IMG/VR virus record: IMGVR_UViG_2859827302_000008 | DNA: 30,612 nt | Source: a virus | Lineage: Duplodnaviria > Heunggongvirae > Uroviricota > Caudoviricetes | Strand: one strand, 5' to 3' | Shown here: positions 1-30,612 of the stretch, one piece after another | Layout: every line of letters starts with the position of its first letter | How positions within the stretch are numbered: the first letter of the stretch is position 1 | Notes under the pieces: generated by a model | Told to the model about the DNA's origin: nothing | The model's input: the letters and a program-made list of their open reading frames with translations, nothing else | Databases searched by the model: none | Translations under genes and position numbers: made by a program

Positions 1-660
<660 letters not shown>

Positions 661-663
661 CAC

Positions 664-1302
664 GCCAGAGTTTTATTTGAGATCGCAAACAGGGAGGTGG
701 CTTATTACAACATAAGGCAGGAGTTTAATTACTCAACTGAAATTACTGATTTCATGAAAGCGGTATATTTCCTGTATCTCAATCGTCACGGTTACCGTGG
801 TTTATGTCGCTATAACAAGAGCGGGCATTTCAACATTCCCTACGGCAATTATAAAAATCCGTATTTCCCTGAAAAAGAAATTCGCGCATTTGCAGAAAAA
901 GCCCAGCGAGCAACGTTTATCTGCGCCAGCTTTGATGAAACGCTGGCGATGTTGAAGGCGGGGGATGTGGTGTATTGCGATCCACCGTATGACGGTACGT
1001 TTTCCGGCTATCACACTGATGGTTTCACTGAAGATGACCAGTATCACCTAGCATCCGTTCTTGAACATCGGTCATCAGAAGGACATCCGGTCATTGTTTC
1101 TAACAGTGACACATCCCTGATCCGTTCGCTGTATTGCAATTTTACTCACCACTATATCAAGGTAAAACGCAGCATCGGTGTGGCAGCTGGCGAGGGTAAA
1201 TCAGCAACAGAAATCATTGCTGTTTCCGGGCCGCGCTGCTGGGTGGGATTTGATTATTCGCGTGGCGTGGATAGTTCTGCCGTGTACGGAGTACGTGCAT
1301 GA
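664..1302 (+). pseudogene. Dam-family N6-adenine DNA methyltransferase, 5'-truncated
   Basis: Translation aligns with the C-terminal two thirds of Dam (…[16 protein letters not shown]…, catalytic DPPY in VYCDPPYDG). The N-terminal SAM-binding region is absent. The stop overlaps the gene A start (ATGA at 1299..1302). Confidence 0.8.
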
Positions 1303-2823
1303 GCCATGCCGATATGAACAACTGCTGCGGCTTTAACGAGGCTGCCGCAGCGTTCTCATGGAACAGCCCGAAAAAGGCCATTAACCCTTATCTGGACCCG
1401 GCGGAAGTTGCGCCGGTTTCTGCGCTTTCAAACCTGATCACTCTGTACGCTGCCGATAACGAGCAGGAACAGTTGCGCCGCGAGGCACTGAGTGATCAGG
1501 TCTGGGAGCGTTATTTTTTTTATGAATCACGTGATCCTGTCCAGCACGAAATGGAGCAGGATAAGCTCATTAGCCGGGCAAAGCTGGCGCATGAGCAGCA
1601 GCGTTTTAATCCGGATATGGTCATTCTGGCGGACGTCAACGCCCAGCCTTCCCATATCAGCAAGCCGCTGATGCAACGTATTGAATACTTCAGCAGCCTA
1701 GGCAGGCCAAAGGCTTATTCCCGCTATTTACGTGAGACGATTAAGCCATGTCTGGAACGACTGGAGCATGTACGCGACAGCCAGCTATCTGCATCTTTTC
1801 GTTTTATGGCAAGCCATGTAGGGCTGGACGGCCTGCTGATTCTGCCTGAAATGAGTCAGGATCAGGTGAAACGCCTGTCTACCCTTGTCGCTGCGCATAT
1901 GAGCATGTGCCTTGATGCAGCTTGTGGTGATTTGTATGCCACCGATGACGTTAAGCCAGAAGAAATCCGCAAGACATGGGAAAAGGTGGCAGCGGAAACC
2001 CTGCGTCTGGATGTCATCCCGCCTGCGTTTGAGCTACTCCGTCGGAAAAGAAACCGCCGTAAACCCGTGCCCTATGAACTCATTCCGGGTTCGCTGGCGC
2101 GTATGTTGTGCGCCGACTGGTGGTACCGGAAATTATGGAAAATGCGTTGCGAATGGCGGGAAGAGCAGTTGCGTGCTGTCTGCCTGGTCAGCAAAAAAGC
2201 ATCTCCCTATGTCAGCTATGAAGCCGTGATGCATAAACGTGAGCAGCGCCGCAAGTCATTGGAGTTTTTCCGTTCTCATGAACTGGTGAACGAAGAGGGC
2301 GACACGCTGGATATGGAAGACGTGGTAAACGCCAGCAGCAGCAACCCGGCGCACCGCCGCAATGAGATGATGGCCTGTGTTAAAGGTCTGGAGCTTATCG
2401 CGGAAATGCGCGGTGACTGCGCCGTTTTCTACACCATTACCTGTCCGTCACGTTTCCATTCCACGCTCAATAACGGCAGACCAAACCCAACCTGGACAAA
2501 TGCGACGGTAAGACAAAGCAGCGATTATCTGGTCGGCATGTTTGCTGCATTTCGTAAGGCGATGCACAAAGCCGGGTTGCGCTGGTATGGCGTGCGGGTG
2601 GCTGAGCCGCATCATGACGGTACAGTTCACTGGCACCTGTTGTGTTTTATGCGCAAAAAAGACCGCCGCGCCATTACTGCATTGTTGCGTAAGTTTGCCA
2701 TCCGTGAAGACCGCGAGGAACTGGGTAATAACACTGGTCCACGCTTTAAATATGAGCTGATAAACCCGCGCAAAGGAACGCCGACAAGCTACATCGCGAA
2801 ATACATCAGTAAGAACATTGACG
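1299..2823 (+). pseudogene. A: P2-type replication initiation gene A, 5' part, interrupted by IS66-family element
   Basis: Translation carries rolling-circle initiator motifs (…[10 protein letters not shown]…, …[13 protein letters not shown]…, …[12 protein letters not shown]). The frame runs into the IS terminus at 2824. Confidence 0.85.
2816..2823. repeat. Target-site duplication CATTGACG, left copy
   Basis: Identical 8-mer immediately flanks both ends of the IS66-family element (2816..2823 and 5265..5272). Confidence 0.8.
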
Positions 2824-2915
2824 GTAAGCGTACAGCCTGAACCGTCTGGTCAGAATCTGACGAATTAGACAAAGTGGTGTCCACCAAATAAGTAGTGGGA
2901 ACCAAAGTGTCAGAT

Positions 2916-3296
2916 ATGCAGAAAAATGTGAATCCCGGCAGGCGAAAAGGCTGCCCTAATTATCCTCCCGAATTTAAACAGCAGCTCGTTGCTGCCTCCT
3001 GTGAACCCGGGATATCCATCTCAAAACTTGCTCTTGAAAATGGCATTAACGCCAATCTGTTGTTCAAATGGCGACAACAATGGCGCGAGGGAAAGCTGCT
3101 ATTACCTTCTTCAGAGAGCCCCCAGCTACTTCCTGTGACTCTCGATGCAGCTGCCGAACAGCCAGAATCGCTCGCAGAGGATCCGGAAACCCTCAGTATC
3201 AGCTGTGAGGTAACGTTCCGGCACGGGACGCTCCGCTTCAATGGCAATGTCAGCGAAAAGCTCCTGACTCTGCTGATACAGGAACTGAAGCGATGA
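2916..3296 (+). CDS. tnpA: IS66-family accessory protein TnpA
   Basis: First ORF inside the IS; start taken as ATG 2916 (ORF track uses GTG 2895). Stop overlaps the tnpB start (ATGA). Confidence 0.65.
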   Translation: MQKNVNPGRRKGCPNYPPEFKQQLVAASCEPGISISKLALENGINANLLFKWRQQWREGKLLLPSSESPQLLPVTLDAAAEQPESLAEDPETLSISCEVTFRHGTLRFNGNVSEKLLTLLIQELKR

Positions 3297-3640
3297 TCCC
3301 GTTACCTTCCGGGACCAAAATTTGGCTGGTTGCCGGTATCACCGATATGAGAAATGGCTTCAACGGCCTGGCGGCAAAGGTGCAGACGACGCTGAAAGAC
3401 GATCCGATGTCAGGTCACGTTTTTATCTTCCGTGGGCGTTATGGCAGTCAGGTAAAGCTCCTCTGGTCTACCGGCGATGGACTGTGTCTGCTGACCAAAC
3501 GGCTGGAGCGCGGCCGCTTCGCCTGGCCGTCAGCCCGGGATGGCAAAGTGTTCCTCACACCGGCACAGCTGGCGATGCTCCTTGAAGGTATCGACTGGCG
3601 GCAGCCTAAAAGACTGCTTACGTCCCTGACTATGTTGTAA
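3293..3640 (+). CDS. tnpB: IS66-family Orf2 (TnpB)
   Basis: 115-aa ORF in the conserved middle position of IS66 elements, translationally coupled to tnpA. Confidence 0.7.
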   Translation: MIPLPSGTKIWLVAGITDMRNGFNGLAAKVQTTLKDDPMSGHVFIFRGRYGSQVKLLWSTGDGLCLLTKRLERGRFAWPSARDGKVFLTPAQLAMLLEGIDWRQPKRLLTSLTML

Positions 3641-3688
3641 GCCTCTTTATCCTGGTCGACGCTGAATGAGCCTGGTAATATACCCGGT

Positions 3689-5227
3689 ATGAGCAGCTCA
3701 CTTCCTGACGATATCAATGCACTGAAACGTCTCCTTGCCGAACAGGAGGCGCTGAACCGTGCCCTGCTGGAAAAGCTGAACGAGCGTGAACGCGAAATAG
3801 ACCATCTGCAGGCACAGCTGGATAAGCTGCGCCGGATGAACTTCGGCAGCCGCTCCGAAAAAGTCTCCCGTCGTATCGCACAGATGGAAGCTGACCTGAA
3901 GGCACTTCAGAAAGAAAGTGATACCCTTACCGGTCGGGTTGACGACCCGGCCGTGCAGCGCCCGCTGCGTCAAACCCGCACCCGCAAACCGTTCCCCGAA
4001 TCACTCCCCCGCGATGAAAAACGGCTGCTGCCGGCAGCGTCATGCTGCCCGGAATGTGGAGGCTCACTGAGCTATCCGGGTGAGGATGCCGCCGAACAGC
4101 TGGAGTTGATGCGCAGCGTCTTCCGGGTTATCCGGACTGTACGTGAAAAGCATGCCTGTACTCAGTGCGATGCCATCGTGCAGGCCCCCGCGCCTTCACG
4201 GCCCATCGAGCGGGGTATCGCAGGACCGGGGCTGCTGGCCCGCGTGCTGATCTCAAAGTATGCAGAGCACACCCCGCTGTACCGCCAGTCTGAAATGTAC
4301 GGCCGCCAGGGCGTGGAGCTGAGTCGTTCACTGCTGTCGGGCTGGGTGGATGCATGCTGCCGGCTACTGTCACCGCTGGAAGAAGCGCTTCAGGATTATG
4401 TGCTGACTGACGGTAAGCTCCATGCTGATGACACGCCTGTCCCGGTGCTGTTGCCAGGCAATAAGAAAACGAAGACCGGGCGGTTATGGACCTACGTTCG
4501 TGACGACCGTAACGCCGGGTCAACGCTGGCGCCGGCGGTGTGGTTCGCTTACAGCCCGGACAGAAAAGGCATCCATCCGCAGACCCATCTTGCGGGGTTC
4601 AGTGGTGTACTGCAGGCGGATGCATACGCCGGGTTCAACGAGCTGTACCGGGATGGCCGGATAACGGAAGCCGCCTGTTGGGCTCACGCCCGCCGTAAAA
4701 TCCACGATGTGCACGTTCGCACCCCGTCAGCCCTGACGGAGGAAGCGCTGAAACGGATCGGCGAACTGTACGCCATCGAGGCAGAGATAAGGGGAATGAC
4801 GGCGGAGCAGCGCCTTGCCGAACGTCAGTTGAAAACGAAACCGCTGCTGAAATCCCTGGAAAGCTGGCTGCGTGAAAAGATGAAAACCCTGTCGCGACAC
4901 TCAGAACTGGCGAAAGCGTTCGCATACGCCCTGAACCAGTGGCCGGCGCTGACGTACTATGCAGATGATGGCTGGGCTGAGGCGGACAATAACATCGCTG
5001 AAAATGCGTTGCGGATGGTCAGTCTGGGCCGCAAAAACTACCTGTTCTTCGGTTCGGATCATGGAGGAGAGCGGGGAGCGCTGCTGTACAGCCTGATCGG
5101 GACGTGCAAACTGAACGGAGTGGAGCCAGAAAGCTACCTCCGCTATGTCCTTGACGTCATAGCCGACTGGCCGATAAACCGGGTCGGCGAACTGCTCCCC
5201 TGGCGCGTAGCACTGCCGACTGAATAA
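3689..5227 (+). CDS. tnpC: IS66-family transposase TnpC
   Basis: 512-aa ORF with N-terminal coiled-coil, CxxC…CxxC zinc-finger-like motif (CCPECGG…CTQCD) and DDE-type core, ending just inside the right inverted repeat. Confidence 0.85.
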
Positions 5228-5264
5228 CACATCCCCGTCAATACGGTTCTTGCTGCACGCTTAC

Positions 5265-5272
5265 CATTGACG
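5265..5272. repeat. Target-site duplication CATTGACG, right copy
   Basis: Exact copy of 2816..2823 immediately after the IS right end. Confidence 0.8.
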
Positions 5273-6162
5273 GGCGTGGTCTGGCTGGCGAGATCAGCAA
5301 GGAAACGGGTAAATCCCTGCGTGATAACGCTGAATACGTTAATCCCTGGGCGTCTCTGCATCGTGTTCAGCAATTCCGCTTCTTTGGTATTCCAGGGCGT
5401 CAGGCTTACCGTGAACTGCGGTTGTTGGCTGGTCAGGCGGCAAGGCAGCAGGGTGACAAAAAAGCAGGTGCGCCGGTACTGGATAACCCGCGCCTTGATG
5501 CCATCCTGGCTGCTGCTGATGCTGGCTGTTTTGCCACCTACATTATGAGGCAGGGCGGCGTGCTGGTTCCTCGCAAATATCACTTGATCAGAACCGCTTA
5601 TGAAATCAATGAAGAGCCGACCGCCTATGGCGATCACGGTATTCGTATTTATGGCATCTGGTCACCCATTGCAGAAGGCAAGATCTGCACTCATGCAGTG
5701 AAGTGGAAAATGGTTCGTAAAGCCGTTGACGTTCAGGAGGCGGCAGCCGACCAGGGCGCTTGCGCCCCTTGGACTCGTGGCAATAACTGTCCCCTTGCTG
5801 AAAATTTGAACCAACAGGAGAAAGATAAATCAGCTGATGGGAACCCCAGAACGGACATTACCAGCATGGATGACAAGGAGTTGCACGATTACCTGCACAG
5901 TATGAGCAAAAAAGAGCGCCGGGAACTGGCAGCAAGGTTACGCCTGGTGAAACCGAAACGGCGTAAAGACTACAAACAGCGAATTACAGACCATCAGCGA
6001 CTGCAGCTCGTGTATGAGCTGAAGTCCAGAGGATTTGATGGCAGCGAGAAAGAGGTCGATTTACTCCTTCGCGGAGGCAGTATTCCGTCAGGAGCAGGCC
6101 TGCGTATCTTCTATCGGAACCAGCGTTTGCAGGAAGATGATCAGTGGCGGAACCTATATTAA
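5273..6162 (+). pseudogene. A: P2-type replication initiation gene A, 3' part
   Basis: Joining 2823 to 5273 restores a continuous frame (…KNIDG|[25 protein letters not shown]…); downstream ORF to 6162 continues gpA-like sequence. Confidence 0.8.
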
Positions 6163-6253
6163 TTACGCGGGTTAACAATTCGTGCTCTTAATAATACCAG
6201 GCATATCAGGCTGATGAACGTAAAAAACGTTTTACATCAGTAAGATTATTATA

Positions 6254-6273
6254 TACTGTAAATATAAACAGTG
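6254..6273. promoter_or_regulatory. LexA (SOS) box-like operator TACTGTAAATATAAACAGTG
   Basis: CTGT-N8-ACAG palindrome matching the recalled E. coli LexA consensus TACTGTATATATATACAGTA at 17 of 20 positions; sits about 40 bp upstream of the ATG at 6315. Confidence 0.55.
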
Positions 6274-6314
6274 GTTATGCATGCAGTATTGCGTGTGGTG
6301 TCATAGGAGGAAAG

Positions 6315-6503
6315 ATGCAGGACTATTTTTTGGAGTCTTTGAAGCTCCAGCGCATTGATTTTTTTCTTAAGCTTGTAGCGGCTAGTGAGTGTAGTGATGA
6401 AGAGAAGGGGCTGGCTCTGCAGTGGGTTTCTGAATTGACTGATGAACTCATGGCAAAAATCAGAACCCACGAATACAACCGCTCAATGGATGTCATCAGC
6501 TGA
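6315..6503 (+). CDS. Hypothetical small protein (62 aa), first gene of the putative SOS-regulated operon
   Basis: ORF preceded by a strong AGGAGG ribosome-binding site (6302..6307). No motif recognised. Confidence 0.5.
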   Translation: MQDYFLESLKLQRIDFFLKLVAASECSDEEKGLALQWVSELTDELMAKIRTHEYNRSMDVIS

Positions 6504-6513
6504 GGTGACTTTT

Positions 6514-6747
6514 ATGCGCATTGAAATAATGATCGATAAAGAGCAGAAGATTAGCCAGTCTACCCTGGACGCTCTTGAATCCGAGCTTTACCGCAATCTG
6601 CGCCCTCTGTATCCCAAAACGGTAATTCGTATCCGCAAAGGTAGCTCTAACGGTGTGGAACTTACCGGATTGCAACTGGACGAAGAAAGAAAACAAGTGA
6701 TGAAAATTATGCAGAAGGTGTGGGAAGACGACAGCTGGCTGCATTAA
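6514..6747 (+). CDS. dinI: DinI-family protein (damage-inducible protein I-like)
   Basis: Translation MRIEIMIDKEQKISQSTLDALESELYRNL…KIMQKVWEDDSWLH resembles E. coli DinI in length (77 aa) and conserved positions. GAGGTGA ribosome-binding site 6 nt upstream of ATG 6514; the ORF track's upstream start at 6442 is in the same frame. Confidence 0.8.
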   Translation: MRIEIMIDKEQKISQSTLDALESELYRNLRPLYPKTVIRIRKGSSNGVELTGLQLDEERKQVMKIMQKVWEDDSWLH

Positions 6748-6882
6748 GAAACGTTGCTGGCGTCTGAACTAGCTTCTGGCGTCAGCAAGGTTGAACAACG
6801 AGCCCTTGCGAGGCGTTAGCTCTGTAGTGCATGTCTATGCTGCATGAGATCGCATGATCGTTTGAGGATCGTTTTTGCTAAG

Positions 6883-6908
6883 GCCCGCCAGAACTGGCGG
6901 GCTTTTGC
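6883..6908 (+). terminator. Rho-independent terminator after the dinI-like operon
   Basis: GC-rich hairpin GCCCGCC-agaact-GGCGGGC followed by TTTTG. Confidence 0.55.
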
Positions 6909-6969
6909 GTAGATCATGCAGGTGCATGAAAACCACTACATAAAGCGGGCAGGCGTGGCGGGGATACGA

Positions 6970-6997
6970 TTGCGCGCTAGGTATAAGTGTGTAAAAT
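6970..6997 (+). promoter_or_regulatory. Possible sigma70 promoter of the ATPase/HNH operon (-35 TTGCGC, -10 TAAAAT, 16-bp spacer)
   Basis: Hexamers read by eye about 45 bp upstream of ATG 7040; not supported by any other evidence. Confidence 0.25.
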
Positions 6998-7039
6998 AAT
7001 TCCAAAATAAATCATCACTAATGAAGTGAGAGGGTAATA

Positions 7040-8689
7040 ATGTTAGTCAAGAAAAATAAAAATTATAGTTTATATTTTTTAATTACAAATAATCAACAGA
7101 TATCTGATTCTGGTAATTATATAAAAATAGTCCCATCAAGAAGCGATTGGAATGATTTTGGATATTTGAGTAGAGTCGAAATATCTATTTTTAATAAAAA
7201 AGAGTGTAAGGATATAATTTCACTGAATGGTTATATTGGTTTTTTGAATTCAGAGGAGGAACGAAATGGAAAAGCAGAACTGATAAGGCGAGTGAAAAAA
7301 AAGGAAGAATCTAATTTAAAGGATGAGGGGTTTAATGATTATTTTGTCATGCTTCAGGATATGAATAATTATCGAAGACTAGTAAGATTTTTTGGGGTGA
7401 ATGAATCCAAATATATATTAAATTTCATTAATGATGTTGTTTCTAAGAAAAGTGACGCTAGTGCAGAGAATTTGAGGAAAAAAGCAATCTCTTCTGATAT
7501 CTTTAATAAATCTTTCATTAGAGAGTCTGAGTCGTATTTTACTTTCAAAAATGCAGGAACAGTTCTTTCCGGTATTCAATATGAGGAGTTGGGTAATTTA
7601 TCACAGCACATCAAGATTAGCTATTCGAATAAAGTTAATGAAGAAGATGTATCTTATGTTTTTAATTTTGATCACGAGCATGATTTACCAAAAAGAATTT
7701 CCATAATTATAGGCGAGAATGGTGTAGGAAAAAGCCAAACGCTTAGAGAAATCGCATTGGCTGCGATTAAAGGAAAGGATAATTTGGTGGCTGTAGTTGA
7801 TTCTAACGGTGTGAGCATTGAAGAACGAATTCAAATTAGTAGGCTCATTGCTTTTTCTCCAACAAATGAAAGTAAGTGTTCATTTCCAACCGATAAAAGA
7901 ATAAAATCATTGATATGGTACAAAAGATTGACTTTAAATCGTGAATCAAAATCCAAATTAAACTTGAATGATTTAATAGTGCAACTAGCGAGGAGTAACG
8001 ACGCTATCGGCTATAATCAAAGGTGGAATATATTTGTTGATGCACTGAGTGTTCTAAATAGTAACAACGATTTAGTAATCAAATGTGGCGGTGAAAATTC
8101 ACCATTTGTTAAATTAAATGAGCTTAATTCTCGAGGCGAAGAATCTAGACTATCATTATATTCTGAAATTATTCTCTCTGGCGAGCCTTTGAGGCTTATT
8201 GAAAATAAATGTTACCCTTTGAGTAGTGGGGAAATATCGTTTATTAAGTTTTGTGTACAAGTCTGTTTGTATATTGAGAATGGGACTCTTCTATTAATAG
8301 ATGAGCCAGAAACACATCTCCATCCTTCATTTATTAATAAATTTATGGCATTGCTTGATAATTTATTAGAAAAGACAGGCTCTTCAGCTATCATAGCAAC
8401 GCATTCGGTTTATCTTGTTCGGGAGGTTTTTAAGGAGCAAGTGACAATACTCAGAAGACGAGATGATGGGGTAATTGTTAGCGAAAAACCGAGATTGAGT
8501 ACTTTTGGGGCGAATATAGGAAATATCTCATATTTTGTTTTCGGTGAGAGTGAACCAACTCAAATTTTAAATAAAGTAAAAAACAATATAATTGCAAAGA
8601 ATATGTCTTGGGATGATGTTGAATCTAAATATAGCGAGGACTTATCACTTAATGTATTAACTGCGTTGAGAAATGAAATGGGCAATTGA
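7040..8689 (+). CDS. ABC-type (AAA_15/AAA_21-like) ATPase with unassigned ~220-aa N-terminal domain; candidate defence ATPase (PtuA-like)
   Basis: 549-aa ORF with GAGAGGG ribosome-binding site. Walker A GENGVGKS (aa ~225-232), signature-like LSSGE (~395), Walker B LLLIDEPE (~417-424), H-loop ATHS (~453). Gene is strongly AT-rich. Confidence 0.85.
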   Translation: MLVKKNKNYSLYFLITNNQQISDSGNYIKIVPSRSDWNDFGYLSRVEISIFNKKECKDIISLNGYIGFLNSEEERNGKAELIRRVKKKEESNLKDEGFNDYFVMLQDMNNYRRLVRFFGVNESKYILNFINDVVSKKSDASAENLRKKAISSDIFNKSFIRESESYFTFKNAGTVLSGIQYEELGNLSQHIKISYSNKVNEEDVSYVFNFDHEHDLPKRISIIIGENGVGKSQTLREIALAAIKGKDNLVAVVDSNGVSIEERIQISRLIAFSPTNESKCSFPTDKRIKSLIWYKRLTLNRESKSKLNLNDLIVQLARSNDAIGYNQRWNIFVDALSVLNSNNDLVIKCGGENSPFVKLNELNSRGEESRLSLYSEIILSGEPLRLIENKCYPLSSGEISFIKFCVQVCLYIENGTLLLIDEPETHLHPSFINKFMALLDNLLEKTGSSAIIATHSVYLVREVFKEQVTILRRRDDGVIVSEKPRLSTFGANIGNISYFVFGESEPTQILNKVKNNIIAKNMSWDDVESKYSEDLSLNVLTALRNEMGN

Positions 8690-9554
8690 AATGAATAAAT
8701 TAAAAAGACCTGTTTTTAAAGATTATTCTGCATTTAAAAAACTATCTGCAAATAAGAGATTAAAACATCATTCTGTTCTGAATGGACAGGATACATTTAT
8801 ACTTAATGCATATAGATCGTACATAAAGAATAAAGGGTATCTTAATGTCAATTCTTGTGGCGTATTGAGTAACAATATTGCTGAAGCTTTGAGATATTAT
8901 TATAACAATCCCGCAAAGTGTTTATCTATAATTGATGATATAAGAGCAGCTAATTCTAACTCTCTATGTCCAATGTGTGGTTCAATGCATAGCGGGACTT
9001 TGGATCATGTTTTACCCAAGGAAAACTATCCAGAATTTTCTTTATTCACTAAGAATTTGGTTCCTGCTTGCAAATGTAATACTTTCAAAAGTACTACTAT
9101 AGCTAATTCTGCAGGCCATCGGATGCTGCATCCATATTTTGATAATATATTAAAACAAAGATTAATATGTGCTAATTTTTCTAAATTAGGGCGAACACCT
9201 ACAATTGATGTAAAAATCATAATTGACCCAATGTCACCAGAATATAACAATGTTAAGTATCATCTTGATAATGTTGTTATCAAGAATAATATTAAGGGGT
9301 ATTTGTCTGAACAATGGGAGTCGTTTTACTTATATCCTGAGCTTGTTATTAGAGGACTGAATAAGAGTCTTTCTACTTATAGCGATGTATATGAGTTGTT
9401 GACTCGCGAGTTGTTGCTGTTGGATGAAAAACATAAAGGTAAAAATAATTGGAATTCGGTTTTTGTAGCTGGGTTAATTCGACCTGATGTGATTAGGTGG
9501 ATACTCTGTGAATTACATTTAGGTAACAGAAGTCCAGACGGTCGTCTCATATGA
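8673..9554 (+). CDS. HNH-family nuclease (His-Me finger with Cys4 zinc site); candidate defence effector (PtuB-like)
   Basis: 293-aa ORF overlapping the ATPase stop by 17 nt (alternative start ATG 8691 directly after the stop). Motif CPMCGS…GTLDHVLPKEN…NLVPACKCN…H matches the CxxC…DH…N…CxCN HNH layout. Confidence 0.8.
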   Translation: MKWAIEMNKLKRPVFKDYSAFKKLSANKRLKHHSVLNGQDTFILNAYRSYIKNKGYLNVNSCGVLSNNIAEALRYYYNNPAKCLSIIDDIRAANSNSLCPMCGSMHSGTLDHVLPKENYPEFSLFTKNLVPACKCNTFKSTTIANSAGHRMLHPYFDNILKQRLICANFSKLGRTPTIDVKIIIDPMSPEYNNVKYHLDNVVIKNNIKGYLSEQWESFYLYPELVIRGLNKSLSTYSDVYELLTRELLLLDEKHKGKNNWNSVFVAGLIRPDVIRWILCELHLGNRSPDGRLI

Positions 9555-9564
9555 TTTTTTGCAT

Positions 9565-9590
9565 CTTCAGCGTGTATCTGCACGCTGAAG
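9565..9590. other. Perfect 10-bp inverted repeat (stem-loop) between convergent HNH gene and portal gene
   Basis: CTTCAGCGTG-tatctg-CACGCTGAAG. A T-run precedes it on the plus strand, but no U-tract follows it on either strand, so it is not a canonical terminator. Confidence 0.4.
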
Positions 9591-9661
9591 AAATTCATAA
9601 AAACTGCTGCCTATTAATAAAATTTTTTAGCTGAGTTAAAGAACCTCATTTAGTGATTACG

Positions 9662-10696
9662 TTAAGTAGCTAGTTTATAACTATCAAATTTAACAATGTT
9701 CTCACTTACCAATTTATTTATTTCCATCATTCTTTTTTGTAACGGTATTAACTCGTTACGTACAAACACCAGGCTCGCCTTCTCCACATCCCCAAACCCC
9801 CCGACATTATTAGGCATAATCCCCATCATTTGCGGTGGCACACGATGCGCCGCCATCATGTCATCCCGGCTCACGTTCTTGATGTTCAGAAACTCATCCT
9901 TCGCCGCGACTTCTGACAACGGGATGATCTGAAGCCCGTCCTTTTTGCCGTTAGGCGAGTACATAAACAGATTGCGGAAGTTACCTGGTCCTTTGGCGCT
10001 TTTCATCGCATTGCGGAGGTTGTTCACATCCTCCTGGTTTTGCGCGGCATCGGTCATGTACATGATGAAGCCTGCATGACTGCCGTTAATGTAATACTAT
10101 CGGCGGAACAGCGTGGCGGACTCGTTGAGCAGGGCTGACGGAATGGCAGAAAGGTAACCTGGCAGGCCGTAGATCTCTTGGTTGATGTCCGGTTCCATCA
10201 GATGAAAGATGCTTCCTTTCGTGAACTGATACGGCTGCGTGGTCATGCCGTATTGCACAAACCAGTAGGTATCCAGGTCTAATCCGCGTCGGGTGTATTT
10301 TGCCAGAGCAGGCTCAAGAGCGATGACCTCTCCGAACCGGTTTGTGCGTTTCTCCAGGTAAGCGTTACCAAATACCAGATAATCCTGCACAAAACGTGAA
10401 AAAGCCTGCTGGCTGAGCAGCGGGTGAGGGATGTAGGTACTGATCAGAATGTTGCATTTCACCGCAATTGGTGAACTGTGATGCACGGCGGCGCGGAAGG
10501 TGCGCGCCAGTCCGTCAAAACTCACTGGCGGCTCATACCAGCGATCTGTCTGTACGCATTCCACATAGTCCAGTAGTTCACGGCGGTCCAGAACCGGAAC
10601 GGGATCGCCGAAGCTGAATGCTTCGGCTGAAGTCTGGTTTTTATGCTGGGTCTGTTTCGTCGCCGCAGCGCGGTTCTTCTTACTCTTTCCCATCAA
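9662..10696 (-). pseudogene. Q: P2-type portal protein gene Q with one in-frame amber codon (TAG at 10097..10099)
   Basis: Two minus-strand ORFs (10097..10696 and 9662..10063) share one frame and are separated only by the TAG plus 11 sense codons. Combined length (~344 codons) fits a P2-type portal. Confidence 0.85.
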
Positions 10697-12459
10697 AAAA
10701 TCTCCACAATATTGCTGGTATTGGCGGACTCGCCCTGCAGCGGTTCGTTAAACAGTGCGTGCATTGTTGCCCAGGCCAGATCGGCATGGCTGGCTTCTTC
10801 GCTGCGGCTGGCTTCATAGGTCGGGCGGTTGCCGCTGGCGGTGGTGGCGCGACGGATTGCCATGAATGACTGCGCAATGTCGGTGTGCCCGGCGTCAAAC
10901 TCAAGACGGCGGTGGCTGATAATGTCGTAGGCCTTGAGTACCAGGGCGTTTTTAACGTTGGGGTTGTAGACAAACTCCCGGACGGCAGGAAAAAACGCTT
11001 TCACGTTCTCGTAAACCCCGTGACCAACGCCGGTTGAGTCGATGCCGATATAGGTCACGTTGTACTGTTCAGTCAGTTTTTTGATGGCGTAAGCCTGGGC
11101 GCGAAAGTCCATTCCGCGCCACTGGTGACGCTCAAGAATGCGGAACTTACCGCCTGGCACGGCTGGCGGTGCCACCACCACGCATCCGGCGCTGTCGCCG
11201 TTCTGCGTACCTTTTGCCGGGTCATAACCGATCCACACTTCGCGCCAGCCAAACGGGCGCAGGGCCAGTGCATGAAAGTCGGTCCAGACTTCCCAGCTGT
11301 CCACCATGCACGCCTGCAATTCGCTGAGCGGGAACACGGACGCGAGATCGTCCACGAACTCGCACATCAGCAGGTTCTGGTATTCGTCAGGGCTGTACTC
11401 CATGCGCAACTGGTCAAGGTCGAACAGGTTACAGGCGCCGCGCACCGCATCTTCCACGGTGACTATCTGGCGGTATTGCCCGTCTGCGCACAGCAGGCCG
11501 GGGGCCAGATTGCTGTGGGACAGGTCGATGTCCACCTTGTCAGCTTTGTTGCGCCCACGGTTGAACAGCGCACCGGACCAGAACGGATAAGCACTGTGGG
11601 TCAGACTGGATGGTGTGGAAAAATAGGTCTGCCGCCATTTCTTGTGAATAGCCATACCAGAAGCCACTTTGCGTAGCTCCTGAAATTTCGGTATCCAGAA
11701 ATATTCATCCAGATACAGGTTACCGTGATAACTCTGGGCAGTGCGGGCATTGGTGCCGAGGAAATACAGTGTGGCCCCGTTGGGAAGCACCATCGGATCG
11801 CCTTTCAGCTCCACCTCCACTTCTTTGGCAAAGTCGATGATGTACTGTTTGAAGACGTGGGCCTGTGCCTTACTGGCAGAAAGGAAAATCTGGTTACGTC
11901 CGGTAAGCAGGGCGTCAATCAGGGCTTCACGGGCAAAATAGAAGGTCGCGCCGATCTGGCGTGACTTCAGCAGGTTGCGGATGCGGTTGGTTTTTCCGGC
12001 TTCCCACCAGTGGCGCTGGTAGTTGAACATGGAGGAATGGAAATTTTTTTCCAGCTTCTCAATCTGGTCATCGGTGAAAACATTCTTTTCAGGCTGACGG
12101 CGTGGGCCTTTGTTGCGGTTGGCGACGTTAGGGTTTAAGTCGGCTTCGTTGCCGCCATTGTTAAACTTGCCGATCCGCGCGTGGCGCTCAGACTGGCGCG
12201 CCAGCAGGTCAATATCTTTGAAATCTTTCCCTTCTTTGTGCTCCTTCATGATGAGCTGGCAGTAGCGTGCGGCGGTGGTGAGCTGCATCTGATCCAGAGG
12301 CCCATAGTCACCCCACTTGTCGCGTTTTTTTCAGCTGTAAACGGTTGCAACTTTCTCGCCCAGCATTTCAGCAATGCGGGCTACGCGGTATCCCTGAAAG
12401 TACAGCAGCATGGCCTGCCGACGGGGATCGAGATCTGCGGGTGTCAGTGTGGTGTTCAT
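10693..12459 (-). pseudogene. P: P2-type terminase large (ATPase) subunit gene P with in-frame opal codon (TGA at 12331..12333)
   Basis: ATG at 12459 opens MNTTLTPADLDPRRQAMLLYFQGYRVARIAEMLGEKVATVYS, then TGA, then the same frame continues into the 531-aa ORF 10693..12288. Confidence 0.85.
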
Positions 12460-12505
12460 GGCACAAACCTACAGCCTTGAATGAAGGCTTTCCCCGCCTG
12501 CGGTT

Positions 12506-12523
12506 TGTGTGGTTGTCGGTACA
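12506..12523. promoter_or_regulatory. Ogr/Delta-type late-promoter dyad TGT-N12-ACA between divergent P and O
   Basis: TGTgtggttgtcggtACA in the P-O intergenic region. P2 late promoters are known to carry a TGT-N12-ACA activator site (recalled). Confidence 0.4.
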
Positions 12524-12601
12524 AATACCGCGCATTGTTTCACTGCCCCTATCACCGCAACCATAAGGCTCCAGTAAGTTTTTTCTAACGGAGCACGGCT
12601 C

Positions 12602-13435
12602 ATGACAGTGAAAGCAAAGCGTTTTCGCATCGGGGTGGAAGGTGCCACCACCGACGGACGCGAAATCCAGCGTGAATGGCTGGAACAGATGGCAGCCAGC
12701 TATAACCCGGCGGTGTATACCGCGCTGATTAACCTTGAGCACATCAAGTCTTATCTGCCGGACAGCACCTTTAACCGCTACGGCAAGGTGACGGCGCTGT
12801 TTGCTGAAGAAATCACGGAAGGTCCGCTGGCAGGCAAGATGGCGCTGTATGCTGACGTTGAGCCAACGGAGTCCCTGGTGGAACTGGTGAAAAAAGGCCA
12901 GAAATTATTCACCTCTATGGAAGTCAGCCCGAAGTTCGCTGATACGGGCAAAGCCTACCTGGTCGGCCTGGCTGCCACTGATGACCCTGCCAGTCTGGGC
13001 ACTGAAATGCTGACATTCAGCGCCAGTGCAGCCCATAACCCGCTGGCAAACCGCAAGCAGAATCCCGCCAATCTCTTTACCGCCGCAGAGGAAACGGTGA
13101 TCGAACTGGAAGAAGTCCAGGACGACAAACCGTCCCTGTTTGCCCGCGTCACGGCGCTGTTTACCAAAAAAGAGCAGTCCGATGACGCCCGGTTCTCTGA
13201 TGTGCATAAGGCCGTGGAGCTGGTCGCCACTGAGCAGCAGAACCTGAGCGCACGCACCGAAAAATCCCTGTCTGAGCAGGAAGAACGCCTGTCTGAGCTG
13301 GAGACTGCCCTGCAGGCACAGCAAACCGCCTTTAACGAACTGGTGGACAAGCTGAGTCATGAAGACAGCCGCCAGGACTACCGCCAGCGTGCAACAGGCG
13401 GTAACGCCCCCGCTGACACTCTGACCAATTGCTGA
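12602..13435 (+). CDS. O: Capsid scaffolding protein (gpO-like)
   Basis: 277-aa ORF, first rightward late gene, acidic coiled-coil-rich translation; position and size match P2 gpO. Confidence 0.85.
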   Translation: MTVKAKRFRIGVEGATTDGREIQREWLEQMAASYNPAVYTALINLEHIKSYLPDSTFNRYGKVTALFAEEITEGPLAGKMALYADVEPTESLVELVKKGQKLFTSMEVSPKFADTGKAYLVGLAATDDPASLGTEMLTFSASAAHNPLANRKQNPANLFTAAEETVIELEEVQDDKPSLFARVTALFTKKEQSDDARFSDVHKAVELVATEQQNLSARTEKSLSEQEERLSELETALQAQQTAFNELVDKLSHEDSRQDYRQRATGGNAPADTLTNC

Positions 13436-13451
13436 TGGAGCACAAAACCTG

Positions 13452-14510
13452 ATGAAGAAGAATACCCGCTTTGCTTTTAACGCTTACCTGCAGCAACTGG
13501 CGCGTCTGAACGGTGTGGCAGTTGAAGAACTGTCCAGCAAGTTCACCGTAGAGCCGTCCGTGCAGCAGACGCTGGAAGACCAGATCCAGCAGTCCGCCGC
13601 TTTCCTGACTCTGATTAACGTCACGCCAGTGACTGAGCAGTCCGGTCAGCTGCTGGGGTTGGGAGTTGGCAGCACCATTGCCGGAACCACTGATACCACT
13701 GCGAAAGAGCGTGAACCTGTCGATCCGACGCTGATGGTCGATGTGGAATATAAATGCGAGCAGACCAACTTTGACACGGTGCTGACCTACGCGAAGCTGG
13801 ACCTGTGGGCGAAGTTTCAGGATTTTCAGGTGCGTATCCGTGACGCCATCGTGAAACGTCAGGCACTGGACCGCATCATGATCGGCTTTAATGGCGTGAA
13901 GCGTGCGAAAACCTCCAACCGTAGCGAAAACCCGCTGCTGCAGGATGTGAATAAAGGCTGGCTGCAGAAAATCCGTGAGGATGCACCGGATCACGTCATG
14001 GGCAGCACCACCACGGGCGGTGAAACCACACCGGGCGCAGTGAAAGTCGGGAAAGGTGGCGAATATGCCAACCTGGACGCCGTGGTGATGGATGCCGTCA
14101 ATGAGCTTATCGACGTGGTCTACCAGGACGATGACGATCTGGTGGTGATTTGCGGTCGTGAACTGCTGTCTGACAAGTATTTCCCGCTGGTCAACAAAGA
14201 GCAGGAAAACAGTGAAAAACTGGCTGCCGATATGATCATCAGTCAGAAACGCATGGGTGGCCTGCAGGCCGTGCGTGCGCCGTTCTTCCCGCCGAATGCG
14301 CTGCTGATCACCCGTCTGGATAACCTGTCCATCTACTGGCAGGAAGACACCCGCCGCCGTTCAGTTATCGACAACCCGAAACGTGACCGGATTGAAAACT
14401 TTGAATCCGTTAACGAAGCCTATGTGGTTGAGGACTACCGCTGCGCCGCACTGGTGGAAAACATCCAGATTAGTGATTTCAGCGCCGCCGCAGCCGAAAC
14501 CGGAGCGTAA
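13452..14510 (+). CDS. N: Major capsid protein (gpN-like)
   Basis: 352-aa ORF immediately after O; size and synteny match P2 gpN. Confidence 0.9.
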   Translation: MKKNTRFAFNAYLQQLARLNGVAVEELSSKFTVEPSVQQTLEDQIQQSAAFLTLINVTPVTEQSGQLLGLGVGSTIAGTTDTTAKEREPVDPTLMVDVEYKCEQTNFDTVLTYAKLDLWAKFQDFQVRIRDAIVKRQALDRIMIGFNGVKRAKTSNRSENPLLQDVNKGWLQKIREDAPDHVMGSTTTGGETTPGAVKVGKGGEYANLDAVVMDAVNELIDVVYQDDDDLVVICGRELLSDKYFPLVNKEQENSEKLAADMIISQKRMGGLQAVRAPFFPPNALLITRLDNLSIYWQEDTRRRSVIDNPKRDRIENFESVNEAYVVEDYRCAALVENIQISDFSAAAAETGA

Positions 14511-14513
14511 TCC

Positions 14514-15164
14514 ATGAGCCTGAGTCCCGCACGGCAGCATCGCCTGCGCGTTCAGGCTGAACAGGTCGCCCGTGAGGGTGGCAGTGTTCGCCACGCATCG
14601 GGCTATGACCTGATGCTGCTGCAACTGGCGGAAGACCGCCGCCGTCTCAAGGGCGTTCAGTCCACGGTCAAAAAAGCGGAAATCAAAGTGGAGCTGCTGC
14701 CGAAGTACGCCGCCTGGGCGGAGGGTGTCCTGGCTGCCGGAGGCGCTCAACAGGATGACGTGCTGATGTACGTGATGTTGTGGCGCATTGATGCCGGAGA
14801 TTATGCCGGGGCGCTGGAGATCTGGCGTCATGCCCTGCGTCATGGATGGGTGATGCCGCTGGGCAACCGCAACGTGCAGACCGTGCTGACAGAGGAAATG
14901 GCAGATGCAGCGCAGAGCGCAATGCTTGCCGCCACCGGCTTTGATGCCGATCTGTTGCTGCAGACGCTGGAGCTGACAGACGGTCTGGATATGCCGGACC
15001 AGTCACGGGCACGTCTGCATAAAGCGATTGGCGCGGTCCTGAGTGAAAGCAATCCGGCTTCCGCCCTTAATCATCTCAACCATGCGTTACAGCTCGATCC
15101 CCGCTGTGGCGTGAAAAAAGACAAACAGCAGCTGGAGCGCAGACTGCGCAATGACAGCCGCTGA
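14514..15164 (+). CDS. M: Terminase small (endonuclease) subunit (gpM-like)
   Basis: 216-aa ORF after N; synteny and similarity to P2 gpM. Confidence 0.8.
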   Translation: MSLSPARQHRLRVQAEQVAREGGSVRHASGYDLMLLQLAEDRRRLKGVQSTVKKAEIKVELLPKYAAWAEGVLAAGGAQQDDVLMYVMLWRIDAGDYAGALEIWRHALRHGWVMPLGNRNVQTVLTEEMADAAQSAMLAATGFDADLLLQTLELTDGLDMPDQSRARLHKAIGAVLSESNPASALNHLNHALQLDPRCGVKKDKQQLERRLRNDSR

Positions 15165-15259
15165 CAGAACGTGCCCCCGCGCACGGGCGGCACGGGGTGG
15201 CGAAAGGCACAGCCACATCAAAACCCCGTCCACCGCCCTTTATTTCAGGAGAAAGCAGC

Positions 15260-15706
15260 ATGAAGTTTGTTGCGCCAGAACAGGCACCGGAACAGGCGGA
15301 AATCATTAGAAATACGCCGTTCTGGCCTGATGTGGACCTGTCGGAGTTTCGCAGTGTCATGCGCACTGACGGCACGGTGACGCAGCCGCGTTTAAAGTAG
15401 GTTGCACTGTCGGCAATTTCGGAGGTTAACGCAGAGCTGTATGAGTTTCGCAGACGCCAGCAGATGCTGGGGTATGCGTCGGAACAGCTGGACGGGAAAA
15501 GTGAGCGCATTCAGCACTATTTCAACGCGGTTTACTGCTGGGCTCGCGCCATGCTCAACGAACGTTTCCAGGACTATGACGCCACGGCATCCGGTGCGAA
15601 GCGGGGCGAAGAACTGGCGGAAGCAAGCGGTGATTTGTGGCGTGACGCCCGCTGGGCCATCAGCCGGGTGCAGGACGCGCCGCACTGCACAGTGGAGCTT
15701 ATCTGA
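15260..15706 (+). pseudogene. L: Head completion protein gene L with in-frame amber codon (TAG at 15398..15400)
   Basis: ATG 15260 with AGGAG ribosome-binding site. Translation …NTPFWPDVDLSEFRSVMRTDGTVTQPRLK-stop-VALSAISEVNAELYEF… continues in the same frame to 15706 and resembles P2 gpL on both sides of the stop. Confidence 0.8.
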
Positions 15707-15909
15707 TGAAAGTGCGTGCGCATCAGTATGACACGGTGGACGCGCTTTGCTGGCGTCATTACGGGCGCACGCAGGGTGTCACGGAGCAGGTACTGAAGGC
15801 AAATCCGGGGCTTGCCGAATACGGCCCCTTTGTACCTCACGGGCTGCAGGTGGAGCTGCCGGACATTCCGACCACCACCACCGTGCAGACCGTCCAGCTA
15901 TGGGACTGA
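15706..15909 (+). CDS. X: Tail protein X (gpX-like)
   Basis: 67-aa ORF whose start overlaps the L stop (ATGA); size and position match P2 gpX. Confidence 0.75.
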   Translation: MKVRAHQYDTVDALCWRHYGRTQGVTEQVLKANPGLAEYGPFVPHGLQVELPDIPTTTTVQTVQLWD

Positions 15910-15912
15910 ATT

Positions 15913-16128
15913 ATGACGCTTGAGCGAATCAGCGCCTTTATCACGTATTGCATCGCCGTCGTGCTGGCCTGGCTGGGCGATTTGTCCATCAAGGATGCCT
16001 CAACGCTGGGCGGCCTGATGATTGGTGTGCTGATGCTGGCTATCAACTGGTACTACAAACACAAAGCCTACCAGCTTCTGCGCGACGGGCAGATCTCGCG
16101 GGAGGACTATGAATCCATCAATCGTTAA
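15913..16128 (+). CDS. Y: Holin, small two-TMD type (pinholin-like)
   Basis: 71-aa ORF with two hydrophobic segments and a charged C-terminus, immediately upstream of the endolysin. Confidence 0.65.
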   Translation: MTLERISAFITYCIAVVLAWLGDLSIKDASTLGGLMIGVLMLAINWYYKHKAYQLLRDGQISREDYESINR

Positions 16129-16621
16129 ACGCTGCCTTGTCGGGGCCGTGCTGGCTATTGCTGCCACGCTGCCGGGTTTTCAGCAGCTTCACACCTCCGT
16201 GGAGGGACTGAAACTGATTGCCGATTACGAAGGTTGTCGTCTGCAGCCGTATCAGTGCAGCGCGGGTGTCTGGACCGACGGTATTGGTAATACGTCGGGC
16301 GTCATTCCTGGCAAAACCATTACGGAGCGACAGGCAGCAGAAGGGCTGATCTCCAACGTGCTGCGTGTGGAGCGGGCGCTGGAAAGGTGTGTGAAGCAAC
16401 AGCCGCCGCAGAAGGTGTATGACGCTGCGGTGTCGTTTGCCTTCAACGTGGGTACGGGCAATGCCTGCAGTTCCACGCTGGTGAAATTGCTCAATCAGCG
16501 GCGCTGGGCGGATGCGTGCCGACAGTTGCCGCGCTGGGTTTATGTGAAAGGTGTTTTTAATCAGGGGCTGGATAACCGCCGTGCGCGGGAGATGGCCTGG
16601 TGTTTACAGGGAGCAAACTGA
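16109..16621 (+). CDS. K: Endolysin, T4-lysozyme-like muramidase with N-terminal signal-anchor-release (SAR)-like segment
   Basis: Translation has the E…D…T catalytic arrangement (…DYEGCRLQPYQCSAGVWTDGIGNT…), closely resembling the P1 Lyz-type SAR endolysin as recalled. N-terminal weakly hydrophobic stretch CLVGAVLAIAATLPGF. Confidence 0.85.
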   Translation: MNPSIVKRCLVGAVLAIAATLPGFQQLHTSVEGLKLIADYEGCRLQPYQCSAGVWTDGIGNTSGVIPGKTITERQAAEGLISNVLRVERALERCVKQQPPQKVYDAAVSFAFNVGTGNACSSTLVKLLNQRRWADACRQLPRWVYVKGVFNQGLDNRRAREMAWCLQGAN

Positions 16622-16622
16622 A

Positions 16623-17000
16623 ATGAAAAAGAAATTAATCAGCGGGCTGTTTCTGATGTTATGGATGGCGCTGTTAATCGCAGCAATAGTGTATCCGCAG
16701 GGGATTTTTCCGGTACTGGCAGCGTCCGGCGTTTGGGTAGCCTGTTTACTGACATGGGCGGTAATTCCGGTAGCACTGGCTTCGTTAATTAAGAATGGCC
16801 CGCTCTGGCAGGAGTTGAGGGCATCTTTACTGAAGACAATTACCCGAAAAGAAAACGTATTTATCAGCTGGGTGATACGATTGCTGATTGTCGTCAGTCT
16901 CGCCTGGACGGGGTGGGCCATTACCCTGGTCTTTTATCTGCTGACCGTTATTGCCTTCTGGATCACCCGTAATCAGATGGCGCAACAGGTAGCCGCATGA
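16623..17000 (+). CDS. lysA: LysA-like lysis-timing membrane protein
   Basis: 125-aa ORF from ATG 16623 with about four hydrophobic helices, in the lysis cassette. Confidence 0.6.
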   Translation: MKKKLISGLFLMLWMALLIAAIVYPQGIFPVLAASGVWVACLLTWAVIPVALASLIKNGPLWQELRASLLKTITRKENVFISWVIRLLIVVSLAWTGWAITLVFYLLTVIAFWITRNQMAQQVAA

Positions 17001-17425
17001 ACCGGTTGCTGCTGGTTGTGCTGGCGTTATTATTGGCGGCGCTGGGCTGGCAGACGTGGCGGCTGGCTGATGCCAGCCAGACCATCAGCACGCAGGCAGA
17101 CGAGCTGCAGAGCAAAAGCCAGGCACTGGCAAAGAGCAACAGCCAGCTTATCAGCCTGTCCATTCTGACTGAAACCAATAACCGGGAGCAGGCGCGGCTC
17201 TATGCCGAAGCAGAACAGACCAGTGTACTGCTGAGACAACGACAACGCCGGATTGAGGAACTGAAACGTGAGAACGAGGATTTACGTCGCTGGGCTGATA
17301 CTCCTTTGCCTGCTGACATTATCCGGCTGCGGGAACGTCCGGCACTCACCGGAGGTGCAGCTTACCGTCAGTGGTTGTCCGCGAGTGACGCCGTGTCGGC
17401 TGGAGCAGGCAGCGCCGCGCACTAA
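16997..17425 (+). CDS. lysB: LysB, Rz-like inner-membrane spanin
   Basis: 142-aa ORF with N-terminal TMD and coiled-coil-rich periplasmic part. Confidence 0.7.
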   Translation: MNRLLLVVLALLLAALGWQTWRLADASQTISTQADELQSKSQALAKSNSQLISLSILTETNNREQARLYAEAEQTSVLLRQRQRRIEELKRENEDLRRWADTPLPADIIRLRERPALTGGAAYRQWLSASDAVSAGAGSAAH

Positions 17426-17558
17426 CGGTGATCTGAATGCGTTGCTGGATGAAACGGAGGCCGCCTGGGCGGTCTGTGCAGACAAAGTGGACATGATTAT
17501 TGCGTGTCAGGAGCGAAATAGTGAACAAACCACAATCCCTGCGCCACGCCCTCAATAA
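17268..17558 (+). CDS. lysC: LysC, Rz1-like outer-membrane lipoprotein spanin (overlapping lysB in another frame)
   Basis: Signal peptide with lipobox LTLSGC, proline-rich mature part, overlapping the 3' end of lysB. Confidence 0.6.
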   Translation: MRTRIYVAGLILLCLLTLSGCGNVRHSPEVQLTVSGCPRVTPCRLEQAAPRTNGDLNALLDETEAAWAVCADKVDMIIACQERNSEQTTIPAPRPQ

Positions 17559-17952
17559 AGCAGTGCCTTATGTCCGTAATAACCCGGACAAACTGCATCT
17601 GTTTGTGGATAACGGTTCGCTGGTTGCCTCCGGGGCTAGCTCCATGTCATGGGAGTACCGCTACACCCTGAACGTGGTGATTGAAGATTTCAGCGGCGAC
17701 CAGAATCTGCTGATGGCCCCGGTTTTGCTGTGGCTGCGGGATAACCAGCCCGATGCGATCAATAACCCGGCGTTACGGGAAAAGCTATTCACCTTTGAGG
17801 TGGATATTCTGCGCAACGATGTCTGTGATATCAGCCTTAACCTGCAACTGACGGAGCGTGTGCTGGTCAGCACTGACGGCAGTGTGTCGAACGTTGAAGC
17901 GGTAGCGGAACCTGATGAACCTGAAGAAATGTGGACGGTGAAACGTGGCTGA
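17500..17952 (+). CDS. R: Tail completion protein R
   Basis: 150-aa ORF; size, position and similarity match P2 gpR. Confidence 0.75.
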   Translation: MRVRSEIVNKPQSLRHALNKAVPYVRNNPDKLHLFVDNGSLVASGASSMSWEYRYTLNVVIEDFSGDQNLLMAPVLLWLRDNQPDAINNPALREKLFTFEVDILRNDVCDISLNLQLTERVLVSTDGSVSNVEAVAEPDEPEEMWTVKRG

Positions 17953-18346
17953 ATTGCAGAAGGTGGACGACTGGCTGAGTGCATTATTGGCGAATCTGGA
18001 GCCAGCCGCAAGAAGCCGCATGATGCGCCAGCTGGCGCAGGAACTGCGCCGGACACAGCAGCAGAACATCAGGATGCAGCGCAATCCAGATGGCAGCAGT
18101 TATGAGCCGCGCAGGGTAACAGCACGCAGCAAAAAGGGGCGCATCAAACGTCAGATGTTTACAAAGCTGCGCACCACAAAATACCTGAAAACTGCAGCCA
18201 GCGCCGATTCTGCCAGCGTACAGTTTGAAGGTAGGGTGCAGCGCATTGCCCGTATTCACCATTACGGCTTGAGTGATCGCGTCAGTCGAAAAGGTATTTA
18301 TACCATCTATGCGAAAAGGCAGTTATTAGGTTTTAATGTCCGGTAA
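17945..18346 (+). pseudogene. S: Tail completion protein gene S, 3' end replaced by the IS1 terminus
   Basis: GTG-initiated ORF. The last codons and the stop (TAA 18344..18346) lie at the junction with and inside the IS1 inverted repeat that starts at 18342. Confidence 0.7.
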
Positions 18347-18396
18347 TGCTGCCAACTTACTGATTTAGTGTATGATGGTGATTTTAAGGTGCTTGC

Positions 18397-18672
18397 GTGG
18401 CTTCCATTTCCATCAGATGTCCTTCCTGCTCCGCTATTGAAGGCGTGGTGCGTAACGGCAAAAGCACTGCCGGACATCAGCGCTATCTCTGCTCTCATTG
18501 CCGTAAAACATGGCAATTACAGTTCACTTACACCGCCTCTCAGCCCGGTACGCACCAGAAAATCATTGATATGGCCATGAATGGCGTCGGATGTCGCGCC
18601 AGTGCACGCATTATGGGCGTTGGCCTCAACACGGTTTTACGTCACTTAAAAAACTCAGGCCGCAGTCGGTAA
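18397..18672 (+). CDS. insA: IS1 InsA
   Basis: 91-aa [26 protein letters not shown]… with zinc-finger and HTH regions, characteristic of IS1 InsA. Confidence 0.9.
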
Positions 18673-19094
18673 CCTCGCGCATACAACCGGGCAGTGATGT
18701 GATTGTCTGCGCTGAAATGGACGAACAGTGGGGCTACGTCGGTGCTAAATCACGTCAGCGCTGGCTGTTTTACGCGTATGACAGGATACGGAGGACGGTT
18801 GTGGCGCACGTCTTCGGTGAACGCACTCTGGCCACACTGGAGCGTCTTCTGAGCCTGCTGTCGGCCTTTGAGGTCGTGGTATGGATGACGGATGGCTGGC
18901 CGCTGTATGAATCACGCCTGAAGGGAAAGCTGCACGTTATCAGCAAGCGTTACACTCAGCGCATTGAGCGACATAATCTGAATCTGAGACAACATCTGGC
19001 AAGGCTGGGACGGAAGTCACTGTCGTTCTCAAAATCGGTGGAGCTGCATGACAAGGTCATCGGGCATTATCTGAACATAAAACACTATCAGTAA
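18591..19094 (+). CDS. insB: IS1 InsB reading frame (expressed as InsAB' transposase by -1 frameshift)
   Basis: 167-aa ORF overlapping insA in the -1 frame, ending 15 bp before the right inverted repeat. Confidence 0.85.
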
Positions 19095-19109
19095 GTTGGC
19101 AGCATTACC

Positions 19110-19624
19110 ATGCAGCCCTCACAATATAGTTAAAAGCGACATTTCGTGGGCGTGTTTCATTCGCACCTGCAGGTTTAGTCGTTGCCGCAACAACACCACC
19201 CTCTGTAATAGCCGGGTTGGGAATTGGGTAATTATCGAAGTCAATGGCCGGAGACAGGGGCGTGATTTGTTTTAAAATCGTGGTGCCTGTAAAACTTTCC
19301 AGAGTCTGGTCGTTAGTTCGTGAAGTCCAGATTCCCCAATAGTGGTTATGACTGACAATCGCACCGTCCTGAAGCGTTAATAATCCCCTTCCGTTATCCA
19401 CTCCACGTCCGTCATCCCAGCCACGAATAAACTCACCGCGTAAATCAGGCAATTTATTTGTCGGGTAAGCCTTTGCCAGTTCCGGGTATTCTTCAGCAGA
19501 AAAAGCCGCACCATTGCATTTCAGCCAGCCTGTCGGCGGAGTGGCTGAAGGCCACGGAACAGGCACACCAACAGGTAATGCAGAGCCTTCTCCCAAACCA
19601 ACGTTTAAGAAAATGCAGAGATAA
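19110..19624 (-). pseudogene. Orphan tail-fibre variable C-terminal segment (Sv'-type, inverted orientation), lacking its constant 5' partner
   Basis: Minus-strand translation …PVPWPSATPPTGWLKCNGAAFSAEEYPELAKAYP…ETRPRNVAFNYIVRAAW is typical of invertible-segment tail-fibre tips. The 5' end begins within the gix-like site and the 3' end abuts IS1, which supplies the stop codon. Confidence 0.65.
19599..19624. promoter_or_regulatory. gix/pix-like DNA-invertase crossover site
   Basis: TTCTCCCAAACCAACGTTTAAGAAAA versus recalled gix consensus TTATCCAAAACCTCGGTTTACAGGAA. It lies inside the tail-fibre reading frame, next to the invertase gene. Confidence 0.5.
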
Positions 19625-19668
19625 TGGCTAACTGGCATCATCTCCGGTTTTTATTCAGGGGATTGATC

Positions 19669-20235
19669 ATGCTTATTGGCTATGTACGCGTGTCAACAAA
19701 TGACCAGAACACCGATTTGCAACGTAATGCACTGAACTGCGCGGGATGTGAGCGGATTTTTGAGGATAAAATCAGTGGCACTAAGCCCGACAGACCGGGG
19801 CTTAAAAAACTGCTCAGGACACTATCGGCAGGAGACACGCTGGTTGTCTGGAAGCTGGACAGACTGGGACGCAGTATGCGGCATCTTGTTACGCTGATAG
19901 AAGAGTTGCGCCAGCGTGGTGTGAATTTCCGAAGCCTGACTGACAGTATTGATACCAGTACCCCAATGGGCCGTTTCTTTTTTCACGTCATGGGGGCTCT
20001 GGCTGAAATGGAACGTGAACTGATAGTTGAACGTACCAGAGCAGGGCTGGCTGCAGCTCGTGCCAAAGGCAGAGTAGGTGGACTCCGTCCTAAGTTGACC
20101 ACCGAACAGTGGGCACAGATTGGACGTTTACTCGAGGCCGGAGAATCAAGACAGCGTATTGCACTGATTTTTGATGTGGGCGTTTCTACCATTTATAGAA
20201 AATTTCCGGCGAATGAGAGCAATGAATCGCCCTGA
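19669..20235 (+). CDS. pin: Serine-recombinase DNA invertase (Pin/Gin/Hin/Cin family)
   Basis: Translation MLIGYVRVSTNDQNTDLQRNAL…VVWKLDRLGRSM…GALAEMERELI… carries the catalytic Ser in YVRVST and a C-terminal HTH. Start taken as ATG 19669. Confidence 0.9.
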   Translation: MLIGYVRVSTNDQNTDLQRNALNCAGCERIFEDKISGTKPDRPGLKKLLRTLSAGDTLVVWKLDRLGRSMRHLVTLIEELRQRGVNFRSLTDSIDTSTPMGRFFFHVMGALAEMERELIVERTRAGLAAARAKGRVGGLRPKLTTEQWAQIGRLLEAGESRQRIALIFDVGVSTIYRKFPANESNESP

Positions 20236-20283
20236 GTCAGTATTATTTTGATTTTTCCTGTAAGCGGACAAATACCGTCATTT

Positions 20284-20301
20284 TGTGTGAATAACGACAC
20301 A
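20284..20301. promoter_or_regulatory. Ogr/Delta-type late-promoter dyad TGT-N12-ACA upstream of FI
   Basis: TGTgtgaataacgacACA about 75 bp upstream of the FI start. Confidence 0.4.
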
Positions 20302-20377
20302 ACTGCGCTTAGCTGTTTGTCAGGCACAATCACTTCAACATAGGGCGAAGCCTAATCCAATCAGGAGGTTCGCCACT

Positions 20378-21550
20378 ATGGCTCAGGATTACCACCACGG
20401 GGTGCGCGTTGTTGAAGTCAACGAAGGCACCCGATCCATTACCACGGTGAGCACCGCCATCGTGGGTATGGTCTGCACGGGCGATGATGCCGATGCAAAA
20501 ATGTTTCCTCTTAATAAACCTGTGCTGATCACTGATGTGCTGACCGCCAGCGGTAAAGCGGGTGAGTCTGGCACGCTGGCCCGTTCGCTGGATGCCATCG
20601 CTGACCAGGCAAAACCCGTGACCGTTGTTGTGCGTGTGCCGCAGGGTGAAACGGAAGAAGAAACCACAACCAATATCATTGGCGCAGTGACCGCCGAGGG
20701 TAAAAAAACAGGTATGAAAGCCCTGTTATCTGCCCAGTCACAGCTCGGCGTTAAACCGCGCATTCTCGGCGTGCCAGGTCACGACACGAAGGCGGTAGCT
20801 ACTGAGTTGCTGAGCGTGGCGCAAAGCCTGCGTGGATTTGCTTACCTGTCAGCGTATGGTTGCAAGACGGTGCAGGAAGCAATCACTTACCGTGAAAACT
20901 TCAGTCAGCGTGAAGGAATGCTGATCTGGCCCGACTTTACTGGCTGGGACACGGTGCTGAATGCCGAAGCAACGGCTTATGCCACCGCCCGTGCGCTCGG
21001 TCTGCGCGCTAAAATTGATGAGCAGACCGGATGGCACAAAAGCCTGTCCAACGTGGGCGTGAACGGTGTCACCGGAATTTCTGCTGATGTGTTCTGGGAT
21101 CTGCAGAACCCGGCAACCGATGCAGGTCTGCTTAACCAGAACGATATCACCACGCTTATCCGCAAAGACGGTTTCCGCTTCTGGGGTTCCCGCTGTCTGA
21201 GCGATGATCCGCTCTTTGCCTTCGAAAACTACACCCGCACGGCGCAGGTGCTGATGGACACGATGGCAGAAGCGCACATGTGGGCGGTGGACAAACCGCT
21301 GAACCCGTCGCTGGCCCGCGACATTATCGAAGGTATCCGCGCCAAAATGCGTAGCCTGGTCAGTCAGGGCTATCTCATTGGTGGTGATTGCTGGCTGGAC
21401 GAGTCGGTGAACGATAAAGACACGCTGAAAGCCGGGAAACTCACCATCGATTACGACTACACGCCAGTGCCGCCACTTGAAAACCTGATGCTGCGTCAGC
21501 GCATCACCGATCAGTACCTGGTGAATTTCTCCAGCCAGGTCAGCGCGTAA
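20378..21550 (+). CDS. FI: Tail sheath protein (gpFI-like)
   Basis: 390-aa ORF with AGGAGG ribosome-binding site; size and position match P2 FI. Confidence 0.9.
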
Positions 21551-21559
21551 GGGGACAAC

Positions 21560-22075
21560 ATGGCTTTACCACGCAAATTAAAACACCTGAACCTGTTTAA
21601 CGACGGGAACAACTGGCAGGGGATCGTTGAGTCGCTGACGCTGCCGAAATTCACCCGCAAATATGAGAAGTATCGCGGCGGCGGTATGCCCGGAGCGGTG
21701 GATGTGGATCTGGGACTGGATGACAGTGCACTGGATACAGAATTTTCCATTGGTGGTACTGAACTGCTGCTGTTTAAGCAGATGGGCAAAGCCACGGTGG
21801 ATGGCATCCAGCTGCGCTTTACCGGCTCTATTCAGCGTGATGATACCGGGGAAGTGCAGGCCGTGGAGCTTGTGGTGCGTGGACGTCACAAAGAAGTAGA
21901 TTCCGGCGAGTGGAAGACGGGCGAAAGCAACACTACCAAAGTGACCAGTACCAACAGCTACGCGAAGCTGACCATCAATGGTGAGGTGCTCTATGAAGTG
22001 GACCTGATCAACATGGTGGAAATTGTGGACGGTGTGGACCTGATGGAAGCGCACCGCAACGCCCTCGGCCTCTGA
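21560..22075 (+). CDS. FII: Tail tube protein (gpFII-like)
   Basis: 171-aa ORF directly after FI; matches P2 FII. Confidence 0.9.
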   Translation: MALPRKLKHLNLFNDGNNWQGIVESLTLPKFTRKYEKYRGGGMPGAVDVDLGLDDSALDTEFSIGGTELLLFKQMGKATVDGIQLRFTGSIQRDDTGEVQAVELVVRGRHKEVDSGEWKTGESNTTKVTSTNSYAKLTINGEVLYEVDLINMVEIVDGVDLMEAHRNALGL

Positions 22076-22129
22076 TGTATCTGAACGGCGCGGAATGCCG
22101 CGCCAGAACCTAATTTACAGGACAACAAA

Positions 22130-22432
22130 ATGAGCGATAAGCAGACTGAAAAGACCATTCAACTGGATACTCCCATCATGCGCGGTAAAACAGAAATTAC
22201 CGAAATTGTGTTGCGTAAACCGCAGTCCGGTGCGCTGCGCGGCACACGCCTGCAGGCCATTATGGATATGGATGTGAACGCGATGATGACCGTGATCCCC
22301 CGCATCTCCAGTCCGGCACTGACTGCACAGGAAATTGCAGAGATGGACCCGGCAGATCTCACTGCCATGTCGGTTGAGGTTGTCACTTTTTTGTTGAAGA
22401 AGTCGGTGCTTGCCGGTTTACCGACAGCCTGA
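22130..22432 (+). CDS. E: Tail assembly chaperone E
   Basis: 100-aa ORF between the tube and tape-measure genes, containing the slippery heptamer near its 3' end. Confidence 0.75.
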   Translation: MSDKQTEKTIQLDTPIMRGKTEITEIVLRKPQSGALRGTRLQAIMDMDVNAMMTVIPRISSPALTAQEIAEMDPADLTAMSVEVVTFLLKKSVLAGLPTA

Positions 22433-22566
22433 CGGTTGACGATCTGGTGGCTGATATCGCCACCATCTTTCACTGGCCGCCATCCGTTACTGACGTTATG
22501 CCGCTGACCGAAGTGCTGGAATGGCGGGATAAAGCGATTCAGAGAAGCGGGGCCAGCCATGAGTGA
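22130..22566 (+). CDS. E': E+E' product made by programmed -1 frameshift at T_TTT_TTG (22387..22393)
   Basis: Slippery heptamer is in X_XXY_YYZ phase with the E frame. The -1 frame stays open to TGA 22564..22566 and encodes …SLTVDDLVADIATIFHWPPS…, overlapping the T start. Confidence 0.6.
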
Positions 22567-25500
22567 CAATAACCTGCGTCTGCAGGTGATTCTTAATGCG
22601 GTTGACAAACTCACCCGCCCATTTCGATCCGCGCAGGCCAGTTCAAGAGAACTGGCTGCTGCTGTCAAAAAATCCCGCGATGCAATAAAGCAGCTTGATC
22701 AGGCCGGGAGCAGTCTGGACAGCTTCCGAAAGCTGCAGGCAGAAAATCAGAAATTAGGCGACAGGCTGAACTATGCCCGCCAGCGTGCAAATTTGCTCAG
22801 TCAGGAACTGGGAGCGATGGGGCCGCCTTCGCAACGTCAGGTTGTTGCTCTGGGCCGTCAACGGCTGGCTGTTCAGCGCCTGGAAGAACGCCAGAAAAAG
22901 CTGCAGCAGCAGACGGCGCTTGTGCGTGCAGAACTTTATCGTGCTGGTATTTCAGCTAATGATGGCGCCAGTGCGACGGCCCGCATTACCCGTGAAACGA
23001 TGCGTTATAACAGGCAGCTTTCTGAGCAGGAAGCGAGGTTACGACGTGTCGGGGAGCAACAGCGAAAAATGCACGCCGCCCGGGGGGCTTACGCCAGGCG
23101 TCTTGAGGTAAGGGATCGTATTGCAGGTGCCGGAGCCACCACCACGGCTGCAGGGCTGGCAATGGGCGCACCAGTGATGGCGGCAGTAAAAAGCTATACC
23201 AGCATGGAAGATGCCATGAAAGGTGTGGCAAAGCAGGTCAATGGTCTGCGTGACGATAATGGCAACCGCACTGCGCGTTTTTACGAAATGCAGGGTGCCA
23301 TCAAGGCTGCCAGCGAACAGTTGCCGATGGAAAACGGTGCTGTGGACTTCGCCGCACTGGTTGAAGGTGGTGCGCGCATGAACGTCGCAAACCCTGACGA
23401 CAGCTGGGAAGACCAGAAACGTGACCTGCTGGCCTTCGCCAGCACGGCGGCAAAGGCGGCAACAGCCTTTGAACTGCCAGCGGATGAACTGTCAGAAAGT
23501 CTGGGGAAAATCGCCCAGCTCTACAAAATCCCTACCCGCAATATTGAGCAGCTCGGTGATGCGCTGAACTATCTGGATGATAACGCCATGTCGAAAGGGG
23601 CGGACATCATTGATGTCATGCAACGCCTGGGCGGTGTGGCTGACCGTCTGGATTATCGTAAAGCGGCGGCGCTGGGTTCCACCTTCCTGACACTCGGCGC
23701 TGCGCCTGAGGTTGCAGCCAGTGCAGCAAACGCGATGGTGCGTGAATTGTCCATTGCCACCATGCAAAGCAAGAGTTTCTTTGAAGGGATGAATCTGCTG
23801 AAACTCAATCCAGAAGTGATTGAAAAGCAGATGACGAAGGATGCGATGGGAACTATCCAGCGGGTGCTGGAGAAGGTGAATGCGCTGCCACAGGATAAGC
23901 GCCTGTCTGCCATGACCATGTTGTTTGGTAAAGAGTTTGGCGATGACGCAGCGAAACTGGCAAACAACCTGCCGGAACTTCAGCGCCAGTTAAAACTGAC
24001 TGCGGGCAATGATGCGCTCGGTTCCATGCAGAAAGAATCCGACATCAACAAGGATTCACTTTCTGCTCAGTGGTTGCTGGTCAAAACCGGAGCACAGAAC
24101 ACCTTCAGCAGCCTGGGGGAAACGCTGCGCCAGCCGCTGATGGATATTCTGTACACGGTGAAAAGCGTCACGGGGGCGTTGCGTCGCTGGGTGGAAGCTA
24201 ACCCGGAACTGACGGGCACTCTGATGAAAGTAGCCGCTGTGGTAGCTGCCGTTACCGTGGGCCTCGGCACCTTAGCGGTGGCGCTGGCTGCAGTGCTGGG
24301 GCCGCTGGCAGTCATCCGTCTGGGATTCTCTGTGCTGGGTATCAAAACGTTACCTTCCGTTACGGCAGCAGTAACCCGAACCAGCAACGCGTTGTCCTGG
24401 CTGGCTGGCGCACCACTGGCACTGCTGCGACGCGGGCTTGCTTCATCGGGCAACGCTGCAGGTTTACTTACTGCGCCGTTGTCGTCTTTGCGCCGCACGG
24501 CATCACTGACGGGAAATGTCCTGAAAACTGTAGCAGGTGCGCCGGTTGCACTTTTGCGGTCTGGATTATCCGGTTTACGTGCGGTTGCTGTGATGTTTAT
24601 GAATCCACTGGCGGTACTACGCGGCGGACTGGCTGCCACAGGCACGGTGCTGCGTATGCTCGCATCCGGTCCACTGGCGATGCTGCGCGTTGCCCTGTAT
24701 GCCGTCTCTGGTCTGTTAGGTGCTCTGCTCAGTCTGATAGGTCTTGTGGTTACTGCACTGGCGGGTGTGGCGCTGGTTGTCTGGAAATACTGGCAGCCCA
24801 TCACCACATTTCTCGGTGGCGTGGTGGAAGGATTCAAAGCGGCGGCAGGTCCTGTCAGTGCCGCGTTCGAACCGCTTAAGCCTGTGTTCCAGTGGATTGG
24901 CGACAAAGTACAGGCGCTGTGGGGCTGGTTTACTGATCTGCTGACGCCCGTTAAGTCGACCTCTGCCGAACTGCAGAGTGCAGCGGCAATGGGGCGACGA
25001 TTCGGGGAGGCTCTGGCGGAAGGGCTGAATATGGTCATGCATCCGCTGGACTCCCTGAAATCCGGCGTTTCCTGGTTGCTGGAGAAACTTGGCATTGTCA
25101 GTAAAGAGGCCGCAAAGGCGAAACTGCCGGAAAGCGTGACGCGTCAGCAACCTGCGACGGTGAATGCAGACGGTAAAGTGATGATGCCATCGGGTGGTTT
25201 TCCGTCATGGGGATATGGCTTTGCGGGGATGTATGACAGCGGCGGGTATATCCCGCGCGGGCAGTTTGGCATCGTCGGTGAAAACGGGCCGGAAATTGTT
25301 AACGGCCCGGCAAATGTGACCAGCCGGAGAAATACAGCTGCACTGGCTGCCGTTGTTGCCGGAATGATGGGTGTTGCTGCTACGCCAGCAGAGCTTCCAC
25401 CGTTGCACCCTTTGGCACTTCCCGCGAAAGGCGGTGAAGCGATGGTGAGTCGTGCAGCCACTGTGCCGCCCGTTCAACGGATTGAGGCACCGATGCAGAT

Positions 25501-25636
25501 CATCATTCAAACGCAGCCAGGACAAAGTGCGCAGGATATTGCGCGGGAGGTGGCCCGCCAGCTTGATGAACGTGAACGCAGGCTGAAGGCAAAAGCCAGG
25601 AGTAACTACAGCGATCAGGGGGGATACGACGCATGA
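22559..25636 (+). CDS. T: Tail tape-measure protein (gpT-like)
   Basis: 1025-aa ORF; coiled-coil N-terminal half, Ala/Leu/Gly-rich repetitive hydrophobic middle, located after E/E'. Confidence 0.9.
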   Translation: MSDNNLRLQVILNAVDKLTRPFRSAQASSRELAAAVKKSRDAIKQLDQAGSSLDSFRKLQAENQKLGDRLNYARQRANLLSQELGAMGPPSQRQVVALGRQRLAVQRLEERQKKLQQQTALVRAELYRAGISANDGASATARITRETMRYNRQLSEQEARLRRVGEQQRKMHAARGAYARRLEVRDRIAGAGATTTAAGLAMGAPVMAAVKSYTSMEDAMKGVAKQVNGLRDDNGNRTARFYEMQGAIKAASEQLPMENGAVDFAALVEGGARMNVANPDDSWEDQKRDLLAFASTAAKAATAFELPADELSESLGKIAQLYKIPTRNIEQLGDALNYLDDNAMSKGADIIDVMQRLGGVADRLDYRKAAALGSTFLTLGAAPEVAASAANAMVRELSIATMQSKSFFEGMNLLKLNPEVIEKQMTKDAMGTIQRVLEKVNALPQDKRLSAMTMLFGKEFGDDAAKLANNLPELQRQLKLTAGNDALGSMQKESDINKDSLSAQWLLVKTGAQNTFSSLGETLRQPLMDILYTVKSVTGALRRWVEANPELTGTLMKVAAVVAAVTVGLGTLAVALAAVLGPLAVIRLGFSVLGIKTLPSVTAAVTRTSNALSWLAGAPLALLRRGLASSGNAAGLLTAPLSSLRRTASLTGNVLKTVAGAPVALLRSGLSGLRAVAVMFMNPLAVLRGGLAATGTVLRMLASGPLAMLRVALYAVSGLLGALLSLIGLVVTALAGVALVVWKYWQPITTFLGGVVEGFKAAAGPVSAAFEPLKPVFQWIGDKVQALWGWFTDLLTPVKSTSAELQSAAAMGRRFGEALAEGLNMVMHPLDSLKSGVSWLLEKLGIVSKEAAKAKLPESVTRQQPATVNADGKVMMPSGGFPSWGYGFAGMYDSGGYIPRGQFGIVGENGPEIVNGPANVTSRRNTAALAAVVAGMMGVAATPAELPPLHPLALPAKGGEAMVSRAATVPPVQRIEAPMQIIIQTQPGQSAQDIAREVARQLDERERRLKAKARSNYSDQGGYDA

Positions 25637-26118
25637 TGATGGTGCTGGGATTGTACGTGTTTATGCTGCGCACCGTGCCGTATCAGGAGCTGCAGTATCA
25701 ACGCAGCTGGCGACATGCGGCAAACAGCCGGGTAAACCGACGCCCGTCAACGCAGTTTCTGGGACCGGACAACGACATGCTGACGCTTTCTGGTGTTCTT
25801 ATGCCGGAGGTAACGGGCGGCAGGCTGTCGTTGCTGGCTCTGGAGCAGATGGCAGAACAGGGAAAAGCATGGCCCCTGATTGAAGGCAGCGGCACGATTT
25901 ACGGCATGTATGTGATTGAGGGACTGAATCAGACTAAAACGGAGTTTTTCCGCGACGGTATGCCGCGCCGGATTGAGTTCACCCTGTCGCTAAAACGCGT
26001 GGATGAATCCCTGTCCGATATGTTCGGTGATCTCAGTGCGCAACTGAATAATCTGCAGGGAACGGCAACATCTGCCTTAAGCGATATCAGTAAAACGGTG
26101 GGAGGGCTGCTGTCGTGA
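25633..26118 (+). CDS. U: Tail protein U
   Basis: 161-aa ORF coupled to T (ATGA overlap); size and position match P2 gpU. Confidence 0.8.
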   Translation: MMMVLGLYVFMLRTVPYQELQYQRSWRHAANSRVNRRPSTQFLGPDNDMLTLSGVLMPEVTGGRLSLLALEQMAEQGKAWPLIEGSGTIYGMYVIEGLNQTKTEFFRDGMPRRIEFTLSLKRVDESLSDMFGDLSAQLNNLQGTATSALSDISKTVGGLLS

Positions 26119-27215
26119 ATTTCAGCTCTGAACTGCTTAACAAAGGCAACAAAACTCCGGCATTCAGCATCAGTATTGAAGGCAGGGATATCACCACTGT
26201 GCTGGACAACCGCCTGATGGGGCTGACGCTGACGGATAACCGGGGCTTTGAGGCGGACTAGCTTGATCTGGAGCTGGACGACGCCGATGGAAAAATCGTG
26301 CTGCCGCGCCGTGGGGCTGTCATTACGCTGGCGCTGGGCTGGAAGGGACAGCCGCTTTTCCCGAAAGGGGCATTCACGGTGGACGAGATTGAACACACTG
26401 GCGCACCGGATCGCCTGACTATCCGGGCGCGAAGTGCTGATTTTCGTGAAACGCTGAATACCCGCCGTGAAAAGTCGTGGCACAAGACCACCGTTGGGGA
26501 AGTGGTGAAGGAAATAGCTGCGCGGCACAAACTGAAGATGGCATTGGGTGAAGACTTGTCGGATAAACTCGTGGAGCATATAGACCAGACTAATGAGAGT
26601 GACGGCAGTTTTTTGATGCGGCTGGCGCGCCAGTACGGTGCTATTGCGTCGGTGAAAAATGGCAATCTGTTATTCATCCGGCAGGGGCAGGGTAAAAGCG
26701 CCAGCGGTAAACCACTACCGGTGATCACTATCACACGCAAGGACGGCGACAGTCACCGCTTTACCCTGGCAGATCGCGGAGCTTACACGGGCGTCATTGC
26801 CAGCTGGTTGCATACCCGCGAACCCGCGAAGAAAGAAAGCACCACGGTGAAGCGTAAGCGCAGGACTAAGAAGCAGAAGAAAGAGCCGGAAGCGAAGCAG
26901 GGCGATTACCTGGTGGGTACGGATGAAAACGTGCTGGTACTTAATCGCACTTATGCCAACCGGAGCAACGCCGAACGGGCAGCGAAAATGCAGTGGGAAC
27001 GCCTGCAACGCGGCGTTGCATCATTCTCGCTACAACTGGCGGAAGGGCGGGCAGATCTCTACACAGAAATGCCTGTGAAGGTCAGTGGCTTTAAACAGCC
27101 GATAGATGATGTGGAATGGACCATTACGACTCTGACGCATACTGTCAGCCCGGATAACGGTTTTACGACCAGTCTGGAGCTTGAAGTGAGGATTGATGAT
27201 TTCGAAATGGAATGA
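26115..27215 (+). pseudogene. D: Tail protein gene D with in-frame amber codon (TAG at 26259..26261)
   Basis: GTG 26115 opens VNFSSELLNKGNKTPAFSISIEGRDITTVLDNRLMGLTLTDNRGFEAD, then TAG, then the same frame continues LDLELDDADG… through the 305-aa ORF to 27215. Confidence 0.8.
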
Positions 27216-27305
27216 TTCTTCGCAATGGAGAACTTTTAAGTTTGCAAAATGGAATAATGCGGTATCATTATTGTGAATTTAGCAAAAATGGGGAGAACTC
27301 GAAAA

Positions 27306-27524
27306 ATGATGATTTGCCCACTGTGTGGAAGTGCCGCCCATACTCGCAGCAGTTTTCAGGTATCTTCATTGACCAAAGAGCGTTACAACCAGTGCCAGAA
27401 CATTAACTGCAGCCATACTTTTGTTACCCATGAAACTTTTGTTCGTTCGATTGCAACGCCAAAAGAGTCAAATCCGGTTCAGCCGCATCCAATGAAATCA
27501 GGACAGGTGGCGCTCTCTCTTTGA
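27306..27524 (+). CDS. ogr: Ogr-type zinc-finger late-gene activator
   Basis: Translation MMICPLCGSAAHTRSSFQVSSLTKERYNQCQNINCSHTFVTHE… has the Cys4 pattern CxxC…CxxxxC and the size of P2 Ogr. The ORF track start at 27273 is in the same frame. Confidence 0.85.
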   Translation: MMICPLCGSAAHTRSSFQVSSLTKERYNQCQNINCSHTFVTHETFVRSIATPKESNPVQPHPMKSGQVALSL

Positions 27525-27604
27525 CGCTGCCGCCATTTTGTCGCCATCGTTAAAAAACAGTGCTTCTAACATCATGATTTTAAAAGGCATAAATTTCAGA
27601 CAAC

Positions 27605-27647
27605 AAAAAACCCATCAACCTTGAACCGAAATGGCGGGGTTGATGGG
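27605..27647 (-). terminator. Putative rho-independent terminator downstream of ybjL (minus strand)
   Basis: Inverted repeat CCCATCAACC…GGTTGATGGG (17-nt loop) with A6 on the plus strand, giving a U-tract on the minus-strand transcript. Confidence 0.45.
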
Positions 27648-27759
27648 CTCCACAAAATGGGGACATCAAAGAAAAGCAGTGGCACTAATTAAGACTGATG
27701 CCCTGCGGAAAAGTTCTGCGGTTGTGCAAAAAAATTTCATTTTCAGGGCAACTTCAGTT

Positions 27760-29445
27760 TTATCCTAATCCTGGCCATACCATGACGATGATTGTCCCTG
27801 CCAGCGTCAGCAGGACGTTGGCGATTGCGTAGGTGCCCGCATAGCCCAGCGCAGGGATGTTACTGCGAGCTGTATCACTGATGATCTCCATTGCCGGCGC
27901 GCAGGTGCGTGCGCCCATCATTGCGCCGAACAACAGTGCGCGGTTCATTCGCAATACATAAGCACCGAACAAGAAACAGATAACCACGGGCACAAGACTG
28001 ACAATTAATCCGGCAATCAACATCTGACCGCCAATCGCGGCCAGGCCGTTATTAATACCGCTACCGGCGCTCAGACCAACGCCTGCCATAAACACCATCA
28101 AGCCGAACTCTTTCACCATGCTTAATGCACCTTGCGGAATGTAACCGAAGGTCGGGTGGTTAGCACGCATAAAGCCCAGCATAATTCCGGCGAATAACAA
28201 CCCGGCAGCGTTCCCCATGCCGAAACTGAATGTGCTGAACTGGAAGGTGATCATCCCGATCATCAGCCCAATAACAAAGAAGGCGCAAAATGCCAGCAGG
28301 TCAGTGACCTGGCTGTGAATCGAGATAAAGCCGATGCGATCGGCAATGGTTTTTACGCGACGGGCATCACCGCTGACTTGTAAAACGTCACCTTTGTTAA
28401 GCACGACGTTGTCATCTATCGGCATCTCAATCTGGCTACGAATGACGCGGTTAAGGAAGCAACCGTGATCGGTCAACTTCAGTTGTGCGAGACGTTTACC
28501 TACAGCGTTATGGTTTTTAACGACCACTTCTTCAGTGACGATACGCATGTCGAGAAGGTCACGATCGAAAACTTCTTTACCGTTACGGAAGCTGGGATCG
28601 AGTCGGGCATGGGCGTCGGGATAGCCTACCAACGCTATTTCATCGCCCATTTGTAGCACGGCATCACCGTCTGGATTTGCCAGAATCCCGTTACGTCGAA
28701 TACGTTCAATGTAGCAGCCGGTTTGTCGATAAATACCCAGTTCACGCAGATTTTTGCCGTCGGTCCAGGCCACCAGCTCCGGGCCGACGCGATAGGCGCG
28801 GATCACCGGTAAATAAACCTTACGGTTGGCATCAGTGTCCAGGCCACGTTCGCGGGCGATTTGCTGGGCGCTGGTCTGTAAGTCCTGATGCTGCAATTTC
28901 GGCAAGTAACGCGCACCAACAATCAAACTCACCAGACCGATTAAATAGGTTAAGGCATACCCGAGGCTCAGATTATCCAGTGCCAGTGAGAGCTGCCTGC
29001 TTTCCATGCCGGAATGACGCAGTGTATCGCCAGCACCGACCAGAACCGGTGTCGACGTCATAGAGCCTGCTAACATACCGGCCGTCAGGCCAATATCCCA
29101 GCCAAACAGCTTACCTAACCCTAAGGCGATCACCAGCGCACTGCCAACCATCACCAGTGCTAACATTAGGTAATTTTTCCCATCGCGAAAAAAAATGGAA
29201 AAAAAGTTCGGTCCGGCTTCGACCCCGACGCAGAAAATAAACAGCATAAAGCCAAGATTAAGCGCATCGGTGTTAATGCTGAAATGTTGTTGGCCTAATA
29301 ACAGCGATACGACTAAAACGCCAATGGAATTACCCAGTTGGATCGAACCAAGTCGTAACTTTCCGAGACATAGCCCAAGCGCGAGGACCACAAATAATAA
29401 CAGAATGTAATTCCCATTTAACAATTCGGCGACGTTTATATTCAC
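27760..29445 (-). CDS. ybjL: Putative transport protein YbjL
   Basis: 561-aa ORF: two multi-helix membrane domains flanking cytoplasmic TrkA-C-like regions; translation recognised as E. coli YbjL. Confidence 0.9.
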
Positions 29446-29714
29446 GGAGGCTAACTTCTTGTTTACTAGTAAGCTGTTGAAAGAAATGGTAATTTACGAT
29501 AATGTTTTTTACCAGAATTCAGGGCGCAGATTCATTCAGCGCACCTAAACGATAGTAAAGTAACAATGTATTTTACTAGTGTAATCACATTAGGTATCAA
29601 CGGCTATATGAATTGCGTTGGCCTATATTAGCATGGAATGCGAAGCGGCTTTATCTTACTGAACGCCACACTGGCGAAAAATGTGTTCGATAGACGCAGT
29701 GTCAGGAGGAACGA

Positions 29715-30092
29715 GTGAAACATAAACAACGTTGGGCGGGGGCAATCTGCTGTTTTGTCCTCTTCATTGTGGTGTGCCTTTTTCTGGCGACGTACATGAA
29801 AGGCGCTTTTCGGGCTGCCGGGCATCCTGAAATCGGCTTGCTGTTTTTCATTCTTCCTGGAGCAGTTGCCAGTTTCTTTTCACAGCGTAGAGAAGTCCTG
29901 AAACCTCTATTTGGCGCAATGCTGGCGGCACCCTGTTCAATGCTCATTATGCGGCTGTTTTTTTCACCGACGCGCTCATTCTGGCAAGAGCTGGCATGGT
30001 TACTAAGCGCGGTGTTCTGGTGTGCGCTGGGGGCACTGTGTTTCTTATTTATCAGTAGTTTGTTTAAACCACAGCACAGAAAAAATCAGTAA
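29715..30092 (+). CDS. ybjM: Inner membrane protein YbjM
   Basis: 125-aa hydrophobic ORF, GTG start with AGGAGG ribosome-binding site, in the ybjL-ybjM-grxA arrangement known from E. coli K-12. Confidence 0.8.
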   Translation: MKHKQRWAGAICCFVLFIVVCLFLATYMKGAFRAAGHPEIGLLFFILPGAVASFFSQRREVLKPLFGAMLAAPCSMLIMRLFFSPTRSFWQELAWLLSAVFWCALGALCFLFISSLFKPQHRKNQ

Positions 30093-30093
30093 A

Positions 30094-30110
30094 GCCCTCA
30101 ACGCGAGGGC
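30094..30110. terminator. Weak hairpin between convergent ybjM and grxA, possible bidirectional terminator
   Basis: GCCCTC-aacgc-GAGGGC followed by TT on plus and TTT on minus. Confidence 0.3.
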
Positions 30111-30121
30111 TTGTCAGACGA

Positions 30122-30303
30122 TCAGGCGTCCAGATTTTCTTTCACCCATGCAGCAAAATCGGTATAGCCGCCGATATGTTGCTGATCGACAAAAATCTGC
30201 GGCACGGTTTCTACGGGTTTACCTGCCTTTTGTGGTAGATCTTCTTTAGTGATCCCTTCCGCACGAATATCTACATACTGATACTGAAAATCATCGCGTT
30301 CAT
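30122..30303 (-). pseudogene. grxA: Glutaredoxin 1 gene grxA, 3' fragment (codons ~27 to 85) interrupted by IS1
   Basis: Minus-strand translation ERDDFQYQYVDIRAEGITKEDLPQKAGKPVETVPQIFVDQQHIGGYTDFAAWVKENLDA-stop; the frame runs straight into the IS1 terminus at 30304. This fragment lacks the CPYC active site. Confidence 0.8.
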
Positions 30304-30612
30304 GGTAATGACTCCAACTTACTGATAGTGTTTTATGTTCAGATAATGCCCGATGACCTTGTCATGCAGCTCCACCGATTTTGAGAACGACAGTGACTTC
30401 CGTCCCAGCCTTGCCAGATGTTGTCTCAGATTCAGATTATGTCGCTCAATGCGCTGAGTGTAACGCTTGCTGATAACGTGCAGCTTTCCCTTCAGGCGTG
30501 ATTCATACAGAGGCCAGCCATCCGTCATCCATACCACGACCTCAAAGGCCGACAGCAGGCTCAGAAGACGCTCCAGTGTGGCCAGAGTGCGTTCACCGAA
30601 GACGTGCGCCAC
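30304..30612 (-). mobile_element. IS1, partial (continues beyond window), inverted relative to the first copy
   Basis: Terminus GGTAATGACTCCAACTTACTGAT at 30304 followed by the insB reading frame on the minus strand. Confidence 0.9.
30319..30612 (-). CDS. insB: IS1 InsB, 3' portion (partial at window edge)
   Basis: 97-aa translation identical to the C-terminal part of InsB from the IS1 at 18591..19094. Confidence 0.85.

Follow-up and report, generated by a model that had tools for sequence, protein, structure and literature searches.

The decayed prophage described here, which is of P2/Felsduovirus type and is integrated beside ybjL in a Shigella-type chromosome, carries an insertion sequence within its replication gene A. 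This raises the question of whether the element arrived by a single transposition that has been left undisturbed, and of what its arrival did to the replication function. The window, meaning the whole stretch of DNA that was analyzed, is the 30,612-nt record IMGVR_UViG_2859827302_000008, and all coordinates are counted on its full length. An earlier note had read the locus as a simple IS66-family insertion that, on its own, would abolish prophage replication. The insertion is delimited by the following features:

1299..2823, + strand: 5' part of replication gene A (P2 type), comprising codons 1-508 and one further nt (Phage_GPA match of the restored protein, Pfam)
2816..2823, no strand: left copy of the 8-bp target-site duplication CATTGACG (sequence match)
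2824..5264, + strand: ISEc22-like insertion sequence of the IS66 family, complete at 2441 bp (gap-free alignment to ISEc22-family copies, 99.7% identical over 2441/2441 nt)
5265..5272, no strand: right copy of the 8-bp target-site duplication CATTGACG (sequence match)
5273..6162, + strand: 3' part of gene A, completing codon 509 and running through codon 804 and the stop (frame open, no internal stops)

These features, together with the comparisons described below, make it very probable that a single transposition brought an ISEc22-like element into gene A, that the locus has been unrearranged since, and that rolling-circle initiation was most likely inactivated.

Members of the IS66 family have terminal inverted repeats of 20-30 bp beginning with GTAAGCG (PMC11946415, citing Ross et al. 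2021) and are organized in three open reading frames, tnpC being preceded by the accessory genes tnpA and tnpB (PMC12888890). Both traits are present in the element, in which imperfect inverted repeats of 22 bp (GTAAGCGTACAGCCTGAACCGT and GTAAGCGTGCAGCAAGAACCGT, 19/22 matching), each beginning with GTAAGCGT, enclose three intact genes:

2824..2845, + strand: left terminal inverted repeat (IRL), GTAAGCGTACAGCCTGAACCGT (terminus comparison)
2916..3296, + strand: tnpA accessory gene, 126 aa from the ATG at 2916 (Pfam HTH_Tnp_1, NCBIfam IS66 TnpA)
3293..3640, + strand: tnpB accessory gene, 115 aa (Pfam TnpB_IS66, 6.8e-38; NCBIfam IS66_TnpB)
3689..5227, + strand: tnpC DDE transposase, 512 aa, intact (Pfam DDE_Tnp_IS66, 7.2e-107; NCBIfam transpos_IS66, 1.7e-139)
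5243..5264, - strand: right terminal inverted repeat (IRR) (terminus comparison)

All three products score far above the cut-offs of the family models: 97.4 bits against 74 for TnpA (NCBIfam IS66_ISRel24_TnpA), 129 against 26.6 for TnpB (Pfam TnpB_IS66), and, for TnpC, 357 against 23.1 (DDE_Tnp_IS66) and 465 against 180 (transpos_IS66). TnpC also has LZ, zf and C-terminal domains (Pfam) and a CwAH-rR signature at residue 330, and the tnpA stop codon overlaps the tnpB ATG (ATGA). Along with the inverted repeats, these observations establish the IS66-family assignment that had been made from the sequence at first reading. The tnpA gene has an alternative GTG start at 2895, which would give 133 aa; its product is equal in length to that of the PGAP-annotated tnpA in L002, with two amino-acid differences. 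The intact reading frames are compatible with transposition activity of the gene A copy, and no second copy of the element was found within the window.

The ISEc22-family copies (a PGAP label) of E. coli and Shigella, which the element resembles across its 2441 bp, share with it the terminal bases, open reading frames of 126, 115 and 512 aa, and 8-bp target duplications. The E. coli copies are annotated by PGAP as 'IS66-like element ISEc22 family', and the exact TnpC sequence is recorded under the name of an ISEc22-family transposase from Shigella or S. dysenteriae. Seven substitutions, which cause five amino-acid changes, separate the element from the copy in E. coli 503025. The ISfinder reference ISEc22 is given as 2454 bp (PMC5001619), against 2441 bp here; the 2441-bp form may be an isoform of ISEc22 or carry another ISfinder name. 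ISSd1 was considered as an alternative, but the papers that name it state neither its family nor its length.

The flanking direct repeats are perfect, as had been claimed: CATTGACG occurs identically on the + strand at both sites, and its copies abut the outer ends of the element. The octamer by itself is not rare (the window has 3 copies, where 1.29 would be expected), and the significance of the repeat comes from the position of its copies at the IS ends, not from the rarity of the sequence. Once the ends of the element are fixed, the chance of an 8/8 match is 4^-8 (about 1.5e-5), and these ends are defined independently of the gene A locus, since other copies end in the same terminal bases. 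Six other copies each carry their own 8-bp duplication, the size expected for the IS66 family; one is the copy of E. coli 503025 (AATCAACC), and further loci display GTTAATAT, GCTGATGC, CTTTGTTT, ACTCATCA and GCTAATCA. A 9-bp duplication (CATTGACGG) can formally be read, since the IS begins with G; it was rejected in favor of 8 bp because the element has the GTAAGCG terminus typical of its family and the other copies are flanked by duplications of 8 bp.

Within gene A, CATTGACG encodes the residues I-D-G of the conserved active-site motif, and the IS sits 6 codons past the catalytic YxxxY motif, cutting off the C-terminal 296 aa. The 5' open reading frame reads into the IS and reaches a stop at 2838-2840, which yields a 513-aa product. 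When positions 2824-5272 (the element and one repeat) are deleted, a single 804-codon frame is restored; when both repeats are retained without the element, gene A acquires a premature stop. The restored length equals that of WP_000017478.1 (E. coli SF-468) and of gp11 of phage RE-2010, in agreement with the claim that the frame was exactly restorable. The restored protein matches Pfam Phage_GPA over residues 188-510 (1.1e-127; 426 bits against a cut-off of 31.4), with the HUH motif (HWH) at residues 449-451 and YxxxY at 498/502. Both IS flanks map to the same 9 nt of the intact E. coli SF-468 gene (L001 20393-20401), and the insertion does lie within the replication gene, after codon 508. The empty site, reconstructed over 800 nt, is matched in one piece, with 100% coverage, by 14 E. 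coli genomes at 99.8% identity; coverage reaches 80% or more in 1218 E. coli genomes and in 51 phage records. A full-length uninterrupted coding sequence is lacking in this prophage, in which gene A, split by the IS, is a pseudogene of the Phage_GPA family and not a functional member.

The A protein of phage P2 is an HUH rolling-circle initiator that acts in cis, and Y450 and Y454 are its catalytic tyrosines. It shares with gene A the Phage_GPA domain, the HUH motif and an identical 12-residue motif with the two tyrosines (P2 450-461); the HUH and YxxxY motifs align to P2 A 404-406 and 450/454. However, the two proteins have only 31% overall identity and differ in length (761 aa in P2, 804 aa here), and the gene here is split. 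The closest intact relatives are of Felsduovirus type, namely RE-2010 (~95% nucleotide identity) and the SF-468 prophage (99.8% around the site). In the P2 record, the 'nick site at ori' is placed at nt 29892, which corresponds to codon 620 of A; it aligns to codon ~675 here, with ~22/30 nt identical by hand count, including CAATAACTGT. The putative counterpart lies 0.5 kb 3' of the IS:

5762..5790, + strand: predicted homologue of the P2 ori nick region, in the 3' gene A fragment (by alignment only)

In the scenario that we favor, one IS66-family element of 2441 bp, its three genes intact, would have transposed into gene A of a P2/Felsduovirus-type prophage and duplicated the 8-bp target CATTGACG. 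We infer that this occurred in an ancestor of a lineage of Shigella dysenteriae type, from which the insertion would have been inherited vertically. No recombination with other copies would have followed in this genome, so that both halves of the duplication remain. Gene A is now split after codon 508 of 804, its upstream fragment encoding a protein with the HUH and YxxxY motifs but without the last 296 aa, and the distance between the part that codes for these motifs and the putative ori homologue has grown by 2.45 kb.

The claim that the insertion abolishes replication is an inference. Inactivation of gene A is argued from the lost C-terminal third, which is under purifying selection (dN/dS of 0.083 over the 296 codons between intact relatives), and from the cis-acting biology of P2 A. 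Together, they strongly suggest, short of demonstration, that replication was lost through the insertion, and rolling-circle initiation was most likely inactivated. On the other side, the 513-aa product keeps almost all of the Phage_GPA domain (188-510), the HUH motif and both catalytic tyrosines, and may therefore possess residual nicking activity. It is accordingly conceivable, albeit unlikely, that the insertion is real and yet did not inactivate the gene, the fragment being an active nickase and replication failing only because of other lesions. The nearly complete domain and the ori homologue, which is still there downstream, would fit this reading, but intact relatives, a viable phage among them, have the C-terminal 296 aa at full length, and purifying selection acts on this part. 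In addition, the early promoter region that would drive gene A is no longer upstream, since dam is truncated by IS911 and putA-rutR makes up the left flank. Other lesions do exist, in the form of IS911 and IS1 truncations and of nonsense codons in the portal and terminase genes; the insertion, being one of at least five lesions in the prophage, has no unique consequence today. It is highly improbable that the insertion was retained because it 'grounds' a prophage with useful cargo, and/or that the 513-aa fragment persists as an active nickase on the ori homologue. The cargo in question would be the following:

7040..9554: candidate defence pair of PDC-M01 type, intact

The insertion is genuine and has become fixed in a lineage, its junctions recurring in at least 10 independent assemblies of the S. 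dysenteriae series. This distribution rests on assemblies of Shigella type that carry the junction and were retrieved by looking up exact protein sequences. The 513-aa fusion product is present, identical in sequence, in CP026828.1; five short-read assemblies, independent of one another, also have it, on contigs that break off just within the IS. The right junction, from the IS through CATTGACG into the 3' part of gene A, was found in 10 NCBI assemblies of different strains, 6/10 of which also have the junction with the 5' part; it is shared by CP026832 (S. dysenteriae 14 ATCC 49346), which, along with the source names on the exact TnpC sequence, is the basis for the assignment to Shigella dysenteriae. 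The filled junction was not found in 5426 complete E. coli genomes, where no place gave a coverage above 55% of the 400-nt query, and a scan of GTDB representative genomes did not find the exact 40-nt junction. In other assemblies (L014, L021), the same gene A junctions are paired with foreign octamers, and the swapped octamers at L009, L011, L013, L014 and L021 indicate that IS-IS recombination occurs in this lineage. Here, in contrast to the swapped halves of some relatives, the octamers are intact, which upholds the view of a simple insertion without later rearrangement.

This recombination lends some support to a secondary arrangement, in which the two halves of gene A would come from different prophages or IS copies, recombined within the IS, and carry the same octamer by coincidence. 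Identity to the SF-468 prophage is also uneven, being higher to the left of the IS (99.4%) than to the right (97.3%). However, the drop in identity starts at approximately nt 2070 of the gene, ~545 nt downstream of the IS and not at it, and an origin of the halves from different prophages was rejected for this reason. Moreover, the 400 nt on each side of the reconstructed site are 99.8% identical to intact genes, and two insertions would have had to strike one and the same base pair independently to give identical octamers with a perfectly restored frame, all of which leaves such an arrangement scarcely credible. That the assembly wrongly placed a copy of a repeated IS in gene A has a negligible probability: the genome is IS-rich, the window having four further IS copies or fragments, and genomes of this kind are prone to misassembly, but the left junction recurs in the five independent short-read assemblies and the right one in the 10 assemblies, and a misplaced IS would create no target duplication.

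The single transposition into gene A, which remains our preferred explanation, is an event of a routine and well-understood kind, namely the textbook IS-mediated pseudogenization of a prophage gene. IS-driven decay has been described as a pattern in Shigella, and IS66 is listed as specific to some Shigella lineages (PMC8072062). The present prophage likewise combines IS1, IS3/IS911 and IS66 in one 30-kb stretch with pseudogenization, IS-bounded deletions and IS-IS recombination; it does not differ in kind from that pattern and is one documented instance of it. The insertion has little weight alone and a modest value as a marker in IS-expanded Shigella-type genomes. The junction between gene A and the IS is a lineage-specific marker common to several assemblies of the S. 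dysenteriae series, and the state of the octamers, intact or swapped, records later IS-IS recombination and could be used to order rearrangements among strains.

The octamer CATTGACG is found on the plus strand at 2816-2823 and 5265-5272, and the 2441-bp segment between these copies (2824-5264) is bounded by them on both sides with no gap. The direct repeats are thus identical and 8 bp long, as the earlier note had claimed. A third copy of CATTGACG lies at 14096 on the minus strand; three copies in the window against 1.29 expected is unremarkable, and copy number by itself is no proof of insertion. The evidential weight comes from the fact that the copies at 2816-2823 and 5265-5272 adjoin the two ends of the element. 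The ends form an imperfect inverted repeat, GTAAGCGTACAGCCTGAACCGT paired with GTAAGCGTGCAGCAAGAACCGT read from the opposite strand (19 of 22 positions match), and they are set independently of the gene A locus by copies elsewhere. The copy in E. coli 503025 has identical terminal bases and its own flanking duplication, AATCAACC, and the duplications around five more copies, from Shigella-type assemblies, are GTTAATAT, GCTGATGC, CTTTGTTT, ACTCATCA, and GCTAATCA. With the ends so fixed, the chance of an 8/8 octamer match is ~1.5e-5. A 9-bp duplication, CATTGACGG, is formally possible given that the element starts with G, but the GTAAGCG terminus, which is typical of the family, and the 8-bp duplications elsewhere favor 8 bp.

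The element carries three open reading frames on the same strand:
2916-3296, tnpA, 126 aa, matching HTH_Tnp_1 (Pfam) and IS66 TnpA (NCBIfam)
3293-3640, tnpB, 115 aa, matching TnpB_IS66 (Pfam) and IS66_TnpB (NCBIfam)
3689-5227, tnpC, 512 aa, matching DDE_Tnp_IS66 (Pfam) and transpos_IS66 (NCBIfam)

For tnpA, an alternative upstream GTG at 2895 gives 133 aa; its stop overlaps the tnpB ATG as ATGA, and tnpC begins 48 nt past tnpB. All Pfam and NCBIfam scores are far over the curated cut-offs, and TnpC also matches the LZ, zinc-finger, and C-terminal domains of the DDE_Tnp_IS66 type and carries the CwAH-rR signature (residue 330). The IS66 family is described as having a three-ORF organization (PMC12888890), with 20-30-bp inverted repeats beginning GTAAGCG and 8-bp direct repeats (PMC11946415). 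The element agrees with this description in ORF number, inverted repeats, and direct repeats, which bears out its assignment to the family. In a search of 5426 complete E. coli genomes, the top hits show 99.7% identity over 2441/2441 nt; their annotation reads "IS66-like element ISEc22 family transposase", and tnpA and tnpB are annotated as well. A nucleotide-level comparison with one of these copies gave 7 substitutions (5 amino-acid changes) and no indels; because all three ORFs are also full-length, the element looks potentially active. ISfinder ISEc22 is listed as 2454 bp (PMC5001619), against 2441 bp here, and the name that the evidence supports is "ISEc22-like". No second copy of the element was found within the window.

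When 1299-2823 is joined to 5273-6162, a single 804-aa ORF results, whereas a premature stop arises if neither repeat copy is removed; the gene A frame is therefore exactly restorable by removing one repeat copy with the element. The restored protein matches Pfam Phage_GPA (1.1e-127, residues 188-510). It equals in length both the "replication endonuclease" of the apparently intact P2-like prophage of E. coli SF-468, from which it differs at 12 amino acids, and gp11 of Salmonella phage RE-2010 (Felsduovirus), "nicking at origin of replication"; the interrupted gene is thus replication gene A, as first read. An empty site was reconstructed as 800 nt, with 400 nt per side and a single repeat copy. 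Coverage of this site was 100%, in one piece and with 99.8% identity, for 14 E. coli genomes; it was 80% or more for 1218 E. coli genomes and 51 phage records. Among the E. coli matches listed, every empty site lay in an uninterrupted replication endonuclease gene. In the SF-468 gene, both insert flanks map to one and the same 9-nt stretch (20393-20401 of that locus, L001), exactly as a target duplication predicts.

The insertion is genuine, since its left and right junctions recur across independent assemblies. Over the 8840 nt compared, the window and CP026828.1 (GCA_002950015.1) are identical, and the exact 513-aa fusion at the left junction (codons 1-508 of gene A followed by 5 residues from the IS) is recorded in CP026828.1 as well as in five assemblies from independent read sets (ERR6536636, DRR015993, SRR8746512, SRR36349715, and SRR8281091). 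The contigs of these five end just within the IS, as expected because the IS edge is a repeat boundary. The right junction, from the IS through CATTGACG into the 3' part of gene A, is present in 10 NCBI assemblies, 6 of which also have the 5' junction, with CATTGACG on both sides. Among the right-junction genomes, CP026832 is S. dysenteriae 14 ATCC 49346 (PMC10132075), and sources of the exact TnpC sequence name it a Shigella or S. dysenteriae ISEc22-family transposase. The junction is absent from all 5426 complete E. coli genomes searched. Most simply, this is one ancestral insertion, fixed in a Shigella dysenteriae-type lineage.

In related strains, the flanking octamers of ISEc22-like copies are exchanged, as in these loci from other assemblies:
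L014 (GCA_900618175.1), left CATTGACG, right ACTTAACT; 5' part of gene A on the left, ybgS-aroG-gpmA on the right
L011 (GCA_900618175.1), left ACTTAACT, right GATTTTGC; zitB on the left
L013 (GCA_900618175.1), left GATTTTGC, right TCTGAGAC
L021 (CP026834.1), left TCTGAGAC, right CATTGACG; 3' part of gene A on the right

A chain of swapped half-duplications like this is the mark left by homologous recombination among IS copies, and it records successive such events, by which this one prophage gene A was split between separate places in the chromosome. Recombination of this kind is well documented for Shigella (PMC8072062). Unlike these relatives, the genome of the window still has both CATTGACG halves paired, and for this reason the proposal of a simple insertion without later rearrangement holds here. 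In some related assemblies (loci L022, L023, L025, and L027), the same IS copy in gene A either has 1-2 gaps splitting tnpC (126+372, 69+447, or 186+310 aa) or, at L025, has another IS inserted in the left part. Genuine decay or indel errors of long reads may account for these disruptions.

With regard to the consequence for gene A, an identical 12-residue motif is shared by P2 A (450-461) and the restored protein (498-509), with an HUH motif ~50 residues upstream. According to Odegrip and Haggård-Ljungquist, Y450 and Y454 are reportedly the catalytic tyrosines of P2 A. The 8-bp target encodes I-D-G of the shared motif, and the insertion therefore lies six codons past the second tyrosine. The upstream ORF, now 513 aa, keeps the entire Pfam domain and the catalytic motifs and loses the C-terminal 296 residues. 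These 296 codons are evidently needed in functional phages, judging from a dN/dS of 0.083 when SF-468 is compared with RE-2010, both intact relatives. The ori homologue is also predicted to sit in the 3' fragment, because the P2 ori nick, recorded within gene A at codon 620, aligns to codon ~675 (window 5762-5790; ~22/30 nt identical by manual count on the alignment). P2 A shows cis-preference. From this and the C-terminal constraint, we infer that loss of initiator function is the likeliest outcome, and a highly probable one. The earlier statement that the insertion would abolish replication is supported as to probable inactivation, with the conserved C-terminus lost; the catalytic motifs are retained, and the 513-aa fragment may have residual nicking activity.

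Identity to SF-468 gene A is 97.3% on the right side of the IS versus 99.4% on the left. An origin of the two halves from different prophages is ruled out, as mismatches start only at gene nt ~2070, ~545 nt past the IS. There, near-identity gives way to clustered mismatches at a mosaic boundary (window ~5762-5817) that starts just 3' of the ori nick homologue; this proximity may be coincidence or a recombination breakpoint.

The prophage has other lesions and carries two cargo genes:
1-~665, IS911 end (IS3-family, PGAP label), truncating the prophage dam methylase (697-1302)
7040-8689, cargo gene, 549-aa AAA_21/AAA_15 ATPase, PADLOC PDC-M01A (3e-55)
8673-9554, cargo gene overlapping the former, 293 aa, PADLOC PDC-M01B (1e-33)
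10097-10099 and 12331-12333, minus strand, point nonsense codons in the portal gene (K199*) and the large terminase gene (W43*), relative to the intact SF-468 prophage
18342-19109, complete IS1 (768 bp), in place of ~7.6 kb of baseplate and tail-fiber genes
19105-19641, minus strand, tail-fiber 'Collar' fragment
~30200-30612, second IS1 at the right window edge, beside ybjM

The dam methylase lacks its first ~87 profile positions. In the source chromosome (L003, 1-5400), IS911 is bordered on its other side by putA-rutR, and neither the prophage early region nor rcdA lies there, so that the integrase, the repressor (cI), and the early-promoter region are no longer adjacent; the int/cI/early operon has thus been deleted or moved by IS-mediated rearrangement. 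In most related assemblies the portal is split in the same way (133 aa + 198 aa). The genes missing at the first IS1 are the V, W, J, I, H, and G equivalents (L001 32667-40284). At the right edge, the alignment with E. coli genomes is broken in two, with extra sequence, suggesting that neighboring core genes on the grxA side were lost through an IS1-associated deletion. The cargo pair (7040-9554), placed between a dinI-like gene and the portal, matches the PADLOC candidate defense system PDC-M01A/B, and the 293-aa protein has no Pfam match. The pair is intact in the window, and most related strains also have it intact, in contrast to the decay of the surrounding phage genes. The prophage is a fixed remnant and, as one among several lesions, the gene A insertion is without unique phenotypic consequence today.

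Overall, the insertion is confirmed and its first interpretation is supported. The IS family, near-identical IS copies, the phage gene target, and IS expansion with prophage decay in Shigella were already known. The gene A-IS junction and the state of its octamers are usable as a lineage and rearrangement marker among S. dysenteriae genomes, although only a mildly useful one.

Follow-up and report, generated by a model that had tools for sequence, protein, structure and literature searches.

Between positions 6254 and 6747 of the 30.6-kb window (the whole stretch of viral DNA that was analysed, 30,612 nucleotides), the plus strand carries a LexA operator (SOS box) at 6254..6273 followed by two short genes, one encoding a 62-aa protein (6315..6503) and one encoding a 77-aa DinI-family protein (6514..6747), with a long hairpin and an intrinsic terminator further downstream on the same strand. 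Just upstream of this operon lies an open reading frame (5422-6162) that forms the C-terminus of a P2 gpA-type replicase (phrog_91; PF05840 on the N-terminal fragment), and the order of gene A followed by tum is the same in the window, coliphage 186, PSP3, Fels-2 and E. coli HS. Over 801 bp around the operon, the sequence is 94-98% identical to many Peduoviridae, among them Salmonella phage Fels-2, with which 90% of these 801 bp align at 96.9% identity, and 1,145 of 5,426 complete E. coli genomes (~21%) contain the tum region. With a probability of about 0.88, we read the locus as a tum operon, the SOS operon of a P2/186-group phage of Fels-2/PSP3 type, in which a small antirepressor, and not the DinI-family protein, would be the main effector.

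The operator sequence TACTGTAAATATAAACAGTG is the sole site in the 30.6-kb window that lies within three mismatches of the consensus TACTGTATATATATACAGTA, and such a site occurred in 0 of 100 dinucleotide-preserving shuffles. It matches the consensus at 17 of 20 positions with a perfect CTGT-N8-ACAG core, and it scores 24.7 bits with a LexA position weight matrix that is approximate, being built from ~20 E. coli operators. The operators used to train this matrix have a median of 21.2 bits and a minimum of 12.8 bits, and the next-best site in the window, at 9.4 bits, falls below the weakest of them. In its CTG-N10-CAG palindrome with an AT-rich spacer and, by this approximate matrix, in its quality, the 6254-6273 site is thus like the real operators of an E. 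coli-type LexA regulon. A second LexA box at 6269-6288 was considered as a full operator and rejected, as its score of 9.1 bits is under that of any real operator and its CTG arm is missing.

The left arm of the operator, TACTGT (6254-6259), doubles as a putative -10 element, and a putative -35 hexamer, TTTACA (6231..6236, plus strand), was read by eye at a spacing of 17 bp, in the position equivalent to that of the 186 p95 promoter. A consensus promoter scan returned no site at its threshold for this SOS promoter, with TACTGT matching only 3 of 6 positions, and the promoter is therefore assigned by analogy with 186 p95, for which the left arm of the LexA box is likewise annotated as the -10. 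Promoter and operator are identical among the window, E. coli HS and Fels-2. The original prediction had placed a near-consensus SOS box at these very coordinates, overlapping the likely -10 region; the box stands as unique in the window and unmatched in the shuffles, and the overlap would follow from the comparison with p95.

Downstream of the operator, a Shine-Dalgarno sequence, AGGAGG (6305..6310, read from the sequence), stands 4 nt ahead of the ATG at 6315, and this ATG opens a reading frame of 62 codons plus stop that ends at 6503, in agreement with the well-initiated small ORF that had been predicted here. The encoded protein differs by a single residue from ECHS_RS04495 of E. coli HS and from STM2728 of Fels-2 (98% identity), and belongs to phrog_698. 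It has no match in Pfam, NCBIfam or PADLOC, and a PDB sequence search with a profile of its family found nothing. An AlphaFold2 model folds it as a two-helix hairpin (mean pLDDT 88.7), for which a Foldseek search of the PDB returned generic helical hairpins only (best E=1.3) and was uninformative. In public resources, RefSeq gives the gene product as a 'hypothetical protein' or, wrongly, as a 'levan regulatory protein', phrog_698 is listed with unknown function, and there is no Pfam family.

Pairwise BLASTP gave no alignment of the 62-aa protein with either 186 Tum or PSP3 TumA, and its homology to Tum therefore rests on profiles and intermediate sequences. Residues 1-70 of 186 Tum match phrog_698 at E=6.7e-6, with positions 7-44 aligned to positions 7-44, and a further family, phrog_8554, is matched both by the 62-aa protein (2.4e-8) and by 186 Tum (3.3e-12). 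In a phmmer search of a 120-sequence set, the 62-aa query found, at 2.5e-5, proteins closely related to the N-terminal domain of 186 Tum, and the 58-aa intermediate P0156 joins the two proteins, matching the 62-aa protein with E=7e-7 and 186 Tum with E=0.01 (values scaled to a 1.8e9-protein library), with both alignments ungapped and in register. An hhalign comparison of strictly separated, low-diversity families again aligned the proteins ungapped and in register (4-43 to 4-43) with modest significance (P=0.004, probability 8%). Common to the 62-aa protein and the N-terminal half of 186 Tum are a conserved cysteine at the turn and a helix of the form [IL]AL-x-[WL]-[IV]-[AS]-E-[IL]. Profiles and intermediates thus place the 62-aa protein as a homologue of the N-terminal, antirepressor half of 186 Tum, at an identity of ~20% that is detectable only with profiles. 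Its match to phrog_1993, the other subfamily to which PSP3 TumA belongs, is weak (E=0.002).

Genetic evidence from the closest relatives gives this assignment its functional content. ECHS_RS04495 is the E. coli HS gene that was deleted as 'tum' (Ortiz de Ora et al. 2025, PMC12055606), and in that work mitomycin C no longer caused lysis and virion formation by the P2-like prophage DuoHS when the cells carried either an in-frame delta-tum mutation or a lexA(Ind-) allele, whereas an SOS reporter behaved normally in delta-tum E. coli HS (PMC12055606). In Fels-2 and PSP3 the tum gene is split by a stop codon, and the upstream PSP3 gene is described as the antirepressor (Lemire et al. 2011, PMC3121763), an assignment given there as a personal communication and hence second-hand. 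186 Tum itself acts by binding CI, according to the summary of Shearwin 1998 in PMC3121763. The Fels-2-type 62-aa protein may bind CI in the same way; direct binding has been shown for 186 Tum alone, and the Fels-2 type contributes the delta-tum genetics. A homology search with the 62-aa protein, proposed at the outset as a check, thus returned a TumA-type antirepressor, 98% identical to ECHS_RS04495, and the need for that E. coli HS tum gene in prophage induction (PMC12055606) bears out the expectation that the operon is relevant to induction control. We consider it very probable that the 62-aa protein is the split-tum antirepressor, of TumA type, of the Fels-2/PSP3-like relatives of coliphage 186.

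The second gene, tumB (77 codons plus stop, 6514..6747), begins with an ATG at 6514, 10 nt past the tumA stop, and its Shine-Dalgarno sequence GAGGTG (6502..6507) overlaps the tumA stop codon and lies within a weak hairpin. This hairpin (6486-6515, -9.4 kcal/mol) is not significant (z = -1.5), so that translational coupling of tumA and the DinI gene is inferred from the 10-nt spacing only; the close linkage of the two frames that had been predicted is nonetheless evident in that gap and in the placement of GAGGTG over the stop. A 'terminator-like' scan match at 6492-6509 was rejected as a terminator, since it sits inside this same junction, where the hairpin has z = -1.5. The identification of the second gene as a DinI homologue is secure: the protein scores 81.3 bits against the Pfam DinI family PF06183 (cut-off 24.2) over the whole of its 63-position profile, covers positions 71-148 of the 151 of phrog_189, and aligns over residues 1-75 with PDB 1GHH, the solved structure of E. 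coli DinI, at E=2.7e-6. W70, E71 and W75 are invariant in the DinI alignment, and the C-terminus carries the acidic W-E-x-x-D-x-W helix. The protein is 100% identical to its counterparts in Fels-2 and E. coli HS, 78% identical to PSP3 TumB, 41% identical to the C-terminal half of 186 Tum and 30% identical to E. coli DinI. Against the NCBIfam equivalog for chromosomal DinI it reaches 42.7 bits, under the 111-bit cut-off, and it is therefore a member of the DinI family and not an orthologue. The chromosomal gene of E. coli is also LexA-regulated and falls in the same Pfam family, with the window protein aligning at full length to 1GHH, but the two differ in that the proteins share only 30% identity and that the window gene is phage-borne and coupled to an antirepressor. 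E. coli DinI binds RecA filaments and modulates LexA/UmuD cleavage.

The original prediction had described a RecA-modulating protein with an unknown partner, both expressed under LexA. Placement of the operon under LexA holds; the partner is not unknown, being TumA and the main effector. The two parts can be ranked from diverged relatives of the locus, a set of 20 loci from ~15 genera that encode proteins sharing ~21-28 identical residues (~35-45%) with the 62-aa protein. Counting a LexA box only where the CTG...CAG core is intact and at least 16 of 20 positions match the consensus, a box lies 14-36 nt upstream of the start codon in 17 of the 20 loci, comparable sites in the ~60 kb of flanking sequence number 0, and in one of the exceptions the mutated box occurs together with a truncated ORF. 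A recognisable DinI gene follows in 2 of the 20 loci and in none of the other 18. The retention of the box in 17 loci, set against that of DinI in 2, marks antirepressor and box as the conserved core and DinI as an optional accessory, and with TumA as main effector and DinI absent from 18 loci, the earlier emphasis on the RecA-modulating protein inverts the hierarchy. At the Silvania locus the order is gpA, box, tumA, and then terminator and cargo, and at the Serratia locus a 186-type CI adjoins the tumA-like gene.

These data also weigh on a different account of the operon, implicit in the original prediction, in which the 62-aa protein would assist or regulate its DinI-like neighbour and the operon would work on RecA filaments and the SOS response of the host, not on the phage repressor. 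The tight linkage of tumA and the DinI gene across a 10-nt gap would suit such a partnership, as would the fusion of both parts in one polypeptide in 186. Non-polar dinI deletions in the Gifsy prophages had no effect (PMC3121763). A cofactor of DinI would, however, hardly be expected in 18 of 20 related loci that keep a tumA-like gene and its LexA box with no DinI gene, and induction is lost, with a normal SOS reporter, when the 98%-identical orthologue alone is deleted in frame (PMC12055606). That the homologous 186 Tum works through CI binding, as Shearwin 1998 is summarised in PMC3121763, argues in the same direction, and we regard a DinI cofactor as very improbable.

Read as a tum operon, the locus can be compared in detail with systems already described. 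It resembles that of coliphage 186 in that p95, the LexA operator and tum directly follow the replication gene A, with the box forming the -10 (TACTGT), in that an N-terminal antirepressor module precedes a DinI-like module, and in that the target would be a non-cleavable CI of 186 type. It differs in that the modules are fused in the 146-aa Tum of 186 and form two ORFs in the window, although 186 also makes DinI separately, as shorter DinI-only products from internal starts that include an internal GTG preceded by AAGGAGG. The gap between box and start codon is 41 nt in the window compared with 18 nt in 186, and 186 carries orf97, whereas the window has no orf97-like gene. Fels-2, with STM2728/STM2727, and the DuoHS prophage of E. 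coli HS, with tum and a DinI-like gene, have essentially the same locus as the window; those prophages are intact whereas the window prophage is decayed, and in Fels-2 and E. coli HS a further gene (STM2726 / RS25360) separates DinI from the terminator, a position left empty in the window. The annotation of the Fels-2 DinI gene notes a similarity to PSP3 TumB. In Salmonella treated with the mutagen MX, STM2727 was induced 5.5- to 14.8-fold (PMC2225428), and STM2726-2728 behave as one operon in mutagen-treated cells (PMC2225428).

PSP3 shares the split tumA/tumB arrangement with a LexA box, and differs in the subfamily of its TumA (phrog_1993), while its TumB retains 78% identity to the window protein. 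The PSP3 record annotates tumA as 'similar to 5' end of 186 tum; UV induction of prophage' and tumB as 'similar to dinI and 3' end of 186 tum'. A further parallel is provided by the Salmonella lambdoid prophages Gifsy-1/2/3, in which a LexA box drives an operon of dinI, an antirepressor (gfoA/gftA/gfhA) and irsA against a non-cleavable repressor (PMC3121763); there dinI comes first, reversing the order, and both the phage type and the repressor family are different.

The arrangement of the locus is consistent with the following mechanism. In an undamaged cell, LexA bound at 6254-6273 would occlude the -10 of the promoter just after replication gene A. Following DNA damage, RecA-stimulated self-cleavage of LexA would release the SOS promoter, and a single transcript would yield two small proteins, the 62-aa TumA and the DinI-family protein. 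TumA could then bind the 186-type CI, a non-cleavable repressor, and dislodge it from its operators, switching on the lytic genes, a step suggested by the biochemistry of 186 and the genetics of DuoHS. TumB, by analogy with E. coli DinI and the 186 annotation 'modulates SOS induction', may bind to RecA filaments and so adjust how strong or how long-lasting the SOS signal is. Damage-induced, LexA-dependent expression of the window operon is likewise to be expected from its orthologues in Fels-2 (PMC2225428) and DuoHS (PMC12055606).

The prophage in which this module resides is itself decayed. The dam gene (697-1302) is truncated by an adjoining IS3-type transposase (1-654), gene A is interrupted by an IS66 element (2895-5227) that leaves one part at 1299-2840 and the other at 5422-6162, and the portal gene carries an AAG to TAG nonsense mutation at ~10097-10099 relative to the 99.8%-identical intact prophage of strain UPEC-245U. 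With gene A split, dam truncated and the portal interrupted, the window prophage cannot complete induction. A CI repressor gene was looked for in the 30.6-kb window and none was found, the left part of the prophage being cut by the IS at 1-654; the CI of intact relatives shares 33% identity with 186 CI (E=7e-38). Given a defective prophage and no CI in the window, the operon is probably a still-intact remnant.

How far this decay extends to the module is a separate matter. The module could be an inert relic, intact in sequence but with no target or consequence, in a prophage that has lost its immunity region and can neither replicate nor package. The IS3-type insertion with the dam truncation, the IS66 element in gene A, the TAG in the portal gene and the missing CI gene all point that way, and we hold this to be a genuine possibility, though one short of even odds. 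Promoter, box and both ORFs are nevertheless undamaged, with a DinI protein 100% identical to that of functional phages; CI may sit just upstream of the window; and an antirepressor is able to work in trans, on prophages other than its own (PMC3121763). An inert relic would, moreover, concern the present activity of the window copy and not the identity of the module, and is compatible with the operon being a tum operon. The window copy of the SOS module may thus still be functional.

The tum operon is followed by a boundary that is conserved in its relatives. Immediately past the DinI gene, a long hairpin of 43 nt (6750..6792, plus strand) marks an empty position, slot 1, at which the SOS operons of Fels-2, E. 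coli HS and 186 each include one more gene. Beyond it, an intrinsic terminator was identified by folding at 6880..6909 (plus strand, coordinates approximate), with the sequence AAGGCCCGCCA-GAAC-TGGCGGGCTTT followed by TGCG and with an 11-bp GC-rich stem. This terminator (~6880-6909) is likely the 3' end of the SOS operon and the positional equivalent of t95b, the terminator of the 186 p95 operon. Fels-2 and E. coli HS share the terminator block, with differences in the loop only, and the conserved block extends to ~6989, with variable cargo from ~6990. In Fels-2 and E. coli HS this block comes after the extra gene STM2726 / RS25360, which defines two variable slots, slot 1 within the SOS operon and slot 2 past the terminator. 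The slot-1 position is occupied in 186 by orf97, and a test for homology between Fels-2 STM2726 and 186 orf97 found none. Slot 2 of the window (7040-9554) holds an AAA ATPase and an HNH endonuclease, which PADLOC assigns to PDC-M01A/B with a weaker match to Septu PtuA; this two-gene PDC-M01 cargo is present in 3 of 5,426 complete E. coli genomes. A search of 6100-7100 against Rfam gave no RNA family at E<=1.

An interplay of the operon with these neighbouring defence genes had been suggested, and nothing that we found supports it, a conserved intrinsic terminator lying between operon and cargo. The most concrete form that such a connection could take is read-through of the terminator, by which the SOS promoter would also drive the PDC-M01A/B cargo (7040-9554) and make the defence damage-inducible. 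In 186, p95 transcripts partly pass the terminator t95a into orf97, which according to its annotation blocks 186 infection when expressed, and STM2726-2728 of Fels-2 form one damage-induced operon (PMC2225428); in the window, a consensus sigma-70 promoter scan of 6748-7040 was negative and the U-tract of the terminator is short (UUUU-G). The co-transcribed gene of Fels-2 and E. coli HS, however, lies upstream of the terminator, in slot 1, whereas the window cargo lies downstream, in slot 2; the 11-bp GC-rich stem also argues for termination, and an AT-rich region with a plausible TAAAAT -10 ahead of the cargo gene could supply a promoter of its own. On balance we consider read-through into the cargo unlikely.

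More broadly, the module could be more than a relic in either of two ways, acting (a) in trans as a damage-triggered inducer of co-resident prophages or satellites of Fels-2/186 type, or (b) through read-through that renders the rare Septu-like PDC-M01 cargo SOS-inducible. This wider proposal is speculative, and we put it forward with considerable doubt.

The tum operon itself is a correct but ordinary module, and its tumA-type identity is already known. The LexA-tum-DinI module of 186-like phages has been familiar since the 1990s. Descriptions of its split form in Fels-2 and PSP3 date from 2002 and 2011 (Lemire et al. 2011, PMC3121763, through which the 2002 work is cited here). As a discovery the locus is therefore of little importance, and its practical value lies in annotation. 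Public annotation lags the literature for a gene that is carried by ~21% of complete E. coli genomes, and naming the 62-aa gene as a Tum/TumA antirepressor would improve predictions of prophage inducibility. The layout described here also clarifies the P2-type defence hotspot, which has two variable slots, one within the SOS operon and one past the operon's terminator. If read-through into the second slot were to occur, this 'hotspot' would be a damage-regulated expression site.

Two separate variable slots were recognized 3' of the DinI-family gene (window 6748-6990, with comparison loci L001, 3599-4561, and L005, 25053-26000). Slot 1 is part of the SOS operon and precedes the conserved intrinsic terminator (6880-6909), and slot 2 lies past the terminator block. 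Slot 1 is occupied by STM2726 in Fels-2 and by RS25360 in the E. coli HS prophage; in the window it holds only a 43-nt hairpin at 6750-6792 and is otherwise empty. The same position in phage 186 is occupied by orf97, which has no homology to Fels-2 STM2726.

At the opposite end of the operon, an additional LexA half-site-like motif was observed at 6269-6288, 10 nt downstream of the operator, with the sequences ATGCAGTA (window), ATACAGTA (E. coli HS) and GTACAGTA (Fels-2). In a MAFFT alignment this motif falls on the right arm of the LexA boxes of 186 and PSP3. Its score as a 20-mer is 9.1 bits, third in the window and lower than any real operator. The motif might be a leftover of an ancestral box or might act as a weak auxiliary site.

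Beyond the close relatives of this prophage, 18 of 20 loci encoding diverged TumA-like proteins in other Enterobacterales (L007-L026; for example L009, 1501-1686, and L018, 518-1719) carry a LexA box without a DinI gene, and Serratia marcescens MSU97 has a compact order of CI, tumA-like gene, ogr-like gene and portal. Some records name the product of the TumA-type gene (6315-6503) a 'levan regulatory (domain) protein', a label found, for instance, in the UniRef entry for P0018 and in Klebsiella phage ST340-VIM1phi10.2. Nothing seen here supports this name, which is probably a propagated annotation error.

The early region of the window prophage is interrupted at two places. An IS3-family (rve) transposase fragment (1-654) adjoins a D12 Dam methylase gene truncated at its 5' end (697-1302), and a complete IS66-family element with three ORFs (2895-5227) is inserted in replication gene A, breaking it into an N-terminal piece of 513 aa (1299-2840) and a C-terminal piece of 246 aa (5422-6162). 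Relative to the intact, 99.8% identical prophage of E. coli UPEC-245U, one codon of the minus-strand portal gene (9662-10696), at ~10097-10099, has changed from AAG to TAG; this nonsense mutation divides the gene into two ORFs and is a third inactivating lesion in the prophage.

The defence cargo comprises a gene for a 549-aa AAA_21-type ATPase (7040-8689) and a second gene encoding 293 aa (8673-9554), whose RefSeq relatives are annotated as HNH endonucleases. In PADLOC the cargo is matched best by PDC-M01A/B, a candidate system (E=3e-55 and 1e-33), and less strongly by Septu PtuA. It is rare, occurring in only 3 of the 5,426 complete E. coli genomes. The non-coding block around the terminator (6830-6990) is conserved and strongly structured, with z = -4.3 for 6745-6930, and has no match in Rfam. 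About 80 nt of this block, 3' of the terminator, are kept in Fels-2-like prophages irrespective of cargo, and this conserved stretch may anchor the recombination that swaps cargo.

Follow-up and report, generated by a model that had tools for sequence, protein, structure and literature searches.

The window, i.e. the whole 30,612-nucleotide stretch of DNA analysed here, hosts two intact plus-strand genes in its ORF list, an ABC-type ATPase gene at 7040-8689 (gene 1) and an HNH nuclease gene at 8691-9554 (gene 2). The G+C content is 0.32 across 7040-9554 and 0.538 for the remaining window, in agreement with a break of approximately 30% versus 50% that had been claimed in an earlier note. GC3 is 0.26 for gene 1 and 0.25 for gene 2. 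In a sliding profile, G+C stays at 0.28-0.35 over approximately 7000 to 9750, with flanks at 0.52-0.60. This break upholds the view that the cassette is compositionally foreign cargo.

The limits of the foreign DNA can be placed by comparing prophages. On the left, DNA that is common to about 1200 other P2-like prophages ends at approximately 6995; on the right, the common prophage DNA restarts at approximately 9702-9783, within the 3′ end of the portal gene Q. From the G+C profile and the prophage comparison we delimit an AT-rich, horizontally acquired module, cargo of the P2 cos-proximal hotspot, on the plus strand at approximately 6996..9700, where it reaches the last codons of Q. This 2.7-kb module contains no ORF beyond the pair, and no Rfam matches were found in 6300-10000 at E-values up to 1.

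The whole module is present in just 3 of 5426 complete E. coli genomes, approximately 1236 of which have such a portal gene; the cassette is found unchanged on 264-694 contigs from Shigella, E. coli and Salmonella, decayed prophages included. These counts bear on one conceivable role. The cassette sits between a cos-like site and the portal and terminase genes, a position where an HNH cofactor of DNA packaging, as in HK97-like phages, might be expected. Yet a packaging role is scarcely credible, and is effectively refuted by the distribution, with 3 of the ~1236 genomes of this portal type carrying the cassette. The DNA is also compositionally foreign, the family is mostly found outside phages, and the HNH proteins known from packaging are small and are not known to pair with an ABC ATPase. 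P2-type terminases, furthermore, function without such an HNH cofactor.

The gpA-gpQ cos-proximal slot is a hotspot in P2-like phages, known for defence genes, and P2 itself has old and tin there (Rousset et al., PMC9122126), in line with the earlier note. The placement of the cassette between A and Q also stands, although gene A is not a direct neighbour. Between A and the cassette there are a 62-aa ORF, a DinI-like gene (6517-6747), a hairpin with a T-run (6877-6908) that has the upstream operon on one side and the cassette on the other, and a cos-like 19-mer on the plus strand (6952..6970, GGCGTGGCGGGGATACGAT) that gives the left boundary of the module its context. The 19-mer has one match in the window versus none in 100 shuffles, and it differs by three mismatches from what we take to be the cos sequence of phage 186. 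At the other end, the stretch from the HNH stop to the Q stop contains a perfect 11-bp inverted repeat (9564..9591), which is no canonical intrinsic terminator.

The prophage is a remnant, since gene A is interrupted by an IS66-family element and Q has a nonsense codon. Relative to the copy in UPEC-245U there is one amino acid change in the 836 codons of the cassette, eight in the 934 of P and Q and none in the 631 of O and N, which are too few changes for a preferential retention of the cassette in a decaying prophage to be demonstrable.

Gene 1 (7040..8689, plus strand) encodes a 549-aa protein that we annotate as an Ea59-like, PDC-M01A, distantly PtuA-like ABC-type ATPase. A Shine-Dalgarno-like GAGGG, read from the sequence, is found 5 nt before its ATG (7030..7034). 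All of the motifs that had led to the ABC-type assignment are present on the plus strand: Walker A GENGVGKS at residues 225-232 (K231; 7712..7735), the ABC signature LSSGE at 394-398 (8219..8233), Walker B and D-loop LLLIDEPE at 417-424 (D421, E422; 8288..8311) and the H-loop ATHS at 453-456 (H455; 8396..8407). Across 30 homologues the residues G225, N227, G228, G230, K231, S232, L394-E398, D421-E424 and T454-S456 are invariant. The assignment is further borne out by Pfam matches to AAA_21 (E 3e-16) and AAA_15 (E 1.3e-8). RefSeq holds the UPEC-245U copy, one residue different, as WP_112048222.1, an 'AAA family ATPase'.

The first 192 residues of the ATPase (7040..7615, plus strand) form a family-specific N-terminal domain with 19 invariant alignment columns and an invariant WNDFG at 7148-7162. 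A profile of this domain found only 267 matches among 1.84 billion representatives; nearly all of the full-length matches are 525-586 aa proteins with the domain at the N-terminus. Pfam searches with the separate parts of the two proteins (the ATPase N-domain and the N-terminal, core and C-terminal parts of the HNH protein) gave no matches. We propose that the ATPase N-terminal domain is a sensor or assembly domain.

Gene 2 (8691..9554, plus strand) encodes a 287-aa HNH nuclease, annotated as Ea31-like and PDC-M01B with a PtuB-like fold. A longer ORF form exists at 8673..9554 (plus strand, 293 aa). The start is placed at 8691, because all 30 of the homologues begin with MNK(L/I)... or a close variant and the RefSeq start is identical. 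The two plus-strand genes thus abut and do not overlap as had been thought, with 8691 lying 1 nt past the TGA of the ATPase (8687-8689), a spacing that makes translational coupling of gene 2 to the ATPase likely. Numbered from this start, the expected HNH motifs are all in place: CPMCGS at 93-98, LDH at 104-106 and NLVPACKCN at 122-130. The catalytic core (8967..9131, plus strand) comprises C93-x2-C96, D105-H106, N122, C127-x-C129-N130 and H147, and each of these residues, H147 included, is invariant in the 30 homologues. The core has low confidence in the AF2 model (pLDDT 47-70). Residues 150-287 (9138..9551, plus strand) form a C-terminal helical domain with a conserved KGKNNWNSVF at 9435-9464; it is through this domain that the nuclease probably contacts the ATPase.

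The linkage between the two genes extends well beyond this prophage. The ATPase is directly upstream on the same strand in 76 of 80 species-representative loci, with the genes overlapping by 4 or 8 nt in homologous loci and separated by 1 nt here, and the divergence of the ATPase is correlated with that of the HNH protein (Spearman 0.62). Compared with a Scandinavium P2-like copy the dN/dS values are 0.09 and 0.11; both proteins are under purifying selection. A location in a P2-like prophage is seen in only one of the 80 loci. With three ORFs considered on each side of 18 more distant loci, the 106 ORFs yielded 8 HsdM, 8 HsdS and 5-6 HsdR matches. These are counts per ORF and not per locus; they fit with a position within or next to a type I restriction operon for at most about 8 of these loci. 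The neighbours in 33 other loci include Lamassu, type III methylases, McrBC, ABC-3C components and integrases. In a Stenotrophomonas island the pair is found near AbiJ, a Lit-type peptidase and Shedu, and further family members are hosted by rhizobial plasmids.

Could such a pair simply be selfish, i.e. an addiction or toxin-antitoxin-like module, or a homing-type HNH element, with no role in phage defence? HNH genes are frequent as selfish elements, and the unchanged persistence of the cassette on hundreds of contigs, including decayed prophages, would suit one. Free-standing homing endonucleases, however, are unlike an HNH protein that is essentially always found with a large ATPase, and here no host gene or intron is interrupted. 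The AAA_21 family does bear the Pfam label 'putative AbiEii toxin, type IV TA system', but this is a generic ABC-ATPase match. With strong purifying selection on both proteins over a long divergence, and with neighbourhoods that are defence loci, we give the selfish explanation very little probability.

Profile searches place the pair in a family that has already been described. The best PADLOC match of gene 1 is PDLC04242 (PDC-M01A; E 3.2e-55, 185 bits, residues 27-539) and that of gene 2 is PDLC04270 (PDC-M01B; E 1.2e-33, residues 8-270), and the best 25 PADLOC matches of gene 2 are all PDC-M01B models. The Ea59 and Ea31 proteins of phage lambda match the same models (E 3.9e-201 and 5.8e-113). 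The suggestion that the pair could belong to an undescribed family does not hold: the profile matches assign it to PADLOC PDC-M01, a family that includes lambda ea59-ea31. PDC systems were discovered through their 'embedded' context and are explicitly untested according to the authors, and PDC-M01 is a bioinformatic candidate whose two arrangements, with 964 and 245 cassette occurrences, lead the multi-gene PADLOC candidates in the section of the authors' table considered here (Payne et al., bioRxiv 10.1101/2024.01.29.577857). Some other PDC candidates have failed on testing. Our literature search found no phage-challenge result or experimental test of the PDC-M01 family, no mention of the RefSeq accessions and no paper tying ea59 to Septu.

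Direct comparisons with the lambda proteins agree with this assignment. With hhalign, the ATPase aligns to Ea59 with a probability of 99.5% (E 6e-23) over 473 columns spanning residues 33-549, and BLASTP gives E 2e-19 with 24% identity over approximately 550 columns. The HNH protein aligns to Ea31 with a probability of 98.1% (E 7e-14) over 195 columns; the tblastn E-value is 2e-8 and the identity across the core is 37%. Judged by these alignments, lambda ea59-ea31 is a full-length homologue of the cassette pair. The lambda records name the proteins 'AAA family ATPase' (NP_040608.1) and 'HNH endonuclease' (NP_040607.1), and the homology names the family without explaining its function.

The lambda homology also lends some weight to a different role, that of an accessory nuclease serving the phage. 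This would be expressed in the lytic cycle, as for lambda ea59 and ea31, and would not protect the host; by cutting nucleic acid of the host or of competitors it might aid host takeover, exclude co-infecting phages or act in counter-defence. The lambda genes and their proteins were named as early lytic, so for lambda a phage-serving role fits at least as well as protection of the lysogen. Benchimol et al. reportedly described a lambda-specified endonuclease in 1982, which we take to be Ea31 plus Ea59. Here, the cassette is oriented as the early operon (A and the DinI-like gene), and a strong sigma-70 promoter of its own was not found from 6910 to 7040, which we also count against a defensive role. 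The hairpin with its T-run at 6877-6908, on the other hand, parts the cassette from that operon, and the cassette is intact in a prophage that can neither replicate nor package. Most family members, moreover, are found outside phages, with a P2-like prophage in 1 of 80 loci and many relatives close to or within type I restriction operons, in defence islands or on rhizobial plasmids. We consider a phage-serving role unlikely, if better placed than a selfish one.

Our preferred reading, which we think probable, is of a Septu-like system of two proteins that belongs to the Ea59/Ea31 (PDC-M01) family, is directed against phages and travels as cargo in the cos-proximal hotspot of a P2-like prophage. 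The defence reading is supported by the family assignment, the PtuA-like fold, the invariant catalytic residues, the P2 hotspot, the restriction and defence-island context, the linkage of the genes, purifying selection and the Septu precedent; it is from context and homology that we infer an anti-phage role. Weighing against it, besides the promoter result, are the weak sequence similarity to validated Septu, the failure of other PDC candidates on testing, the early lytic naming of the lambda genes and the low confidence of the modelled HNH core.

A mechanism can be proposed by analogy. The 549-aa ABC ATPase would oligomerise and bind the 287-aa HNH nuclease, with the C-terminal helical domain of the nuclease as the likely docking surface. 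As long as the cell is uninfected, the ATPase would hold the nuclease inactive by binding or hydrolysing ATP. Upon infection a trigger would be sensed, probably via the family-specific N-terminal domain of the ATPase, and the HNH site (D105-H106, N122 and H147, with a Cys4 zinc site) would then cut nucleic acid, either host tRNA, as for Septu and retron-Eco7, or DNA. Phage replication would be halted, with arrested growth as the price. All elements of this scheme, from complex formation and ATP gating to the trigger, the substrate and the anti-phage activity itself, are predictions.

A more specific hypothesis is that the Ea59/Ea31 pair is a defence family of its own and not merely a divergent Septu, with the N-terminal domain conferring a different trigger and a different HNH substrate. 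This is possible, although we hold it tentatively. If correct, lambda ea59 and ea31 would make up an immune or exclusion system borne by the prophage, in one family with relatives that many Proteobacteria carry within or next to their type I restriction operons. In either case, an active cassette would give a first functional entry point to PDC-M01, and would provide a role for ea59 and ea31, which are still without a function in the best-studied phage. The Shigella/E. coli copy is convenient for this task, as its native host has large phage panels, and the family-specific N-terminal domain offers a route to how ABC-ATPase/nuclease systems diversify their triggers. If inactive or phage-serving, the cassette would be routine hotspot cargo.

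The pair can be compared with several known systems. P2 old, Gabija (GajA) and PARIS (AriA/AriB) also couple an ABC ATPase to a nuclease, and old occupies the same hotspot. The ATPase-level HMM matches to AriA and OLD-type proteins are weak, however, and in those systems the nuclease is a TOPRIM, either fused or a separate protein, whereas the cassette has an HNH. We rejected membership of these groups, as neither protein has a TOPRIM or DUF4435 match. A retron type I-A identity was also rejected, with no reverse transcriptase in the module and no ncRNA by Rfam.

The parallel with Septu (PtuA/PtuB) drawn in the earlier note is correct for fold and architecture. In both systems a single operon encodes an ABC ATPase and then an HNH nuclease, and PtuA and PtuB are the closest solved folds for both proteins, at fold level only. 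The best solved Foldseek matches of the ATPase are PtuA chains of retrons Ec83, Ec78 and Eco7 and of E. coli Septu, with E-values of 3e-8 to 2e-6 and TM-scores of only about 0.3. The Septu structures considered (PDB 8EE4, 8EE7, 8EEA, 9E90, 9KJX and 9N6B) include stand-alone and retron type I-A associated forms. At the sequence level, gene 1 scores 41.1 bits against the NCBIfam PtuA model NF041760 (cut-off 500) and gene 2 scores 13.1 bits against the PtuB-type TIGR02646 (cut-off 52.15), both below the threshold for membership. The PADLOC PtuA model PDLC00282 does match gene 1 (E 9.6e-32), but by comparison with lambda Ea59 this model is itself essentially of the Ea59 type. An hhalign comparison with the validated P. 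rettgeri PtuA, for which the reference is a truncated sequence (PMC12935923), gave a probability of 5% over only 45 Walker B/H-loop columns. PDB sequence searches with single sequences and family profiles did not find PtuB, and returned PtuA only marginally, amid generic ABC proteins.

There are also differences in layout. Validated classical PtuA does not have the 190-aa N-terminal domain and has its Walker A at approximately residue 33-38, compared with 225-232 in gene 1. The gene 2 protein is 50-80 aa longer than the solved PtuB chains, and its catalytic histidine is residue 106 versus 53-75. The 16-residue spacing from this histidine to the asparagine is the same in gene 2, lambda Ea31 and the PtuB of Septu EcB88 (H75, N91; PMC13096335). 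EcB88 requires its Walker A/B and HNH residues, and infection leads to cleavage of tRNA-Tyr (PMC13096335); for stand-alone PtuAB, DNA nicking falls as ATP increases (PMC12819146). The Septu and PDC-M01 calls of PADLOC have been found to overlap in Bacillus (PMC11811056).

As in PDC-M01, the genes here are adjacent on one strand, with a 1-nt spacer, and type I restriction genes are among the nearest neighbours of several distant relatives; the copy here differs in being prophage cargo and not inside a restriction or BREX system. In lambda, too, the ATPase gene (525 aa) precedes the HNH gene (296 aa), with a 4-nt overlap, and the homology to Ea59 spans the full length, including the N-terminal WND(F/Y) domain. 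Both pairs reside in accessory DNA that a temperate phage can dispense with, ea59 and ea31 being non-essential genes of the b region (PMC10695390; PMC9674246). The second zinc knuckle is a canonical CxxC in Ea31 and a CxC (C127-K-C129) in gene 2, and the pairs are found in different phage families and slots, beside att in the lambda b region and between cos and Q in the P2-like prophage.

The cassette consists of two plus-strand open reading frames, both intact, at 7040-8689 (549 aa) and 8673-9554. In an alignment of 30 homologues the gene 2 protein begins with MNK(L/I) in nearly all members, the rest including a few close variants, and the start of gene 2 is the ATG at 8691, matching the RefSeq annotation WP_005007304.1 ('HNH endonuclease'). 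As gene 1 stops with the TGA at 8687-8689, a single base separates the two genes, which an earlier note on this DNA had described as overlapping. In homologous loci the ATPase and HNH genes overlap by 4 or 8 bases, and the arrangement points to probable translational coupling of gene 1 and gene 2. The compositional break that had been claimed is real, with a G+C of 0.32 over 7040-9554 against 0.538 for the remaining window and a third-position G+C of 0.25-0.26 in the cassette genes. A Shine–Dalgarno sequence, GAGGG, lies 5 nt upstream of the first ATG of gene 1. The stretch 9564-9591, between the HNH stop and the stop of portal gene Q, is a perfect inverted repeat of 11 bp around a 6-nt loop. 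Because a T-run comes before it and an A-rich stretch after, it qualifies as a canonical terminator on neither strand.

Both enzymatic assignments of the earlier note hold up. The gene 1 protein matches Pfam AAA_21 and AAA_15 and carries every motif of an ABC-type ATPase: Walker A (residues 225-232), the signature LSSGE (394-398), Walker B/D-loop (417-424) and the H-loop (453-456), with key residues invariant among 30 homologues. Ahead of the ATPase head is a domain of ~190 residues that has no match in a Pfam search; 19 of its positions are invariant (WNDFG, FTML..YR, F.KSF.R.SESYF.FKN). A profile of this domain found only 267 of 1.84 billion representative proteins, and nearly all full-length matches are 525-586 aa long and carry it N-terminally; the domain is therefore specific to this ATPase family. 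None of the Pfam HNH models matches the gene 2 protein. The homologue alignment reveals an invariant HNH core (C93-x2-C96, D105-H106, N122, C127-x-C129-N130, H147), and a C-terminal helical domain is predicted confidently (pLDDT >90).

For the linkage of the two genes we examined 80 species-representative loci, which come from Alpha-, Beta- and Gammaproteobacteria, Verrucomicrobia and other groups. The ATPase gene is directly upstream on the same strand in 76 of these, the four exceptions being truncated or partial matches, and the two proteins have diverged in a correlated manner (Spearman 0.62). Compared with a Scandinavium P2-like copy, which is likewise AT-rich (0.33 vs 0.55), the dN/dS of the cassette genes is 0.09 and 0.11. 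A P2-like prophage accounts for only one of the 80 loci, and the pair is also found on Rhizobial and Agrobacterium plasmids. The nearest neighbouring ORFs were scanned in two batches, 18 loci (106 ORFs) and then 33 other loci; the counts are indicative, without a matched background control, and not a formal enrichment test. Pooled Pfam counts for the first batch gave 8 HsdM, 8 HsdS and 5-6 HsdR matches which, counted per ORF and not per locus, fit a pair that lies within or next to type I restriction operons in as many as ~8 of the 18 loci. These neighbours agree with the name of the NCBIfam model TIGR04435, 'restriction system-associated AAA family ATPase', which scored 73.6 bits, below its cut-off. 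The second batch has Lamassu, type III methylases, McrBC, ABC-3C components, UvrD-type helicases and integrases as neighbours, and on a Stenotrophomonas island the pair lies close to AbiJ, a Lit-type peptidase and Shedu. Large same-strand ORFs flank the pair in relatives from Vibrio, Shewanella, Photobacterium and Verrucomicrobia (loci L061, L067, L069, L071, L078, L086 and others), and the 18 loci of the first batch are of this kind.

The window holds a P2-like prophage belonging to the Shigella/E. coli group. Identical cassette proteins are encoded on 694 and 264 contigs from Shigella boydii, S. dysenteriae, S. flexneri, E. coli and Salmonella, and E. coli UPEC-245U carries this prophage in intact form, with a cassette that differs from that of the window by four bases and one residue. 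There, replication endonuclease A is followed by a small ORF, a DinI-like gene, the ATPase gene, the HNH gene and the opposite-strand portal gene. The cassette occupies the A-to-Q slot, as had been proposed; this cos-proximal gpA-gpQ interval is a diversity hotspot with 1,650 arrangements, where P2 has old and tin (Rousset et al., PMC9122126). The DNA common to ~1200 other E. coli genomes stops at ~6995 and restarts at ~9702-9783, within the last codons of Q, so that the swapped module is ~2.7 kb; it is present in only 3 of 5426 complete E. coli genomes. A cos-like 19-mer, GGCGTGGCGGGGATACGAT, lies at 6952-6970 (one match vs none in 100 shuffles), with 3 mismatches to what we take to be the cos of phage 186. 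Given this 19-mer, the cargo would occupy the cos-to-Q interval and not the stretch from A to cos.

The prophage in the window is a wreck, and the cassette is nevertheless intact. The left arm (integrase, repressor and early genes) is absent from the window, a rve-type (IS3-like) transposase fragment (1-654) abuts a truncated Dam methylase gene (region 1-660), and gene A is interrupted by an IS66-family element (2824-5265; accessory ORF 2895-3296, transposase 3689-5227), leaving parts at 1299-2840 and 5422-6162. With the intact UPEC-245U prophage as reference, Q has the nonsense codon K200* (TAG, 10097-10099) and terminase gene P has W43* (TGA, 12331-12333). Colinearity between the two prophages runs up to 18341. 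At ~18341-20378 the baseplate and tail-fibre region is replaced by IS1, whose transposase (18591-19094) adjoins the loss of these genes, a tail-collar fragment (19105-19641, minus strand) and a resolvase-type invertase (19624-20235). There is also an 18-bp deletion at 15480 relative to UPEC-245U. In the latter prophage a minus-strand DUF5677 gene (L001 23511-24530) separates a virion morphogenesis gene from baseplate gene V, a position that is possibly another cargo slot; the matching region has been lost from the window. At 27760-30092 host genes, one for an Asp-Al_Ex family transporter and the other ybjM, mark the right end of the prophage, and the UPEC-245U prophage is integrated adjoining rcdA/ybjJ.

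The PADLOC HMM library identifies both cassette proteins as PDC-M01 (E 3.2e-55 and 1.2e-33). The earlier note had allowed for a different or undescribed family; this one is already catalogued. The 145 PDC candidates derive from genes that lie inside BREX, DISARM and type I restriction loci, and PDC-M01 has two gene arrangements, with 964 and 245 occurrences (bioRxiv 10.1101/2024.01.29.577857). Our literature search found no experimental test of PDC-M01. A tblastn search of phage genomes with the HNH protein matched mostly lambda-like phages, at ea31. Phage lambda has ea59 (525 aa, 'AAA family ATPase') followed by ea31 (296 aa, 'HNH endonuclease') with a 4-nt overlap (NC_001416 24509-26973; 1660-4124 in the coordinates of our lambda locus, L088), in the same gene order as the cassette. 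Ea59 and Ea31 match the same PADLOC models (E 3.9e-201 and 5.8e-113) and our family profiles, with probabilities of 99.5% for Ea59 (473 columns, N-terminal domain included) and 98.1% for Ea31. By sequence comparison, they are full-length homologues of the cassette proteins and strong PDC-M01 members.

The lambda ea genes are early lytic genes, which is one argument for the main rival explanation, that the cassette is a nuclease serving the phage in its lytic cycle; we also found no strong promoter immediately upstream of the cassette. The distribution of the family, however, is mostly non-phage, which speaks against this rival. Both ea59 and ea31 are dispensable (PMC10695390; PMC9674246). We favour the interpretation as a probable defence cassette; the motifs, linkage, fold and context are what the analysis shows directly.

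By analogy with Septu, an ATPase oligomer would keep the HNH nuclease inactive until infection, with the family-specific N-terminal domain as the likeliest sensor; the released nuclease might then cut tRNA or DNA, so that phage growth stops. We infer this complex, its gating, trigger, substrate and phenotype from Septu EcB88, where Walker A/B and HNH residues are both needed and infection triggers tRNA-Tyr cleavage (PMC13096335), and from stand-alone PtuAB, whose DNA nicking falls as ATP rises (PMC12819146). What this work adds is a corrected gene start, module boundaries, the link to lambda ea59-ea31, a family-specific N-terminal domain and strict linkage statistics, for a widespread family that includes two orphan genes of phage lambda.

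How close is the cassette to Septu itself? AlphaFold models of the two proteins have a mean pLDDT of 80 and 82, and the best solved-structure matches of the ATPase model are PtuA chains, from retrons Ec83, Ec78 and Eco7 and from E. coli Septu (E 3e-8 to 2e-6, 12-14% identity, TM ~0.3). The His-to-Asn spacing of the HNH core, 16 residues, is that of EcB88 PtuB (H75, N91). In contrast, the ATPase scores 41 bits with the NCBIfam PtuA model, whose cut-off is 500, and the HNH protein scores 13 bits with TIGR02646, whose cut-off is 52. PDLC00282, the one PADLOC 'PtuA' model with a good match to the ATPase (E 1e-31), is essentially of the Ea59 type, as it matches Ea59 at E 5e-184. The alignment of the ATPase family profile with the validated PtuA of P. 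rettgeri is limited to 45 Walker B/H-loop columns, and classical PtuA lacks the N-terminal domain that the cassette ATPase has. We found no reverse transcriptase or ncRNA beside the cassette, and no paper naming ea59 together with Septu in a literature search. The proposed mirroring of Septu therefore stands for architecture and fold and fails for sequence-level membership: the cassette is Septu-like but not Septu by curated definitions, and belongs to an already catalogued family that is, at the fold level, a Septu relative.

Follow-up and report, generated by a model that had tools for sequence, protein, structure and literature searches.

What is the long stretch of protein that precedes the Walker A motif of the ATPase encoded at positions 7040 to 8689 of this viral record? 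The window, that is the whole stretch of DNA analysed, comprises 30,612 nt. A preliminary description had placed the P-loop of this protein at residues ~225-232 and left the ~220 residues ahead of it unassigned. A regular-expression search of the translation bears out the P-loop position, since the single G-x4-GK[ST] match in the 549-aa protein is GENGVGKS at residues 225-232. The preceding residues are considered below in relation to the gene pair, its family and known ATPase–nuclease systems.

The ATPase–HNH gene pair in a P2-like prophage

The pair and the motifs of its two products are as follows:

7040..8689, + strand: PtuA-like ABC ATPase gene, 549 aa (PADLOC PDC-M01A; annotated merely as 'AAA family ATPase'), from the ORF listing, PADLOC, Pfam and Foldseek
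7712..7735, + strand: Walker A (P-loop) GENGVGKS, residues 225-232
8219..8233, + strand: ABC signature motif LSSGE, residues 394-398 (S395 and G397 invariant in 101 sequences)
8288..8323, + strand: Walker B with the OLD/PtuA-type His pair, LLLIDEPETHLH, residues 417-428 (D421, E422, H426, H428; 101-sequence alignment)
8561..8686, + strand: C-terminal three-helix tail, residues 508-549 (helices 508-519, 524-531 and 537-548 predicted in the AlphaFold2 model)
8691..9554, + strand: zinc-finger HNH nuclease gene, 287 aa, RefSeq start (PADLOC PDC-M01B, E=1.2e-33)
8967..9131, + strand: HNH catalytic core C93-x2-C96 ... D105-H106 ... N122 ... C127-x-C129-N130 ... H147 (79 partner sequences)

RefSeq places the ATPase start at the same codon in an E. 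coli locus of 99.7% identity, and a Shine-Dalgarno-like GAGAGGG lies 5 nt 5' of the ATG. G225, N227, G228, G230 and K231 of Walker A as well as E422, P423 and H428 are invariant in the 101-sequence alignment, the LSSGE region aligns with the UvrA signature region, and H455 is also counted among the OLD/PtuA-type motif residues. Pfam AAA_21 covers residues 221-460 only. The three-helix C-terminal domain of retron-Eco7 PtuA binds PtuB (PMC12673091), and by analogy the three-helix tail probably receives the HNH protein here.

The two genes are 1 nt apart (8689/8691), with an alternative upstream ATG of the HNH gene at 8673 that overlaps the end of the ATPase gene. An HNH homologue lies directly 3' of the ATPase gene in all 81 assessable loci, retrieved with the full-length ATPase alignment. 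The partner matches PHROG 10378 'HNH endonuclease' (E=3e-22), and C93, C96, H106, N122, C127, C129 and N130 are 100% conserved in the 79 partner sequences. Promoter and terminator scans at the cassette gave nothing better than shuffled sequence, and a literature search for this protein and for the accessions of the pair returned no paper.

The cassette resides in a decaying P2-like prophage. On its upstream side lie a gpA remnant (Phage_GPA, E=6e-128) and a DinI-like gene, and on its downstream side gpQ, which encodes the portal, together with the terminase. The P2 gpA–gpQ interval is a defence hotspot (PMC9122126; Rousset et al. 2022), and the ATPase–HNH cassette occupies the cargo position within it. 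Its GC content is 32% compared with 52% for the window. Among 5,426 complete E. coli genomes, ~1,200 share the flank but only 3 have this cargo. In sum, the pair is hotspot cargo of low GC content carried between gpA and gpQ of a P2-like prophage.

An N-terminal domain of ~186 residues

The extra domain spans residues 1 to ~186 and is followed by the strands that lead into the P-loop:

7040..7597, + strand: N-terminal domain, residues 1-186, with a beta-rich and a helical half
7148..7159, + strand: WNDF motif (W37 N38 D39 F40) in the loop that follows strand 3, from conservation in 105 N-terminal domains
7181..7339, + strand: variable, indel-rich part, residues 48-100 (beta-hairpin, helix 77-91, loop), from the alignment
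7370..7375, + strand: Y111-R112 at the start of a long helix, from conservation
7433..7435, + strand: D132 of the N-D motif after helix 108-129 (D in 98% of 105 sequences)
7502..7585, + strand: residues 155-182, the block with the strongest conservation in the domain, adjoining the ABC fold on its N-terminal side, from conservation and entropy
7598..7711, + strand: ABC-fold beta-strands ahead of the P-loop, residues 187-224 (model strands 190-196, 203-209 and 220-225)

Three observations set the boundary at residue ~186 instead of 220: the ABC strands begin at ~190, Pfam SMC_N matches from residue 213 onward, and the family profile aligns with PDB EF3A chains from position 176. The earlier view of the first ~220 residues as unassigned holds for residues 1 to ~186, whereas residues ~187-224 are the usual ABC strands; only for the latter does the counter-possibility named at the time, that the region belongs to a standard ATPase fold, turn out to be true.

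Residues 1-188 alone were predicted by AlphaFold2 with a pLDDT of 88 and a pTM of 0.85. The beta-rich half contains strands 2-5, 10-13, 27-32, 45-51, 59-68 and 101-105 and helix 77-91, and the helical half consists of helices 108-129, 140-150, 153-159, 163-175 and 180-184. No described family or solved structure matched the domain, either in Pfam, scanned with a 48-member alignment restricted to the N-terminal domain, or in structure searches of PDB and BFVD. The structure prediction and structural search that the preliminary description had proposed therefore produced a confident fold for which these two structure collections hold no described match.

Conservation within the domain is a mosaic, strong in the core and weak on a surface rich in indels. 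In 105 diverse N-terminal domains the WNDF motif is kept at 82% (W), 82% (N), 90% (D) and 87% (F), with D39 also conserved at 90% or above in the 101-sequence alignment. Y111 is invariant in the 105-, 101- and 48-sequence alignments, and R112 reaches 88%. The block at residues 155-182, with the family consensus F..SF.R.SE.FFAF.NA..IL.GL..E, takes in F155 (96% of 105 sequences), R161 (95%), N171, A172, L176, G178 (90%) and E182 (85%). Column entropy at residues 153-186 is 2.13, compared with 2.15 in the ATPase N-lobe, and rises to 3.28 at residues 48-100, where the gap fraction is 0.11 and a mean of 4.3 residues is inserted.

The N-terminus had also been characterised as Lys/Asn/Ser-rich. As composition this is correct for residues 1-220 (N 10.9%, S 10.9%, K 10.0%), and K, N and S together make up 32% of the N-terminal domain, the highest value among 105 family members (median 21%). 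The DNA encoding the domain has 28.5% GC, and we attribute the richness to AT bias of this lineage and not to a property of the domain or the family. As encoded here, the domain is basic, with a pI of 9.0 and a net charge of +4.

The domain is widespread, and its recurrence is far from a chance effect. A phmmer search with residues 1-220 against 1.84 billion representatives returned 153 matches at E<=1e-3, 101 of them at E<=1e-10, and in nearly all of these 153 cluster representatives the domain is N-terminal in proteins of 530-580 aa. Of 219 full-length relatives, 215 have Walker A between positions 190 and 250. The family is present in at least 434 species-representative genomes from several phyla, and tblastn matches that begin at query residues 30-37, in genomes of Arthrobacter, Prevotella and Gracilibacteria, place the domain itself across phyla, its motifs being kept from Pseudomonadota to Actinomycetota. 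Relatives were found in an ICE, in an integrase-linked island and on viral contigs. A few carry extra modules N-terminal to the domain, namely AbiJ_NTD3 (E=5e-50) and DUF4062.

That there is no separate domain at all, but a normal ABC fold, a wrong start codon or a gene fusion artefact, finds some footing in the ABC strands at residues ~187-224 and in one cluster representative listed at 537 aa. This reading is refuted: residues 1-186 fold confidently alone, conservation sets in from residue ~4-30 with relatives in many phyla, the RefSeq start is identical, the 537-aa representative begins with the same MLVKKNKNY, and the alignments of PDC-M01A profiles without the domain (388 and 435 positions) do not begin before residue ~194. 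Altogether, residues 1 to ~186 are a conserved, independently folding alpha/beta domain that is specific to one family.

Relation to Septu and other ATPase–nuclease systems

The adjacent genes match PADLOC PDC-M01A and PDC-M01B, with the PDC-M01A match covering ATPase residues 27-539 (E=3.2e-55). PDC-M01 is an unpublished computational PADLOC candidate (Payne et al.) that overlaps Septu calls of other tools (PMC11811056). Besides the shorter ATPase models mentioned above, it includes five PDC-M01A models that recognise the N-terminal domain, taken by itself, in 10-40 of 48 diverse family members. PADLOC PtuA1 PDLC00282, a model without a curated threshold, matches ATPase residues 32-535 (E=1e-31) and also 13 of the 48 isolated N-terminal domains. 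If the N-terminus is taken to make this protein unique, the idea fails, as the architecture is shared by a large family that the PDC-M01A models and one PtuA model already cover. The two-gene ATPase–nuclease system is already catalogued as a Septu-like defence candidate, with an N-terminal domain that is undescribed.

The predicted ATPase structure resembles solved PtuA: the top 33 Foldseek PDB matches are PtuA chains (retron Ec83, retron Eco7/Ec78 and E. coli Septu), with E-values of 2e-8 to 2e-6 and probability 1.00. The difference in domain composition keeps the TM-scores low (0.25-0.34). At the sequence level, similarity to solved PtuA is limited to the C-lobe (E ~2e-3), and the HNH partner has no sequence match to the solved PtuB chains. 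The curated NCBIfam HMMs NF041760 (PtuA equivalog; 41.1 bits against a cut-off of 500) and TIGR02646 (retron HNH; 13.1 against 52), both built on retron-type proteins, scored below threshold. Walker A, signature, Walker B and the OLD/PtuA-type histidines are all found in the ATPase, and the HNH gene adjoins it in the same operon. We regard the pair as a Septu-like two-gene module, in which a zinc-finger HNH nuclease accompanies an OLD-type, PtuA-like ABC ATPase, and as a candidate defence system.

Stand-alone Septu (PDB 8EE4/8EEA/8SUX; Ec-B88) shares the order of ATPase first and zinc-finger HNH next, the OLD-type DEPETHLH, the three-helix tail, and carriage on mobile elements and in a prophage hotspot. 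The Walker A lysine of Ec-B88, however, is K43 (PMC13096335), and Walker A of retron-Eco7 PtuA lies at residues 93-100 (PMC12673091); against these solved PtuAs, the proposal that the N-terminus sets the protein apart from PtuA with a short N-terminus proves sound. Walker A lies at 225-232 here instead of ~43 because of the ~186-aa N-terminal domain, an element that stand-alone PtuA does not have.

A second difference lies between the nucleotide-binding motifs. The Walker A Lys to Walker B Asp spacing is 190 residues (K231-D421), compared with 273 in Ec-B88 (K43/D316; PMC13096335) and 296 in Eco7 PtuA (K99/D395), where a coiled-coil domain at 255-310 mediates PtuA–PtuA contacts (PMC12673091). 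In the AlphaFold2 model no coiled-coil or dimerisation insert with long helices was found at residues 245-390; helices do not exceed 10 residues between Walker A and the signature (309-318, 328-336, 367-376) or 18 residues between Walker A and Walker B. Judged from this model, the ATPase apparently lacks the coiled-coil insert of Septu. The HNH partner differs as well, being longer than Eco7 PtuB (216 aa; PMC12673091) and having ~90 residues ahead of its CxxC motif.

Type I-A retrons (Eco7/Ec78, Ec83) likewise encode a ~550-aa PtuA-like ATPase with an added N-terminal element, and the E396/H400/H402 spacing of Eco7 PtuA (E+4/E+6) equals that of DEPETHLH here (PMC12673091). The retron N-terminal extension, for which stand-alone PtuA has no equivalent, engages RT and ncRNA, and defence depends on it (PMC12819146, PMC12673091). 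It differs in having 63 residues (three helices, two strands) against ~186 residues of another topology here, and the coiled-coil/helical flap of the retron protein is absent from our predicted model. No reverse transcriptase was found among the genes of the window, the annotated locus, or the fetched example loci, which were recruited by the ATPase–HNH pair alone; the immediate neighbours are the DinI-like and portal genes.

P2 Old, PARIS AriA and Gabija GajA are similar in that an ABC ATPase with OLD-type motif deviations acts as sensor or regulator of a nuclease, and Old and PARIS also sit in P2/P4 hotspots (PMC9122126). The AriA and ATPase-Toprim PADLOC models match the ATPase weakly (E ~1e-14). 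In these systems, however, the effector is a TOPRIM or DUF4435 domain and not a separate HNH protein, and they have no counterpart of the N-terminal domain. Identity with PD-T4-4 or WonAB was rejected, as the nucleases PD-T4-4_B and WonB are of the PD-(D/E)xK type (PMC12137116) and the one found here is HNH.

Possible roles of the N-terminal domain

As the best overall explanation we propose for the N-terminal domain a role in regulating the PtuA-like ATPase or in sensing the trigger, a view to which we give about an even chance. The earlier suggestion of a sensor or partner-binding domain is backed by one analogy, the likeness to the N-terminal extension of retron PtuA. In such a system two ATPase heads would dimerise around ATP, as in other PtuA/OLD ATPases, while the C-terminal three-helix tail would hold the HNH nuclease. 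The conserved core (WNDF loop, Y111-R112, D132 and the 155-182 block) may couple the N-terminal domain to the ATPase, and the variable beta-hairpin/helix surface at residues 48-100 may contact the infection cue or a partner. Together, core and surface would control the moment at which the nuclease may cut DNA or tRNA, leading to abortive infection. The AbiJ_NTD3 and DUF4062 modules in front of the domain in some relatives fit an N-terminal input end, and the mosaic conservation likewise counts in favour of the regulatory reading.

On the other hand, conservation at the level of the ATPase N-lobe and motifs kept across phyla would fit a constant intramolecular or assembly role better than fast-evolving phage sensing. 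The main rival is accordingly an assembly scaffold, in which the domain would supply ATPase–ATPase contacts in place of the coiled-coil and set the ATPase–HNH stoichiometry. The lack of long helices between Walker A and the signature motif in the model, the short Walker A–B spacing and the strongly conserved core motifs speak for it, and the domain could replace the assembly function of the missing insert. Yet the variable segment 48-100 and the modules fused in front are more typical of an input end, and we consider the scaffold possible but clearly less probable than the regulatory module. Alternatively, the domain might keep the HNH partner inactive until an ATP-driven rearrangement, by docking onto or masking family-specific HNH parts. 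The strict co-occurrence with the ~287-aa HNH protein points in this direction, as do the length of that protein, its own PADLOC group and its divergence from solved PtuB. Since the PtuB-binding-type tail already offers a site, however, such docking seems unlikely. Less likely still is that the domain binds nucleic acid and brings DNA ends, tRNA or phage DNA to the nuclease, a role that would be consistent with its basic character in this protein and with the action of PtuAB systems on DNA and on tRNA-Tyr (PMC12819146, PMC13096335).

A bolder form of the regulatory reading, which we rank below the scaffold and above docking and regard as doubtful, takes residues 1-186 as an undescribed fold forming the infection-sensing input of a distinct Septu branch that exchanged the coiled-coil for this domain. 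The polar cluster N38, D39, Y111, R112, D132, R161, N171 and E182 might then line a pocket that accepts a conserved cue (a small molecule, nucleotide or peptide), or might even be catalytic, with the surface 48-100 tuning specificity.

ABC ATPase–nuclease pairs such as Old, Gabija, PARIS, Septu and retron I-A constitute a major class of phage defence. Recent structures show that PtuA has been re-purposed through elements added to a constant ATPase core (PMC12819146). Because this type of system and its hotspot had both been described before, the practical impact of our finding is modest, but a new Pfam/InterPro domain entry would be justified and would end the bare 'AAA family ATPase' annotation. 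With a large, well-folded and conserved add-on that has no known relative, a wide distribution and the seeming loss of the usual assembly insert, the family lends itself well to the question of how an extra domain alters sensing or assembly in Septu-like systems.

The PtuA-like ATPase and its HNH partner

The ATPase is encoded directly upstream of a putative zinc-finger nuclease, here called the HNH partner:

7040..8689, + strand: ATPase gene, one long ORF of 549 aa
8691..9554, + strand: HNH partner gene, 287 aa; matches PDC-M01B (E=1e-33) and a PHROG HNH family

The body of the ATPase resembles PtuA. Its 33 best Foldseek matches in the PDB are PtuA chains of retron Ec83, retron Eco7/Ec78 and E. 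coli Septu (E 2e-8 to 2e-6), and it is matched by the PADLOC models PDC-M01A, of a candidate defence system (residues 27-539, E=3e-55), and PtuA1 (PDLC00282, E=1e-31). Walker B reads LLLIDEPETHLH, with the same Glu/His/His spacing in this region as E396/H400/H402 of Eco7 PtuA, which stabilise the nucleotide-bound dimer, and the three-helix C-terminal tail in the AlphaFold2 model resembles the PtuB-binding CTD of Eco7 PtuA (PMC12673091). The HNH partner is obligate and its catalytic motif is intact: a homologue lies directly 3' of the ATPase in 81 of 81 assessable loci (from a set of 79 species-representative loci and four others, two of which run into a contig end), and C93xxC96...D105H106...N122...C127xC129N130...H147 is fully conserved among 79 homologues. 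An in-frame ATG at 8673 would add 6 residues and create a 17-nt overlap with the ATPase stop; some database entries list this partner as a 293-aa form, and RefSeq starts it at 8691 (287 aa). A 4-nt overlap or directly abutting ends are typical of the gene pair in relatives (median gap -3), a spacing consistent with translational coupling.

The unusually long N-terminus ahead of the P-loop, noted in the preliminary description, is real, since a motif search of the 549-aa translation returned GENGVGKS at residues 225-232 as its sole P-loop match. The start codon is credible because the 549-aa product is annotated likewise by RefSeq in an E. coli locus 99.7% identical to this one, a GAGAGGG element is located five bases 5' of the ATG, and phmmer alignments to relatives in other genera begin at residue ~4-30. 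The reported Lys/Asn/Ser richness is likewise present (Asn 10.9%, Ser 10.9%, Lys 10.0% in residues 1-220).

Extent, predicted fold and conservation of the N-terminal domain

In the full-length AlphaFold2 model (45-sequence alignment; mean pLDDT 78.6, pTM 0.70), beta-strands 190-196, 203-209 and 220-225 run into the P-loop helix 231-244. These strands form the antiparallel sheet that is usual ahead of Walker A in ABC ATPases. Because of these strands, the start of the Pfam SMC_N match at residue 213 and the match of the family profile to PDB EF3A chains from position 176, the true add-on is confined to residues 1-~186, hereafter NTD. Thus, the extra domain proposed earlier exists, but not over its full ~220 residues. 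Modelled alone, residues 1-188 reached a pLDDT of 88.0 and a pTM of 0.85, with the following predicted elements:

Beta-rich half: strands 2-5, 10-13, 27-32, 45-51, 59-68, 101-105 and helix 77-91
Helical half: helices 108-129, 140-150, 153-159, 163-175, 180-184

No known domain was found in the NTD in comparisons covering Pfam, NCBIfam, PDB sequences and BFVD structures. Pfam gave no match within residues 1-223 even at E<=1, and no Pfam family was matched by more than one of 48 diverse family NTDs; NCBIfam yielded noise only, the NTD profile had no match among PDB sequences (best E 0.6), and Foldseek against BFVD returned none at E<=0.001. This bears out the description of the region as distinct and without assignable family.

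When residues 1-220 were compared by phmmer with 1.84 billion cluster representatives, 153 proteins were retrieved at E<=1e-3, of which 101 reached E<=1e-10. In nearly all, the NTD forms the N-terminus of a 530-580-aa protein, and of 219 full-length relatives 215 have Walker A within positions 190-250. Conservation of the NTD is mosaic. Among 105 diverse members W37-N38-D39-F40, R112, D132 (98%), F155, R161 (95%), N171, A172, L176, G178 and E182 are conserved and Y111 is invariant, as it is in two further alignments. Column entropy is 2.1-2.5 in segments 26-47, 101-135 and 153-186, similar to the ATPase N-lobe (2.15), and 3.1-3.4 in the variable segments 1-25, 48-100 (where indels are abundant) and 136-152. 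The Lys/Asn/Ser richness is a lineage bias: at 32% the NTD of the window ranks top of the 105 members (median 21%). Its basic pI of 9.0, against an acidic family median of 5.6, results from the 28.5% GC content of its coding DNA.

In stand-alone Septu (PtuA ATPase plus PtuB HNH nuclease) Ec-B88, the Walker A lysine is K43 and the Walker B aspartate D316 (PMC13096335). The NTD of Eco7 PtuA is 63 residues long, its Walker A and Walker B motifs lie at 93-100 and 391-396, and PtuA–PtuA contacts are mediated by its coiled-coil domain (255-310) (PMC12673091). With Walker A at 225-232, the N-terminal part does set this ATPase apart from canonical short-N-terminus PtuAs, as suspected. The Walker A lysine and Walker B aspartate are separated by 190 residues (K231-D421), compared to 273 in Ec-B88 and 296 in Eco7 PtuA, and only short helices are modelled between the lobes. 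Taken together, the Walker A positions, this spacing and the modelled helices imply that the branch has gained a ~186-aa N-terminal domain relative to described PtuAs and appears, as far as the model indicates, to lack the coiled-coil insert.

Distribution and genomic setting

The family spans Pseudomonadota, Bacteroidota, Verrucomicrobiota, Myxococcota, Actinomycetota, Elusimicrobia and Gracilibacteria, with at least 434 confirmed matches in species-representative genomes, and is also present on 25 IMG/VR viral contigs. Settings of relatives include an ICE, beside type IV secretion genes, and an island linked to an integrase. The exact protein is present on 694 contigs (Shigella, E. coli, Salmonella), in every case under no other name than 'AAA family ATPase'. 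Alignments to the PDC-M01A models with 388 and 435 positions begin only at residue ~194; NTD-less relatives therefore exist, and the NTD is an addition found in part of the family. Taken in isolation, NTDs match five PDC-M01A models (each hit by 10-40 of the 48) and PtuA1 PDLC00282 (13 of 48), so that the architecture is already within existing defence-finder models, though the domain is undescribed. Four relatives from the phmmer search (P0191, P0198, P0206, P0218; 705-812 aa) carry further modules ahead of the NTD, namely AbiJ_NTD3 (E=5e-50), DUF4062 (E=9e-12, 2e-7) and a weak MrcB_N-like match (E=0.1), which suggests modular elaboration of this end.

In the P2-like prophage, the ATPase–HNH cassette (32% GC in a 52%-GC window) is flanked by gpA/DinI-like genes on one side and the portal gene on the other. 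This site is the gpA–gpQ defence hotspot of P2-like prophages (Rousset et al., PMC9122126), in which the cassette is carried as mobile-element cargo. Among 5,426 complete E. coli genomes the cassette is present in only 3, and the 90 bases beside it in ~1,200. These bases (6900..6990, just 5' of the cassette; 90-97% identity) are also common to Fels-2, RE2010 and many Klebsiella P2-like phages, but the cassette is not; they mark the left boundary of the variable hotspot. The surrounding prophage carries several lesions:

1..654: integrase-core (rve) transposase fragment, abutting the Dam methylase ORF
697..1302: D12-class Dam methylase ORF, matching profile positions 87-253 only
1299..2840: gpA ORF with the Phage_GPA domain
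2895..3296 and 3689..5227: IS66-family element, HTH_Tnp_1 ORF and 512-aa IS66 transposase
5422..6162: ORF in the place of the gpA 3' end of an intact relative
9662..10696, - strand: split portal gene gpQ, ORFs 9662..10063 and 10097..10696, break around 10099

From the position of the IS66-family element gpA (1299..6162) appears interrupted, ORF 5422..6162 being assigned by its position, and a second IS may have truncated the methylase. Compared with the intact gpQ of E. coli UPEC-245U, a single T-to-A difference introduces a premature stop, and the portal gene is therefore a pseudogene in the window. The prophage thus looks defective and the cassette intact, which fits the pattern of an IS-rich Shigella-type genome. 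Between the ends of the HNH and portal genes, 9565..9590 holds a perfect 10-bp inverted repeat (CTTCAGCGTG / CACGCTGAAG, 6-nt loop) preceded by TTTTTT; a canonical downstream T-run is absent on both strands, and the terminator scan did not report the repeat.

Possible roles of the N-terminal domain

Two ATPase heads would dimerise in an ATP-dependent manner, the HNH partner would dock via the ATPase C-terminal tail, and the nuclease would nick DNA or cleave tRNA by likeness to other PtuAB systems, for which these activities are described (PMC12819146, PMC13096335). The NTD would serve as an input or regulatory module, by analogy with the N-terminal extension of retron PtuA. Stand-alone PtuA has no such extension; in the retron protein it contacts RT and ncRNA, and defence depends on it (PMC12673091, PMC12819146), and PtuAB has been re-purposed through elements added to a constant ATPase core (PMC12819146). 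A conserved core for coupling, combined with a variable recognition surface, fits the mosaic conservation, and so does the main rival, an assembly element replacing the missing coiled coil. Possibly, the NTD masks the longer HNH partner. Nucleic acid binding, which the basic pI in the window might suggest, is disfavoured by the acidic family pI. Altogether, this is a variant of the Septu-like/PDC-M01 type, at an already known hotspot; what is new is an undescribed domain and an altered ATPase architecture, not a new kind of system.

Follow-up and report, generated by a model that had tools for sequence, protein, structure and literature searches.

The 3' end of portal gene Q is linked to the cargo of the cos-Q defense hotspot in P2-like phages

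The gpA-gpQ region beside the cos site of P2-like phages is an established defense hotspot, and exchange of its content via the cos end and homologous recombination has already been suggested, speculatively (Rousset et al. 2022, PMC9122126). A survey published in NAR in 2026 found the linkage between defense genes and any core gene to be near zero (whole-gene Spearman 0.2 or less) and discussed homologous recombination through the flanking genes (PMC13586616). The locus described here is the same, with variable AT-rich cargo that is rapidly swapped between similar phages; however, Q is treated in both papers as a conserved flanking core gene, whereas here its last ~37 codons are cargo-linked. 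In a term search of PMC9122126 and PMC13586616, neither the portal C-terminus nor an intragenic boundary was found to be mentioned. The hotspot, the mosaic junction, and hitchhiking are thus known, while a systematic intragenic edge in an essential virion gene is undescribed in these two papers.

Phage P2 itself shares the gene order of the locus (Q and P leftward, O to ogr rightward), a homologous cos site, and a homologous portal including the pattern of its C-terminal tail. It differs in that its tin/old cargo is located on the other side of cos and its Q tail has a G+C content of 0.53; the distance between its cosL and Q stop is only 186 bp. A comparable situation is presented by gnd beside the O-antigen rfb cluster of Escherichia coli and Salmonella, a housekeeping gene that hitchhikes next to a polymorphic cluster. 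In both cases a conserved essential gene shows an excess of ancient, co-transferred diversity on the side facing the polymorphic locus, decaying with distance; in contrast to gnd/rfb, the edge described here is sharp and intragenic, it lies in a phage genome, and just one structural element of a virion protein is affected. Intragenic junctions between modules of different history are also a feature of lambdoid mosaicism in temperate phages. There, too, a conserved stretch of a coding sequence serves as the join and the protein keeps its function, whereas here more than 100 cassettes use one and the same junction, which is tied to a defense hotspot and cos.

The window analyzed here, i.e., the whole 30,612-nucleotide stretch of IMG/VR record IMGVR_UViG_2859827302_000008, contains a P2-like prophage (Peduoviridae, Elveevirus-like) whose closest phages are Elveevirus 4LV2017 and Cartapus. 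Its late region follows the P2 order, with Q and P on the minus strand and O, N, M, L, lysis, and tail genes on the plus strand, as judged from the ORF map, a 99.6-99.7% identical RefSeq prophage, and Pfam matches for gpR, gpS, the sheath, and gpD. The hotspot occupies its usual place: gene A ends at 6162 and is followed by cos (6951-6969), the cargo (6980-9661), and the Q stop at 9662. The prophage is a defective remnant. Q is not an intact ORF, as it contains a TAG at 10097-10099 (K200 to stop), which is common to IMG/VR contig L088 and absent in NZ_CP049845, where Q is intact; the gene for the terminase large subunit P (10693-12459, minus strand) contains a TGA at 12331-12333 (W43 to stop), seen only in the window. 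Because of these stops and the damage caused by insertion elements, the portal tail of the window should be regarded as a fossil of the arrival of a cassette, not as a working part of a virion. That Q of the window is a pseudogene is a caveat absent from the original prediction for this locus.

The cos cohesive end, GGCGTGGCGGGGATACGAT, was located at 6951-6969 (plus strand); it aligns with the P2 cosL junction and would form the left, Q-side terminus of the virion DNA. The flanking context is common to P2 (...AAGCGGGC / GGCG.GGCGGGGA...... / TGCGCGCT, the last element following the cohesive end in the window). An identical sequence is annotated as a putative cos at the left end of phage Cartapus, and the site is conserved in 96 loci with distinct tails. 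A search with the P2 cos consensus allowing at most 3 mismatches returned no match, the window site differing at no fewer than 4 positions, and the site was recognized by eye via its P2-like flanks. From its sequence, 6951-6969 is thus a predicted P2-type cos with 19-nt cohesive ends. The last conserved bases ahead of the variable cargo are those of the cos flank TGCGCGCTAG (6970-6979, plus strand). With cos in this position, the cargo is bounded by cosL on one side and by the 3' end of Q on the other.

Portal gene Q, on the minus strand, extends from 10696 to 9662 (stop TAA, 9662-9664), and its translation ends in ...VFVRNELIPLQKRMMEINKLVSENIVKFDSYKLAT, exactly as in the original prediction. 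According to the latter, the 3' end of Q is AT-rich like the cargo, which is borne out by a G+C content of 29% in the tail compared with 53% in the rest of Q and 32% in the cargo. The cargo boundary was also correctly placed inside Q, although not at the proposed position of 9765 (~30 codons), since the break is at ~9775 and the AT-rich segment covers the last 37 codons and the stop (9662-9775, minus strand, ..SLVFVRNELIPLQKRMMEINKLVSENIVKFDSYKLAT). More precisely, G+C equals 0.289 in this tail and 0.319 in the cargo (6980-9661); 114-nt windows within the Q body (9776-10696, minus strand, Pfam Phage_portal) have a mean of 0.530, a standard deviation of 0.030, and a minimum of 0.465. A sliding profile shows a sharp fall at the end of Q, from ~0.55 to ~0.25 at about 9765-9775, and 60-nt windows range from 0.53-0.57 at 9750-9870 to 0.22-0.28 at 9660-9764. 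None of the ~17,500 114-nt windows across the late genes (9776-27400) is as AT-rich as the tail (minimum 0.325). The AT-richness at the end of Q is genuine and far exceeds what chance would produce.

Alignment with portals of other P2-like phages placed the collapse of identity at about 9775, inside Q. The closest Q bodies associated with other cargo are 94% identical to the window up to 9776, and identity collapses abruptly at 9776-9770, a few codons ahead of the conserved FVRNELxPLQKR motif; the maximum-likelihood change point of the window lies 7 nt before the F codon of FVRNEL. Change points of 44 of the 52 distinct cassettes fall between -24 and +17 nt from this codon (9766-9768), while in a few cassettes the break is located 37-220 nt further upstream. 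The motif itself (FVRNELIPLQKR, 9733-9768, minus strand) belongs to the tail: its amino acids are conserved, but its codons are of AT type and its synonymous sites differ between cassettes. In the motif block, the third-position pairwise identity drops from ~0.75 to 0.34-0.48, whereas positions 1 and 2 remain at 0.96. On the cos side, column conservation falls from at least 0.9 to ~0.3 at 9-10 nt past the cohesive end (96 loci with distinct tails), and more than 1200 E. coli records match the window from 6800 to about 6985 and then stop. The breaks at ~9775 and 10 nt past the cohesive end therefore delimit a variable module of about 6980-9775. The intragenic boundary is not peculiar to one event but a regular feature of the hotspot.

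Rather than foreign sequence, the replaced piece is a homologous portal end. The tail aligns without gaps with the C-terminus of P2 gpQ (VFVRNELIPLQDRIREINGWLGQEVIRFKNYSLDTDND), and the E-I-N ... F..Y.L pattern is kept; the homology pattern shared with P2 gpQ can be written as E-[LI]-N-x-W-[LI]...[IV]-[IV]-x-F-x-x-Y-x-L. As the cryo-EM model of the P2 virion covers gpQ residues 27-340 (bioRxiv 10.64898/2026.09.14.750843), the tail segment is an ordered one. In AF2 predictions, residues 304-330 form a confident helix, after which a short non-helical stretch ends the protein; the model built with a shallow alignment (pLDDT 44) was unusable, and in that of a second run only the wing and the last helix can be relied on. 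Q matches PF04860 (E=7.5e-17), and the AF2 model of its close homologue P0122 (pTM 0.60) matches the HK97 portal (8cez_A, E=3.6e-10) as well as the GTA portal (6toa/6tba), so that Q has the portal family sequence and a predicted HK97-type fold. A sequence search of the Q protein against PDB returned no match.

One residue of the window tail is unusual: codon 9712-9714 (within EINKLVS) encodes Leu at a position where Trp (W329) is found in 56 of 56 aligned portals. The cassette of Scandinavium (L011) keeps the Trp, and other alleles have F, Y, or R. A protein search with the 61-aa C-terminus of Q retrieved short portal fragments only. Databases contain many portal C-terminal fragments of 59-106 aa with diverse tails, a number of which begin with MMAAHRVPPQ... 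and some of which come from contigs of Mb size. As in the window, these fragments may stem from portals truncated in decayed prophages, and they could mark orphaned cassettes.

The relationship between tail and cargo was analyzed in 160 loci with relatives of the window portal, of which species-representative genomes and IMG/VR each contributed 80; the set is biased towards the closest relatives of the window Q, so that other Peduoviridae clades may differ. Past FVRNELxPLQKR the tail is hypervariable, with 106 distinct versions in 138 loci whose Q bodies are 80-95% identical. As expected for a hotspot, the 122 cargo-bearing loci combine variable cargo of 525-3506 nt with Q bodies that are 88-95% identical. 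Unrelated cargo is accompanied by a different tail in 7329 of the 7381 pairs of these loci, and both are shared in 49. The same cargo with a different tail occurs in a single pair, the cargo in question being an 80%-identical homologue; different cargo with the same tail was found in two pairs, which actually represent one diverged cargo. Linkage of tail and cargo is thus essentially complete, the three exceptions being diverged versions of one cassette. The window cassette behaves accordingly: its HNH gene is present in six IMG/VR loci, all of which have the window tail (one with an E-to-D change). Compared with Scandinavium lactucae (L011), which has the same type of cassette, the window is 84% identical in the body, 76% in the tail, and 79% in the cargo. 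Compared with E. coli and Klebsiella phages with other cargo, the body is 92-94% identical but the tail only 65-67%, and body and tail therefore have discordant histories.

Tail and cargo also share composition. Tail G+C correlates with G+C in the 1.5 kb that follow Q (r=0.80, p=8e-32; r=0.78 for distinct tails only) and with G+C of the cargo itself, taken between the Q stop and cos (r=0.75). The correlation of GC3 of Q with cargo G+C amounts to between -0.08 and 0.22 upstream, 0.38 in the FVRNEL motif block, and 0.63 in the next block. Where no cargo is present between Q and cos (n=9, including P2), the mean tail G+C is 0.54, compared with 0.34 in loci with cargo (p=1.4e-6); cargo-less portals with equally AT-rich ends, which would have spoken against the original prediction, were not seen, all nine being GC-normal. 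Amino-acid identity of the tails rises with that of the cargo proteins, from 0.52 for unrelated cargo to 0.63 (60-80% identical), 0.70 (80-95%), and 0.95 (at least 95%), while cargo proteins that are 20-60% identical are associated with a tail identity of 0.51-0.55, no higher than for unrelated ones.

The tail alleles are old. Between cassettes on close phages, pS reaches 0.80-0.90 in the tail (0.90 in the motif), as opposed to 0.29 in the body of Q. For comparisons within a cassette lineage, dN/dS equals 0.11 in the variable tail, 0.015 in the motif, and 0.067 in the body. Saturated synonymous sites combined with low dN/dS indicate that the alleles are functionally constrained and not decaying. 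Pairwise identity decreases towards the tail, from 0.96-0.97 in P to 0.94 in the middle of Q and then to 0.93 and 0.90 within the last 300 nt of the body; such a gentle rise in diversity is expected beside a long-maintained polymorphism broken down by recombination. The segment thus resembles a linked, hitchhiking haplotype in its co-inheritance with the cargo, its greater age than the surroundings, and the decay of diversity with distance.

Cassette exchange with a boundary inside Q, the tail being an old haplotype locked to its cargo, is the probable origin of this arrangement. The unit that differs between related phages comprises the cargo genes and the end of Q (about 6980 to about 9775), each cassette carrying its own last ~37 portal codons, i.e., most of the final long helix and a short C-terminal segment. 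The swapping of cassettes among P2-like genomes would involve homologous recombination. One crossover would fall within the conserved Q body or upstream of it; the other junction, at cos, would arise either from a second crossover, the cos region being conserved as well, or from identical cohesive ends annealing to each other. Between cassettes, the tails would be too diverged for recombination, leaving each of them locked to its own cargo. The tail has co-diverged with the cargo, and in this model it would have done so over a time span much greater than the age of the surrounding, often homogenized Q body, as a hitchhiking or linked-haplotype effect around a polymorphic defense locus. The AT-richness of the tail is proposed to reflect the common history of tail and AT-rich cassette, not a lack of constraint on the portal end; the shared G+C may originate from phages of hosts with other G+C contents or from AT drift in a segment that is never homologously exchanged. 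That the exchange took place in the lineage of the window is suggested by the population patterns. The earlier claim that the recombination delivering the cargo replaced the portal C-terminus gains support from the break, the linkage, and the GC-normal tails of cargo-less phages.

Some observations are less easily accommodated by cassette exchange. The Leu-for-Trp substitution counts against it, as the tail allele of the window is only putatively functional, and the location of tail and Q body on the same mRNA counts against the explanation of the shared G+C. No donor genome was found for the window cassette, nor a recombination partner identical on one side of the junction. A tblastn search of the tail against 50,697 phage records gave best identities of 60-63% and no donor, and an IMG/VR search with the HNH protein retrieved the same cassette only, plus one 53% relative that does not adjoin a portal. 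PHL101 and K139, P2-like phages of low G+C, lack cargo beyond Q, and their tails are only slightly shifted towards AT; no low-G+C P2-like donor with the window tail was found. Two other routes were considered and rejected: Chi-guided RecBCD recombination from the cos end, there being no GCTGGTGG in the phage part, and integron-like or site-specific insertion, because no recombinase is encoded by the cargo.

Linkage alone fits passive hitchhiking and functional co-adaptation alike. In the latter case, the portal tail would be a working part of the cassette, and selection, not just missing homology, would hold the two together; the tail might, e.g., stop the phage's own portal from triggering the cargo, or its DNA might serve as a cis signal for the convergent cargo operon. 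In a supergene-like variant, the terminal helix of the portal would be co-adapted so that the resident portal or packaging is not sensed or blocked by its own cassette. Co-adaptation agrees with the complete linkage, with purifying selection on each tail allele (dN/dS 0.11), and with the tail being an ordered part of the portal. However, the same behavior is observed with very different cargo (retron, Septu-like, and DUF4145), cargo proteins that are still 20-60% identical do not bring their tails (0.51-0.55) closer than unrelated ones (0.52), and promoter or terminator signals in the tail DNA or its neighborhood do not exceed the shuffled background. Co-adaptation in general is considered unlikely, and the supergene-like variant improbable to a similar degree. 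The tail could also be under diversifying selection of its own, e.g., for escape from portal-sensing defenses or satellite interference, its association with the cargo being incidental to proximity. Portal proteins are known triggers of some defense systems, and more than 100 tail alleles are found on nearly identical Q bodies. This reading is nevertheless very unlikely: the saturated divergence of synonymous sites and of the invariant motif points to age and not to fast adaptive change, dN/dS within lineages is well below 1, and tracking of the cargo G+C is not predicted by it.

The remaining two explanations dispense with co-transfer. A weakly constrained C-terminus could have drifted in situ to A+T by mutation bias, independently of the cargo. 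The tail is indeed the most variable part of Q, and AT-rich tails use K/N/I-rich residues, as if composition shaped the protein; however, tails of cargo-less phages are GC-normal, tail G+C follows that of each individual cargo, tail and cargo are linked and co-diverging, and the break is abrupt and reaches the synonymous sites of a strictly conserved motif. As the tail dN/dS of 0.11 also shows that constraint is not relaxed, in-situ decay is already largely refuted, and its probability is considered very small. Finally, Q might truly end earlier, the AT-rich part representing chance read-through into the cargo or an extension by gene calling. Nothing but the change in composition speaks for such an artefact, whose probability is practically negligible. 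The tail has the same length and conserved residues as that of P2 gpQ, which is resolved up to residue 340 in the virion; the ORF is annotated in RefSeq as a 343-aa portal; and the tail pattern recurs in more than 100 alleles. The homology to P2 gpQ refutes this explanation.

The hotspot can thus be redrawn at base-pair resolution as a module whose limits lie 10 nt from the cohesive end and within an essential structural gene. The intragenic edge supports exchange via homology in Q and the cos region. As the linked part comprises only ~37 codons, whole-gene analyses show no linkage of defense and core genes. P4 satellites do not have Q, which is consistent with their rare trading of cassettes with P2. 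The portal tail could be used as a short natural barcode of the cassette lineage, suitable for typing cassettes, detecting exchanges, and recognizing orphaned cassettes of decayed prophages. It also illustrates the tolerance of a virion protein, as an ordered portal element accepts more than 100 deeply diverged versions.

The cargo of the window is present in only 3 of 5426 complete E. coli genomes; the same place is occupied by a retron in 4LV2017 and by a DUF4145 gene in Cartapus. It consists of two ORFs on the plus strand, both intact in the window. Gene A (7040-8689, 549 aa) encodes an ATPase with Pfam matches to AAA_21 and AAA_15 and PADLOC matches to PDC-M01A (E=3e-55) and PtuA (E=1e-31); it is annotated as 'AAA family ATPase' in the RefSeq prophage that is 99.7% identical. 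Gene B (8673-9554 as the longest ORF, 293 aa; start at 8691 in RefSeq) is annotated as 'HNH endonuclease' and matches PDC-M01B (E=1e-33). It has no match in Pfam, and its best 25 listed matches are all PDC-M01B models, PtuB being absent among these. The pair is a candidate anti-phage system of the Septu-like ATPase/HNH type (PADLOC PDC-M01). Both Septu (PtuA/PtuB) and PDC-M01 are, like the window cargo, two-gene operons of an AAA_15/21 ATPase followed by an HNH nuclease, although the best matches of the cargo are to the PDC-M01 models rather than to PtuA/PtuB. A 53%-identical relative of the HNH protein is encoded by L173 (IMGVR_UViG_642555150_000002), a 56-kb viral contig. As no P2-type portal motif is located within +/-5 kb of it, the cargo family also occurs outside the hotspot. 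An inverted repeat with a perfect 10-bp stem and a 6-nt loop (9565-9590) is located between the convergent cargo operon and Q; a T-run is absent on both strands, and a terminator scan makes no call there.

Insertion elements are found at several places in the prophage. A complete IS66-family element (2825-5264, with an HTH_Tnp_1 ORF, TnpB_IS66, and DDE_Tnp_IS66) lies within replication gene A and divides it into two halves (1299-2824 and 5265-6162). An IS3-family (rve) transposase ORF at the beginning of the window (1-659) adjoins a truncated Dam methylase gene (697-1302), and homology to the intact prophage begins only at 660. In the region 18347-20377, an IS1 transposase (18591-19094) takes the place of the baseplate and tail-fiber genes V-H; between S and the sheath gene FI, only a tail-collar fragment (19105-19641, minus strand) and a Cin/Hin-type invertase (19624-20235) are left. 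The host flank of the window (27760-30092) contains a ybjL-type Asp-Al_Ex/TrkA_C permease gene (minus strand) and ybjM, while ybjJ and rcdA flank the other (integrase) end of the near-identical prophage in NZ_CP049845.

Follow-up and report, generated by a model that had tools for sequence, protein, structure and literature searches.

The ring formed by the portal protein nucleates the procapsid and docks the terminase. In phage P2 and other Peduoviridae the portal is gpQ, encoded downstream of the terminase gene P and reading toward the cos end. In the P2 annotation, the P-Q operon ends with Q, and a terminator comes next. Laboratory P2 amber (sus/am) mutants carry one in-frame UAG in an essential morphogenetic gene and are suppressible in principle by supD, supE and supF hosts. 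A different form of inactivation is found in the grounded prophages of E. coli and Shigella, among them DLP12, Rac, Qin, e14 and the IS-ridden Shigella remnants, which are vertically inherited, bear IS insertions, deletions and point mutations, and retain some of their accessory genes intact. Grounding through these three types of lesion is an established picture (PMC6379469), and reductive evolution via stop codons has been described in the closely related S. flexneri serotype 6 (PMC8767353).

Here, we describe a P2-like Shigella prophage in which the portal gene is interrupted by a TAG codon. This codon is very probably a fixed Lys199 AAG>TAG nonsense mutation in the portal of a vertically inherited, defective ("grounded") element. 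The interrupted gene is an ordinary pseudogene in a grounded prophage, a kind already known, and nothing found contradicts this reading. Like the portals of the P2 gpQ family, the gene specifies a protein of 343 residues (344 in P2) and lies downstream of P, reading toward the cos end; unlike them, it is cut at codon 199 and represents a non-functional derivative of the family. The element resembles DLP12, Rac, Qin and e14 in its mode of inheritance and in its damage, but it is P2-like rather than lambdoid and is at an earlier stage of decay, in which the order of the lesions can still be read. The resemblance to the laboratory amber mutants, on the other hand, is formal only, as the Q amber is natural, fixed in a wild Shigella lineage, and accompanied by non-suppressible lesions. 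A survey of the literature on pseudogenes of P2-like prophages in Shigella yielded general reviews only and none on this locus.

The window, that is, the whole stretch of 30,612 nucleotides analyzed here, contains a P2-type late gene cluster, with P and Q on the minus strand and O, N, M, L, X, the lysis genes, R and S on the plus strand. The genes O, N, M and L run from position 12602, while those for sheath and tube, E, T, U, D and ogr are found farther right. Among annotated relatives, the closest is a prophage of E. coli UPEC-245U (NZ_CP049845.1) that appears intact and lies between rcdA and ybjL. The window prophage ends at the same ybjL junction, and host genes of the rcdA side adjoin the prophage in one Shigella locus (L011). 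Both the common chromosomal site and the presence of the same lesions in related strains point to vertical inheritance. Over shared segments the window and the UPEC-245U prophage are 99.6-99.8% identical, and most late genes of the window prophage are full-length and 99-100% identical to those of this presumably active relative. A stretch of about 2.2 kb at ~12340-14565, covering the scaffold gene O and the capsid gene N, shows no nucleotide difference from UPEC-245U, as compared with about 3 sites per kb in the flanking late genes; this could be due to chance or to a patch of recombination in either lineage.

The portal gene Q (9662..10693, minus strand; 343 codons plus stop) was delimited by one-frame translation and tblastn. 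Translation of 10696..9662 in a single frame gives 345 codons with one internal stop. Read directly on the minus strand, the codons are CTG TTC CGC CGA TAG TAT TAC ATT AAC GGC, the T, A and G of the stop being positions 10099, 10098 and 10097, respectively. This amber codon (10097..10099, minus strand) is codon 199 of Q and separates an N-terminal fragment of 198 residues (10693..10100, minus strand) from a C-terminal open reading frame of 133 residues (10063..9662, minus strand). The open reading frame list accordingly shows 10097..10696 and 9662..10063, both on the minus strand and in a shared frame. In line with the first-pass annotation, which had described two same-frame reading frames of one full-length portal separated by this TAG, the codon is present at 10097-10099 as the single internal stop. 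The same annotation held that no frameshift or deletion is involved, and this is confirmed by a tblastn search of the window with the intact 343-residue UPEC-245U portal, which matches end to end from 10693 to 9665 without gaps and leaves the TAG as the sole interruption of Q in the window. Only three nucleotide differences separate Q from its UPEC-245U orthologue, namely A18G, C251T and A595T. The last is the A>T transversion that converts AAG (Lys) into TAG, and at the protein level the two differ only by T84I and the stop at residue 199. The finding concerns one base and no statistical trend, so chance is not at issue.

The assignment of the gene as portal Q of a P2-like prophage, also proposed at first pass, is well founded in profile scores, synteny and orthology to the UPEC-245U copy. 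With the lysine restored, Q scores 358.4 bits against the TIGR01540 (portal_PBSX) profile, covering profile positions 1-311 of 320, well above the curated cut-off of 166.05 bits. The stop splits this profile at about position 172 of 320, and both resulting fragments fall below the cut-off, with 165.0 bits for the N-terminal fragment (positions 1-171) and 151.3 bits for the C-terminal one (184-311). Likewise, against PF04860 (Phage_portal; cut-off 39.1) the repaired protein scores 61.9 bits and the C-terminal fragment 33.5, while the profile has no match to the N-terminal fragment. As encoded, then, the gene has neither a full-length profile match nor an uninterrupted frame of about 340 residues. 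Since Q in this form fails the family cut-off, it is classed as a pseudogene derived from the P2 gpQ/TIGR01540 family. Its position is that of a P2-type portal gene, directly downstream of the terminase gene P and divergent from the O-N-M-L capsid operon. The protein is 61% identical to P2 gpQ, 59% to the 186 portal, 92-93% to the portals of the Elveevirus phages 4LV2017 (Klebsiella) and Cartapus (Escherichia), and 99% to the UPEC-245U copy. Residue 199 lies within a conserved block, NESATLFRR[K/R]YYxNGSHAG, in an alignment with the portals of P2, 186, 4LV2017, Cartapus, RSA1, a Mannheimia phage, a Pseudomonas phage, HP2, a Citrobacter phage and the UPEC-245U prophage. Lysine occupies this position in seven of these ten, including P2, 186 and UPEC-245U, arginine in two and leucine in one. 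A sequence search of the PDB with the repaired portal retrieved no solved relative.

To establish the ancestral state, codon 199 was compared with that of orthologous Q genes, as the first-pass annotation had recommended. It is AAG both in the sister prophage of UPEC-245U and in an outgroup prophage at the same site in E. coli Z1322HEC0003, which is 97% identical in the P-Q region queried and more divergent in its tail genes. The presence of AAG in sister and outgroup identifies TAG as the derived state. All 13 Shigella-type loci examined carry the TAG; they comprise ten of the longest contigs (megabase-scale NCBI records, including CP000036.1) and short-read Logan assemblies. Moreover, the exact 198-residue truncated product was found in 1377 blocks of a public assembly collection, again including CP000036.1, which is S. 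boydii serotype 4 strain Sb227 (PMC8767353). The window itself is identical base for base to CP026828.1 over 21,596 and 14,498 bases. Outside the Shigella-type loci, a 61-mer centered on the TAG was compared with the 705 complete E. coli genomes and 37 phage records in which the region is present; none matched it perfectly, and 60/61 was the highest agreement. A 44-mer spanning the TAG retrieved nothing from a collection of species-representative genomes, in which Shigella is perhaps folded into E. coli.

Unless the stop is suppressed, translation of Q must end at codon 199. The gpQ made would then stop after residue 198 and lose its C-terminal 145 residues. Judging from the profile coverage and from general knowledge of portals, a 198-residue fragment lacking the C-terminal half would not form the dodecameric portal ring, and head assembly and DNA packaging would be expected to fail. 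Portal function has therefore probably been lost. Because the P-Q operon of P2 has no gene beyond Q, polarity should affect no downstream phage gene.

The Q amber is one of about ten disabling lesions in a long-dead prophage. The gene for the terminase large subunit, P (10693..12459, minus strand; 588 codons), has an opal codon at position 43 (W43, TGG>TGA; 12333..12331, minus strand), as seen by comparison with the intact relative. The head-completion gene L (15260..15703, plus strand) carries an amber at codon 47 (Q47, CAG>TAG; 15398..15400, plus strand) together with an in-frame 18-bp deletion after 15479 on the same strand, and the late tail gene D (26115..27215, plus strand; 366 codons) an amber at codon 49 (Q49, CAG>TAG; 26259..26261, plus strand). 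The replication endonuclease gene A is divided into two parts (1299..2824 and 5265..6162) by an IS66-family element of ~2.4 kb (approximately 2825..5264, plus strand) with HTH_Tnp_1, TnpB_IS66 and DDE_Tnp_IS66 open reading frames. A stretch of 8-9 bp from the target (positions 25479-25487 of locus L001) occurs at both junctions of this element and, from its sequence, looks like a target-site duplication. In the baseplate region, comparison with the intact relative revealed an IS1 copy (approximately 18342..19109, plus strand) that replaces ~4.6 kb comprising a DUF5677 gene, V, W, J, I and the 5' part of H, and that also truncates S. At the left end, the 3' part of an IS3-family transposase frame with an rve domain (1..654, plus strand) runs off the window and is adjoined by a 5'-truncated dam methylase gene (697..1302). 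Thus, multiple independent inactivating lesions are present in replication, head, tail and packaging genes.

The relative age of these lesions was deduced from their distribution. Compared with the 1377 blocks that contain the truncated Q product, the 46-residue L fragment was found in 351 blocks, the 531-residue P fragment in 22 contigs only, and the 48-residue D fragment in at most 30 blocks, part of which are cut by contig ends rather than by stops. This nested spread, from 1377 for Q over 351 for L to ~20-30 for P and D, makes the Q amber the oldest datable stop codon. The stops in P, L and D, which are essential late genes, all arose on the Shigella branch and postdate the Q amber. Ten further Shigella loci (L002-L011), retrieved by exact identity to the Q fragment protein, were inspected individually. 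P is intact in all ten, the opal of the window being absent from each. L is uninterrupted in Sb227 and four others; in the remaining five it is split, and these five also have the IS66-family element in A. Eight of the ten contain the IS3-family element near dam. In L011 (CP026766.1) the IS1 is present with V and the DUF5677 gene still beside it, which places the IS1 insertion before the strain-specific deletions. The end points of the deletions differ between related strains, all of them starting from this same IS1. In age the Q amber equals the IS1 insertion beside S, and it may equal the IS3-family element close to dam as well; each of the three is a candidate for the first of the shared lesions.

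These distributions suggest that the Q amber arose once, early in the lineage. The L amber with its 18-bp deletion and the IS66-family insertion in A would have followed in nested sub-lineages through further, probably neutral decay. The P opal and the D amber would have come later still, and separate strains would have undergone different IS1-mediated deletions. A G6>G5 homopolymer frameshift at nucleotides ~891-896 of Q (~9798-9803 in the window) was noted in three strains spanning both sub-clades (L004, L008 and L010). Its cause is either repeated slippage in a pseudogene free of constraint or an error of long-read assembly, and given the latter possibility it was set aside as evidence of further decay.

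Substitutions were polarized with the outgroup over ~16 kb of coding sequence. The Shigella branch has accumulated 9 synonymous, 11 missense and 4 nonsense changes, and the UPEC branch 2, 1 and 0, respectively. The 15 replacement to 9 silent changes on the Shigella branch fit relaxed constraint. Nonsense changes make up 4 of 24 (17%), as compared with 3.3-4.7% expected under random or GC>AT-biased mutation (binomial P ~0.01, or ~0.05 when the stop that first prompted interest in the window is left out); the sample is small and was chosen post hoc, giving no basis to claim selection. This modest excess does mean that strict neutrality is not proven, and the Q amber is best described as a probably neutral change. 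Of all one-step stops in these genes 46% are TAG, and among those reached by GC>AT transitions its share is 72%. Since TAG is the commonest one-step stop, the occurrence of three ambers among four stops is unremarkable. A special meaning of this proportion, such as a laboratory origin, was rejected for the same reason and because the stops occur in many natural isolates.

Three other explanations of the TAG were weighed. A sequencing or assembly error hiding a sense codon, which the first-pass annotation had named as the finding that would overturn it, could in principle yield a single-base difference of this type, and the G6>G5 difference elsewhere in Q may itself be an error of some long-read assemblies. 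The TAG, however, lies outside any homopolymer, recurs in all 13 independent loci and in CP026828.1, and yields the same 198-residue product in the 1377 blocks of independent assemblies, leaving this explanation with a vanishingly small probability. It is also very improbable that the amber marks a conditional-lethal state in which a suppressor tRNA, or read-through of UAG, still supplies portal, so that the prophage or at least gpQ remains functional. Such a state would agree with a Q gene that is otherwise intact, having three base changes and no indel, and with most other late genes remaining open; natural suppressor-carrying coliforms have, moreover, been reported. Against it, a search for tRNA genes found none in the 30.6-kb window, and the base directly after the Q stop is T, which in E. 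coli makes a strong termination context. More importantly, an amber suppressor leaves the TGA in P unread, and it has no means of repairing the IS66-family insertion in A, the truncated dam or the IS1-associated loss of V, W, J, I and H. As opal codon, insertions and deletions are not suppressible, it could not restore particle production. The amber is thus not the sole lesion, and the continued gain of lesions in sub-lineages argues against selection for particle production since it arose. The first-pass statement that the portal is essential and that no particles are produced without suppression is consequently upheld in part: the loss of 145 C-terminal residues from a packaging and head protein agrees with it, but suppression is not what decides, and the idea that particle production depends on an amber suppressor is not supported. 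A suppressor allele elsewhere in the host chromosome would be relevant only to the ancestral state. The Q amber is a step in a series of decay, not a conditional-lethal switch, and its suppression is unlikely to occur.

Selection might instead have favored inactivation, either because the host gains from the shutdown of virion production or because the 198-residue fragment is kept as a dominant-negative decoy that poisons portal assembly in superinfecting P2-like phages. The modest over-representation of nonsense changes (4/24, P ~0.01-0.05) points in this direction, as do the identical protein sequence of the N-terminal fragment across very many assemblies and the intact Septu-like defense pair directly beside Q. 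Conservation of the fragment is partly circular, however, as the loci were retrieved through exact protein identity, and the lineage is young enough for identity by descent to suffice. Furthermore, the loss of Q, L, D or P would not prevent killing of the host, since the lysis genes are still open, and the sample behind the excess is tiny and post hoc, while expression of the fragment is putative. We consider selected inactivation or a decoy function distinctly improbable. Equally little credence is given to the specific proposal that the nonsense excess reflects selection, either for a silencing of virion morphogenesis that benefits the host or for a decoy function of the invariant fragment, which together with the adjacent intact ATPase/HNH pair would shield the Shigella lineage from superinfection by P2-like phages. 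A fixed nonsense mutation in a decaying, vertically inherited prophage accounts for the data, and only two points are mildly unusual, namely that the decay has left a cleanly nested record and that nonsense changes are slightly in excess.

Taken by itself, the Q amber is a textbook pseudogene in Shigella, a lineage known for IS expansion and reductive evolution, and of little importance. Annotators should label both portal reading frames, as well as the interrupted P, L and D, as fragments of pseudogenes, and should not count the element among intact or inducible prophages. No sign was seen that the prophage with the Q amber is propagated on a suppressor host. The combination of late genes that are mostly 99-100% identical to those of an intact relative with lesions nested over hundreds of isolates, on the other hand, makes the element a clean small example for ordering and dating the events of prophage inactivation, and the Q amber offers a possible marker of the lineage.

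Some accessory genes have stayed intact. Between cos and Q, in an accessory hotspot, lies an intact two-gene module (7040-9554, plus strand) encoding a 549-residue AAA_15/AAA_21 ATPase and, overlapping it, a 293-residue HNH endonuclease. The best PADLOC matches are to the candidate defense system PDC-M01A/B, with weaker ones to Septu PtuA, and both proteins are 99.8-100% identical to the UPEC-245U copy. The module may be host-beneficial cargo that keeps a dead prophage in the lineage.

Two further rearrangements were observed. Compared with the UPEC copy, the remaining 3' segment of the tail-fiber gene H (19110-19601) runs in the opposite orientation; it adjoins a Cin/Gin-type invertase gene (19669-20235) and is a frozen state of the host-range inversion switch. 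The right end of the window (30304-30612) no longer matches the E. coli chromosome past ybjM, where a fragment of an IS1 transposase (open reading frame 30319..30612, minus strand) follows. In CP026828.1 an IS1 is likewise found beside the prophage where grxA would be expected, and the IS1 after ybjM is a further IS-mediated disruption of host sequence next to the prophage.

Follow-up and report, generated by a model that had tools for sequence, protein, structure and literature searches.

Successive nonsense substitutions in the late genes of a defective P2-family prophage of Shigella are consistent with ordinary neutral decay

Shigella genomes are degraded through insertion sequences (IS), nonsense mutations and deletions (PMC7373316), and the reductive evolution of these bacteria joins IS expansion to nonsense, frameshift and deletion lesions (PMC7373316, PMC3218036). 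In addition, grounded or defective prophages are known to be kept by their hosts (PMC6379469). The stretch of DNA analysed here (30,612 nucleotides; hereafter the window) matches CP026828.1, whose species label is Shigella dysenteriae (PMC10501659), with 100% identity. It shares with Shigella reductive evolution the IS families and the IS-linked deletions, and here, too, point nonsense mutations have reached fixation within lineages and differ from one lineage to the next. Indeed, we found no essential difference from that process, except that our analysis follows one locus over nested genomes rather than surveying whole genomes. Like grounded prophages, the remnant in the window is vertically inherited, widespread and equipped with intact accessory cargo. 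Unlike them, its structural genes carry no sign of purifying selection, and a hint of constraint is found only in the cargo pair.

The prophage remnant adjoining ybjL

The window contains the P2-family late genes for portal (Q), terminase (P), scaffold (O), capsid (N), M, L, X, the lysis genes, R, S, sheath (FI), tube (FII), E, T, U, D and ogr. Their order, Q-P / O-N-M-L-X-lysis-R-S ... FI-FII-E-T-U-D-ogr, is common to P2/186-type phages, and both this order and the homology of the encoded proteins, judged from the annotation of a relative and the Pfam families of the called genes, place the element in the P2 family. Laboratory P2 (NC_001895.1) is a distant member, being only 67.3% identical to the window over 90% of Q-P. 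A much closer intact relative is the prophage of Escherichia coli UPEC-245U (NZ_CP049845.1, L002), which occupies the same ybjL integration site, is 99.6-99.8% identical to the window and has an early region resembling that of phage 186. In contrast to this relative, the window copy is without int, CI, the segment from cII through the N-terminus of dam, V, W, J, I and most of H, its replication gene A is interrupted by an IS66-family element, and it carries stop codons in the four genes Q, P, L and D. It therefore lacks the integrase, the repressor and the intact replication gene that a complete, inducible element would have. No tRNA genes were found in the window by ARAGORN.

The gross lesions are linked to IS of three families (IS3-family, IS66 and IS1), with IS1 occurring twice in the window. 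At the left end, the 3' part of an IS3-family element (positions 1-659, + strand; NF033516) truncates dam, leaving a methylase fragment (660-1302, +) without its first ~72 codons. The genes int, CI, cII, fil and others to the left of this element are missing in the window strain; beyond it, CP026828.1 carries rutR/putA/putP upstream of the prophage, with int and CI absent there. Gene A (1299-6162, +) is interrupted by the IS66-family element (tnpA, tnpB and tnpC; 2825-5264, +), which is flanked by an 8-bp target duplication, CATTGACG. The tail completion gene S (17945-18341, +) is truncated at codon 133 by a 768-bp IS1 (18342-19109, +) standing in place of the end of S, a DUF5677 gene, V, W, J, I and most of H. 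What remains of the tail-fibre gene H is a C-terminal part with a Pfam Collar domain (19110-19604, -), which belongs to an invertible segment and is inverted relative to the intact relative. The invertase ORF of 203 aa was unmatched in the records, and gene callers take a 188-aa start. Every Shigella copy compared had the cII-to-dam deletion associated with the IS3-family element, as well as an IS1-linked deletion of tail genes.

Lesions of the same types also strike host chromosomal genes, as expected under neutral decay: in the same genome, the neighbouring potF carries an amber codon (Q250, CAG>TAG) and grxA an IS1 insertion. Frameshifts were absent from the window's own lineage and present on sister branches of the same remnant. 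Five 1-bp indels in one sister genome, L044 (CP026842.1), could be assembly errors.

Four nonsense substitutions and their order

The preliminary description had reported single nonsense substitutions in Q, P, L and D, three of them amber. We checked the stops base by base against the closest intact P2-like genome, the UPEC-245U prophage at the same ybjL site, which bore this out: every change is a substitution and not a frameshift, Q, L and D carry TAG and P carries TGA, and translation in the original frame gives full-length products with exactly one internal stop each. The portal gene Q spans 9662-10693 on the minus strand, rather than ending at 10696 as first described, and is interrupted by an amber at codon 199 (AAG>TAG at 10097-10099, changed base 10099). 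The terminase ATPase gene P (10693-12459, -) has an opal at codon 43 (TGG>TGA at 12331-12333, changed base 12331). The head-completion gene L (15260-15706, +) has an amber at codon 47 (CAG>TAG at 15398-15400, changed base 15398), and the tail gene D (26115-27215, +) one at codon 49 (CAG>TAG at 26259-26261, changed base 26259). The C-terminal fragment of D begins at a TTG, and its database match was made with the first residue as M. The description of these lesions as clean holds as far as frameshifts are concerned, but L has also lost 18 bp in frame (codons 74-79, junction 15479/15480), and there are missense changes in P (four: H41Y, E82D, I139N and D457Y), Q (T84I) and D (A333V). Since all four outgroups carry a sense codon at each of the four positions, all four stops are derived on the window branch.

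Comparison across Shigella genomes gave nested allele matrices in which the stops appeared in the order Q, L, P and D. The Q amber is common to all 17 Shigella copies compared and is the only one of the four stops in group A genomes. Group B genomes add the L stop and the IS66 insertion in A. In both groups P encodes an intact protein of 588 aa. The P opal, seen only in the window and L008-L014, was added to the group B state, by which time P had already gained its four missense changes along with a synonymous one. The D amber, the latest of the four, is limited to the window's sublineage, and D is intact in L004-L006, L039, L040, L043 and L044. Sites in the chromosomal flank are nested in the same way as the prophage alleles. 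The copies examined that bear the Q amber already have the IS-linked losses of early and tail genes, and the Q amber may have come before or after the first IS events. The lesions thus built up stepwise along the phylogeny. Very recent relaxation of selection had been offered as one explanation; relaxed selection is supported, but it is not very recent, with the stops accrued singly along the Shigella lineage.

Neutral expectation and competing explanations

On the window branch, 36 coding substitutions could be polarised, excluding sites in the cargo region, for which there are no outgroups. They comprise 9 synonymous, 23 missense and 4 nonsense changes, against a neutral expectation of 11.1, 23.1 and 1.85, respectively. 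The nonsense count is about twice that expected, an excess that is not significant (P(>=4) = 0.11); with a uniform mutation spectrum instead, P is 0.045. The spectrum of the 36 substitutions is strongly biased (28 GC>AT versus 2 AT>GC, including 22 C>T and 6 C>A), in agreement with the AT-biased mutation reported to be universal (PMC2936535). This spectrum accounts for the stop types: the predicted shares of new stops are 0.53 amber, 0.27 ochre and 0.21 opal, roughly half being TAG because CAG and TGG are common codons, and the probability of at least three ambers among four is 0.35. Among 80 distinct phage-gene variants pooled from 25 Shigella copies, 28 are synonymous, 48 missense and 4 nonsense, so that stops make up 5.0%. 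The dN/dS ratio is about 1 on the lineage, also downstream of the stops, and substitution density is similar in the prophage (0.233%) and the chromosomal flank (0.254%). The pattern therefore does not exceed chance and needs no special explanation. This runs against the earlier view that clean nonsense codons are unusual in natural decay, since ~5% of neutral substitutions are expected to be nonsense and 4 of the 80 variants are.

Two further candidate regularities were rejected. Late genes make up ~69% of the coding sites compared, and the location of all four stops within them is readily obtained by chance (P ~0.23). Deamination at Dcm sites (second C of CCWGG) as the cause of the CAG>TAG changes was not borne out: 0 of 3 mutated sites are CCWGG, the ancestral contexts being AAGCAGG (L), GACCAGC (D) and TGGCAGG (potF).

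These data argue strongly, with a probability of about 0.93, that the four stops represent ordinary Shigella-type pseudogenization, one gene at a time, of a vertically inherited and irreversibly defective P2-family prophage adjoining ybjL. The early and tail genes fell to IS-linked deletions, and from then on the remaining morphogenesis genes would have been under no selection; the loss of selection probably came after the gross lesions. Substitutions would then have built up at the rate of the flanking chromosome, with a dN/dS of ~1 and a GC>AT bias, and ~5% of them would have made stop codons. Given this fraction and the amber share, the four stops can be read as successive neutral hits in Q, L, P and D. 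Pseudogenization of this type is a phenomenon already known in Shigella.

Other explanations have to account for the same observations. A host amber suppressor tRNA reading TAG in Q, L and D would keep these genes functional, and the fact that three of the four stops are amber fits such a background; the lack of tRNA genes in the window speaks neither for it nor against it. Such a suppressor is nevertheless very unlikely: the TGA in P would go unread by an amber suppressor, the proportion of amber stops matches the neutral prediction, the four stops date from different times, and neutral evolution extends downstream of them. Moreover, with A split, the genes from V to H deleted and int and CI absent, read-through could not restore a phage. 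Positive selection for head and tail knock-outs, for example to end costly or lethal late products while keeping the cargo, deserves slightly more credit and is still improbable. In its favour are the four stops against 1.85 expected and the variants of the intact cargo pair PDC-M01A/B (6 synonymous versus 2 missense) compared with those of the phage genes (28 synonymous versus 52 nonsynonymous including stops; Fisher P = 0.051). The nonsense excess is, however, not significant, and stops are exactly 5% of the variants pooled from the 25 copies. In addition, L, P and D were struck after the loss of early-region genes, tail genes and Q, so little was left for their stops to silence.

One clean nonsense codon per gene, as seen in Q, P, L and D, recalls the classical sets of conditional-lethal mutants, a likeness that favours descent from a laboratory amber-mutant stock such as the am mutants of P2 or 186, as the preliminary description had suggested. 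We consider the chance of this negligible, because P2 is far from near-identical to the window across Q-P (67%), many natural Shigella assemblies and SRA-derived contigs show the stops in a nested arrangement, and prophage and chromosomal flank have a common history of substitution. The suggestion that the stops are sequencing or assembly errors in one genome fares no better. The indels in L044 indicate that errors may occur in the genome series, but none were found for the stop sites. Identical alleles of Q, P and L occur in at least 8 independent assemblies (NCBI, Logan), records of the D-amber product come from at least 3 contigs and at least 5 samples, GCA_013883155.1 among them, and the lesions are substitutions rather than homopolymer indels.

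The cargo pair and implications for Shigella prophages

Beside Q lies an intact cargo pair (7040-9554, +) encoding an AAA ATPase and an HNH-type protein, which match the PADLOC candidate defence system PDC-M01A/B, related to Septu PtuA. The pair is intact in nearly all copies and does not belong to the decay pattern. In the assembly collection, 1555 blocks list exactly this HNH protein. Five substitutions are clustered in the intergenic stretch at 9610-9655. A compensatory hairpin there was considered and dropped, as the folds did not surpass those of shuffled sequence (z = +0.84 and -0.29).

For work on this locus, our results mean that no phage can be obtained from it upon induction, given the four stops, the missing integrase, repressor and tail genes V to H, and the split A. 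A preponderance of amber among nonsense lesions is to be expected from neutral mutation with an AT bias, and the stops should not be taken as a sign of a suppressor background or a laboratory origin. The nested Shigella series also illustrates, in a clean and datable form, how a prophage breaks up step by step, here in the order Q, L, P and D. Finally, we tentatively suggest, as a possibility with the odds somewhat against it, that the dead prophage may persist across Shigella through selection on its cargo as a candidate anti-phage system, while the head and tail genes drift. If so, the nonsense codons would mark the dispensable genes in a domesticated defence island.

The defective prophage and its intact relative

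The P2-family prophage in the window adjoins ybjL, ybjM and grxA, and a megablast search against complete E. coli genomes identified an intact relative, that of E. coli UPEC-245U (NZ_CP049845.1; hereafter L002), which occupies the same chromosomal site and is 99.6-99.8% identical to the window over the blocks common to both (window 660-2824, 5265-18341 and 19588-30303). An IS66-family element with an 8-bp target duplication lies within replication gene A (2825-5264), the end of an IS3-family element truncates dam (1-659), and a 768-bp IS1 (18342-19109) stands where L002 has the end of S, a DUF5677 gene, V, W, J, I and the greater part of H. In the region that follows (19110-20235), what is left of the H C-terminus is inverted (19110-19604) and lies beside a serine invertase gene (19669-20235) that has kept its full length and carries an R139L change. 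The right-hand junction of the IS1 deletion lies at L002 position 24976 in Shigella copies with the Q stop only (group A), versus an inverted junction at 24472 in the window and in copies that also carry the L stop and the IS66 insertion (group B), a difference suggesting that IS1-mediated deletions reached into an invertible tail-fibre segment separately or in succession.

By gene content, the early region of L002 is 186-like, with CI, CII/CP76, Fil and a DinI-like gene. Exact protein matches place the window in CP026828.1 (GCA_002950015.1), with 100% identity over 26 kb. In this genome, the IS3-family element borders on rutR-like/putA/putP (L018, a stretch of this genome, 1-9361), with no phage early genes or expected attL flank to its left. 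Therefore, the integrase and repressor are absent, and an IS-mediated rearrangement has either deleted int, CI and cII in the window's strain or separated them from the remnant. CI and a cII stub are still kept by group A relatives (e.g. CP026811 and CP162080). GCA_002950015.1 carries the species label Shigella dysenteriae and groups with S. boydii genomes (PMC10501659).

Four nonsense substitutions and their expected frequency

The preliminary description proposed that Q, P, L and D are each inactivated by a single nonsense substitution. Indeed, base-by-base comparison with L002 located AAG>TAG at codon 199 of Q (window base 10099), TGG>TGA at codon 43 of P (12331), CAG>TAG at codon 47 of L (15398) and CAG>TAG at codon 49 of D (26259), and translation in the original frame showed that the reading frame of each of the four genes in the window is full-length and unshifted, with a single internal stop. 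All four sites are sense codons in four of four outgroup prophages, and nearly all window-L002 differences are derived on the window side. These data confirm that the stops are substitutions of ancestral sense codons. L additionally has an 18-bp in-frame deletion, and missense changes are also carried by P (four), Q (one) and D (one). P (10693-12459, minus strand) has seven derived substitutions in 1767 bp versus about 2.9 expected from the average density, an excess that is possibly due to chance among about 25 genes; its four missense changes and one synonymous change were already present before its stop.

To obtain a neutral expectation, all single-base changes that could occur at the 21,791 coding sites common to the window and L002 were enumerated and weighted by the substitution spectrum of the window branch. 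The 36 polarised coding substitutions comprised 9 synonymous, 23 missense and 4 nonsense changes, versus 11.1, 23.1 and 1.85 expected, respectively. The probability of at least four nonsense changes was 0.11 (0.16 with unpolarised sites added; 0.045 under a uniform spectrum). GC>AT changes dominate the 36 substitutions (22 C>T and 6 C>A, versus 2 AT>GC), which is the mutation bias general to bacteria (PMC2936535). Given this spectrum and how these genes use codons, TAG should make up 53% of new stops, so that three or more of four stops would be amber with a probability of 0.35. None of the CAG>TAG sites lies within CCWGG, so Dcm hotspots were rejected as their cause. Among the distinct phage-gene variants pooled from 25 Shigella copies (28 synonymous, 48 missense and 4 nonsense), the stop share was 5.0%, versus 4.9-5.1% expected.

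Order of the lesions and alternative explanations

Complete Shigella genomes in intermediate states were found by exact matches to the HNH cargo protein encoded beside Q, and the allele matrices over all variable sites formed a clean nested ladder. All Shigella copies in the comparison carry the Q amber, lack the stretch from cII to the dam N-terminus (a deletion linked to an IS3-family element) and have lost tail genes through an IS1-linked deletion. CP026807, CP045784, PSSQ01, CP026834 and CP026823 gained the L amber, the 18-bp deletion and the IS66 insertion in A and retain a full-length P (588 aa). The P opal was then gained in the lineage of L008-L014 (Shigella copies) and the window, and the D amber only in the window's sublineage, D being intact in S. 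dysenteriae CDC 74-1112 and six other copies. The L, P and D stops arose in an already dead prophage; the Q stop may precede or follow the first IS events. Sites in the chromosomal flank (ybjL, ybjM and grxA) are nested like those of the prophage, and substitution densities are similar (0.233% in the prophage versus 0.254% in the flank), indicating that the remnant is inherited vertically with the chromosome.

Sequence error, a laboratory amber-mutant lineage and a suppressing host had also been offered as explanations. The Q, P and L stop alleles occur in eight independent assemblies (NCBI and SRA-derived contigs), and the D product encoded downstream of the amber codon is recorded for GCA_013883155.1 and for further samples, which excludes sequencing error. 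A laboratory history is likewise excluded, since laboratory P2 is only 67% identical in Q-P and natural isolates carry the stops in a nested pattern. Host nonsense suppression, which three amber codons might bring to mind, would be irrelevant here because the P stop is opal, A is interrupted, the tail has lost genes V to H, the integrase and repressor are absent, and the genes evolve neutrally; the window contains no tRNA genes, which speaks neither for nor against suppression.

Frameshifts do occur on sister branches, including 1-bp deletions in the ATPase (L027) and in Q (L027 and L032), a 1-bp insertion in H (L004) and a 55-bp deletion in A (L025, L028 and L032), so their absence in the window's own lineage is a sampling outcome. 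The sister Shigella genome CP026842.1 (L044; 1748-7004 and 11083-11616) has five further 1-bp indels (two in FI, two in T and one in ybjM), which are either true frameshift decay or homopolymer assembly errors, a distinction that matters to any nonsense:frameshift tally.

Reductive evolution and the retained cargo

Host genes of CP026828.1 suffer the same kind of lesion, as shown by potF (L003, another stretch of this genome, 21629-22741; about 10 kb right of the prophage and outside the window), which is split by its own CAG>TAG at Q250. Moreover, grxA (glutaredoxin 1) is interrupted by an IS1 copy (window 30304-30612), whose flanks overlap by 9 bp, suggesting that it simply inserted there; the sister assemblies L004-L006 have an intact grxA. 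The prophage matches the mixture of IS, nonsense and deletion lesions described in the reductive evolution of Shigella (PMC7373316; PMC3218036). No special mechanism is needed for the four stops, which reflect ordinary Shigella-type reductive evolution of a defective P2-family prophage.

Between the DinI-like gene and Q, an intact pair of genes (7040-9554, plus strand) encodes an AAA ATPase (549 aa) and the HNH-type protein (293 aa). The two match PDC-M01A/B, a candidate defence system in PADLOC (E = 3e-55 and 1e-33), and show a weaker match to Septu PtuA. In the assembly collection, 1555 blocks list the exact HNH protein. In the AT-rich intergenic DNA from the HNH gene to Q, the window differs from L002 by five substitutions in 46 bp (9610-9655), a density about 50 times the average; they were acquired in more than one step, 9622 is homoplasic, and predicted folds of this segment were no better than those of shuffled sequence. 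Across the 25 Shigella copies, variants in the cargo pair leaned towards synonymous changes (6 synonymous versus 2 missense), compared with 28 versus 52 for the phage genes (Fisher P = 0.051). The cargo of this dead prophage may therefore be under purifying selection, a hint that the remnant may persist on account of its candidate defence cargo.

Follow-up and report, generated by a model that had tools for sequence, protein, structure and literature searches.

The in-frame TGA at codon 43 of the terminase gene described here is almost certainly a loss-of-function nonsense mutation at Trp43 of the terminase ATPase, in a drifting, defective P2-like (Peduoviridae) prophage of a Shigella chromosome. 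The DNA analysed, called the window below, is the whole stretch of 30,612 nucleotides of one viral sequence record, and the prophage in it adjoins ybjL in the Shigella chromosome. On the minus strand, ATG 12459 opens a run of 42 sense codons (MNTTLTPADLDPRRQAMLLYFQGYRVARIAEMLGEKVATVYS), which a TGA at codon 43 (12333..12331) interrupts. Past the opal codon the frame runs on for 545 sense codons (codons 44-588) and ends at TGA 10695..10693. An earlier note on this DNA had placed an opal codon at codon 43 after 42 sense codons, which proved exact when the minus strand was re-read; its figure of 531 codons after the TGA has to be replaced by 545, 531 being the length of the ORF that begins at ATG 12288. 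A mechanical ORF list gives the locus as two pieces: one of 42 aa at 12331..12459 and, counted from the first ATG downstream, one of 531 aa at 10693..12288. The features of the locus are:

10693..12459, minus strand: predicted pseudogene of a gpP-type terminase large (ATPase) subunit; 588 codon positions, with length and start as in the intact gene of relatives
12331..12459, minus strand: 42-codon N-terminal fragment plus stop; first part of the Terminase_5 helix-turn-helix-like domain, the 42-aa product matching PF06056
12337..12339, minus strand: codon 41, TAC (Tyr), where four of four close relatives have CAC (His); private to the window and 8 nt upstream of the stop mutation
12331..12333, minus strand: premature opal TGA, codon 43; from TGG (Trp) by G-to-A at window 12331 (coding strand)
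10693..12288, minus strand: 531-aa downstream ORF from the first in-frame ATG (Met58); the truncated terminase of gene callers

When Trp was restored at codon 43, the 588-aa product matched three Pfam families: Terminase_5 (PF06056) at residues 11-68 (E = 1.9e-27, full profile, 1-58/58), the ATPase domain Terminase_6N (PF03237) at residues 162-382 (E = 1.1e-64) and the RNaseH-like nuclease domain Terminase_6C (PF17289) at residues 410-571 (E = 1e-48). The Terminase_5 domain of the restored product spans the codon-43 stop. As in P2, P adjoins the portal gene Q on its upstream side (map order Q, P), and the two share a strand divergent from that of O-N-M-L (the scaffold, capsid, small-terminase and head-completion genes). 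In DNA searches, window 12100-12600 matched 54 phage and 1196 E. coli records, and in the records examined the match was annotated as terminase ATPase or large subunit. The Pfam domains, the gene order and the annotation of relatives all bear out the assignment of the gene, made in the earlier note, to P2-family terminase gene P. The divergent Q-P/O-N-M-L cluster is common to the window, P2 gene P (gpP, NP_046758.1) and the Peduoviridae orthologues, and the window gene has the Terminase_5, Terminase_6N and Terminase_6C architecture of P2 gpP, to which it is about 54-59% identical over the N-terminal region. The window copy differs from P2 gpP in having TGA for the Trp codon and in five private missense changes.

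The arrangement around the TGA is not the work of chance, given a 1767-nt frame that is collinear with, and equal in length to, the intact terminase ATPase genes of relatives, and a Terminase_5 domain that extends across the stop. An uninterrupted frame of about 588 aa, as in a functional member of the gpP family, is absent from the locus, the frame being broken by TGA at codon 43. By normal decoding, a full-length protein would be impossible from the window copy, and the locus reads as a pseudogene of the gpP family, not as a functional member.

Codon 43 is TGG in all four close relatives (98-99% identity): the prophage of E. coli UPEC-245U and phages 500465-1, Cartapus and vB_EcoM-813R9. The CDS start in those four maps to window 12459, and their length of 1767 nt equals the span 12459..10693. 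The N-terminal 120-130 residues of 11 Peduoviridae terminases, with identities down to 20%, were aligned; the hosts were Escherichia, Ralstonia, Pseudomonas, Mannheimia, Burkholderia, Enterobacter, Vibrio and Salmonella. The Trp column is kept in 11 of 11, P2 included, and the N-terminal domain is present in all; beyond the four close relatives, Trp is found also in P2 and in seven more distant Peduoviridae. At the homologous place P2 gpP reads ...TVQSWKQRD... (RPTVQSWKQRDGW), with Trp present, and for this reason the P2 Trp named in the earlier note was right. The origin of TGA from TGG that was proposed there is upheld both by the codon of the four relatives and by the alignment.

Translation from ATG 12459 runs into a stop after 42 residues, within the conserved N-terminal Terminase_5 domain, and a functional terminase would presumably not be made in useful amounts. 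As normal decoding ends inside Terminase_5, a pseudogene is the simplest reading. It might be argued in favour of retained function that the frame past the TGA has stayed open for 545 codons. With no more than five further substitutions in that stretch, though, an open frame is expected by chance.

The substitutions in gene P were polarized with the three phages as outgroups. Between the window and UPEC-245U there are seven differences, all of them private to the window: H41Y, W43stop, E82D, I139N, G342A, D457Y and one silent change. The private changes are thus six amino-acid-changing (the stop included) to one silent, whereas the variable codons of gene P among the four intact relatives comprise 12 amino-acid-changing and 137 silent (6:1 versus 12:137, Fisher p = 7e-6). 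Over the whole prophage, comparison with the intact relative gave 30 amino-acid-changing or nonsense changes and 16 silent ones, where the random expectation is 3.3:1. The 46 coding substitutions include four stops, where 1.7 would be expected by chance (P of at least four = 0.09). The substitution pattern is that of genes drifting under little or no constraint.

Lesions elsewhere in the prophage were scored against the closest intact prophage, that of E. coli UPEC-245U (NZ_CP049845.1), which is flanked by rcdA and ybjL and has 99.6-99.8% nucleotide identity with the window in the blocks common to both. The UPEC-245U prophage and phages Cartapus, 500465-1 and vB_EcoM-813R9 have the gene order of the window, and the flank on the ybjL side is also common to the window and the UPEC-245U prophage. 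Unlike the UPEC-245U prophage, the window has four premature stops, an 18-bp deletion and IS66 and IS1 insertions; further, about 4.6 kb of tail genes is missing and the left arm is cut off by an IS3-family element. The lesions outside gene P are:

1..659, plus strand: 3' portion of a transposase gene of the IS3 family (rve domains), directly adjoining a Dam methylase gene that is cut at about codon 73
2825..5264, plus strand: IS66-family element splitting the gene of the gpA-type replication endonuclease, with a target duplication of 8-9 bp
9662..10693, minus strand: portal (gpQ-type) pseudogene; codon 199 is TAG (from AAG, K199) at 10099..10097
15260..15706, plus strand: head-completion (gpL-type) pseudogene; codon 47 is TAG (from CAG, Q47) at 15398..15400, with an 18-bp in-frame deletion at about 15480
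18342..19109: IS1, 768 bp; InsA and DDE_Tnp_IS1 Pfam matches, with IS1 terminal repeats at both junctions
26115..27215, plus strand: late-control/tail gene D pseudogene; codon 49 is TAG (from CAG, Q49) at 26259..26261

The three ORFs of the IS66-family element encode HTH_Tnp_1, TnpB_IS66 and a 512-aa DDE_Tnp_IS66 transposase. The IS1 at 18342-19109 has supplanted roughly 4.6 kb of the S-to-H tail region of the intact relative: the 3' end of S is lost, as are a DUF5677 gene, the baseplate genes V, W, J and I and the greater part of the tail-fibre gene. The window lacks the integrase, repressor (CI), CII and early genes of the prophage. Three IS families are represented in the 30.6-kb window, by two IS1 elements, one IS66-family element and one IS3-family element. 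The split gene calls of the portal gene and of gpL recur in independent assemblies.

Several independent inactivating lesions in essential phage genes are therefore combined with relaxed selection, as in a defective prophage. With the terminase stop, the nonsense mutations number at least four, and the prophage is without replication, integration and tail functions as well. No phage particle would be possible even with terminase, because portal, head-completion, D, replication, baseplate and tail-fibre functions are broken or missing. With the prophage defective and its genes unselected, stops, missense changes, IS insertions and IS-mediated deletions would have built up.

Other observations were made along the prophage. 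A tail-fibre remnant at 19110-19604 is inverted with respect to the intact relative and adjoins a resolvase/invertase-family recombinase gene at 19624-20235, which suggests that the remnant is an invertible tail-fibre segment caught in the opposite orientation. The second IS1 starts just past ybjM (window 30301-30612), where similarity to the E. coli flank on the grxA side ends. Between the DinI-like and portal genes, window 7040-9554 carries an AAA-ATPase (AAA_15/AAA_21, 549 aa) paired with an HNH endonuclease, both ORFs being intact in the window and in the relative; this site is the variable cargo slot of P2-like phages, in which anti-phage systems are often carried. In phage 500465-1 (NC_049342.1), the annotation divides the portal region at 4408-5501 into two CDSs and wrongly calls one of them 'terminase large subunit', which hints at a frameshift, a stop or an annotation problem in that record.

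The best of the competing explanations is that the opal codon is leaky and that function is kept: Trp-tRNATrp would read UGA at a few percent, restoring the wild-type residue and giving a low level of usable terminase. The base after the stop is A, and Engelberg-Kulka in 1981 reportedly found an A after UGA to be a context that favours readthrough. Readthrough would, moreover, put back the ancestral Trp. UGA is the leakiest stop codon in E. coli, where Trp-tRNATrp reads it in competition with RF2 (PMC10570021). Given this leakiness, some gpP of wild-type sequence is probably made, so that the gene would not be strictly null at the protein level, and production of some full-length gpP by UGA readthrough is plausible. 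The product would, however, bear H41Y, E82D, I139N, G342A and D457Y, and its partners are lost: the portal, gpL and gpD genes carry amber codons, IS66 interrupts gpA, and the genes for baseplate and tail fibre have been lost by deletion. The 6:1 ratio of amino-acid-changing to silent changes also speaks against selection on gene P. Usable terminase made by readthrough is, in our judgement, very unlikely. Even less likely is the variant in which the opal allele is leaky and residual gpP is kept for some use outside the dead prophage, such as the packaging of a satellite element or of another P2-like phage in the same cell.

Translation might also restart at ATG 12288, 43 nt past the TGA, giving a 531-aa terminase without the N-terminal domain that is either functional or repurposed. 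This ATG is the first in-frame start after the stop, and the called 531-aa ORF keeps Terminase_6N and Terminase_6C intact. Met58, however, falls within Terminase_5 (residues 11-68) and is not conserved, being Val in P2. No relative is annotated with a start at Met58, and the N-terminal domain is kept by 11 of 11 terminases. By eye, only a weak GGA Shine-Dalgarno-like motif precedes ATG 12288, and the protein would be burdened by missense changes and by broken partner genes just as a readthrough product would. In the P2 record, moreover, the transcription start of the P operon lies 23 nt upstream of the start codon of the long form. The annotated starts, the unconserved Met58 and the P2 transcription start therefore indicate that ATG 12288 is not the true start in functional phages, a possibility that the earlier note had named as one that would overturn its reading. 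As a candidate for the true start, the downstream ATG was rejected on the annotated starts, the domain boundaries and the lack of conservation of Met58. A functional or repurposed restart product has, we think, hardly any chance of being the explanation, and less than either form of leakiness.

The other possibility raised in the earlier note was a base-call error, in which the true base would be G and the gene intact. The single-base difference adjoins a run of A, an error-prone kind of site, but the change is a substitution and not a change of length. Window 693-22288 is 100% identical to CP026828.1 (assembly GCA_002950015.1), which is labelled Shigella dysenteriae. The TGA allele is shared by the Logan assemblies of runs ERR6005869 and SRR8186607; the first shows 1 difference from the window in 13.1 kb, the second 2 in 11.2 kb. 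The exact 531-aa product was found on 22 contigs in the public assembly collection, CP026828.1 among them, and the 42-aa fragment likewise on 22 contigs. A finished chromosome and read sets assembled independently therefore agree on the allele, and the three further premature stops show up again in those assemblies, where the gene calls are split in the same way. Because independent assemblies carry the TGA allele, it is not a sequencing error, and an intact gene behind a sequencing or assembly error has a negligible probability.

The TGA allele was searched for more widely. As a 38-mer with Y at the codon-41 site, it had no match in the GTDB species representatives, a null that is uninformative on Shigella strains because that set holds one genome per species, and the same 38-mer pattern had no match among IMG/VR viral contigs. 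The exact TAC...TGA 61-mer was absent from complete E. coli genomes in a megablast search with the 61 nt, which missed the TGG relatives too, probably for want of an unmasked 28-nt word; this null covers TAC at codon 41 only, and an allele with TGA and CAC falls outside it. The distribution fits a mutation confined to one Shigella lineage. The assembly GCF_002950015 bears the label Shigella dysenteriae and is placed by clustering among S. boydii genomes (PMC10501659, Table 2).

Programmed recoding of the UGA, whether to selenocysteine or through signal-dependent readthrough, has the in-frame UGA itself in its favour and nothing more, and can be dismissed as virtually impossible: the sequence flanking the TGA is the same as in the TGG relatives; in place of an in-frame stop conserved across relatives, the relatives have TGG (Trp); the searches of GTDB species representatives and IMG/VR did not turn up the allele, and that of complete E. 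coli genomes did not turn up the exact 61-mer; and a selenocysteine or other recoding signal was rejected, there being no Rfam match in 12150-12620 (SECIS-type families would be included) and an unremarkable fold, since the RNA 3' of the TGA folded no better than shuffled sequence (z = -0.11).

A nonsense mutation in an already defective prophage thus remains our reading of the TGA. The mutation is ordinary, for three other premature stops, IS insertions and large deletions occur in this prophage. IS elements and pseudogenes abound in Shigella genomes, and the host lineage of the prophage is known for IS expansion and pseudogene accumulation. The prophage in the window is like the cryptic or defective prophages of Shigella in its Shigella-labelled assembly, its three IS families and its near-neutral substitution ratios; it has no notable difference from them and is a typical example.

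In sum, the TGA is an ordinary case of pseudogenisation by mutation, in a decayed prophage whose Shigella host genome is rich in IS elements. Since the stop is one among many inactivating lesions, the questions of restart and readthrough are without biological consequence, and the TGA raises no new question on translation or phage biology. The finding is of use chiefly to annotators, who should enter the locus as a single terminase pseudogene of a defective P2-like prophage in place of two genes, one of 42 aa and one of 531 aa. The prophage offers a clean, small case of near-neutral prophage decay in Shigella, in which the ancestral state is recoverable from a 99.7%-identical intact relative.

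Follow-up and report, generated by a model that had tools for sequence, protein, structure and literature searches.

Gene L in P2 and in related prophages

In phage P2, gpL (NP_046762, annotated as 'head-tail adaptor Ad1'), a member of the head completion/stabilization family PF05926, is encoded between the terminase subunit gene M and the tail gene X. Laboratory amber mutants of P2 gene L are classical conditional lethals, carrying single lesions in intact phages on suppressor hosts. In Shigella, IS expansion and pseudogene accumulation are well known, as are cryptic and defective prophages. The DNA analyzed here is a stretch of 30,612 nt given as one strand (IMG/VR record IMGVR_UViG_2859827302_000008), hereafter the window, and positions are numbered from its first letter. 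It contains a gene of the same family at the same place as in P2, with 37% identity to P2 gpL; compared with the P2 protein, the gene is interrupted at codon 47 and six conserved residues are missing. The window gene is much nearer to those of Elveevirus-type phages (Cartapus and Klebsiella phage 4LV2017, 95–99.7% DNA identity) than to that of P2. The gene hit and the kind of codon change are the same as in the laboratory P2 L ambers, whereas the amber codon in the window is natural and one of many lesions in a non-viable remnant. When compared with cryptic prophages of Shigella, the window is typical, with four IS elements, multiple premature stops and a dN/dS of about 1, and shows nothing distinctive. 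The nearest intact relative is the ybjL-adjacent prophage of Escherichia coli UPEC-245U/190328 (NZ_CP049845; 99.6–99.8% nucleotide identity), which has the same integration site, gene order and PDC-M01 gene pair. In that prophage every structural gene is intact and L encodes 154 amino acids, whereas the window copy differs from it by four nonsense changes, one in-frame deletion, two internal IS elements, a 4.6-kb deletion and a truncated left arm.

The amber codon and the deletion in gene L

The disrupted gpL frame extends from 15260 to 15706 on the plus strand and lies between the M ORF (14514–15164) and the X ORF (15706–15909), the same order as in P2, Cartapus and the UPEC-245U prophage. 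It begins with an ATG at 15260 that is preceded by a GGAG Shine-Dalgarno sequence at 15248–15251. Positions 15390–15400 read gtttaaagTAG, and the TAG (15398–15400, plus strand) is codon 47 counted from this ATG, corresponding to a Q47* change from CAG through a C to T substitution at 15398. Beyond the TAG, the same frame is free of stops until the TGA at 15704–15706. The translation with Gln restored matches the Pfam family PF05926 (Phage_GPL) over profile positions 1–139 of 139, with a score of 146 bits against a cut-off of 27, and the alignment with P2 gpL crosses the stop (E = 8e-35), a Glu residue facing the TAG. The first-pass annotation had described an in-frame amber codon in a gpL-type frame with similarity to P2 gpL on both sides of the stop, and the position of the TAG in frame with ATG 15260, together with the single domain spanning it, bears out both statements. 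It had also called the frame otherwise continuous; the frame is indeed open to the TGA, but it is not intact, as an 18-bp in-frame deletion had been overlooked. Alignment with Cartapus, Klebsiella phage 4LV2017 and the UPEC-245U prophage places the junction of this deletion at 15479/15480 on the plus strand, where CGCTGGCTGAGGTTCCGG, encoding LAEVPA, has been lost. The L-x-x-V-P-A segment, located in the middle of the protein, is kept in P2 and in 78 of 78 orthologous loci from the GTDB representative genomes of other species.

The stop leaves two ORFs on the plus strand, an N-terminal gpL fragment of 46 amino acids (15260–15400, profile positions 1–31) and a C-terminal fragment of 80 amino acids (15464–15706, profile positions 65–139) that begins at an internal Met. 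The gpL frame continues through the 63 nt separating them, which code for conserved residues of the protein, and no recognizable ribosome-binding site is present in cgccagcagATG, upstream of the 80-codon ORF. Translation from ATG 15260 would end after 46 residues, and any product of the downstream ORF would be without the N-terminal third and the LAEVPA motif. Judging from these reading frames, functional gpL is probably not made. A sequence search of the PDB with the intact gpL gave no solved relative, so that no structural statement is possible on the truncated part.

Gene L in orthologues and searches for the amber allele

Close relatives of the 801-bp L region occur in 58 phage records and in 991 from E. 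coli. Among the matches listed (30 per search), L is annotated as one 'head completion/stabilization protein' gene, with the terminase endonuclease subunit on one side and tail protein X on the other. A CAG codon stands opposite the window TAG in phage Cartapus, Klebsiella phage 4LV2017 and the UPEC-245U prophage. Position 47 is a sense codon in all 78 orthologues (Q in 44, H in 24, L in 5, F in 3, as well as E, D and Y). Their ORF is uninterrupted and is exactly 154 amino acids long in 40 of the 78, the rest differing mainly by a later start of the match. The protein cluster formed at 90% identity has 349 members; of the 14 others listed, 13 have a length of 154 amino acids and one has 159. 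An alignment of orthologues had been proposed as a check of the amber codon, with two separate genes at this place as the outcome that would speak against it; the orthologues are each one gene, with an amino acid encoded at position 47, and the intact relatives carry one 154-amino acid gene.

The exact TAG context was present in none of 839 records of E. coli complete genomes, the best match (98.5%) having one mismatch in 65 bp, and the deletion junction as a single piece was likewise not found among the E. coli complete genomes searched. Exact searches for the TAG allele gave no match in the GTDB species-representative genomes and two contigs only in IMG/VR.

The surrounding prophage remnant

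The window is a chromosomal segment carrying a P2-like prophage remnant and is not a phage genome. The remnant, which is of the Elveevirus type, spans 660–27524 on the plus strand, and lies next to the chromosomal genes ybjL-ybjM-grxA. Its left edge at 660 lies within the Dam methylase gene, where the left arm is truncated by the 3' part of an IS3-family transposase gene (1–659, plus strand), and the int/cI/cII arm is outside the window. An IS66-family element (TnpA, TnpB and transposase; 2825–5264, plus strand) is inserted in the replication endonuclease gene A, with the target duplication CATTGACG[G] on its flanks. An IS1 of 768 bp with the ends GGTAAT...ATTACC (18342–19109, plus strand) is found in place of ~4.6 kb of the UPEC-245U prophage, and the sequence lost comprises the end of S, a DUF5677 gene, V, W, J, I and the 5' part of H. 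In total, four IS elements are present in the 30.6-kb window. The complete genome of a laboratory amber-mutant phage was also considered as the source of the DNA, since 30.6 kb is about the size of phage 186 or PSP3, and was ruled out by the IS elements, the chromosomal genes ybjL, ybjM and grxA, and the absent baseplate module.

Several further features of the segment were observed. Bordering the internal IS1, positions 19110–19604 hold a 3' segment of the tail-fibre gene H that is inverted relative to UPEC-245U, and beside it a Gin/Cin-type DNA invertase gene is intact at 19624–20235 with one R139L change; IS1 later truncated the invertible fibre segment, which had been captured in the opposite orientation. 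A second IS1 at 30304–30612 cuts the chromosomal glutaredoxin 1 gene grxA and matches the internal IS1 at 305 of 309 bases in reverse orientation; the homology to the UPEC-245U locus ends within grxA. The lysis cassette (holin, lysozyme, LysA-like, LysB and LysC; 15913–17558) is full-length in the window strain, as are the tail sheath, tube, E and tape-measure genes (20378–25636), the sheath and tape measure being split in other strains of the clade.

Compared with the UPEC-245U prophage, premature stops are present in three genes besides L: a TAG in the portal gene Q (K199*, 10097–10099, minus strand), a TGA in the large terminase gene P (W43*, 12331–12333, minus strand) and a TAG in the tail gene D (Q49*, 26259–26261, plus strand).

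Recurrence of the lesions across Shigella assemblies

The prophage remnant is carried by Shigella dysenteriae/boydii strains, judging by the names under which its exact gpL fragments are recorded. Ten further loci were fetched, from the complete chromosomes CP026823, CP026825, CP026828, CP026840 and CP026842 (which we take to be PacBio assemblies), the older drafts AKNG01, UYIT01 and PSSQ01, and the Logan assemblies of the public sequencing runs ERR5982242 and ERR6005886. One of them, CP026828.1, is 100% identical to window positions 5464–25706. All ten have T at the site of 15398 and the 18-bp deletion, and the portal K199* and both IS1 junctions are equally common to the ten, whereas the terminase W43* is seen only in the window and CP026828.1. 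The exact 46- and 80-amino acid fragments are called as genes in 351 and 317 index blocks of public assemblies, respectively. For the contigs carrying them, numbering about 300 and 286, the sources give the names Shigella boydii, S. dysenteriae and S. dysenteriae CDC 74-1112. Strain-specific further splits affect T, FI and the C terminus of the portal protein, and an extra IS1 is found; the T splits recur in more than one assembly in some cases, and some splits in single-technology long-read assemblies may be errors. As the assemblies differ in their further lesions, decay is ongoing, and the overall pattern is one of continuing decay following an old inactivation.

Substitution pattern of the prophage

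Substitutions between the window and UPEC-245U copies were polarised with phage Cartapus and the prophage of E. coli Z1322HEC0003 as outgroups. The 55 prophage substitutions comprise 47 on the window lineage, 6 on the UPEC lineage and 2 that are unresolved, and all four nonsense changes (in Q, P, L and D) are derived in the window lineage. At the site of 15398, a C is present in UPEC-245U and in both outgroups, indicating that the T is the derived base. The window-lineage changes include 39 in coding sequence (12 synonymous, 23 missense and 4 nonsense) and 8 in intergenic sequence; C>T and G>A, the changes favoured by the usual mutational bias, account for 25 of the 39 in coding sequence. With the observed spectrum of mutations imposed on all sites of these genes, the neutral expectation was 12.1 synonymous, 24.9 missense and 2.0 nonsense changes, corresponding to a dN/dS of ~1.02. 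The four nonsense changes are slightly above the expected 2.0, a difference that is not significant (P(≥4) = 0.14). The closeness of these counts to the neutral expectation indicates that the structural genes drift without constraint. Since the two copies diverged, the Shigella copy has gained 47 substitutions and the UPEC-245U copy 6. Neutral drift of a dead copy would fit this strong asymmetry, as would a larger number of generations or faster fixation in the Shigella lineage.

Origin of the amber codon

The TAG is almost certainly a spontaneous C>T nonsense mutation that truncates gpL, and L is a pseudogene in a defunct, drifting P2-like prophage of the Shigella dysenteriae/boydii lineage. 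The transition would have converted Gln-47 to an amber codon at a time when selection on L was already gone or was soon lost, and the hit in L may even have preceded the other lesions, in a phage that was then viable. The other lesions of the prophage, together with its dN/dS of about 1, identify the L amber as a pseudogene lesion and as neither a conditional-lethal amber nor a recoding site.

Among the alternatives, an early and positively selected disarming lesion in L that prevented lethal induction, as opposed to a neutral hit in a dead element, is improbable. The occurrence of the TAG in all ten assemblies makes it old relative to the private terminase W43*, but it has this distribution in common with the portal stop, the IS1 deletion and the 18-bp deletion, so that the ten give no order among the four. 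Loss of gpL would also leave lysis possible, and the substitution pattern matches pure neutrality.

It is very unlikely that the amber codon is functional, with a suppressor tRNA or programmed readthrough giving full-length gpL as in a laboratory conditional-lethal mutant of a viable phage. CAG to TAG is the classic amber change and the frame is open to its normal stop. Against this, ARAGORN finds no tRNA gene within the window, the stop is absent from the 78 orthologues, the 839 E. coli records and the GTDB species representatives, and the stop in terminase gene P is a TGA, which an amber suppressor could not read. Restoring gpL would still yield no virion, given the loss of baseplate and fibre genes and the IS element that interrupts gene A. 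L itself has also lost the conserved LAEVPA motif, and the carriers are natural clinical Shigella lineages and not a phage stock.

A sequencing or assembly error, the true base being C and L being intact, has next to no probability. The codon differs from that of the closest relative by a single base, but recurrence of the T in ten independent assemblies from different projects and sources, including complete chromosomes, drafts and Logan assemblies, shows that it is not a read error, and the exact 46-amino acid fragment is present on 300 contigs with the 18-bp deletion accompanying the TAG. That the stop is a genuine boundary between two genes normally present here is just as hard to credit, since the 46- and 80-amino acid ORFs are annotated by gene callers in carrier genomes but a single Pfam domain crosses the stop, every intact relative is annotated as one 154-amino acid gene, and the nucleotides between the ORFs keep conserved gpL residues in frame.

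A candidate defence pair in the remnant

A two-gene candidate defence system is intact at 7040–9554 on the plus strand and consists of a 549-amino acid AAA ATPase and a 293-amino acid HNH-type partner. The best PADLOC matches are PDC-M01A and PDC-M01B (E = 3e-55 and 1e-33), followed by PtuA (Septu). The slot holding the pair has a low GC content (0.30–0.37) and lies between cos (at about 6924) and the portal gene. On the window lineage, the pair has 2 synonymous and 0 missense changes, where the rest of the prophage would predict ~3.5 missense changes (P ~0.03, post hoc), and it is intact in 8 of 10 related assemblies. Tentatively, and with the odds against it, selection may maintain this Septu-like ATPase and HNH pair amid the neutral decay of the virion genes, L included; if so, the L amber would be a by-product of the reduction of the prophage to a defence island. 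In the spacer between the convergent HNH and portal genes, five substitutions, four of them transversions, fall within 46 bp (9610–9655). All five are derived on the window lineage, and either a small patch of recombination or the remodelling of a terminator could explain the cluster.

Significance

The locus is nothing new in kind: a cryptic prophage carries a broken gene of the P2 gpL family, and the fragments of this gene are already in public databases. It raises no new biological question, and its significance lies mostly in annotation: gene L deserves a pseudogene label in place of the two small genes for a 'capsid completion protein' under which public records misname its fragments. On the evidence of its sequence, the element would best be regarded as a P2-like remnant that is not inducible. 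It offers a clean example of neutral prophage decay, with a dN/dS of about 1 and an order of lesions that is datable across Shigella strains.

Follow-up and report, generated by a model that had tools for sequence, protein, structure and literature searches.

We analyzed a window of 30,612 nucleotides, the whole stretch of DNA under study, in which a truncated tail-completion gene S, an IS1, a tail-fibre fragment, a DNA invertase gene and the tail sheath gene FI follow one another. What is left of S (17945-18341, plus strand) matches the Pfam family Phage_tail_S (3.4e-36) over profile positions 2-132 of 148. The gene retains 397 of its 444 nt, that is, 132 codons and one base, with the last 15 codons lost, and its reading frame closes at a TAA (18344-18346) that is supplied by IS1 and lies inside its left end. 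When S from the intact prophage of Escherichia coli UPEC-245U (L006) was compared by tblastn, residues 1-132 of 147 matched with 98.5% identity. The left breakpoint, window position 18341, corresponds to L006:9192, within S; past this joint (L006:9192|9193) the L006 gene reads ...AATGTCC|AATCTATTGAG...

The IS1 itself (18342-19109, plus strand, 768 bp as read from the window sequence) is intact. Its left terminal inverted repeat (18342-18364, plus strand, GGTAATGCTGCCAACTTACTGAT) is matched at 23 of 23 positions by the right one (19087-19109, minus strand). Both reading frames lie on the plus strand: insA (18397-18672) contains the Pfam domains Zn_ribbon_InsA (3.9e-19) and HTH_Tnp_IS1 (4.6e-30), and insB' (18591-19094) encodes the DDE transposase domain (DDE_Tnp_IS1, 1.3e-74). 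The A6C slip motif AAAAAAC is found at 18648, where a -1 frameshift leads into insB', and the resulting InsAB' fusion of 232 aa was predicted by the gene caller in sister assemblies. Length, terminal repeats of ~23 bp, insA/insB' organization, A6C motif and DDE domain are all those of the IS1 family; the copy shares 95.6% identity with the IS1 in L003 and 90.5% with the IS1A in L002, two E. coli loci used for comparison. The right repeat has the minority variant GCTGCC in place of GACTCC; we considered this as a scar of the deletion event and dropped the idea, as one of ten other IS1 copies in the lineage has the same variant. A second IS1, in inverted orientation, is located within grxA at 30304.

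To the right of IS1 lies a tail-fibre C-terminal cassette with a Collar domain (19110-19641, minus strand), of which all 177 codons are present. IS1 starts one base into its stop codon, and the minus-strand reading frame (19641-19105) now ends ...RAAW*. In the intact prophage of E. coli HD12481 (L004) the counterpart of window position 19110 is L004:11001, where the stop codon of the cassette begins (joint L004:11000|11001). Along its full length of 177 residues the encoded protein is 99.4% identical to that of the L004 cassette, which is silent; against the 513-aa fibre expressed by L006 it matches at 163 of 164 positions, over C-terminal residues 350-513. Inside the cassette is a 26-bp invertase crossover site (19588-19613, plus strand, TTCTCCCAAACCAACGTTTAAGAAAA); the part downstream of it, 19110-19587, is the one fused to H upon inversion. 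The cassette is followed by an intact serine DNA invertase gene of the Gin/Cin/Hin/Pin type (19669-20235, plus strand, 188 aa; Resolvase 2.8e-53, HTH_7 1.3e-13), whose product is 97.3% identical to the L004 invertase, and by FI (20378-21550, plus strand), which is intact, matching by tblastn over residues 1-390 with 98.5% identity and no stop codons. An earlier note on this DNA had placed IS1 and the fibre tip at 18342-19624, which is accurate, and had recognized the minus-strand tip as the only tail-fibre material remaining, with which our analysis agrees.

Flanks of the IS1

The sequences bordering the IS1 differ, being TTAATGTCC on the left and ATGCAGCCC on the right; in wider context the junctions read ...GGTTTTAATGTCC | IS1 | ATGCAGCCCTCA... 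No target duplication of 6-12 bp was found around the element, in keeping with the earlier observation that S runs directly into an IS1 lacking one, and no microhomology was found when each flank was compared with the reference sequence at the other breakpoint. The window IS1 thus lacks the 8-9 bp duplication usual for a simple IS1 insertion, while the same test returned clean duplications for the control insertions in L002 (GCGCCGCAG) and L003 (GTTTTTTT). This outcome marks a rearrangement and is no argument against the element being an IS1. Moreover, in one genome of the same lineage, clean 8-9 bp duplications were present at 4 of 10 other IS1 copies, and 4 of the 10, about half, had none, so that a missing duplication taken alone is weak evidence. 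The proof of a deletion is the comparison with intact relatives, a lesson that applies to IS-rich genomes in general, in which IS1 copies without duplication are common.

Comparison with intact prophages

The genes of the element were compared with those of a P2-like phage by tblastn with reference proteins. All queried late genes were found in P2 order, Q P | O N M L X holin lysozyme lysA lysB/C R S, continuing after the gap at S with FI FII E E' T U D ogr (E' was not among the queries), and the Pfam families detected in sister loci agree with this order. FI is the first gene of the right-hand tail block still kept. Between S and FI the block V-W-J-I-H-G is absent, as the earlier note had stated: tblastn with the proteins of V, W, J, I and H and with the two assembly proteins of the tail fibre gave no match anywhere in the 30.6 kb.

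Alignment to intact P2-like prophages puts the missing interval at 5.8-6.0 kb (5,781 bp on L004, 5220-11000, and about 5,984 bp reckoned on L006). The interval is continuous in the intact prophage, and the deletion starts exactly at the intact IS1 terminus. The lost stretch comprises the 3' terminus of S, the cargo gene that lies between S and V, V, W, J and I of the baseplate, H of the tail fibre, and the two genes for tail-fibre assembly. On either side of the IS1 the sequence is collinear with L004 and as far diverged from it on the left (96.85% identity) as on the right (96.74%), and the right flank continues into ybjL-ybjM-grxA just as in L004. An inversion is not supported, the lost genes being absent from the window and the flanks not being mutually inverted. 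We consider it at least very nearly certain that the structure is an IS1-bounded deletion within one prophage.

The minus-strand position of the tip has another origin. In L004 and L006 the crossover sites are paired and inverted (L004 9599-9625 / 11478-11504; L006 13801-13826 / 15655-15680), and when the two prophages are compared, the outer flanks are direct and the inside of the segment is in reverse complement. Relatives therefore carry the segment in both orientations, and the "inverted" tip was not produced by the IS1 event. The tip is the alternate cassette, normally silent, of an invertible segment of the Gin/Cin type. It is indeed an orphan, as the earlier note had it, but its minus strand is native to the silent orientation. 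The alternative orientations are demonstrated in the relatives only; experiments have shown P2-like prophages of E. coli to undergo inversion (PMC4272514).

In the window the crossover site occurs once, its partner having been in gene H, now deleted, and the invertase has no paired substrate left there. With the partner site, the constant part of the fibre and both assembly genes gone, the invertible tail-fibre switch is predicted to be dead, and the window retains the remains of a switch rather than a functional one.

The element as a whole is a defective remnant of the P2-like (Peduoviridae-type) family and not a complete member. Besides the deletion, D and the genes for portal, terminase and head completion contain nonsense codons, gene A carries an IS66-family element, and the early end is cut off by an element of the IS3 family. 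The earlier note had concluded that the prophage cannot make infectious particles; judged by gene content, the deletion would indeed suffice to prevent particles from forming, and the nonsense codons and the IS66- and IS3-family elements are lesions in addition to it.

An intact candidate defence pair of the PDC-M01 type (7040-9554) and the lysis cassette are also present in the remnant. The orphan invertase might act in trans on sites of other remnants, or drive chromosomal inversions via a distant site; alternatively, the remnant might be retained for the candidate defence pair and the lysis cassette. That it has been kept for any such reason seems to us very improbable.

Distribution in the lineage

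The window is 100% identical to the Shigella genome CP026828.1 across 20.5 kb, and both junction 40-mers were exact in every covering related Shigella assembly examined. The arrangement of truncated S (hereafter S'), IS1 and tip is identical in CP026828.1, CP026840.1, CP026842.1, CP026825.1, CP026823.1, CP026805.1, PSSQ01000001.1, UYIT01000009.1 and AKNG01000051.1, which are independent long-contig or complete assemblies. The region is 99.8-100% identical across the lineage. The other lesions vary among strains. The identity of the junctions in all the related Shigella assemblies examined indicates that the deletion is old and fixed in the lineage; as a stable marker of this lineage, the S'-IS1-tip junction could serve for typing.

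Exact-protein look-ups returned S' on 267 contigs and the tip protein on 46; the invertase protein is exactly conserved in hundreds of assemblies. A hidden lineage with another right junction was considered as the source of the difference between 267 and 46 and was rejected. Many short-read contigs begin exactly at window position 19111, which makes the tip a partial gene call and lowers its count.

Origin of the junction

On balance, the probable mechanism is intramolecular replicative transposition of IS1, the so-called adjacent deletion, for which a general description is available (PMC9330008). According to this model, IS1 would first have inserted at one of the two present junctions, either of which may be the older. 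One IS1 end would then have attacked a target a few kilobases off on the same molecule, and the DNA between would have been lost as a circle bearing a second IS1 copy, leaving a single IS1 with precise ends, one old and one new flank, and no target duplication. At the time of the event the invertible segment would have been oriented with its cassette silent, on the minus strand beside the invertase gene, and the deletion would have ended precisely where the cassette gives way to its assembly gene. What survived would be the cassette, the invertase and one of the crossover sites, with inversion or expression of the fibre no longer possible. Deprived of baseplate and fibre, the prophage would have been unable to build a tail and may have gained its further nonsense mutations since.

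IS1 specifically is reported to give rise to adjacent deletions (Reif and Saedler 1975; Turlan and Chandler 1995). Parsimony favors this mechanism too, as it takes one insertion and one intramolecular event against two insertions and one recombination.

The hypothetical progenitors of an adjacent deletion would carry the junction GCAGCATTACC+TTAATGTCC+AATCTATTGAG if IS1 came first in S, or TTATTCATT+ATGCAGCCC+GGTAATGCTGCC if it came first at the cassette boundary. Junction queries found neither among 5,426 complete E. coli genomes, where the sole partial matches were IS1 at other positions downstream of S. Exact-protein look-ups with S', the tip ending in its new W (tip-W) and the invertase found no progenitor, and four pattern scans for the two progenitor junctions across GTDB species representatives and JGI metagenomes returned none.

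The final structure fits equally well a second route, RecA-mediated recombination between two direct IS1 copies that deleted the 5.8-6 kb between them, which we regard as plausible without being probable. One IS1 would have inserted in the 3' end of S and another, independently, where the silent cassette meets its assembly gene; recombination would leave a single hybrid IS1, bordered on each side by the outer half of a different duplication, which yields exactly what is observed, precise ends with unrelated 9-mers on each side. The earlier note had read the junction as the signature of an IS1-mediated adjacent deletion: the deletion is borne out, but the signature is not specific to that mechanism. 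Several observations make two insertions credible. IS1 is very dense in this lineage, with hundreds of copies in the genome, and the 4 of 10 sampled copies without duplication indicate that IS1-linked rearrangements are common in it. Independent insertions of IS1 are found just downstream of S in E. coli (L003, H43) and in a tail-fibre assembly gene of the E. coli relative L002. Moreover, many deletions in Shigella have been ascribed to recombination between homologous IS copies (PMC7373316). Against this, the route needs three events, not two, and the searches run turned up no genome carrying one of the two insertions alone, nor the two together; a hybrid IS1 would in any case be unrecognisable, as the copies differ at just 3-6 of 768 bp.

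Far less probable is that the missing genes were displaced, either because an IS1 recombination fused the A-to-S part of one P2-like prophage to the invertase-to-ogr part of another, or because the junction is the breakpoint of a chromosomal inversion or translocation. The displaced block would then adjoin an IS1 with right flank TTAATGTCC-AATCTATTG or left flank TTCATT-ATGCAGCCC. Rearrangement is extensive in this genome: to the left of the prophage remnant CP026828.1 has rutR-putA-putP-efeU, which on the K-12 map lies ~185 kb from ybjL in the opposite orientation, and a second, inverted IS1 is present in grxA. The inner flank of this second copy (CGCGTTCAT) proved unrelated to either flank of the first IS1. 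Both sides of the junction have the same orientation and the native P2 order, together make up one gene complement with no duplicated gene, and are equally diverged from a single reference prophage at the ybjL site; no baseplate or fibre homologues exist in the 30.6 kb. The source genome was read as the window plus loci of about 20 kb, and displacement was judged within those.

An assembly artefact, that is, a repeat collapse at IS1 joining non-adjacent contigs, might be suspected because IS1 is a high-copy repeat at which the short-read assemblies of this lineage break (13-kb contigs ending at S'), but it is effectively refuted by the two 40-nt junctions and the S'-IS1-tip layout, identical in many independent long-contig or complete assemblies.

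Comparison with known systems

The deletion, for which IS1 adjacent transposition remains our favored mechanism, resembles the classical IS1 adjacent deletions of the E. coli gal region in the loss of a few kilobases from an IS1 terminus without duplication; it differs in that the event is reconstructed from its end product in a natural genome. It also resembles the IS-driven decay described for Shigella, with its many IS1 copies, disrupted genes and IS-bounded deletions, and with conserved pseudogenes shared by a lineage plus further strain-specific decay (Hawkey et al. 2020, PMC7373316); the main text of that work differs in using the word "prophage" 0 times. We found no description of the S'-IS1-tip junction in the papers searched.

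The right flank is comparable to the Din-family switches, such as Mu G/Gin, P1 C/Cin, e14 P/PinE and those in the P2-like prophages of EPEC E2348/69 (PMC4272514). In these a serine invertase gene adjoins a segment with inverted 26-bp sites, the outer site lies at the boundary between the constant and variable parts of the fibre, both orientations occur among relatives, and there are two alternative C-terminal cassettes, each with its own assembly gene. The window differs in keeping just the invertase, which is a serine recombinase, the invertase-proximal site, one instead of two, and one cassette.

Among deposited phages the closest that spans both tip and invertase is Escherichia phage pro483 (NC_028943 / KR073661; query 1-960, 90.9% identity), a P2-like phage with a tail-collar fibre and a DNA invertase; CP019275.1 has greater query coverage and higher identity but is without the first 300 bases of the tip. 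Unlike the window, which is without the baseplate/fibre block and has IS elements and nonsense codons, pro483 is a complete phage genome of 29 kb.

The intact E. coli prophages of HD12481 (NZ_CP143395.1, beside ybjL) and UPEC-245U (NZ_CP049845.1) have the same gene order as the window and about 96-98% identity to it. HD12481 has the same junction towards ybjL, and its cassette is likewise in the silent orientation; UPEC-245U has the variant of the S 3' end in common, with its cassette in the expressed orientation. Both differ in keeping the full S (147 aa), the cargo gene, V, W, J, I, H and both assembly genes, with no IS1 at either position. For annotation, the "phage tail protein" of the Shigella records is the silent cassette and the "virion morphogenesis protein" the truncated gene, both ending in IS1-derived codons. 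Beyond this the significance is slight: the Shigella P2-like element would be a dead remnant, probably unable to make tails. It is an ordinary example of insertion-sequence-driven prophage decay in Shigella, a known kind of event.

An intact IS1 joins a truncated S to a tail-fibre tip

An earlier note on this DNA placed an IS1 without target duplication directly after tail gene S, and the sequence of 17400-21000 confirmed this to the base. The element (18342-19109, plus strand, 768 bp) has the same 23-nt repeat, GGTAATGCTGCCAACTTACTGAT, at both ends and encodes insA (18397-18672, plus strand; Pfam Zn_ribbon_InsA and HTH_Tnp_IS1) and insB' (18591-19094, plus strand; Pfam DDE_Tnp_IS1, E = 1.3e-74), with the A6C frameshift motif of IS1 at 18648. 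The two repeats are perfectly alike, the right one (19087-19109) carrying the left-type GCTGCC, a state found in only one of ten other IS1 copies from a same-lineage genome. No target duplication was found at this IS1, its nine-base flanks (TTAATGTCC versus ATGCAGCCC) being unrelated; run on simple IS1 insertions as a positive control, this flank test returned clean duplications in Escherichia coli G5 (GCGCCGCAG) and strain 64 (GTTTTTTT). Of the ten other copies (L031-L040), four have clean 8-9 bp duplications, one a duplication with one mismatch and four none, the last being truncated. IS1 rearrangements without duplication are routine in the source genome, about half of the sampled copies lacking one.

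On the left, the gpS ORF (17945-18346, plus strand; Pfam Phage_tail_S, profile positions 2-132 of 148) keeps 397 of 444 S nucleotides and stops at a TAA from the IS1 end. The nearest S allele, from the intact prophage of E. coli UPEC-245U (L006), crosses the breakpoint as ...GGTTTTAATGTCC followed by AATCTATTGAGTTAATTG... and continues for 15 further codons. On the right, a minus-strand ORF (19641-19105, 178 aa, Collar domain) encodes a tail-fibre tip; across its full 177 residues it shares 99.4% identity with a "phage tail protein" of the intact prophage at ybjL in E. coli HD12481 (L004). Window position 19110 corresponds to L004:11001, the first base of the stop codon of the L004 tip ORF, so the tip cassette is complete; here the ORF ends in ...RAAW and a stop, both W and stop coming from IS1.

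Extent of the missing block

In L004, R and S precede a cargo gene on the minus strand; V, W, J, I, H and an assembly gene come next, followed by a second assembly gene and the silent tip, both on the minus strand, and then by the invertase and FI. Measured against these intact P2-like prophages, the interval absent from the window is L004:5220-11000, or 5,781 bp, and about 5,984 bp when computed on L006, whose cargo gene is larger. A tblastn search of the window with L004 proteins recovered the tip, the invertase and residues 1-131 of S; the cargo gene, V, W, J, I and H and both assembly proteins gave no match, which bears out the loss of tail genes described before. P2 genetics has established V, W, J, I, H and G as tail genes that the phage cannot do without, and their absence is sufficient to block infectious particles. 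The earlier conclusion that the prophage cannot make such particles stands, with the IS1 deletion as one of several lesions, stop codons and other IS elements also being present.

IS-free deletions of the same region occur in E. coli EC16, where a fibre gene without its C-terminus is fused straight to the invertase (L001 8903-9949), and in SHP24, where lysB joins a fibre gene without its N-terminus, with loss of R, S and the baseplate genes (L005 5380-6252). The S-to-FI block has been lost several times independently among E. coli relatives.

The tip belongs to a tail-fibre switch

L004 and L006 each have one pair of 26-27-nt inverted repeats (9599-9625 and 11478-11504 in L004; 13801-13826 and 15655-15680 in L006), with one arm inside H at the constant/variable boundary and the other adjoining the invertase gene. 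Between these crossover sites the two prophages are reverse complements (1,365 bp, 93.3%); beyond the sites they align directly. The tip cassette matches, at 163 of 164 positions, residues 350-513 of a 513-aa fibre that is expressed in L006. This arrangement is a Gin/Cin/Pin-type switch. The window retains the invertase (19669-20235, plus strand; Resolvase and HTH_7), one cassette and the invertase-proximal site (19588-19613, TTCTCCCAAACCAACGTTTAAGAAAA), which we take to differ by one mismatch from the hix/gix/cix consensus; a second crossover site was not found in the window. Inversion by such switches has been observed in P2-like prophages of EPEC (PMC4272514).

The tip had been described as inverted. 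It does lie on the minus strand, but was not turned by the IS1 event, its L004 counterpart having the same strand, with a tail-fibre assembly gene on one side and the invertase gene on the other. The sole real correction is that it is the native silent cassette of a tail-fibre switch disabled by the deletion.

Origin of the junction

What remains is an undamaged IS1 whose termini are precise and whose flanks are unrelated, and relatives carry the missing DNA as one uninterrupted stretch. Intramolecular replicative transposition of IS1 ("adjacent deletion") would leave such a structure, truncated S-IS1-tip. Adjacent deletions by IS1 specifically were reportedly described by Reif & Saedler (1975) and Turlan & Chandler (1995). 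On parsimony we lean slightly towards this mechanism, although the data fit either of two: recombination between a pair of IS1 copies in direct orientation, a less probable but serious contender, would equally leave the observed structure. What had been read as the signature of adjacent deletion is present, then, but is not unique to it. A general account of adjacent deletion by intramolecular transposition is available (PMC9330008). A progenitor state was found neither in complete E. coli genomes nor by exact-protein look-ups or four pattern scans.

Both breakpoints are moderately AT-rich, the retained 40-nt flanks having 62% and 58% A+T. Independent simple IS1 insertions with duplications lie near both breakpoints in E. 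coli relatives (strain 64, L003 9592-10359; G5, L002 6001-6768; and a further hit, H43), just downstream of S or inside a tail-fibre assembly gene; IS1 seems to strike this stretch of P2-like prophages repeatedly.

Both sides of the IS1 have the same orientation and native P2 order, their divergence from L004 is alike (96.85% identity over 13141-18294 versus 96.74% over 19110-30303), and the right side continues, just as L004 does, into ybjL, ybjM and grxA. A second IS1 (30304-30612, running past the window end) lies inverted relative to the first inside grxA, at the junction L004:22194/22195. The two differ at 4 of 309 shared bases, three of them within the right repeat (GGTAATGACTCC... in the second versus GGTAATGCTGCC... 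in the first). The inner flank of the second, CGCGTTCAT, is unrelated to those of the first, so there is no sign of flank exchange. An inversion that displaced the tail genes is therefore unsupported within the DNA read (window and loci), the sides being collinear.

Lineage, age and further decay

The window is 100% identical to the same-lineage assembly CP026828.1 over 20,537 bp and 99.8-99.93% identical to other assemblies, whose proteins carry the names [Shigella dysenteriae] or MULTISPECIES [Shigella]. The truncated S protein is found on 267 contigs, and 362 blocks of the collection list the exact invertase protein; the tip protein with its IS1-supplied W is counted less often because short-read contigs break exactly at this IS1. 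Every assembly that spans the junctions matches both junction 40-mers exactly. In-frame stops in portal Q (10099-10097, codon 199) and head-completion L (15398-15400, codon 47) are common to all lineage assemblies; those in large terminase P (12333-12331, codon 43) and D (26259-26261, codon 49) occur in CP026828.1 only, and further strains are broken elsewhere, in T, FI or the invertase, though some of these breaks may be sequencing errors. Exact junctions, with lesions partly common and partly private, show that the IS1 deletion is old in the Shigella lineage and that decay has been ongoing since.

At the left end, an IS3-family transposase (1-654, rve domain) abuts and cuts a 5'-truncated dam-type methylase (697-1302, Pfam profile 87-253). 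Replication gene A (1299-2840 and 5422-6162) is interrupted by an IS66-family element (about 2823-5265; tnpA 2895-3296, tnpB 3293-3640, tnpC 3689-5227) with terminal repeats GTAAGCG... at 2823-2845 and 5243-5265. A DinI-like protein (6442-6747, Pfam DinI 1.3e-22) lies between the gene A remnant and an intact two-gene cargo adjoining the portal gene (7040-9554). The pair, a 549-aa AAA_21/PtuA-like ATPase and a 293-aa protein, is by its PADLOC matches (PDC-M01 A, 3.2e-55; B, 1.2e-33) a candidate PDC-M01 defence system. Left of the remnant, CP026828.1 (L041 1-9400) has rutR-putA-putP-efeU and not the ybjL neighbourhood that would be expected there. A large IS-mediated inversion has probably separated the int/C/cox end from the remnant.

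The earlier reading is essentially correct, and the truncated S-IS1-tip structure is a new instance of the well-known IS-driven decay of prophages in Shigella, whose genomes offer a comparison in their IS-driven rearrangements (PMC7373316).

Follow-up and report, generated by a model that had tools for sequence, protein, structure and literature searches.

When only one crossover site is left beside the gene of a site-specific DNA invertase, what is the enzyme a remnant of, and could it still have something to act on? The question is raised by a stretch of Caudoviricetes DNA of 30,612 nucleotides (IMG/VR record IMGVR_UViG_2859827302_000008), the whole of which is called the window here. A first-pass annotation, made from the sequence alone, had described an intact but orphaned Pin-like invertase next to a single gix-like site, with the partner site and the alternative tail-fibre segment gone, and had suggested that the enzyme may act in trans. 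The comparisons described below indicate that the locus is very probably what is left of the right-hand side of a Pin/Fin-type host-range switch of the tail fibres in a P2-family (Peduoviridae-like) prophage, which lies beside ybjL in a Shigella lineage and was disabled via an IS1-associated deletion. The features on which this reading depends are collected in Table 1.

Table 1. Positions of the features discussed, numbered from the first nucleotide of the window.
Feature	Position	Strand	Remarks
gpR	17500-17952	+	Late operon of P2-like prophage
gpS (tail completion/virion morphogenesis), cut after ~codon 132	17945-18341	+	Last codons and stop from IS1 end
IS1, 768 bp	18342-19109	+	insA and insB' frames; InsA and DDE_Tnp_IS1 domains (Pfam)
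Alternative tail-fibre C-terminal segment, promoterless, Sv'-type, StfE-like	19110-19613	-	Constant N-terminal part absent
Single 26-bp Din-family crossover site, pixR type	19588-19613	.	TTCTCCCAAACC-AA-CGTTTAAGAAAA, central AA 19600-19601
Pin/Fin-like serine DNA invertase gene	19669-20235	+	188 aa, frame open, catalytic Ser9 present
Stretch homologous to recombinational (Fis) enhancer	19687-19758	+	Homology to P1 cin nt 19-90 only
Codon 139 of the invertase gene	20083-20085	+	CTC (Leu) vs CGC (Arg) in relatives; Gly-Arg arm joining helix E to HTH domain
Tail sheath gene	20378-21550		Downstream of invertase

The extent of the invertase gene was settled by homology. A longer ORF (19624-20235, 203 aa) is also open, its extra N-terminus being a gene-caller extension. 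From the ATG at 19669 (MLIGYVRVS...), which is preceded by AGGGGA, the alignment with Gin runs position by position from the first residue (3uj3, E 2.5e-91), and the real product is therefore 188 aa long. This is within the ~185-195 aa expected of the Din family (Hin/Gin/Cin/Pin), whose serine near residue 9-10 is found here in the GYVRVST motif, which aligns with that of Gin; Pfam places a Resolvase domain (2.8e-53) and an HTH_7 domain (1.3e-13) in the protein. Identity to the characterized members is high over the full length, at 84% with PinE of e14, 77% with Cin of P1 and 73% with Gin of Mu, so that the name Pin-like was well chosen. The counterpart in the intact prophage of Escherichia coli ATCC 8739 is 98% identical, and the label Fin was found on a homologue cluster of 85% identity (P0015). 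NCBIfam has no Pin/Fin-specific model, and only distant serine-recombinase models matched the invertase, all of them under cut-off; a PADLOC search gave no match to it. Simple scans for promoters and terminators around the gene returned chance levels only.

The crossover site lies 55 bp upstream of the start of this gene. It is embedded in a tail-fibre frame, as had been noticed earlier: the minus-strand ORF 19105-19641, in which it occupies the codons ...FLNVGLGE..., encodes a phage tail Collar domain (Pfam). The position first given for the start of the locus, 19599, falls within the site, the true extent of which is 19588-19613. When the site was compared with the Din-family sites published in Table 3 of PMC3241671, 25 of 26 positions were identical to pixR of prophage e14, as against 17 of 26 for gix and 17-19 of 26 for the gix/cix types in general. 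The earlier description of one site beside the invertase was correct in number; the type is closer to pix than to gix. The sole difference from pixR is an A for T at position 21. This change does not appear to damage the site: a 35-nt stretch holding the site has exact matches in 474 E. coli records, and the identical site belongs to an intact switch in p13TMH22-1, where another high-scoring site lies within H. The variant appears from these occurrences to be a natural form of the pixR-type site. The molecule p13TMH22-1 (L021; E. coli 13TMH22, 36,172 bp, circular) is a P2-like genome with an intact fibre switch that was deposited as a "plasmid"; it has an IS1203 insertion in the gpR region.

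The search for a partner covered the whole window. With up to three mismatches allowed, the site has no other match in the 30.6 kb (0.00 expected in shuffles), the core AAACCNNNGTTT occurs in chance numbers, and scans with half-sites gave nothing above noise. In a consensus scan the site scored 18/20 and the next best position 13/20. A half-site weight matrix (PWM) was built from nine published hix, gix, cix, pix and bix sites; it gave the site 29.1 bits and the next best position 7.7, while in 100 shuffled versions of the window the highest score averaged 9.2 bits and peaked at 18.2. With the pix sites left out of the matrix, the values were 25.0 and 10.1 bits. The same PWM found two sites at 27-33 bits in each of six intact comparison systems (the ATCC 8739 prophage, e14, Mu, P1, phage pro483 and p13TMH22-1), and the third-best position in these reached at most 11 bits. 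A complete Din-type switch has two inverted sites; the window has one in 30.6 kb. The orphan reading could have foundered on a second gix-like site within the window, and none was returned by the mismatch, core, consensus and half-site scans or by either PWM.

The place where the partner should lie is evident from the intact relatives. Their genes run R, S, (cargo gene), V, W, J, I, H and tfa; tfa' and Sv' follow on the opposite strand, and the invertase and sheath genes come last. One site lies within H and the other, inverted, just before the invertase, at a distance of ~1.85 kb (7624 and 9479 in ATCC 8739, 5576 and 7479 in pro483, 6155 and 8005 in p13TMH22-1). By inversion of this ~1.85-kb segment the constant part of H acquires one or the other of two C-termini; the reaction depends on a Fis-bound enhancer in the 5' end of the invertase gene. 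The partner site, present in these relatives, is absent from the window, and to that extent the invertase, with its open gene and its one crossover site, is orphaned locally, as was first proposed. The fibre segment has fared better than had been supposed. Over the full length its product shares 98% identity with the 177-aa "phage tail protein" that ATCC 8739 encodes, and it is longer by one Trp. On the right the break falls at the initial base of the Sv' stop codon, for which the IS1 end supplies ...RAA-W-stop, so that the fibre C-terminus has kept all its codons up to the last. The alternative segment is thus not gone, the remnant itself being one of the two alternative C-termini; what the fibre module has lost is the constant portion of H and the second variable portion, together with both assembly (tfa) genes and the partner site.

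The element that stands in place of these genes is a complete IS1 by its length, its frames and its terminal inverted repeats of 23 bp (~23 bp in IS1), which are 100% complementary (18342-18364 and 19087-19109). To its left, the Phage_tail_S domain of gpS (Pfam) covers profile positions 2-132 of 148, and the stop codon, TAA, lies inside the IS1 end; the intact gpS homologue is 148 aa long and continues beyond ...LLGVN. Alignment of the window with intact relatives stops at 18288-18294, inside gpS, and resumes exactly at 19110, from where the DNA is 96-97% identical through the fibre remnant into the sheath gene (20997). IS1 bridges gpS to the end of Sv' and replaces ~4.95 kb by comparison with p13TMH22-1, or ~6.6 kb by comparison with ATCC 8739, which has an extra cargo gene. 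The replaced content comprises the 3' end of gpS, the V, W, J and I baseplate genes, H with the partner site, and both tfa genes. The cargo gene of ATCC 8739, annotated as "P-loop ATPase, Sll1717 family", is located between gpS and gpV (L001 2526-4037), and pro483 and p13TMH22-1 are without it. Cargo at the S/V junction is therefore variable, and this junction is also the starting point of the Shigella IS1 deletion.

Simple insertion of IS1 leaves a direct target-site duplication of 8-9 bp. None is found around this copy: the flanks GTTTTAATGTCC and ATGCAGCCCTCA do not match, and the bases immediately adjoining the element, ...TTAATGTCC on one side and ATGCAGCCC... on the other, differ. This fits a deletion, by IS1 adjacent deletion or IS1-IS1 recombination, and not a simple insertion. 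A deletion tied to one IS1 copy would have removed everything from codon ~132 of S through the stop codon of Sv', and on this comparison of sequences an IS1-associated deletion appears to be the cause of the loss of the partner site. We infer that it came about either as an adjacent deletion or through recombination between two IS1 copies.

Any IS1-IS1 recombination would fit the lack of a target duplication, including one that moved the block from V to H, with the partner site, to another place, from which distant sites could permit a large chromosomal inversion. Shigella genomes are rich in IS1, and the window holds a second copy just past ybjM (30304-30612), which is inverted, 98.7% identical to the first, and partial, being cut by the window end. 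From Sv' past ogr as far as ybjL, however, the genes are arranged and oriented as in the intact ATCC 8739 prophage, and therefore nothing between the two IS1 copies has been inverted; moreover, the fibre remnant is joined to the invertase in every contig read, with no alternative joint at the site. Relocation of the block is accordingly regarded as very improbable, and deletion remains the preferred reading.

The contigs came from a look-up of the invertase allele, which is indexed in 362 blocks of the collection searched; 24 contigs, falling into eight groups, were read. The sources name the exact protein as belonging to Shigella dysenteriae or to "MULTISPECIES Shigella". In all eight loci shown for these contigs the crossover site and the right IS1 junction are intact, and in seven of the eight the left junction is identical as well, the eighth (L009) belonging to a contig that ends earlier, inside IS1. 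Since multicopy IS1 breaks short-read assemblies, such an ending might suggest a collapsed repeat that hides an intact segment. Identical junctions are nevertheless found in independent assemblies with contigs of 4.3-4.8 Mb (CP026823, CP026840, CP026805, CP026842, CP026828 and PSSQ01000001), and an artefact of assembly is scarcely conceivable. The locus in CP026828.1 is identical to the window over 17500-20400. A single arrangement was seen throughout the 24 contigs, with no rearrangement at the crossover site. In 5,426 complete E. coli genomes the same IS1 configuration was not found, none of them covering at least 80% of 17500-20400; in species-representative genomes, which carry little weight as there is one per species, neither the IS1-fibre junction nor the site was present. 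By this distribution the lesion is old enough to be common to a Shigella lineage. A literature search found no description of this Shigella remnant, which offers a clean, datable case of the disabling of a P2-family prophage by IS1, with its breakpoints and lost content defined.

The consequences for the switch follow from the established mechanism of the family. A Din-family invertase needs two inverted sites on the same supercoiled molecule, together with an enhancer. The single site left can therefore not be recombined locally, and the locus is best read as a dead switch. The enhancer, on the other hand, is presumed to have been retained. The P1 record annotates it at nt 19-90 of cin, within the 5' end of the invertase gene, and the homologous stretch of the window is identical to that of ATCC 8739. 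In an alignment of five invertases this stretch has a mean column identity of 88%, a value to be read with the fact that the stretch is also coding sequence. It contains G-N13-C 15-mers at 19690-19704 and 19739-19753.

The protein itself has changed at one position of likely consequence. That the gene is intact, as stated in the first-pass annotation, is true of the reading frame; it is not true of the arm that enters the minor groove in this family, where an otherwise invariant Arg has been replaced. The conserved Gly-Arg arm reads GGRRPK in the relatives and GGLRPK in the window. Arginine occupies position 139 in 116 of 116 scorable homologue cluster representatives and in Pin, Gin and Cin; even the 98%-identical ATCC 8739 protein has it, encoded by CGC. 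The HTH_7 alignment of the window invertase begins at profile position 3, and that of its relatives at position 1, positions 1-2 being lost. The Leu139 sequence had an exact match in none of the 682 E. coli records that have the stretch, and a look-up by the junction-specific fibre protein, which is unbiased as to the invertase, returned six loci, all six with Leu139. The substitution R139L is, by its distribution, derived and unique to this lineage; with the IS1 junctions, the Leu139 codon could serve as a lineage marker.

Residue 139 is R139 of Gin and aligns with R142 of gamma-delta resolvase. Its equivalent in Hin, R140, is reportedly required for hix binding. For Tn3 resolvase, the arm is presented as an AT hook that docks into the minor groove (PMC9943657), which supports such a role. 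Partly at odds with it, R139 was outside the residues listed as indispensable when hyperactive Gin, in zinc-finger fusions, was scanned with alanine (PMC3985619). The change to leucine probably weakens DNA binding by the invertase, and, given the Gin scan, it may just lower its activity. Relaxed selection was sought in the substitution counts. Changes specific to the window number 10 synonymous and 2 non-synonymous (S40P and R139L) in the invertase gene and 31 and 3, respectively, in the sheath gene, which are too few to conclude anything. Loss of invertase function is not demonstrable by sequence alone, the frame being open in every assembly and the changes mostly synonymous.

An open frame in all contigs read, in a prophage whose neighbouring genes are broken in various strains, might mean that the orphan invertase is still active and has been kept for action in trans, either on another Din-type segment carried by the Shigella genome, such as one in a defective Mu-like or other tail-fibre prophage, or on cryptic sites. 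One invertase of this family can stand in for another across elements and hosts (PMC8987985, which cites Tominaga 1997 and Kutsukake 2006), S40P is the only change in the catalytic domain, and the enhancer-homologous stretch is conserved. Yet a gene of 567 bp can escape disruption by chance, and an invertible segment elsewhere would normally have an invertase of its own. The 30.6-kb window contains no other site, the simple scan found no promoter-like site upstream of the gene on the plus strand, and R139L removes the arginine that is invariant among the homologues. Retention for use in trans is therefore judged unlikely, and it seems quite unlikely that the R139L enzyme is still active in the Shigella lineage, acting in trans on another segment or on a distant or cryptic site. 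If it were, a dead prophage would be supplying a working recombinase for variation of the host genome or surface. Under the reading preferred here, that of a switch disabled by deletion, the invertase gene has outlived its substrate as an open frame while gaining the lineage-specific R139L, a substitution at an otherwise invariant DNA-binding residue.

Comparison with other systems places the locus among the known Pin/Fin-type fibre switches of P2-family phages; mechanistically it offers nothing new. Fin of Salmonella Fels-2 is presumably, by its annotation, a member of the same P2-family invertible tail-fibre systems. The P2-family relatives pro483, ATCC 8739 and p13TMH22-1 share the late-operon context of the window, in which the invertase gene has the fibre module on one side and the tail sheath gene on the other, and the ATCC 8739 prophage shares the integration site beside ybjL. 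The relatives differ in having two sites, a full H, both tfa genes and V/W/J/I, a set broken up in the window by the IS1-linked deletion, and in having Arg139. The P-pin region of e14 (stfP/tfaP/tfaE/stfE/pinE) resembles the window in its minus-strand StfE-like C-terminus, with the site in the 5' end and the invertase directly downstream, and both prophages are defective. However, the P segment of e14 is preserved in full, as are its two pix sites (2779 and 4606 in L010), whereas the window has only the pixR-side site, and PinE has Arg139 where the window invertase has Leu139.

As an orphan the window gene resembles pinR of the Rac prophage of E. coli K-12, where an invertase-family gene likewise neighbours tail-fibre genes, the prophage is defective and a usable site pair is lacking. 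The pinR locus differs in that its 12-kb region has no Din-type site above 10.7 bits, and so no recognizable site, whereas the window has one high-scoring site, a complete fibre C-terminus and the IS1 still in place. The G-gin system of Mu and the C-cin system of P1 have the same enzyme family and the same 12-2-12 site architecture, but with gix and cix site types, in another phage family, and as complete two-site switches. The significance of the locus is slight beyond annotation, and the process is ordinary prophage decay. For annotation, neither the ORF 19105-19641 ("phage tail protein") nor the "recombinase family protein" gene should be taken for part of a working phase-variation switch; both are to be recorded as remnants.

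A prophage without its baseplate and fibre genes would be unable to make tails, and signs of decay are seen elsewhere in the window. The replication gene gpA is shortened (1299-2840, 513 aa), apparently interrupted by an IS66-family element that follows it directly (2895-5227, plus strand; an HTH_Tnp_1 orf, TnpB_IS66 and DDE_Tnp_IS66). Further decay, with some strain-specific lesions, is found at 9662-12288 (minus strand), 15197-15706 (plus) and 26298-27215 (plus): the portal is a fragment of 133 aa, the terminase has 531 aa as against 588 aa in sister Shigella loci, the head-completion gene L (gpL) is split in two, and gpD is apparently broken, likewise in CP026828.1, unlike in other strains. 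The left end of the window (1-1302, plus strand) begins inside an rve-type (IS3-family-like) transposase ORF, which is followed by a Dam-like D12 methyltransferase matching profile positions 87-253 only and hence 5' truncated. A cargo pair at 7040-9554 (plus strand) consists of a 549-aa AAA_21/AAA_15 ATPase and a 293-aa partner without a Pfam domain; it matches the PADLOC candidate defence system PDC-M01 (A, 3.2e-55; B, 1.2e-33), with weaker matches to PtuA and AriA.
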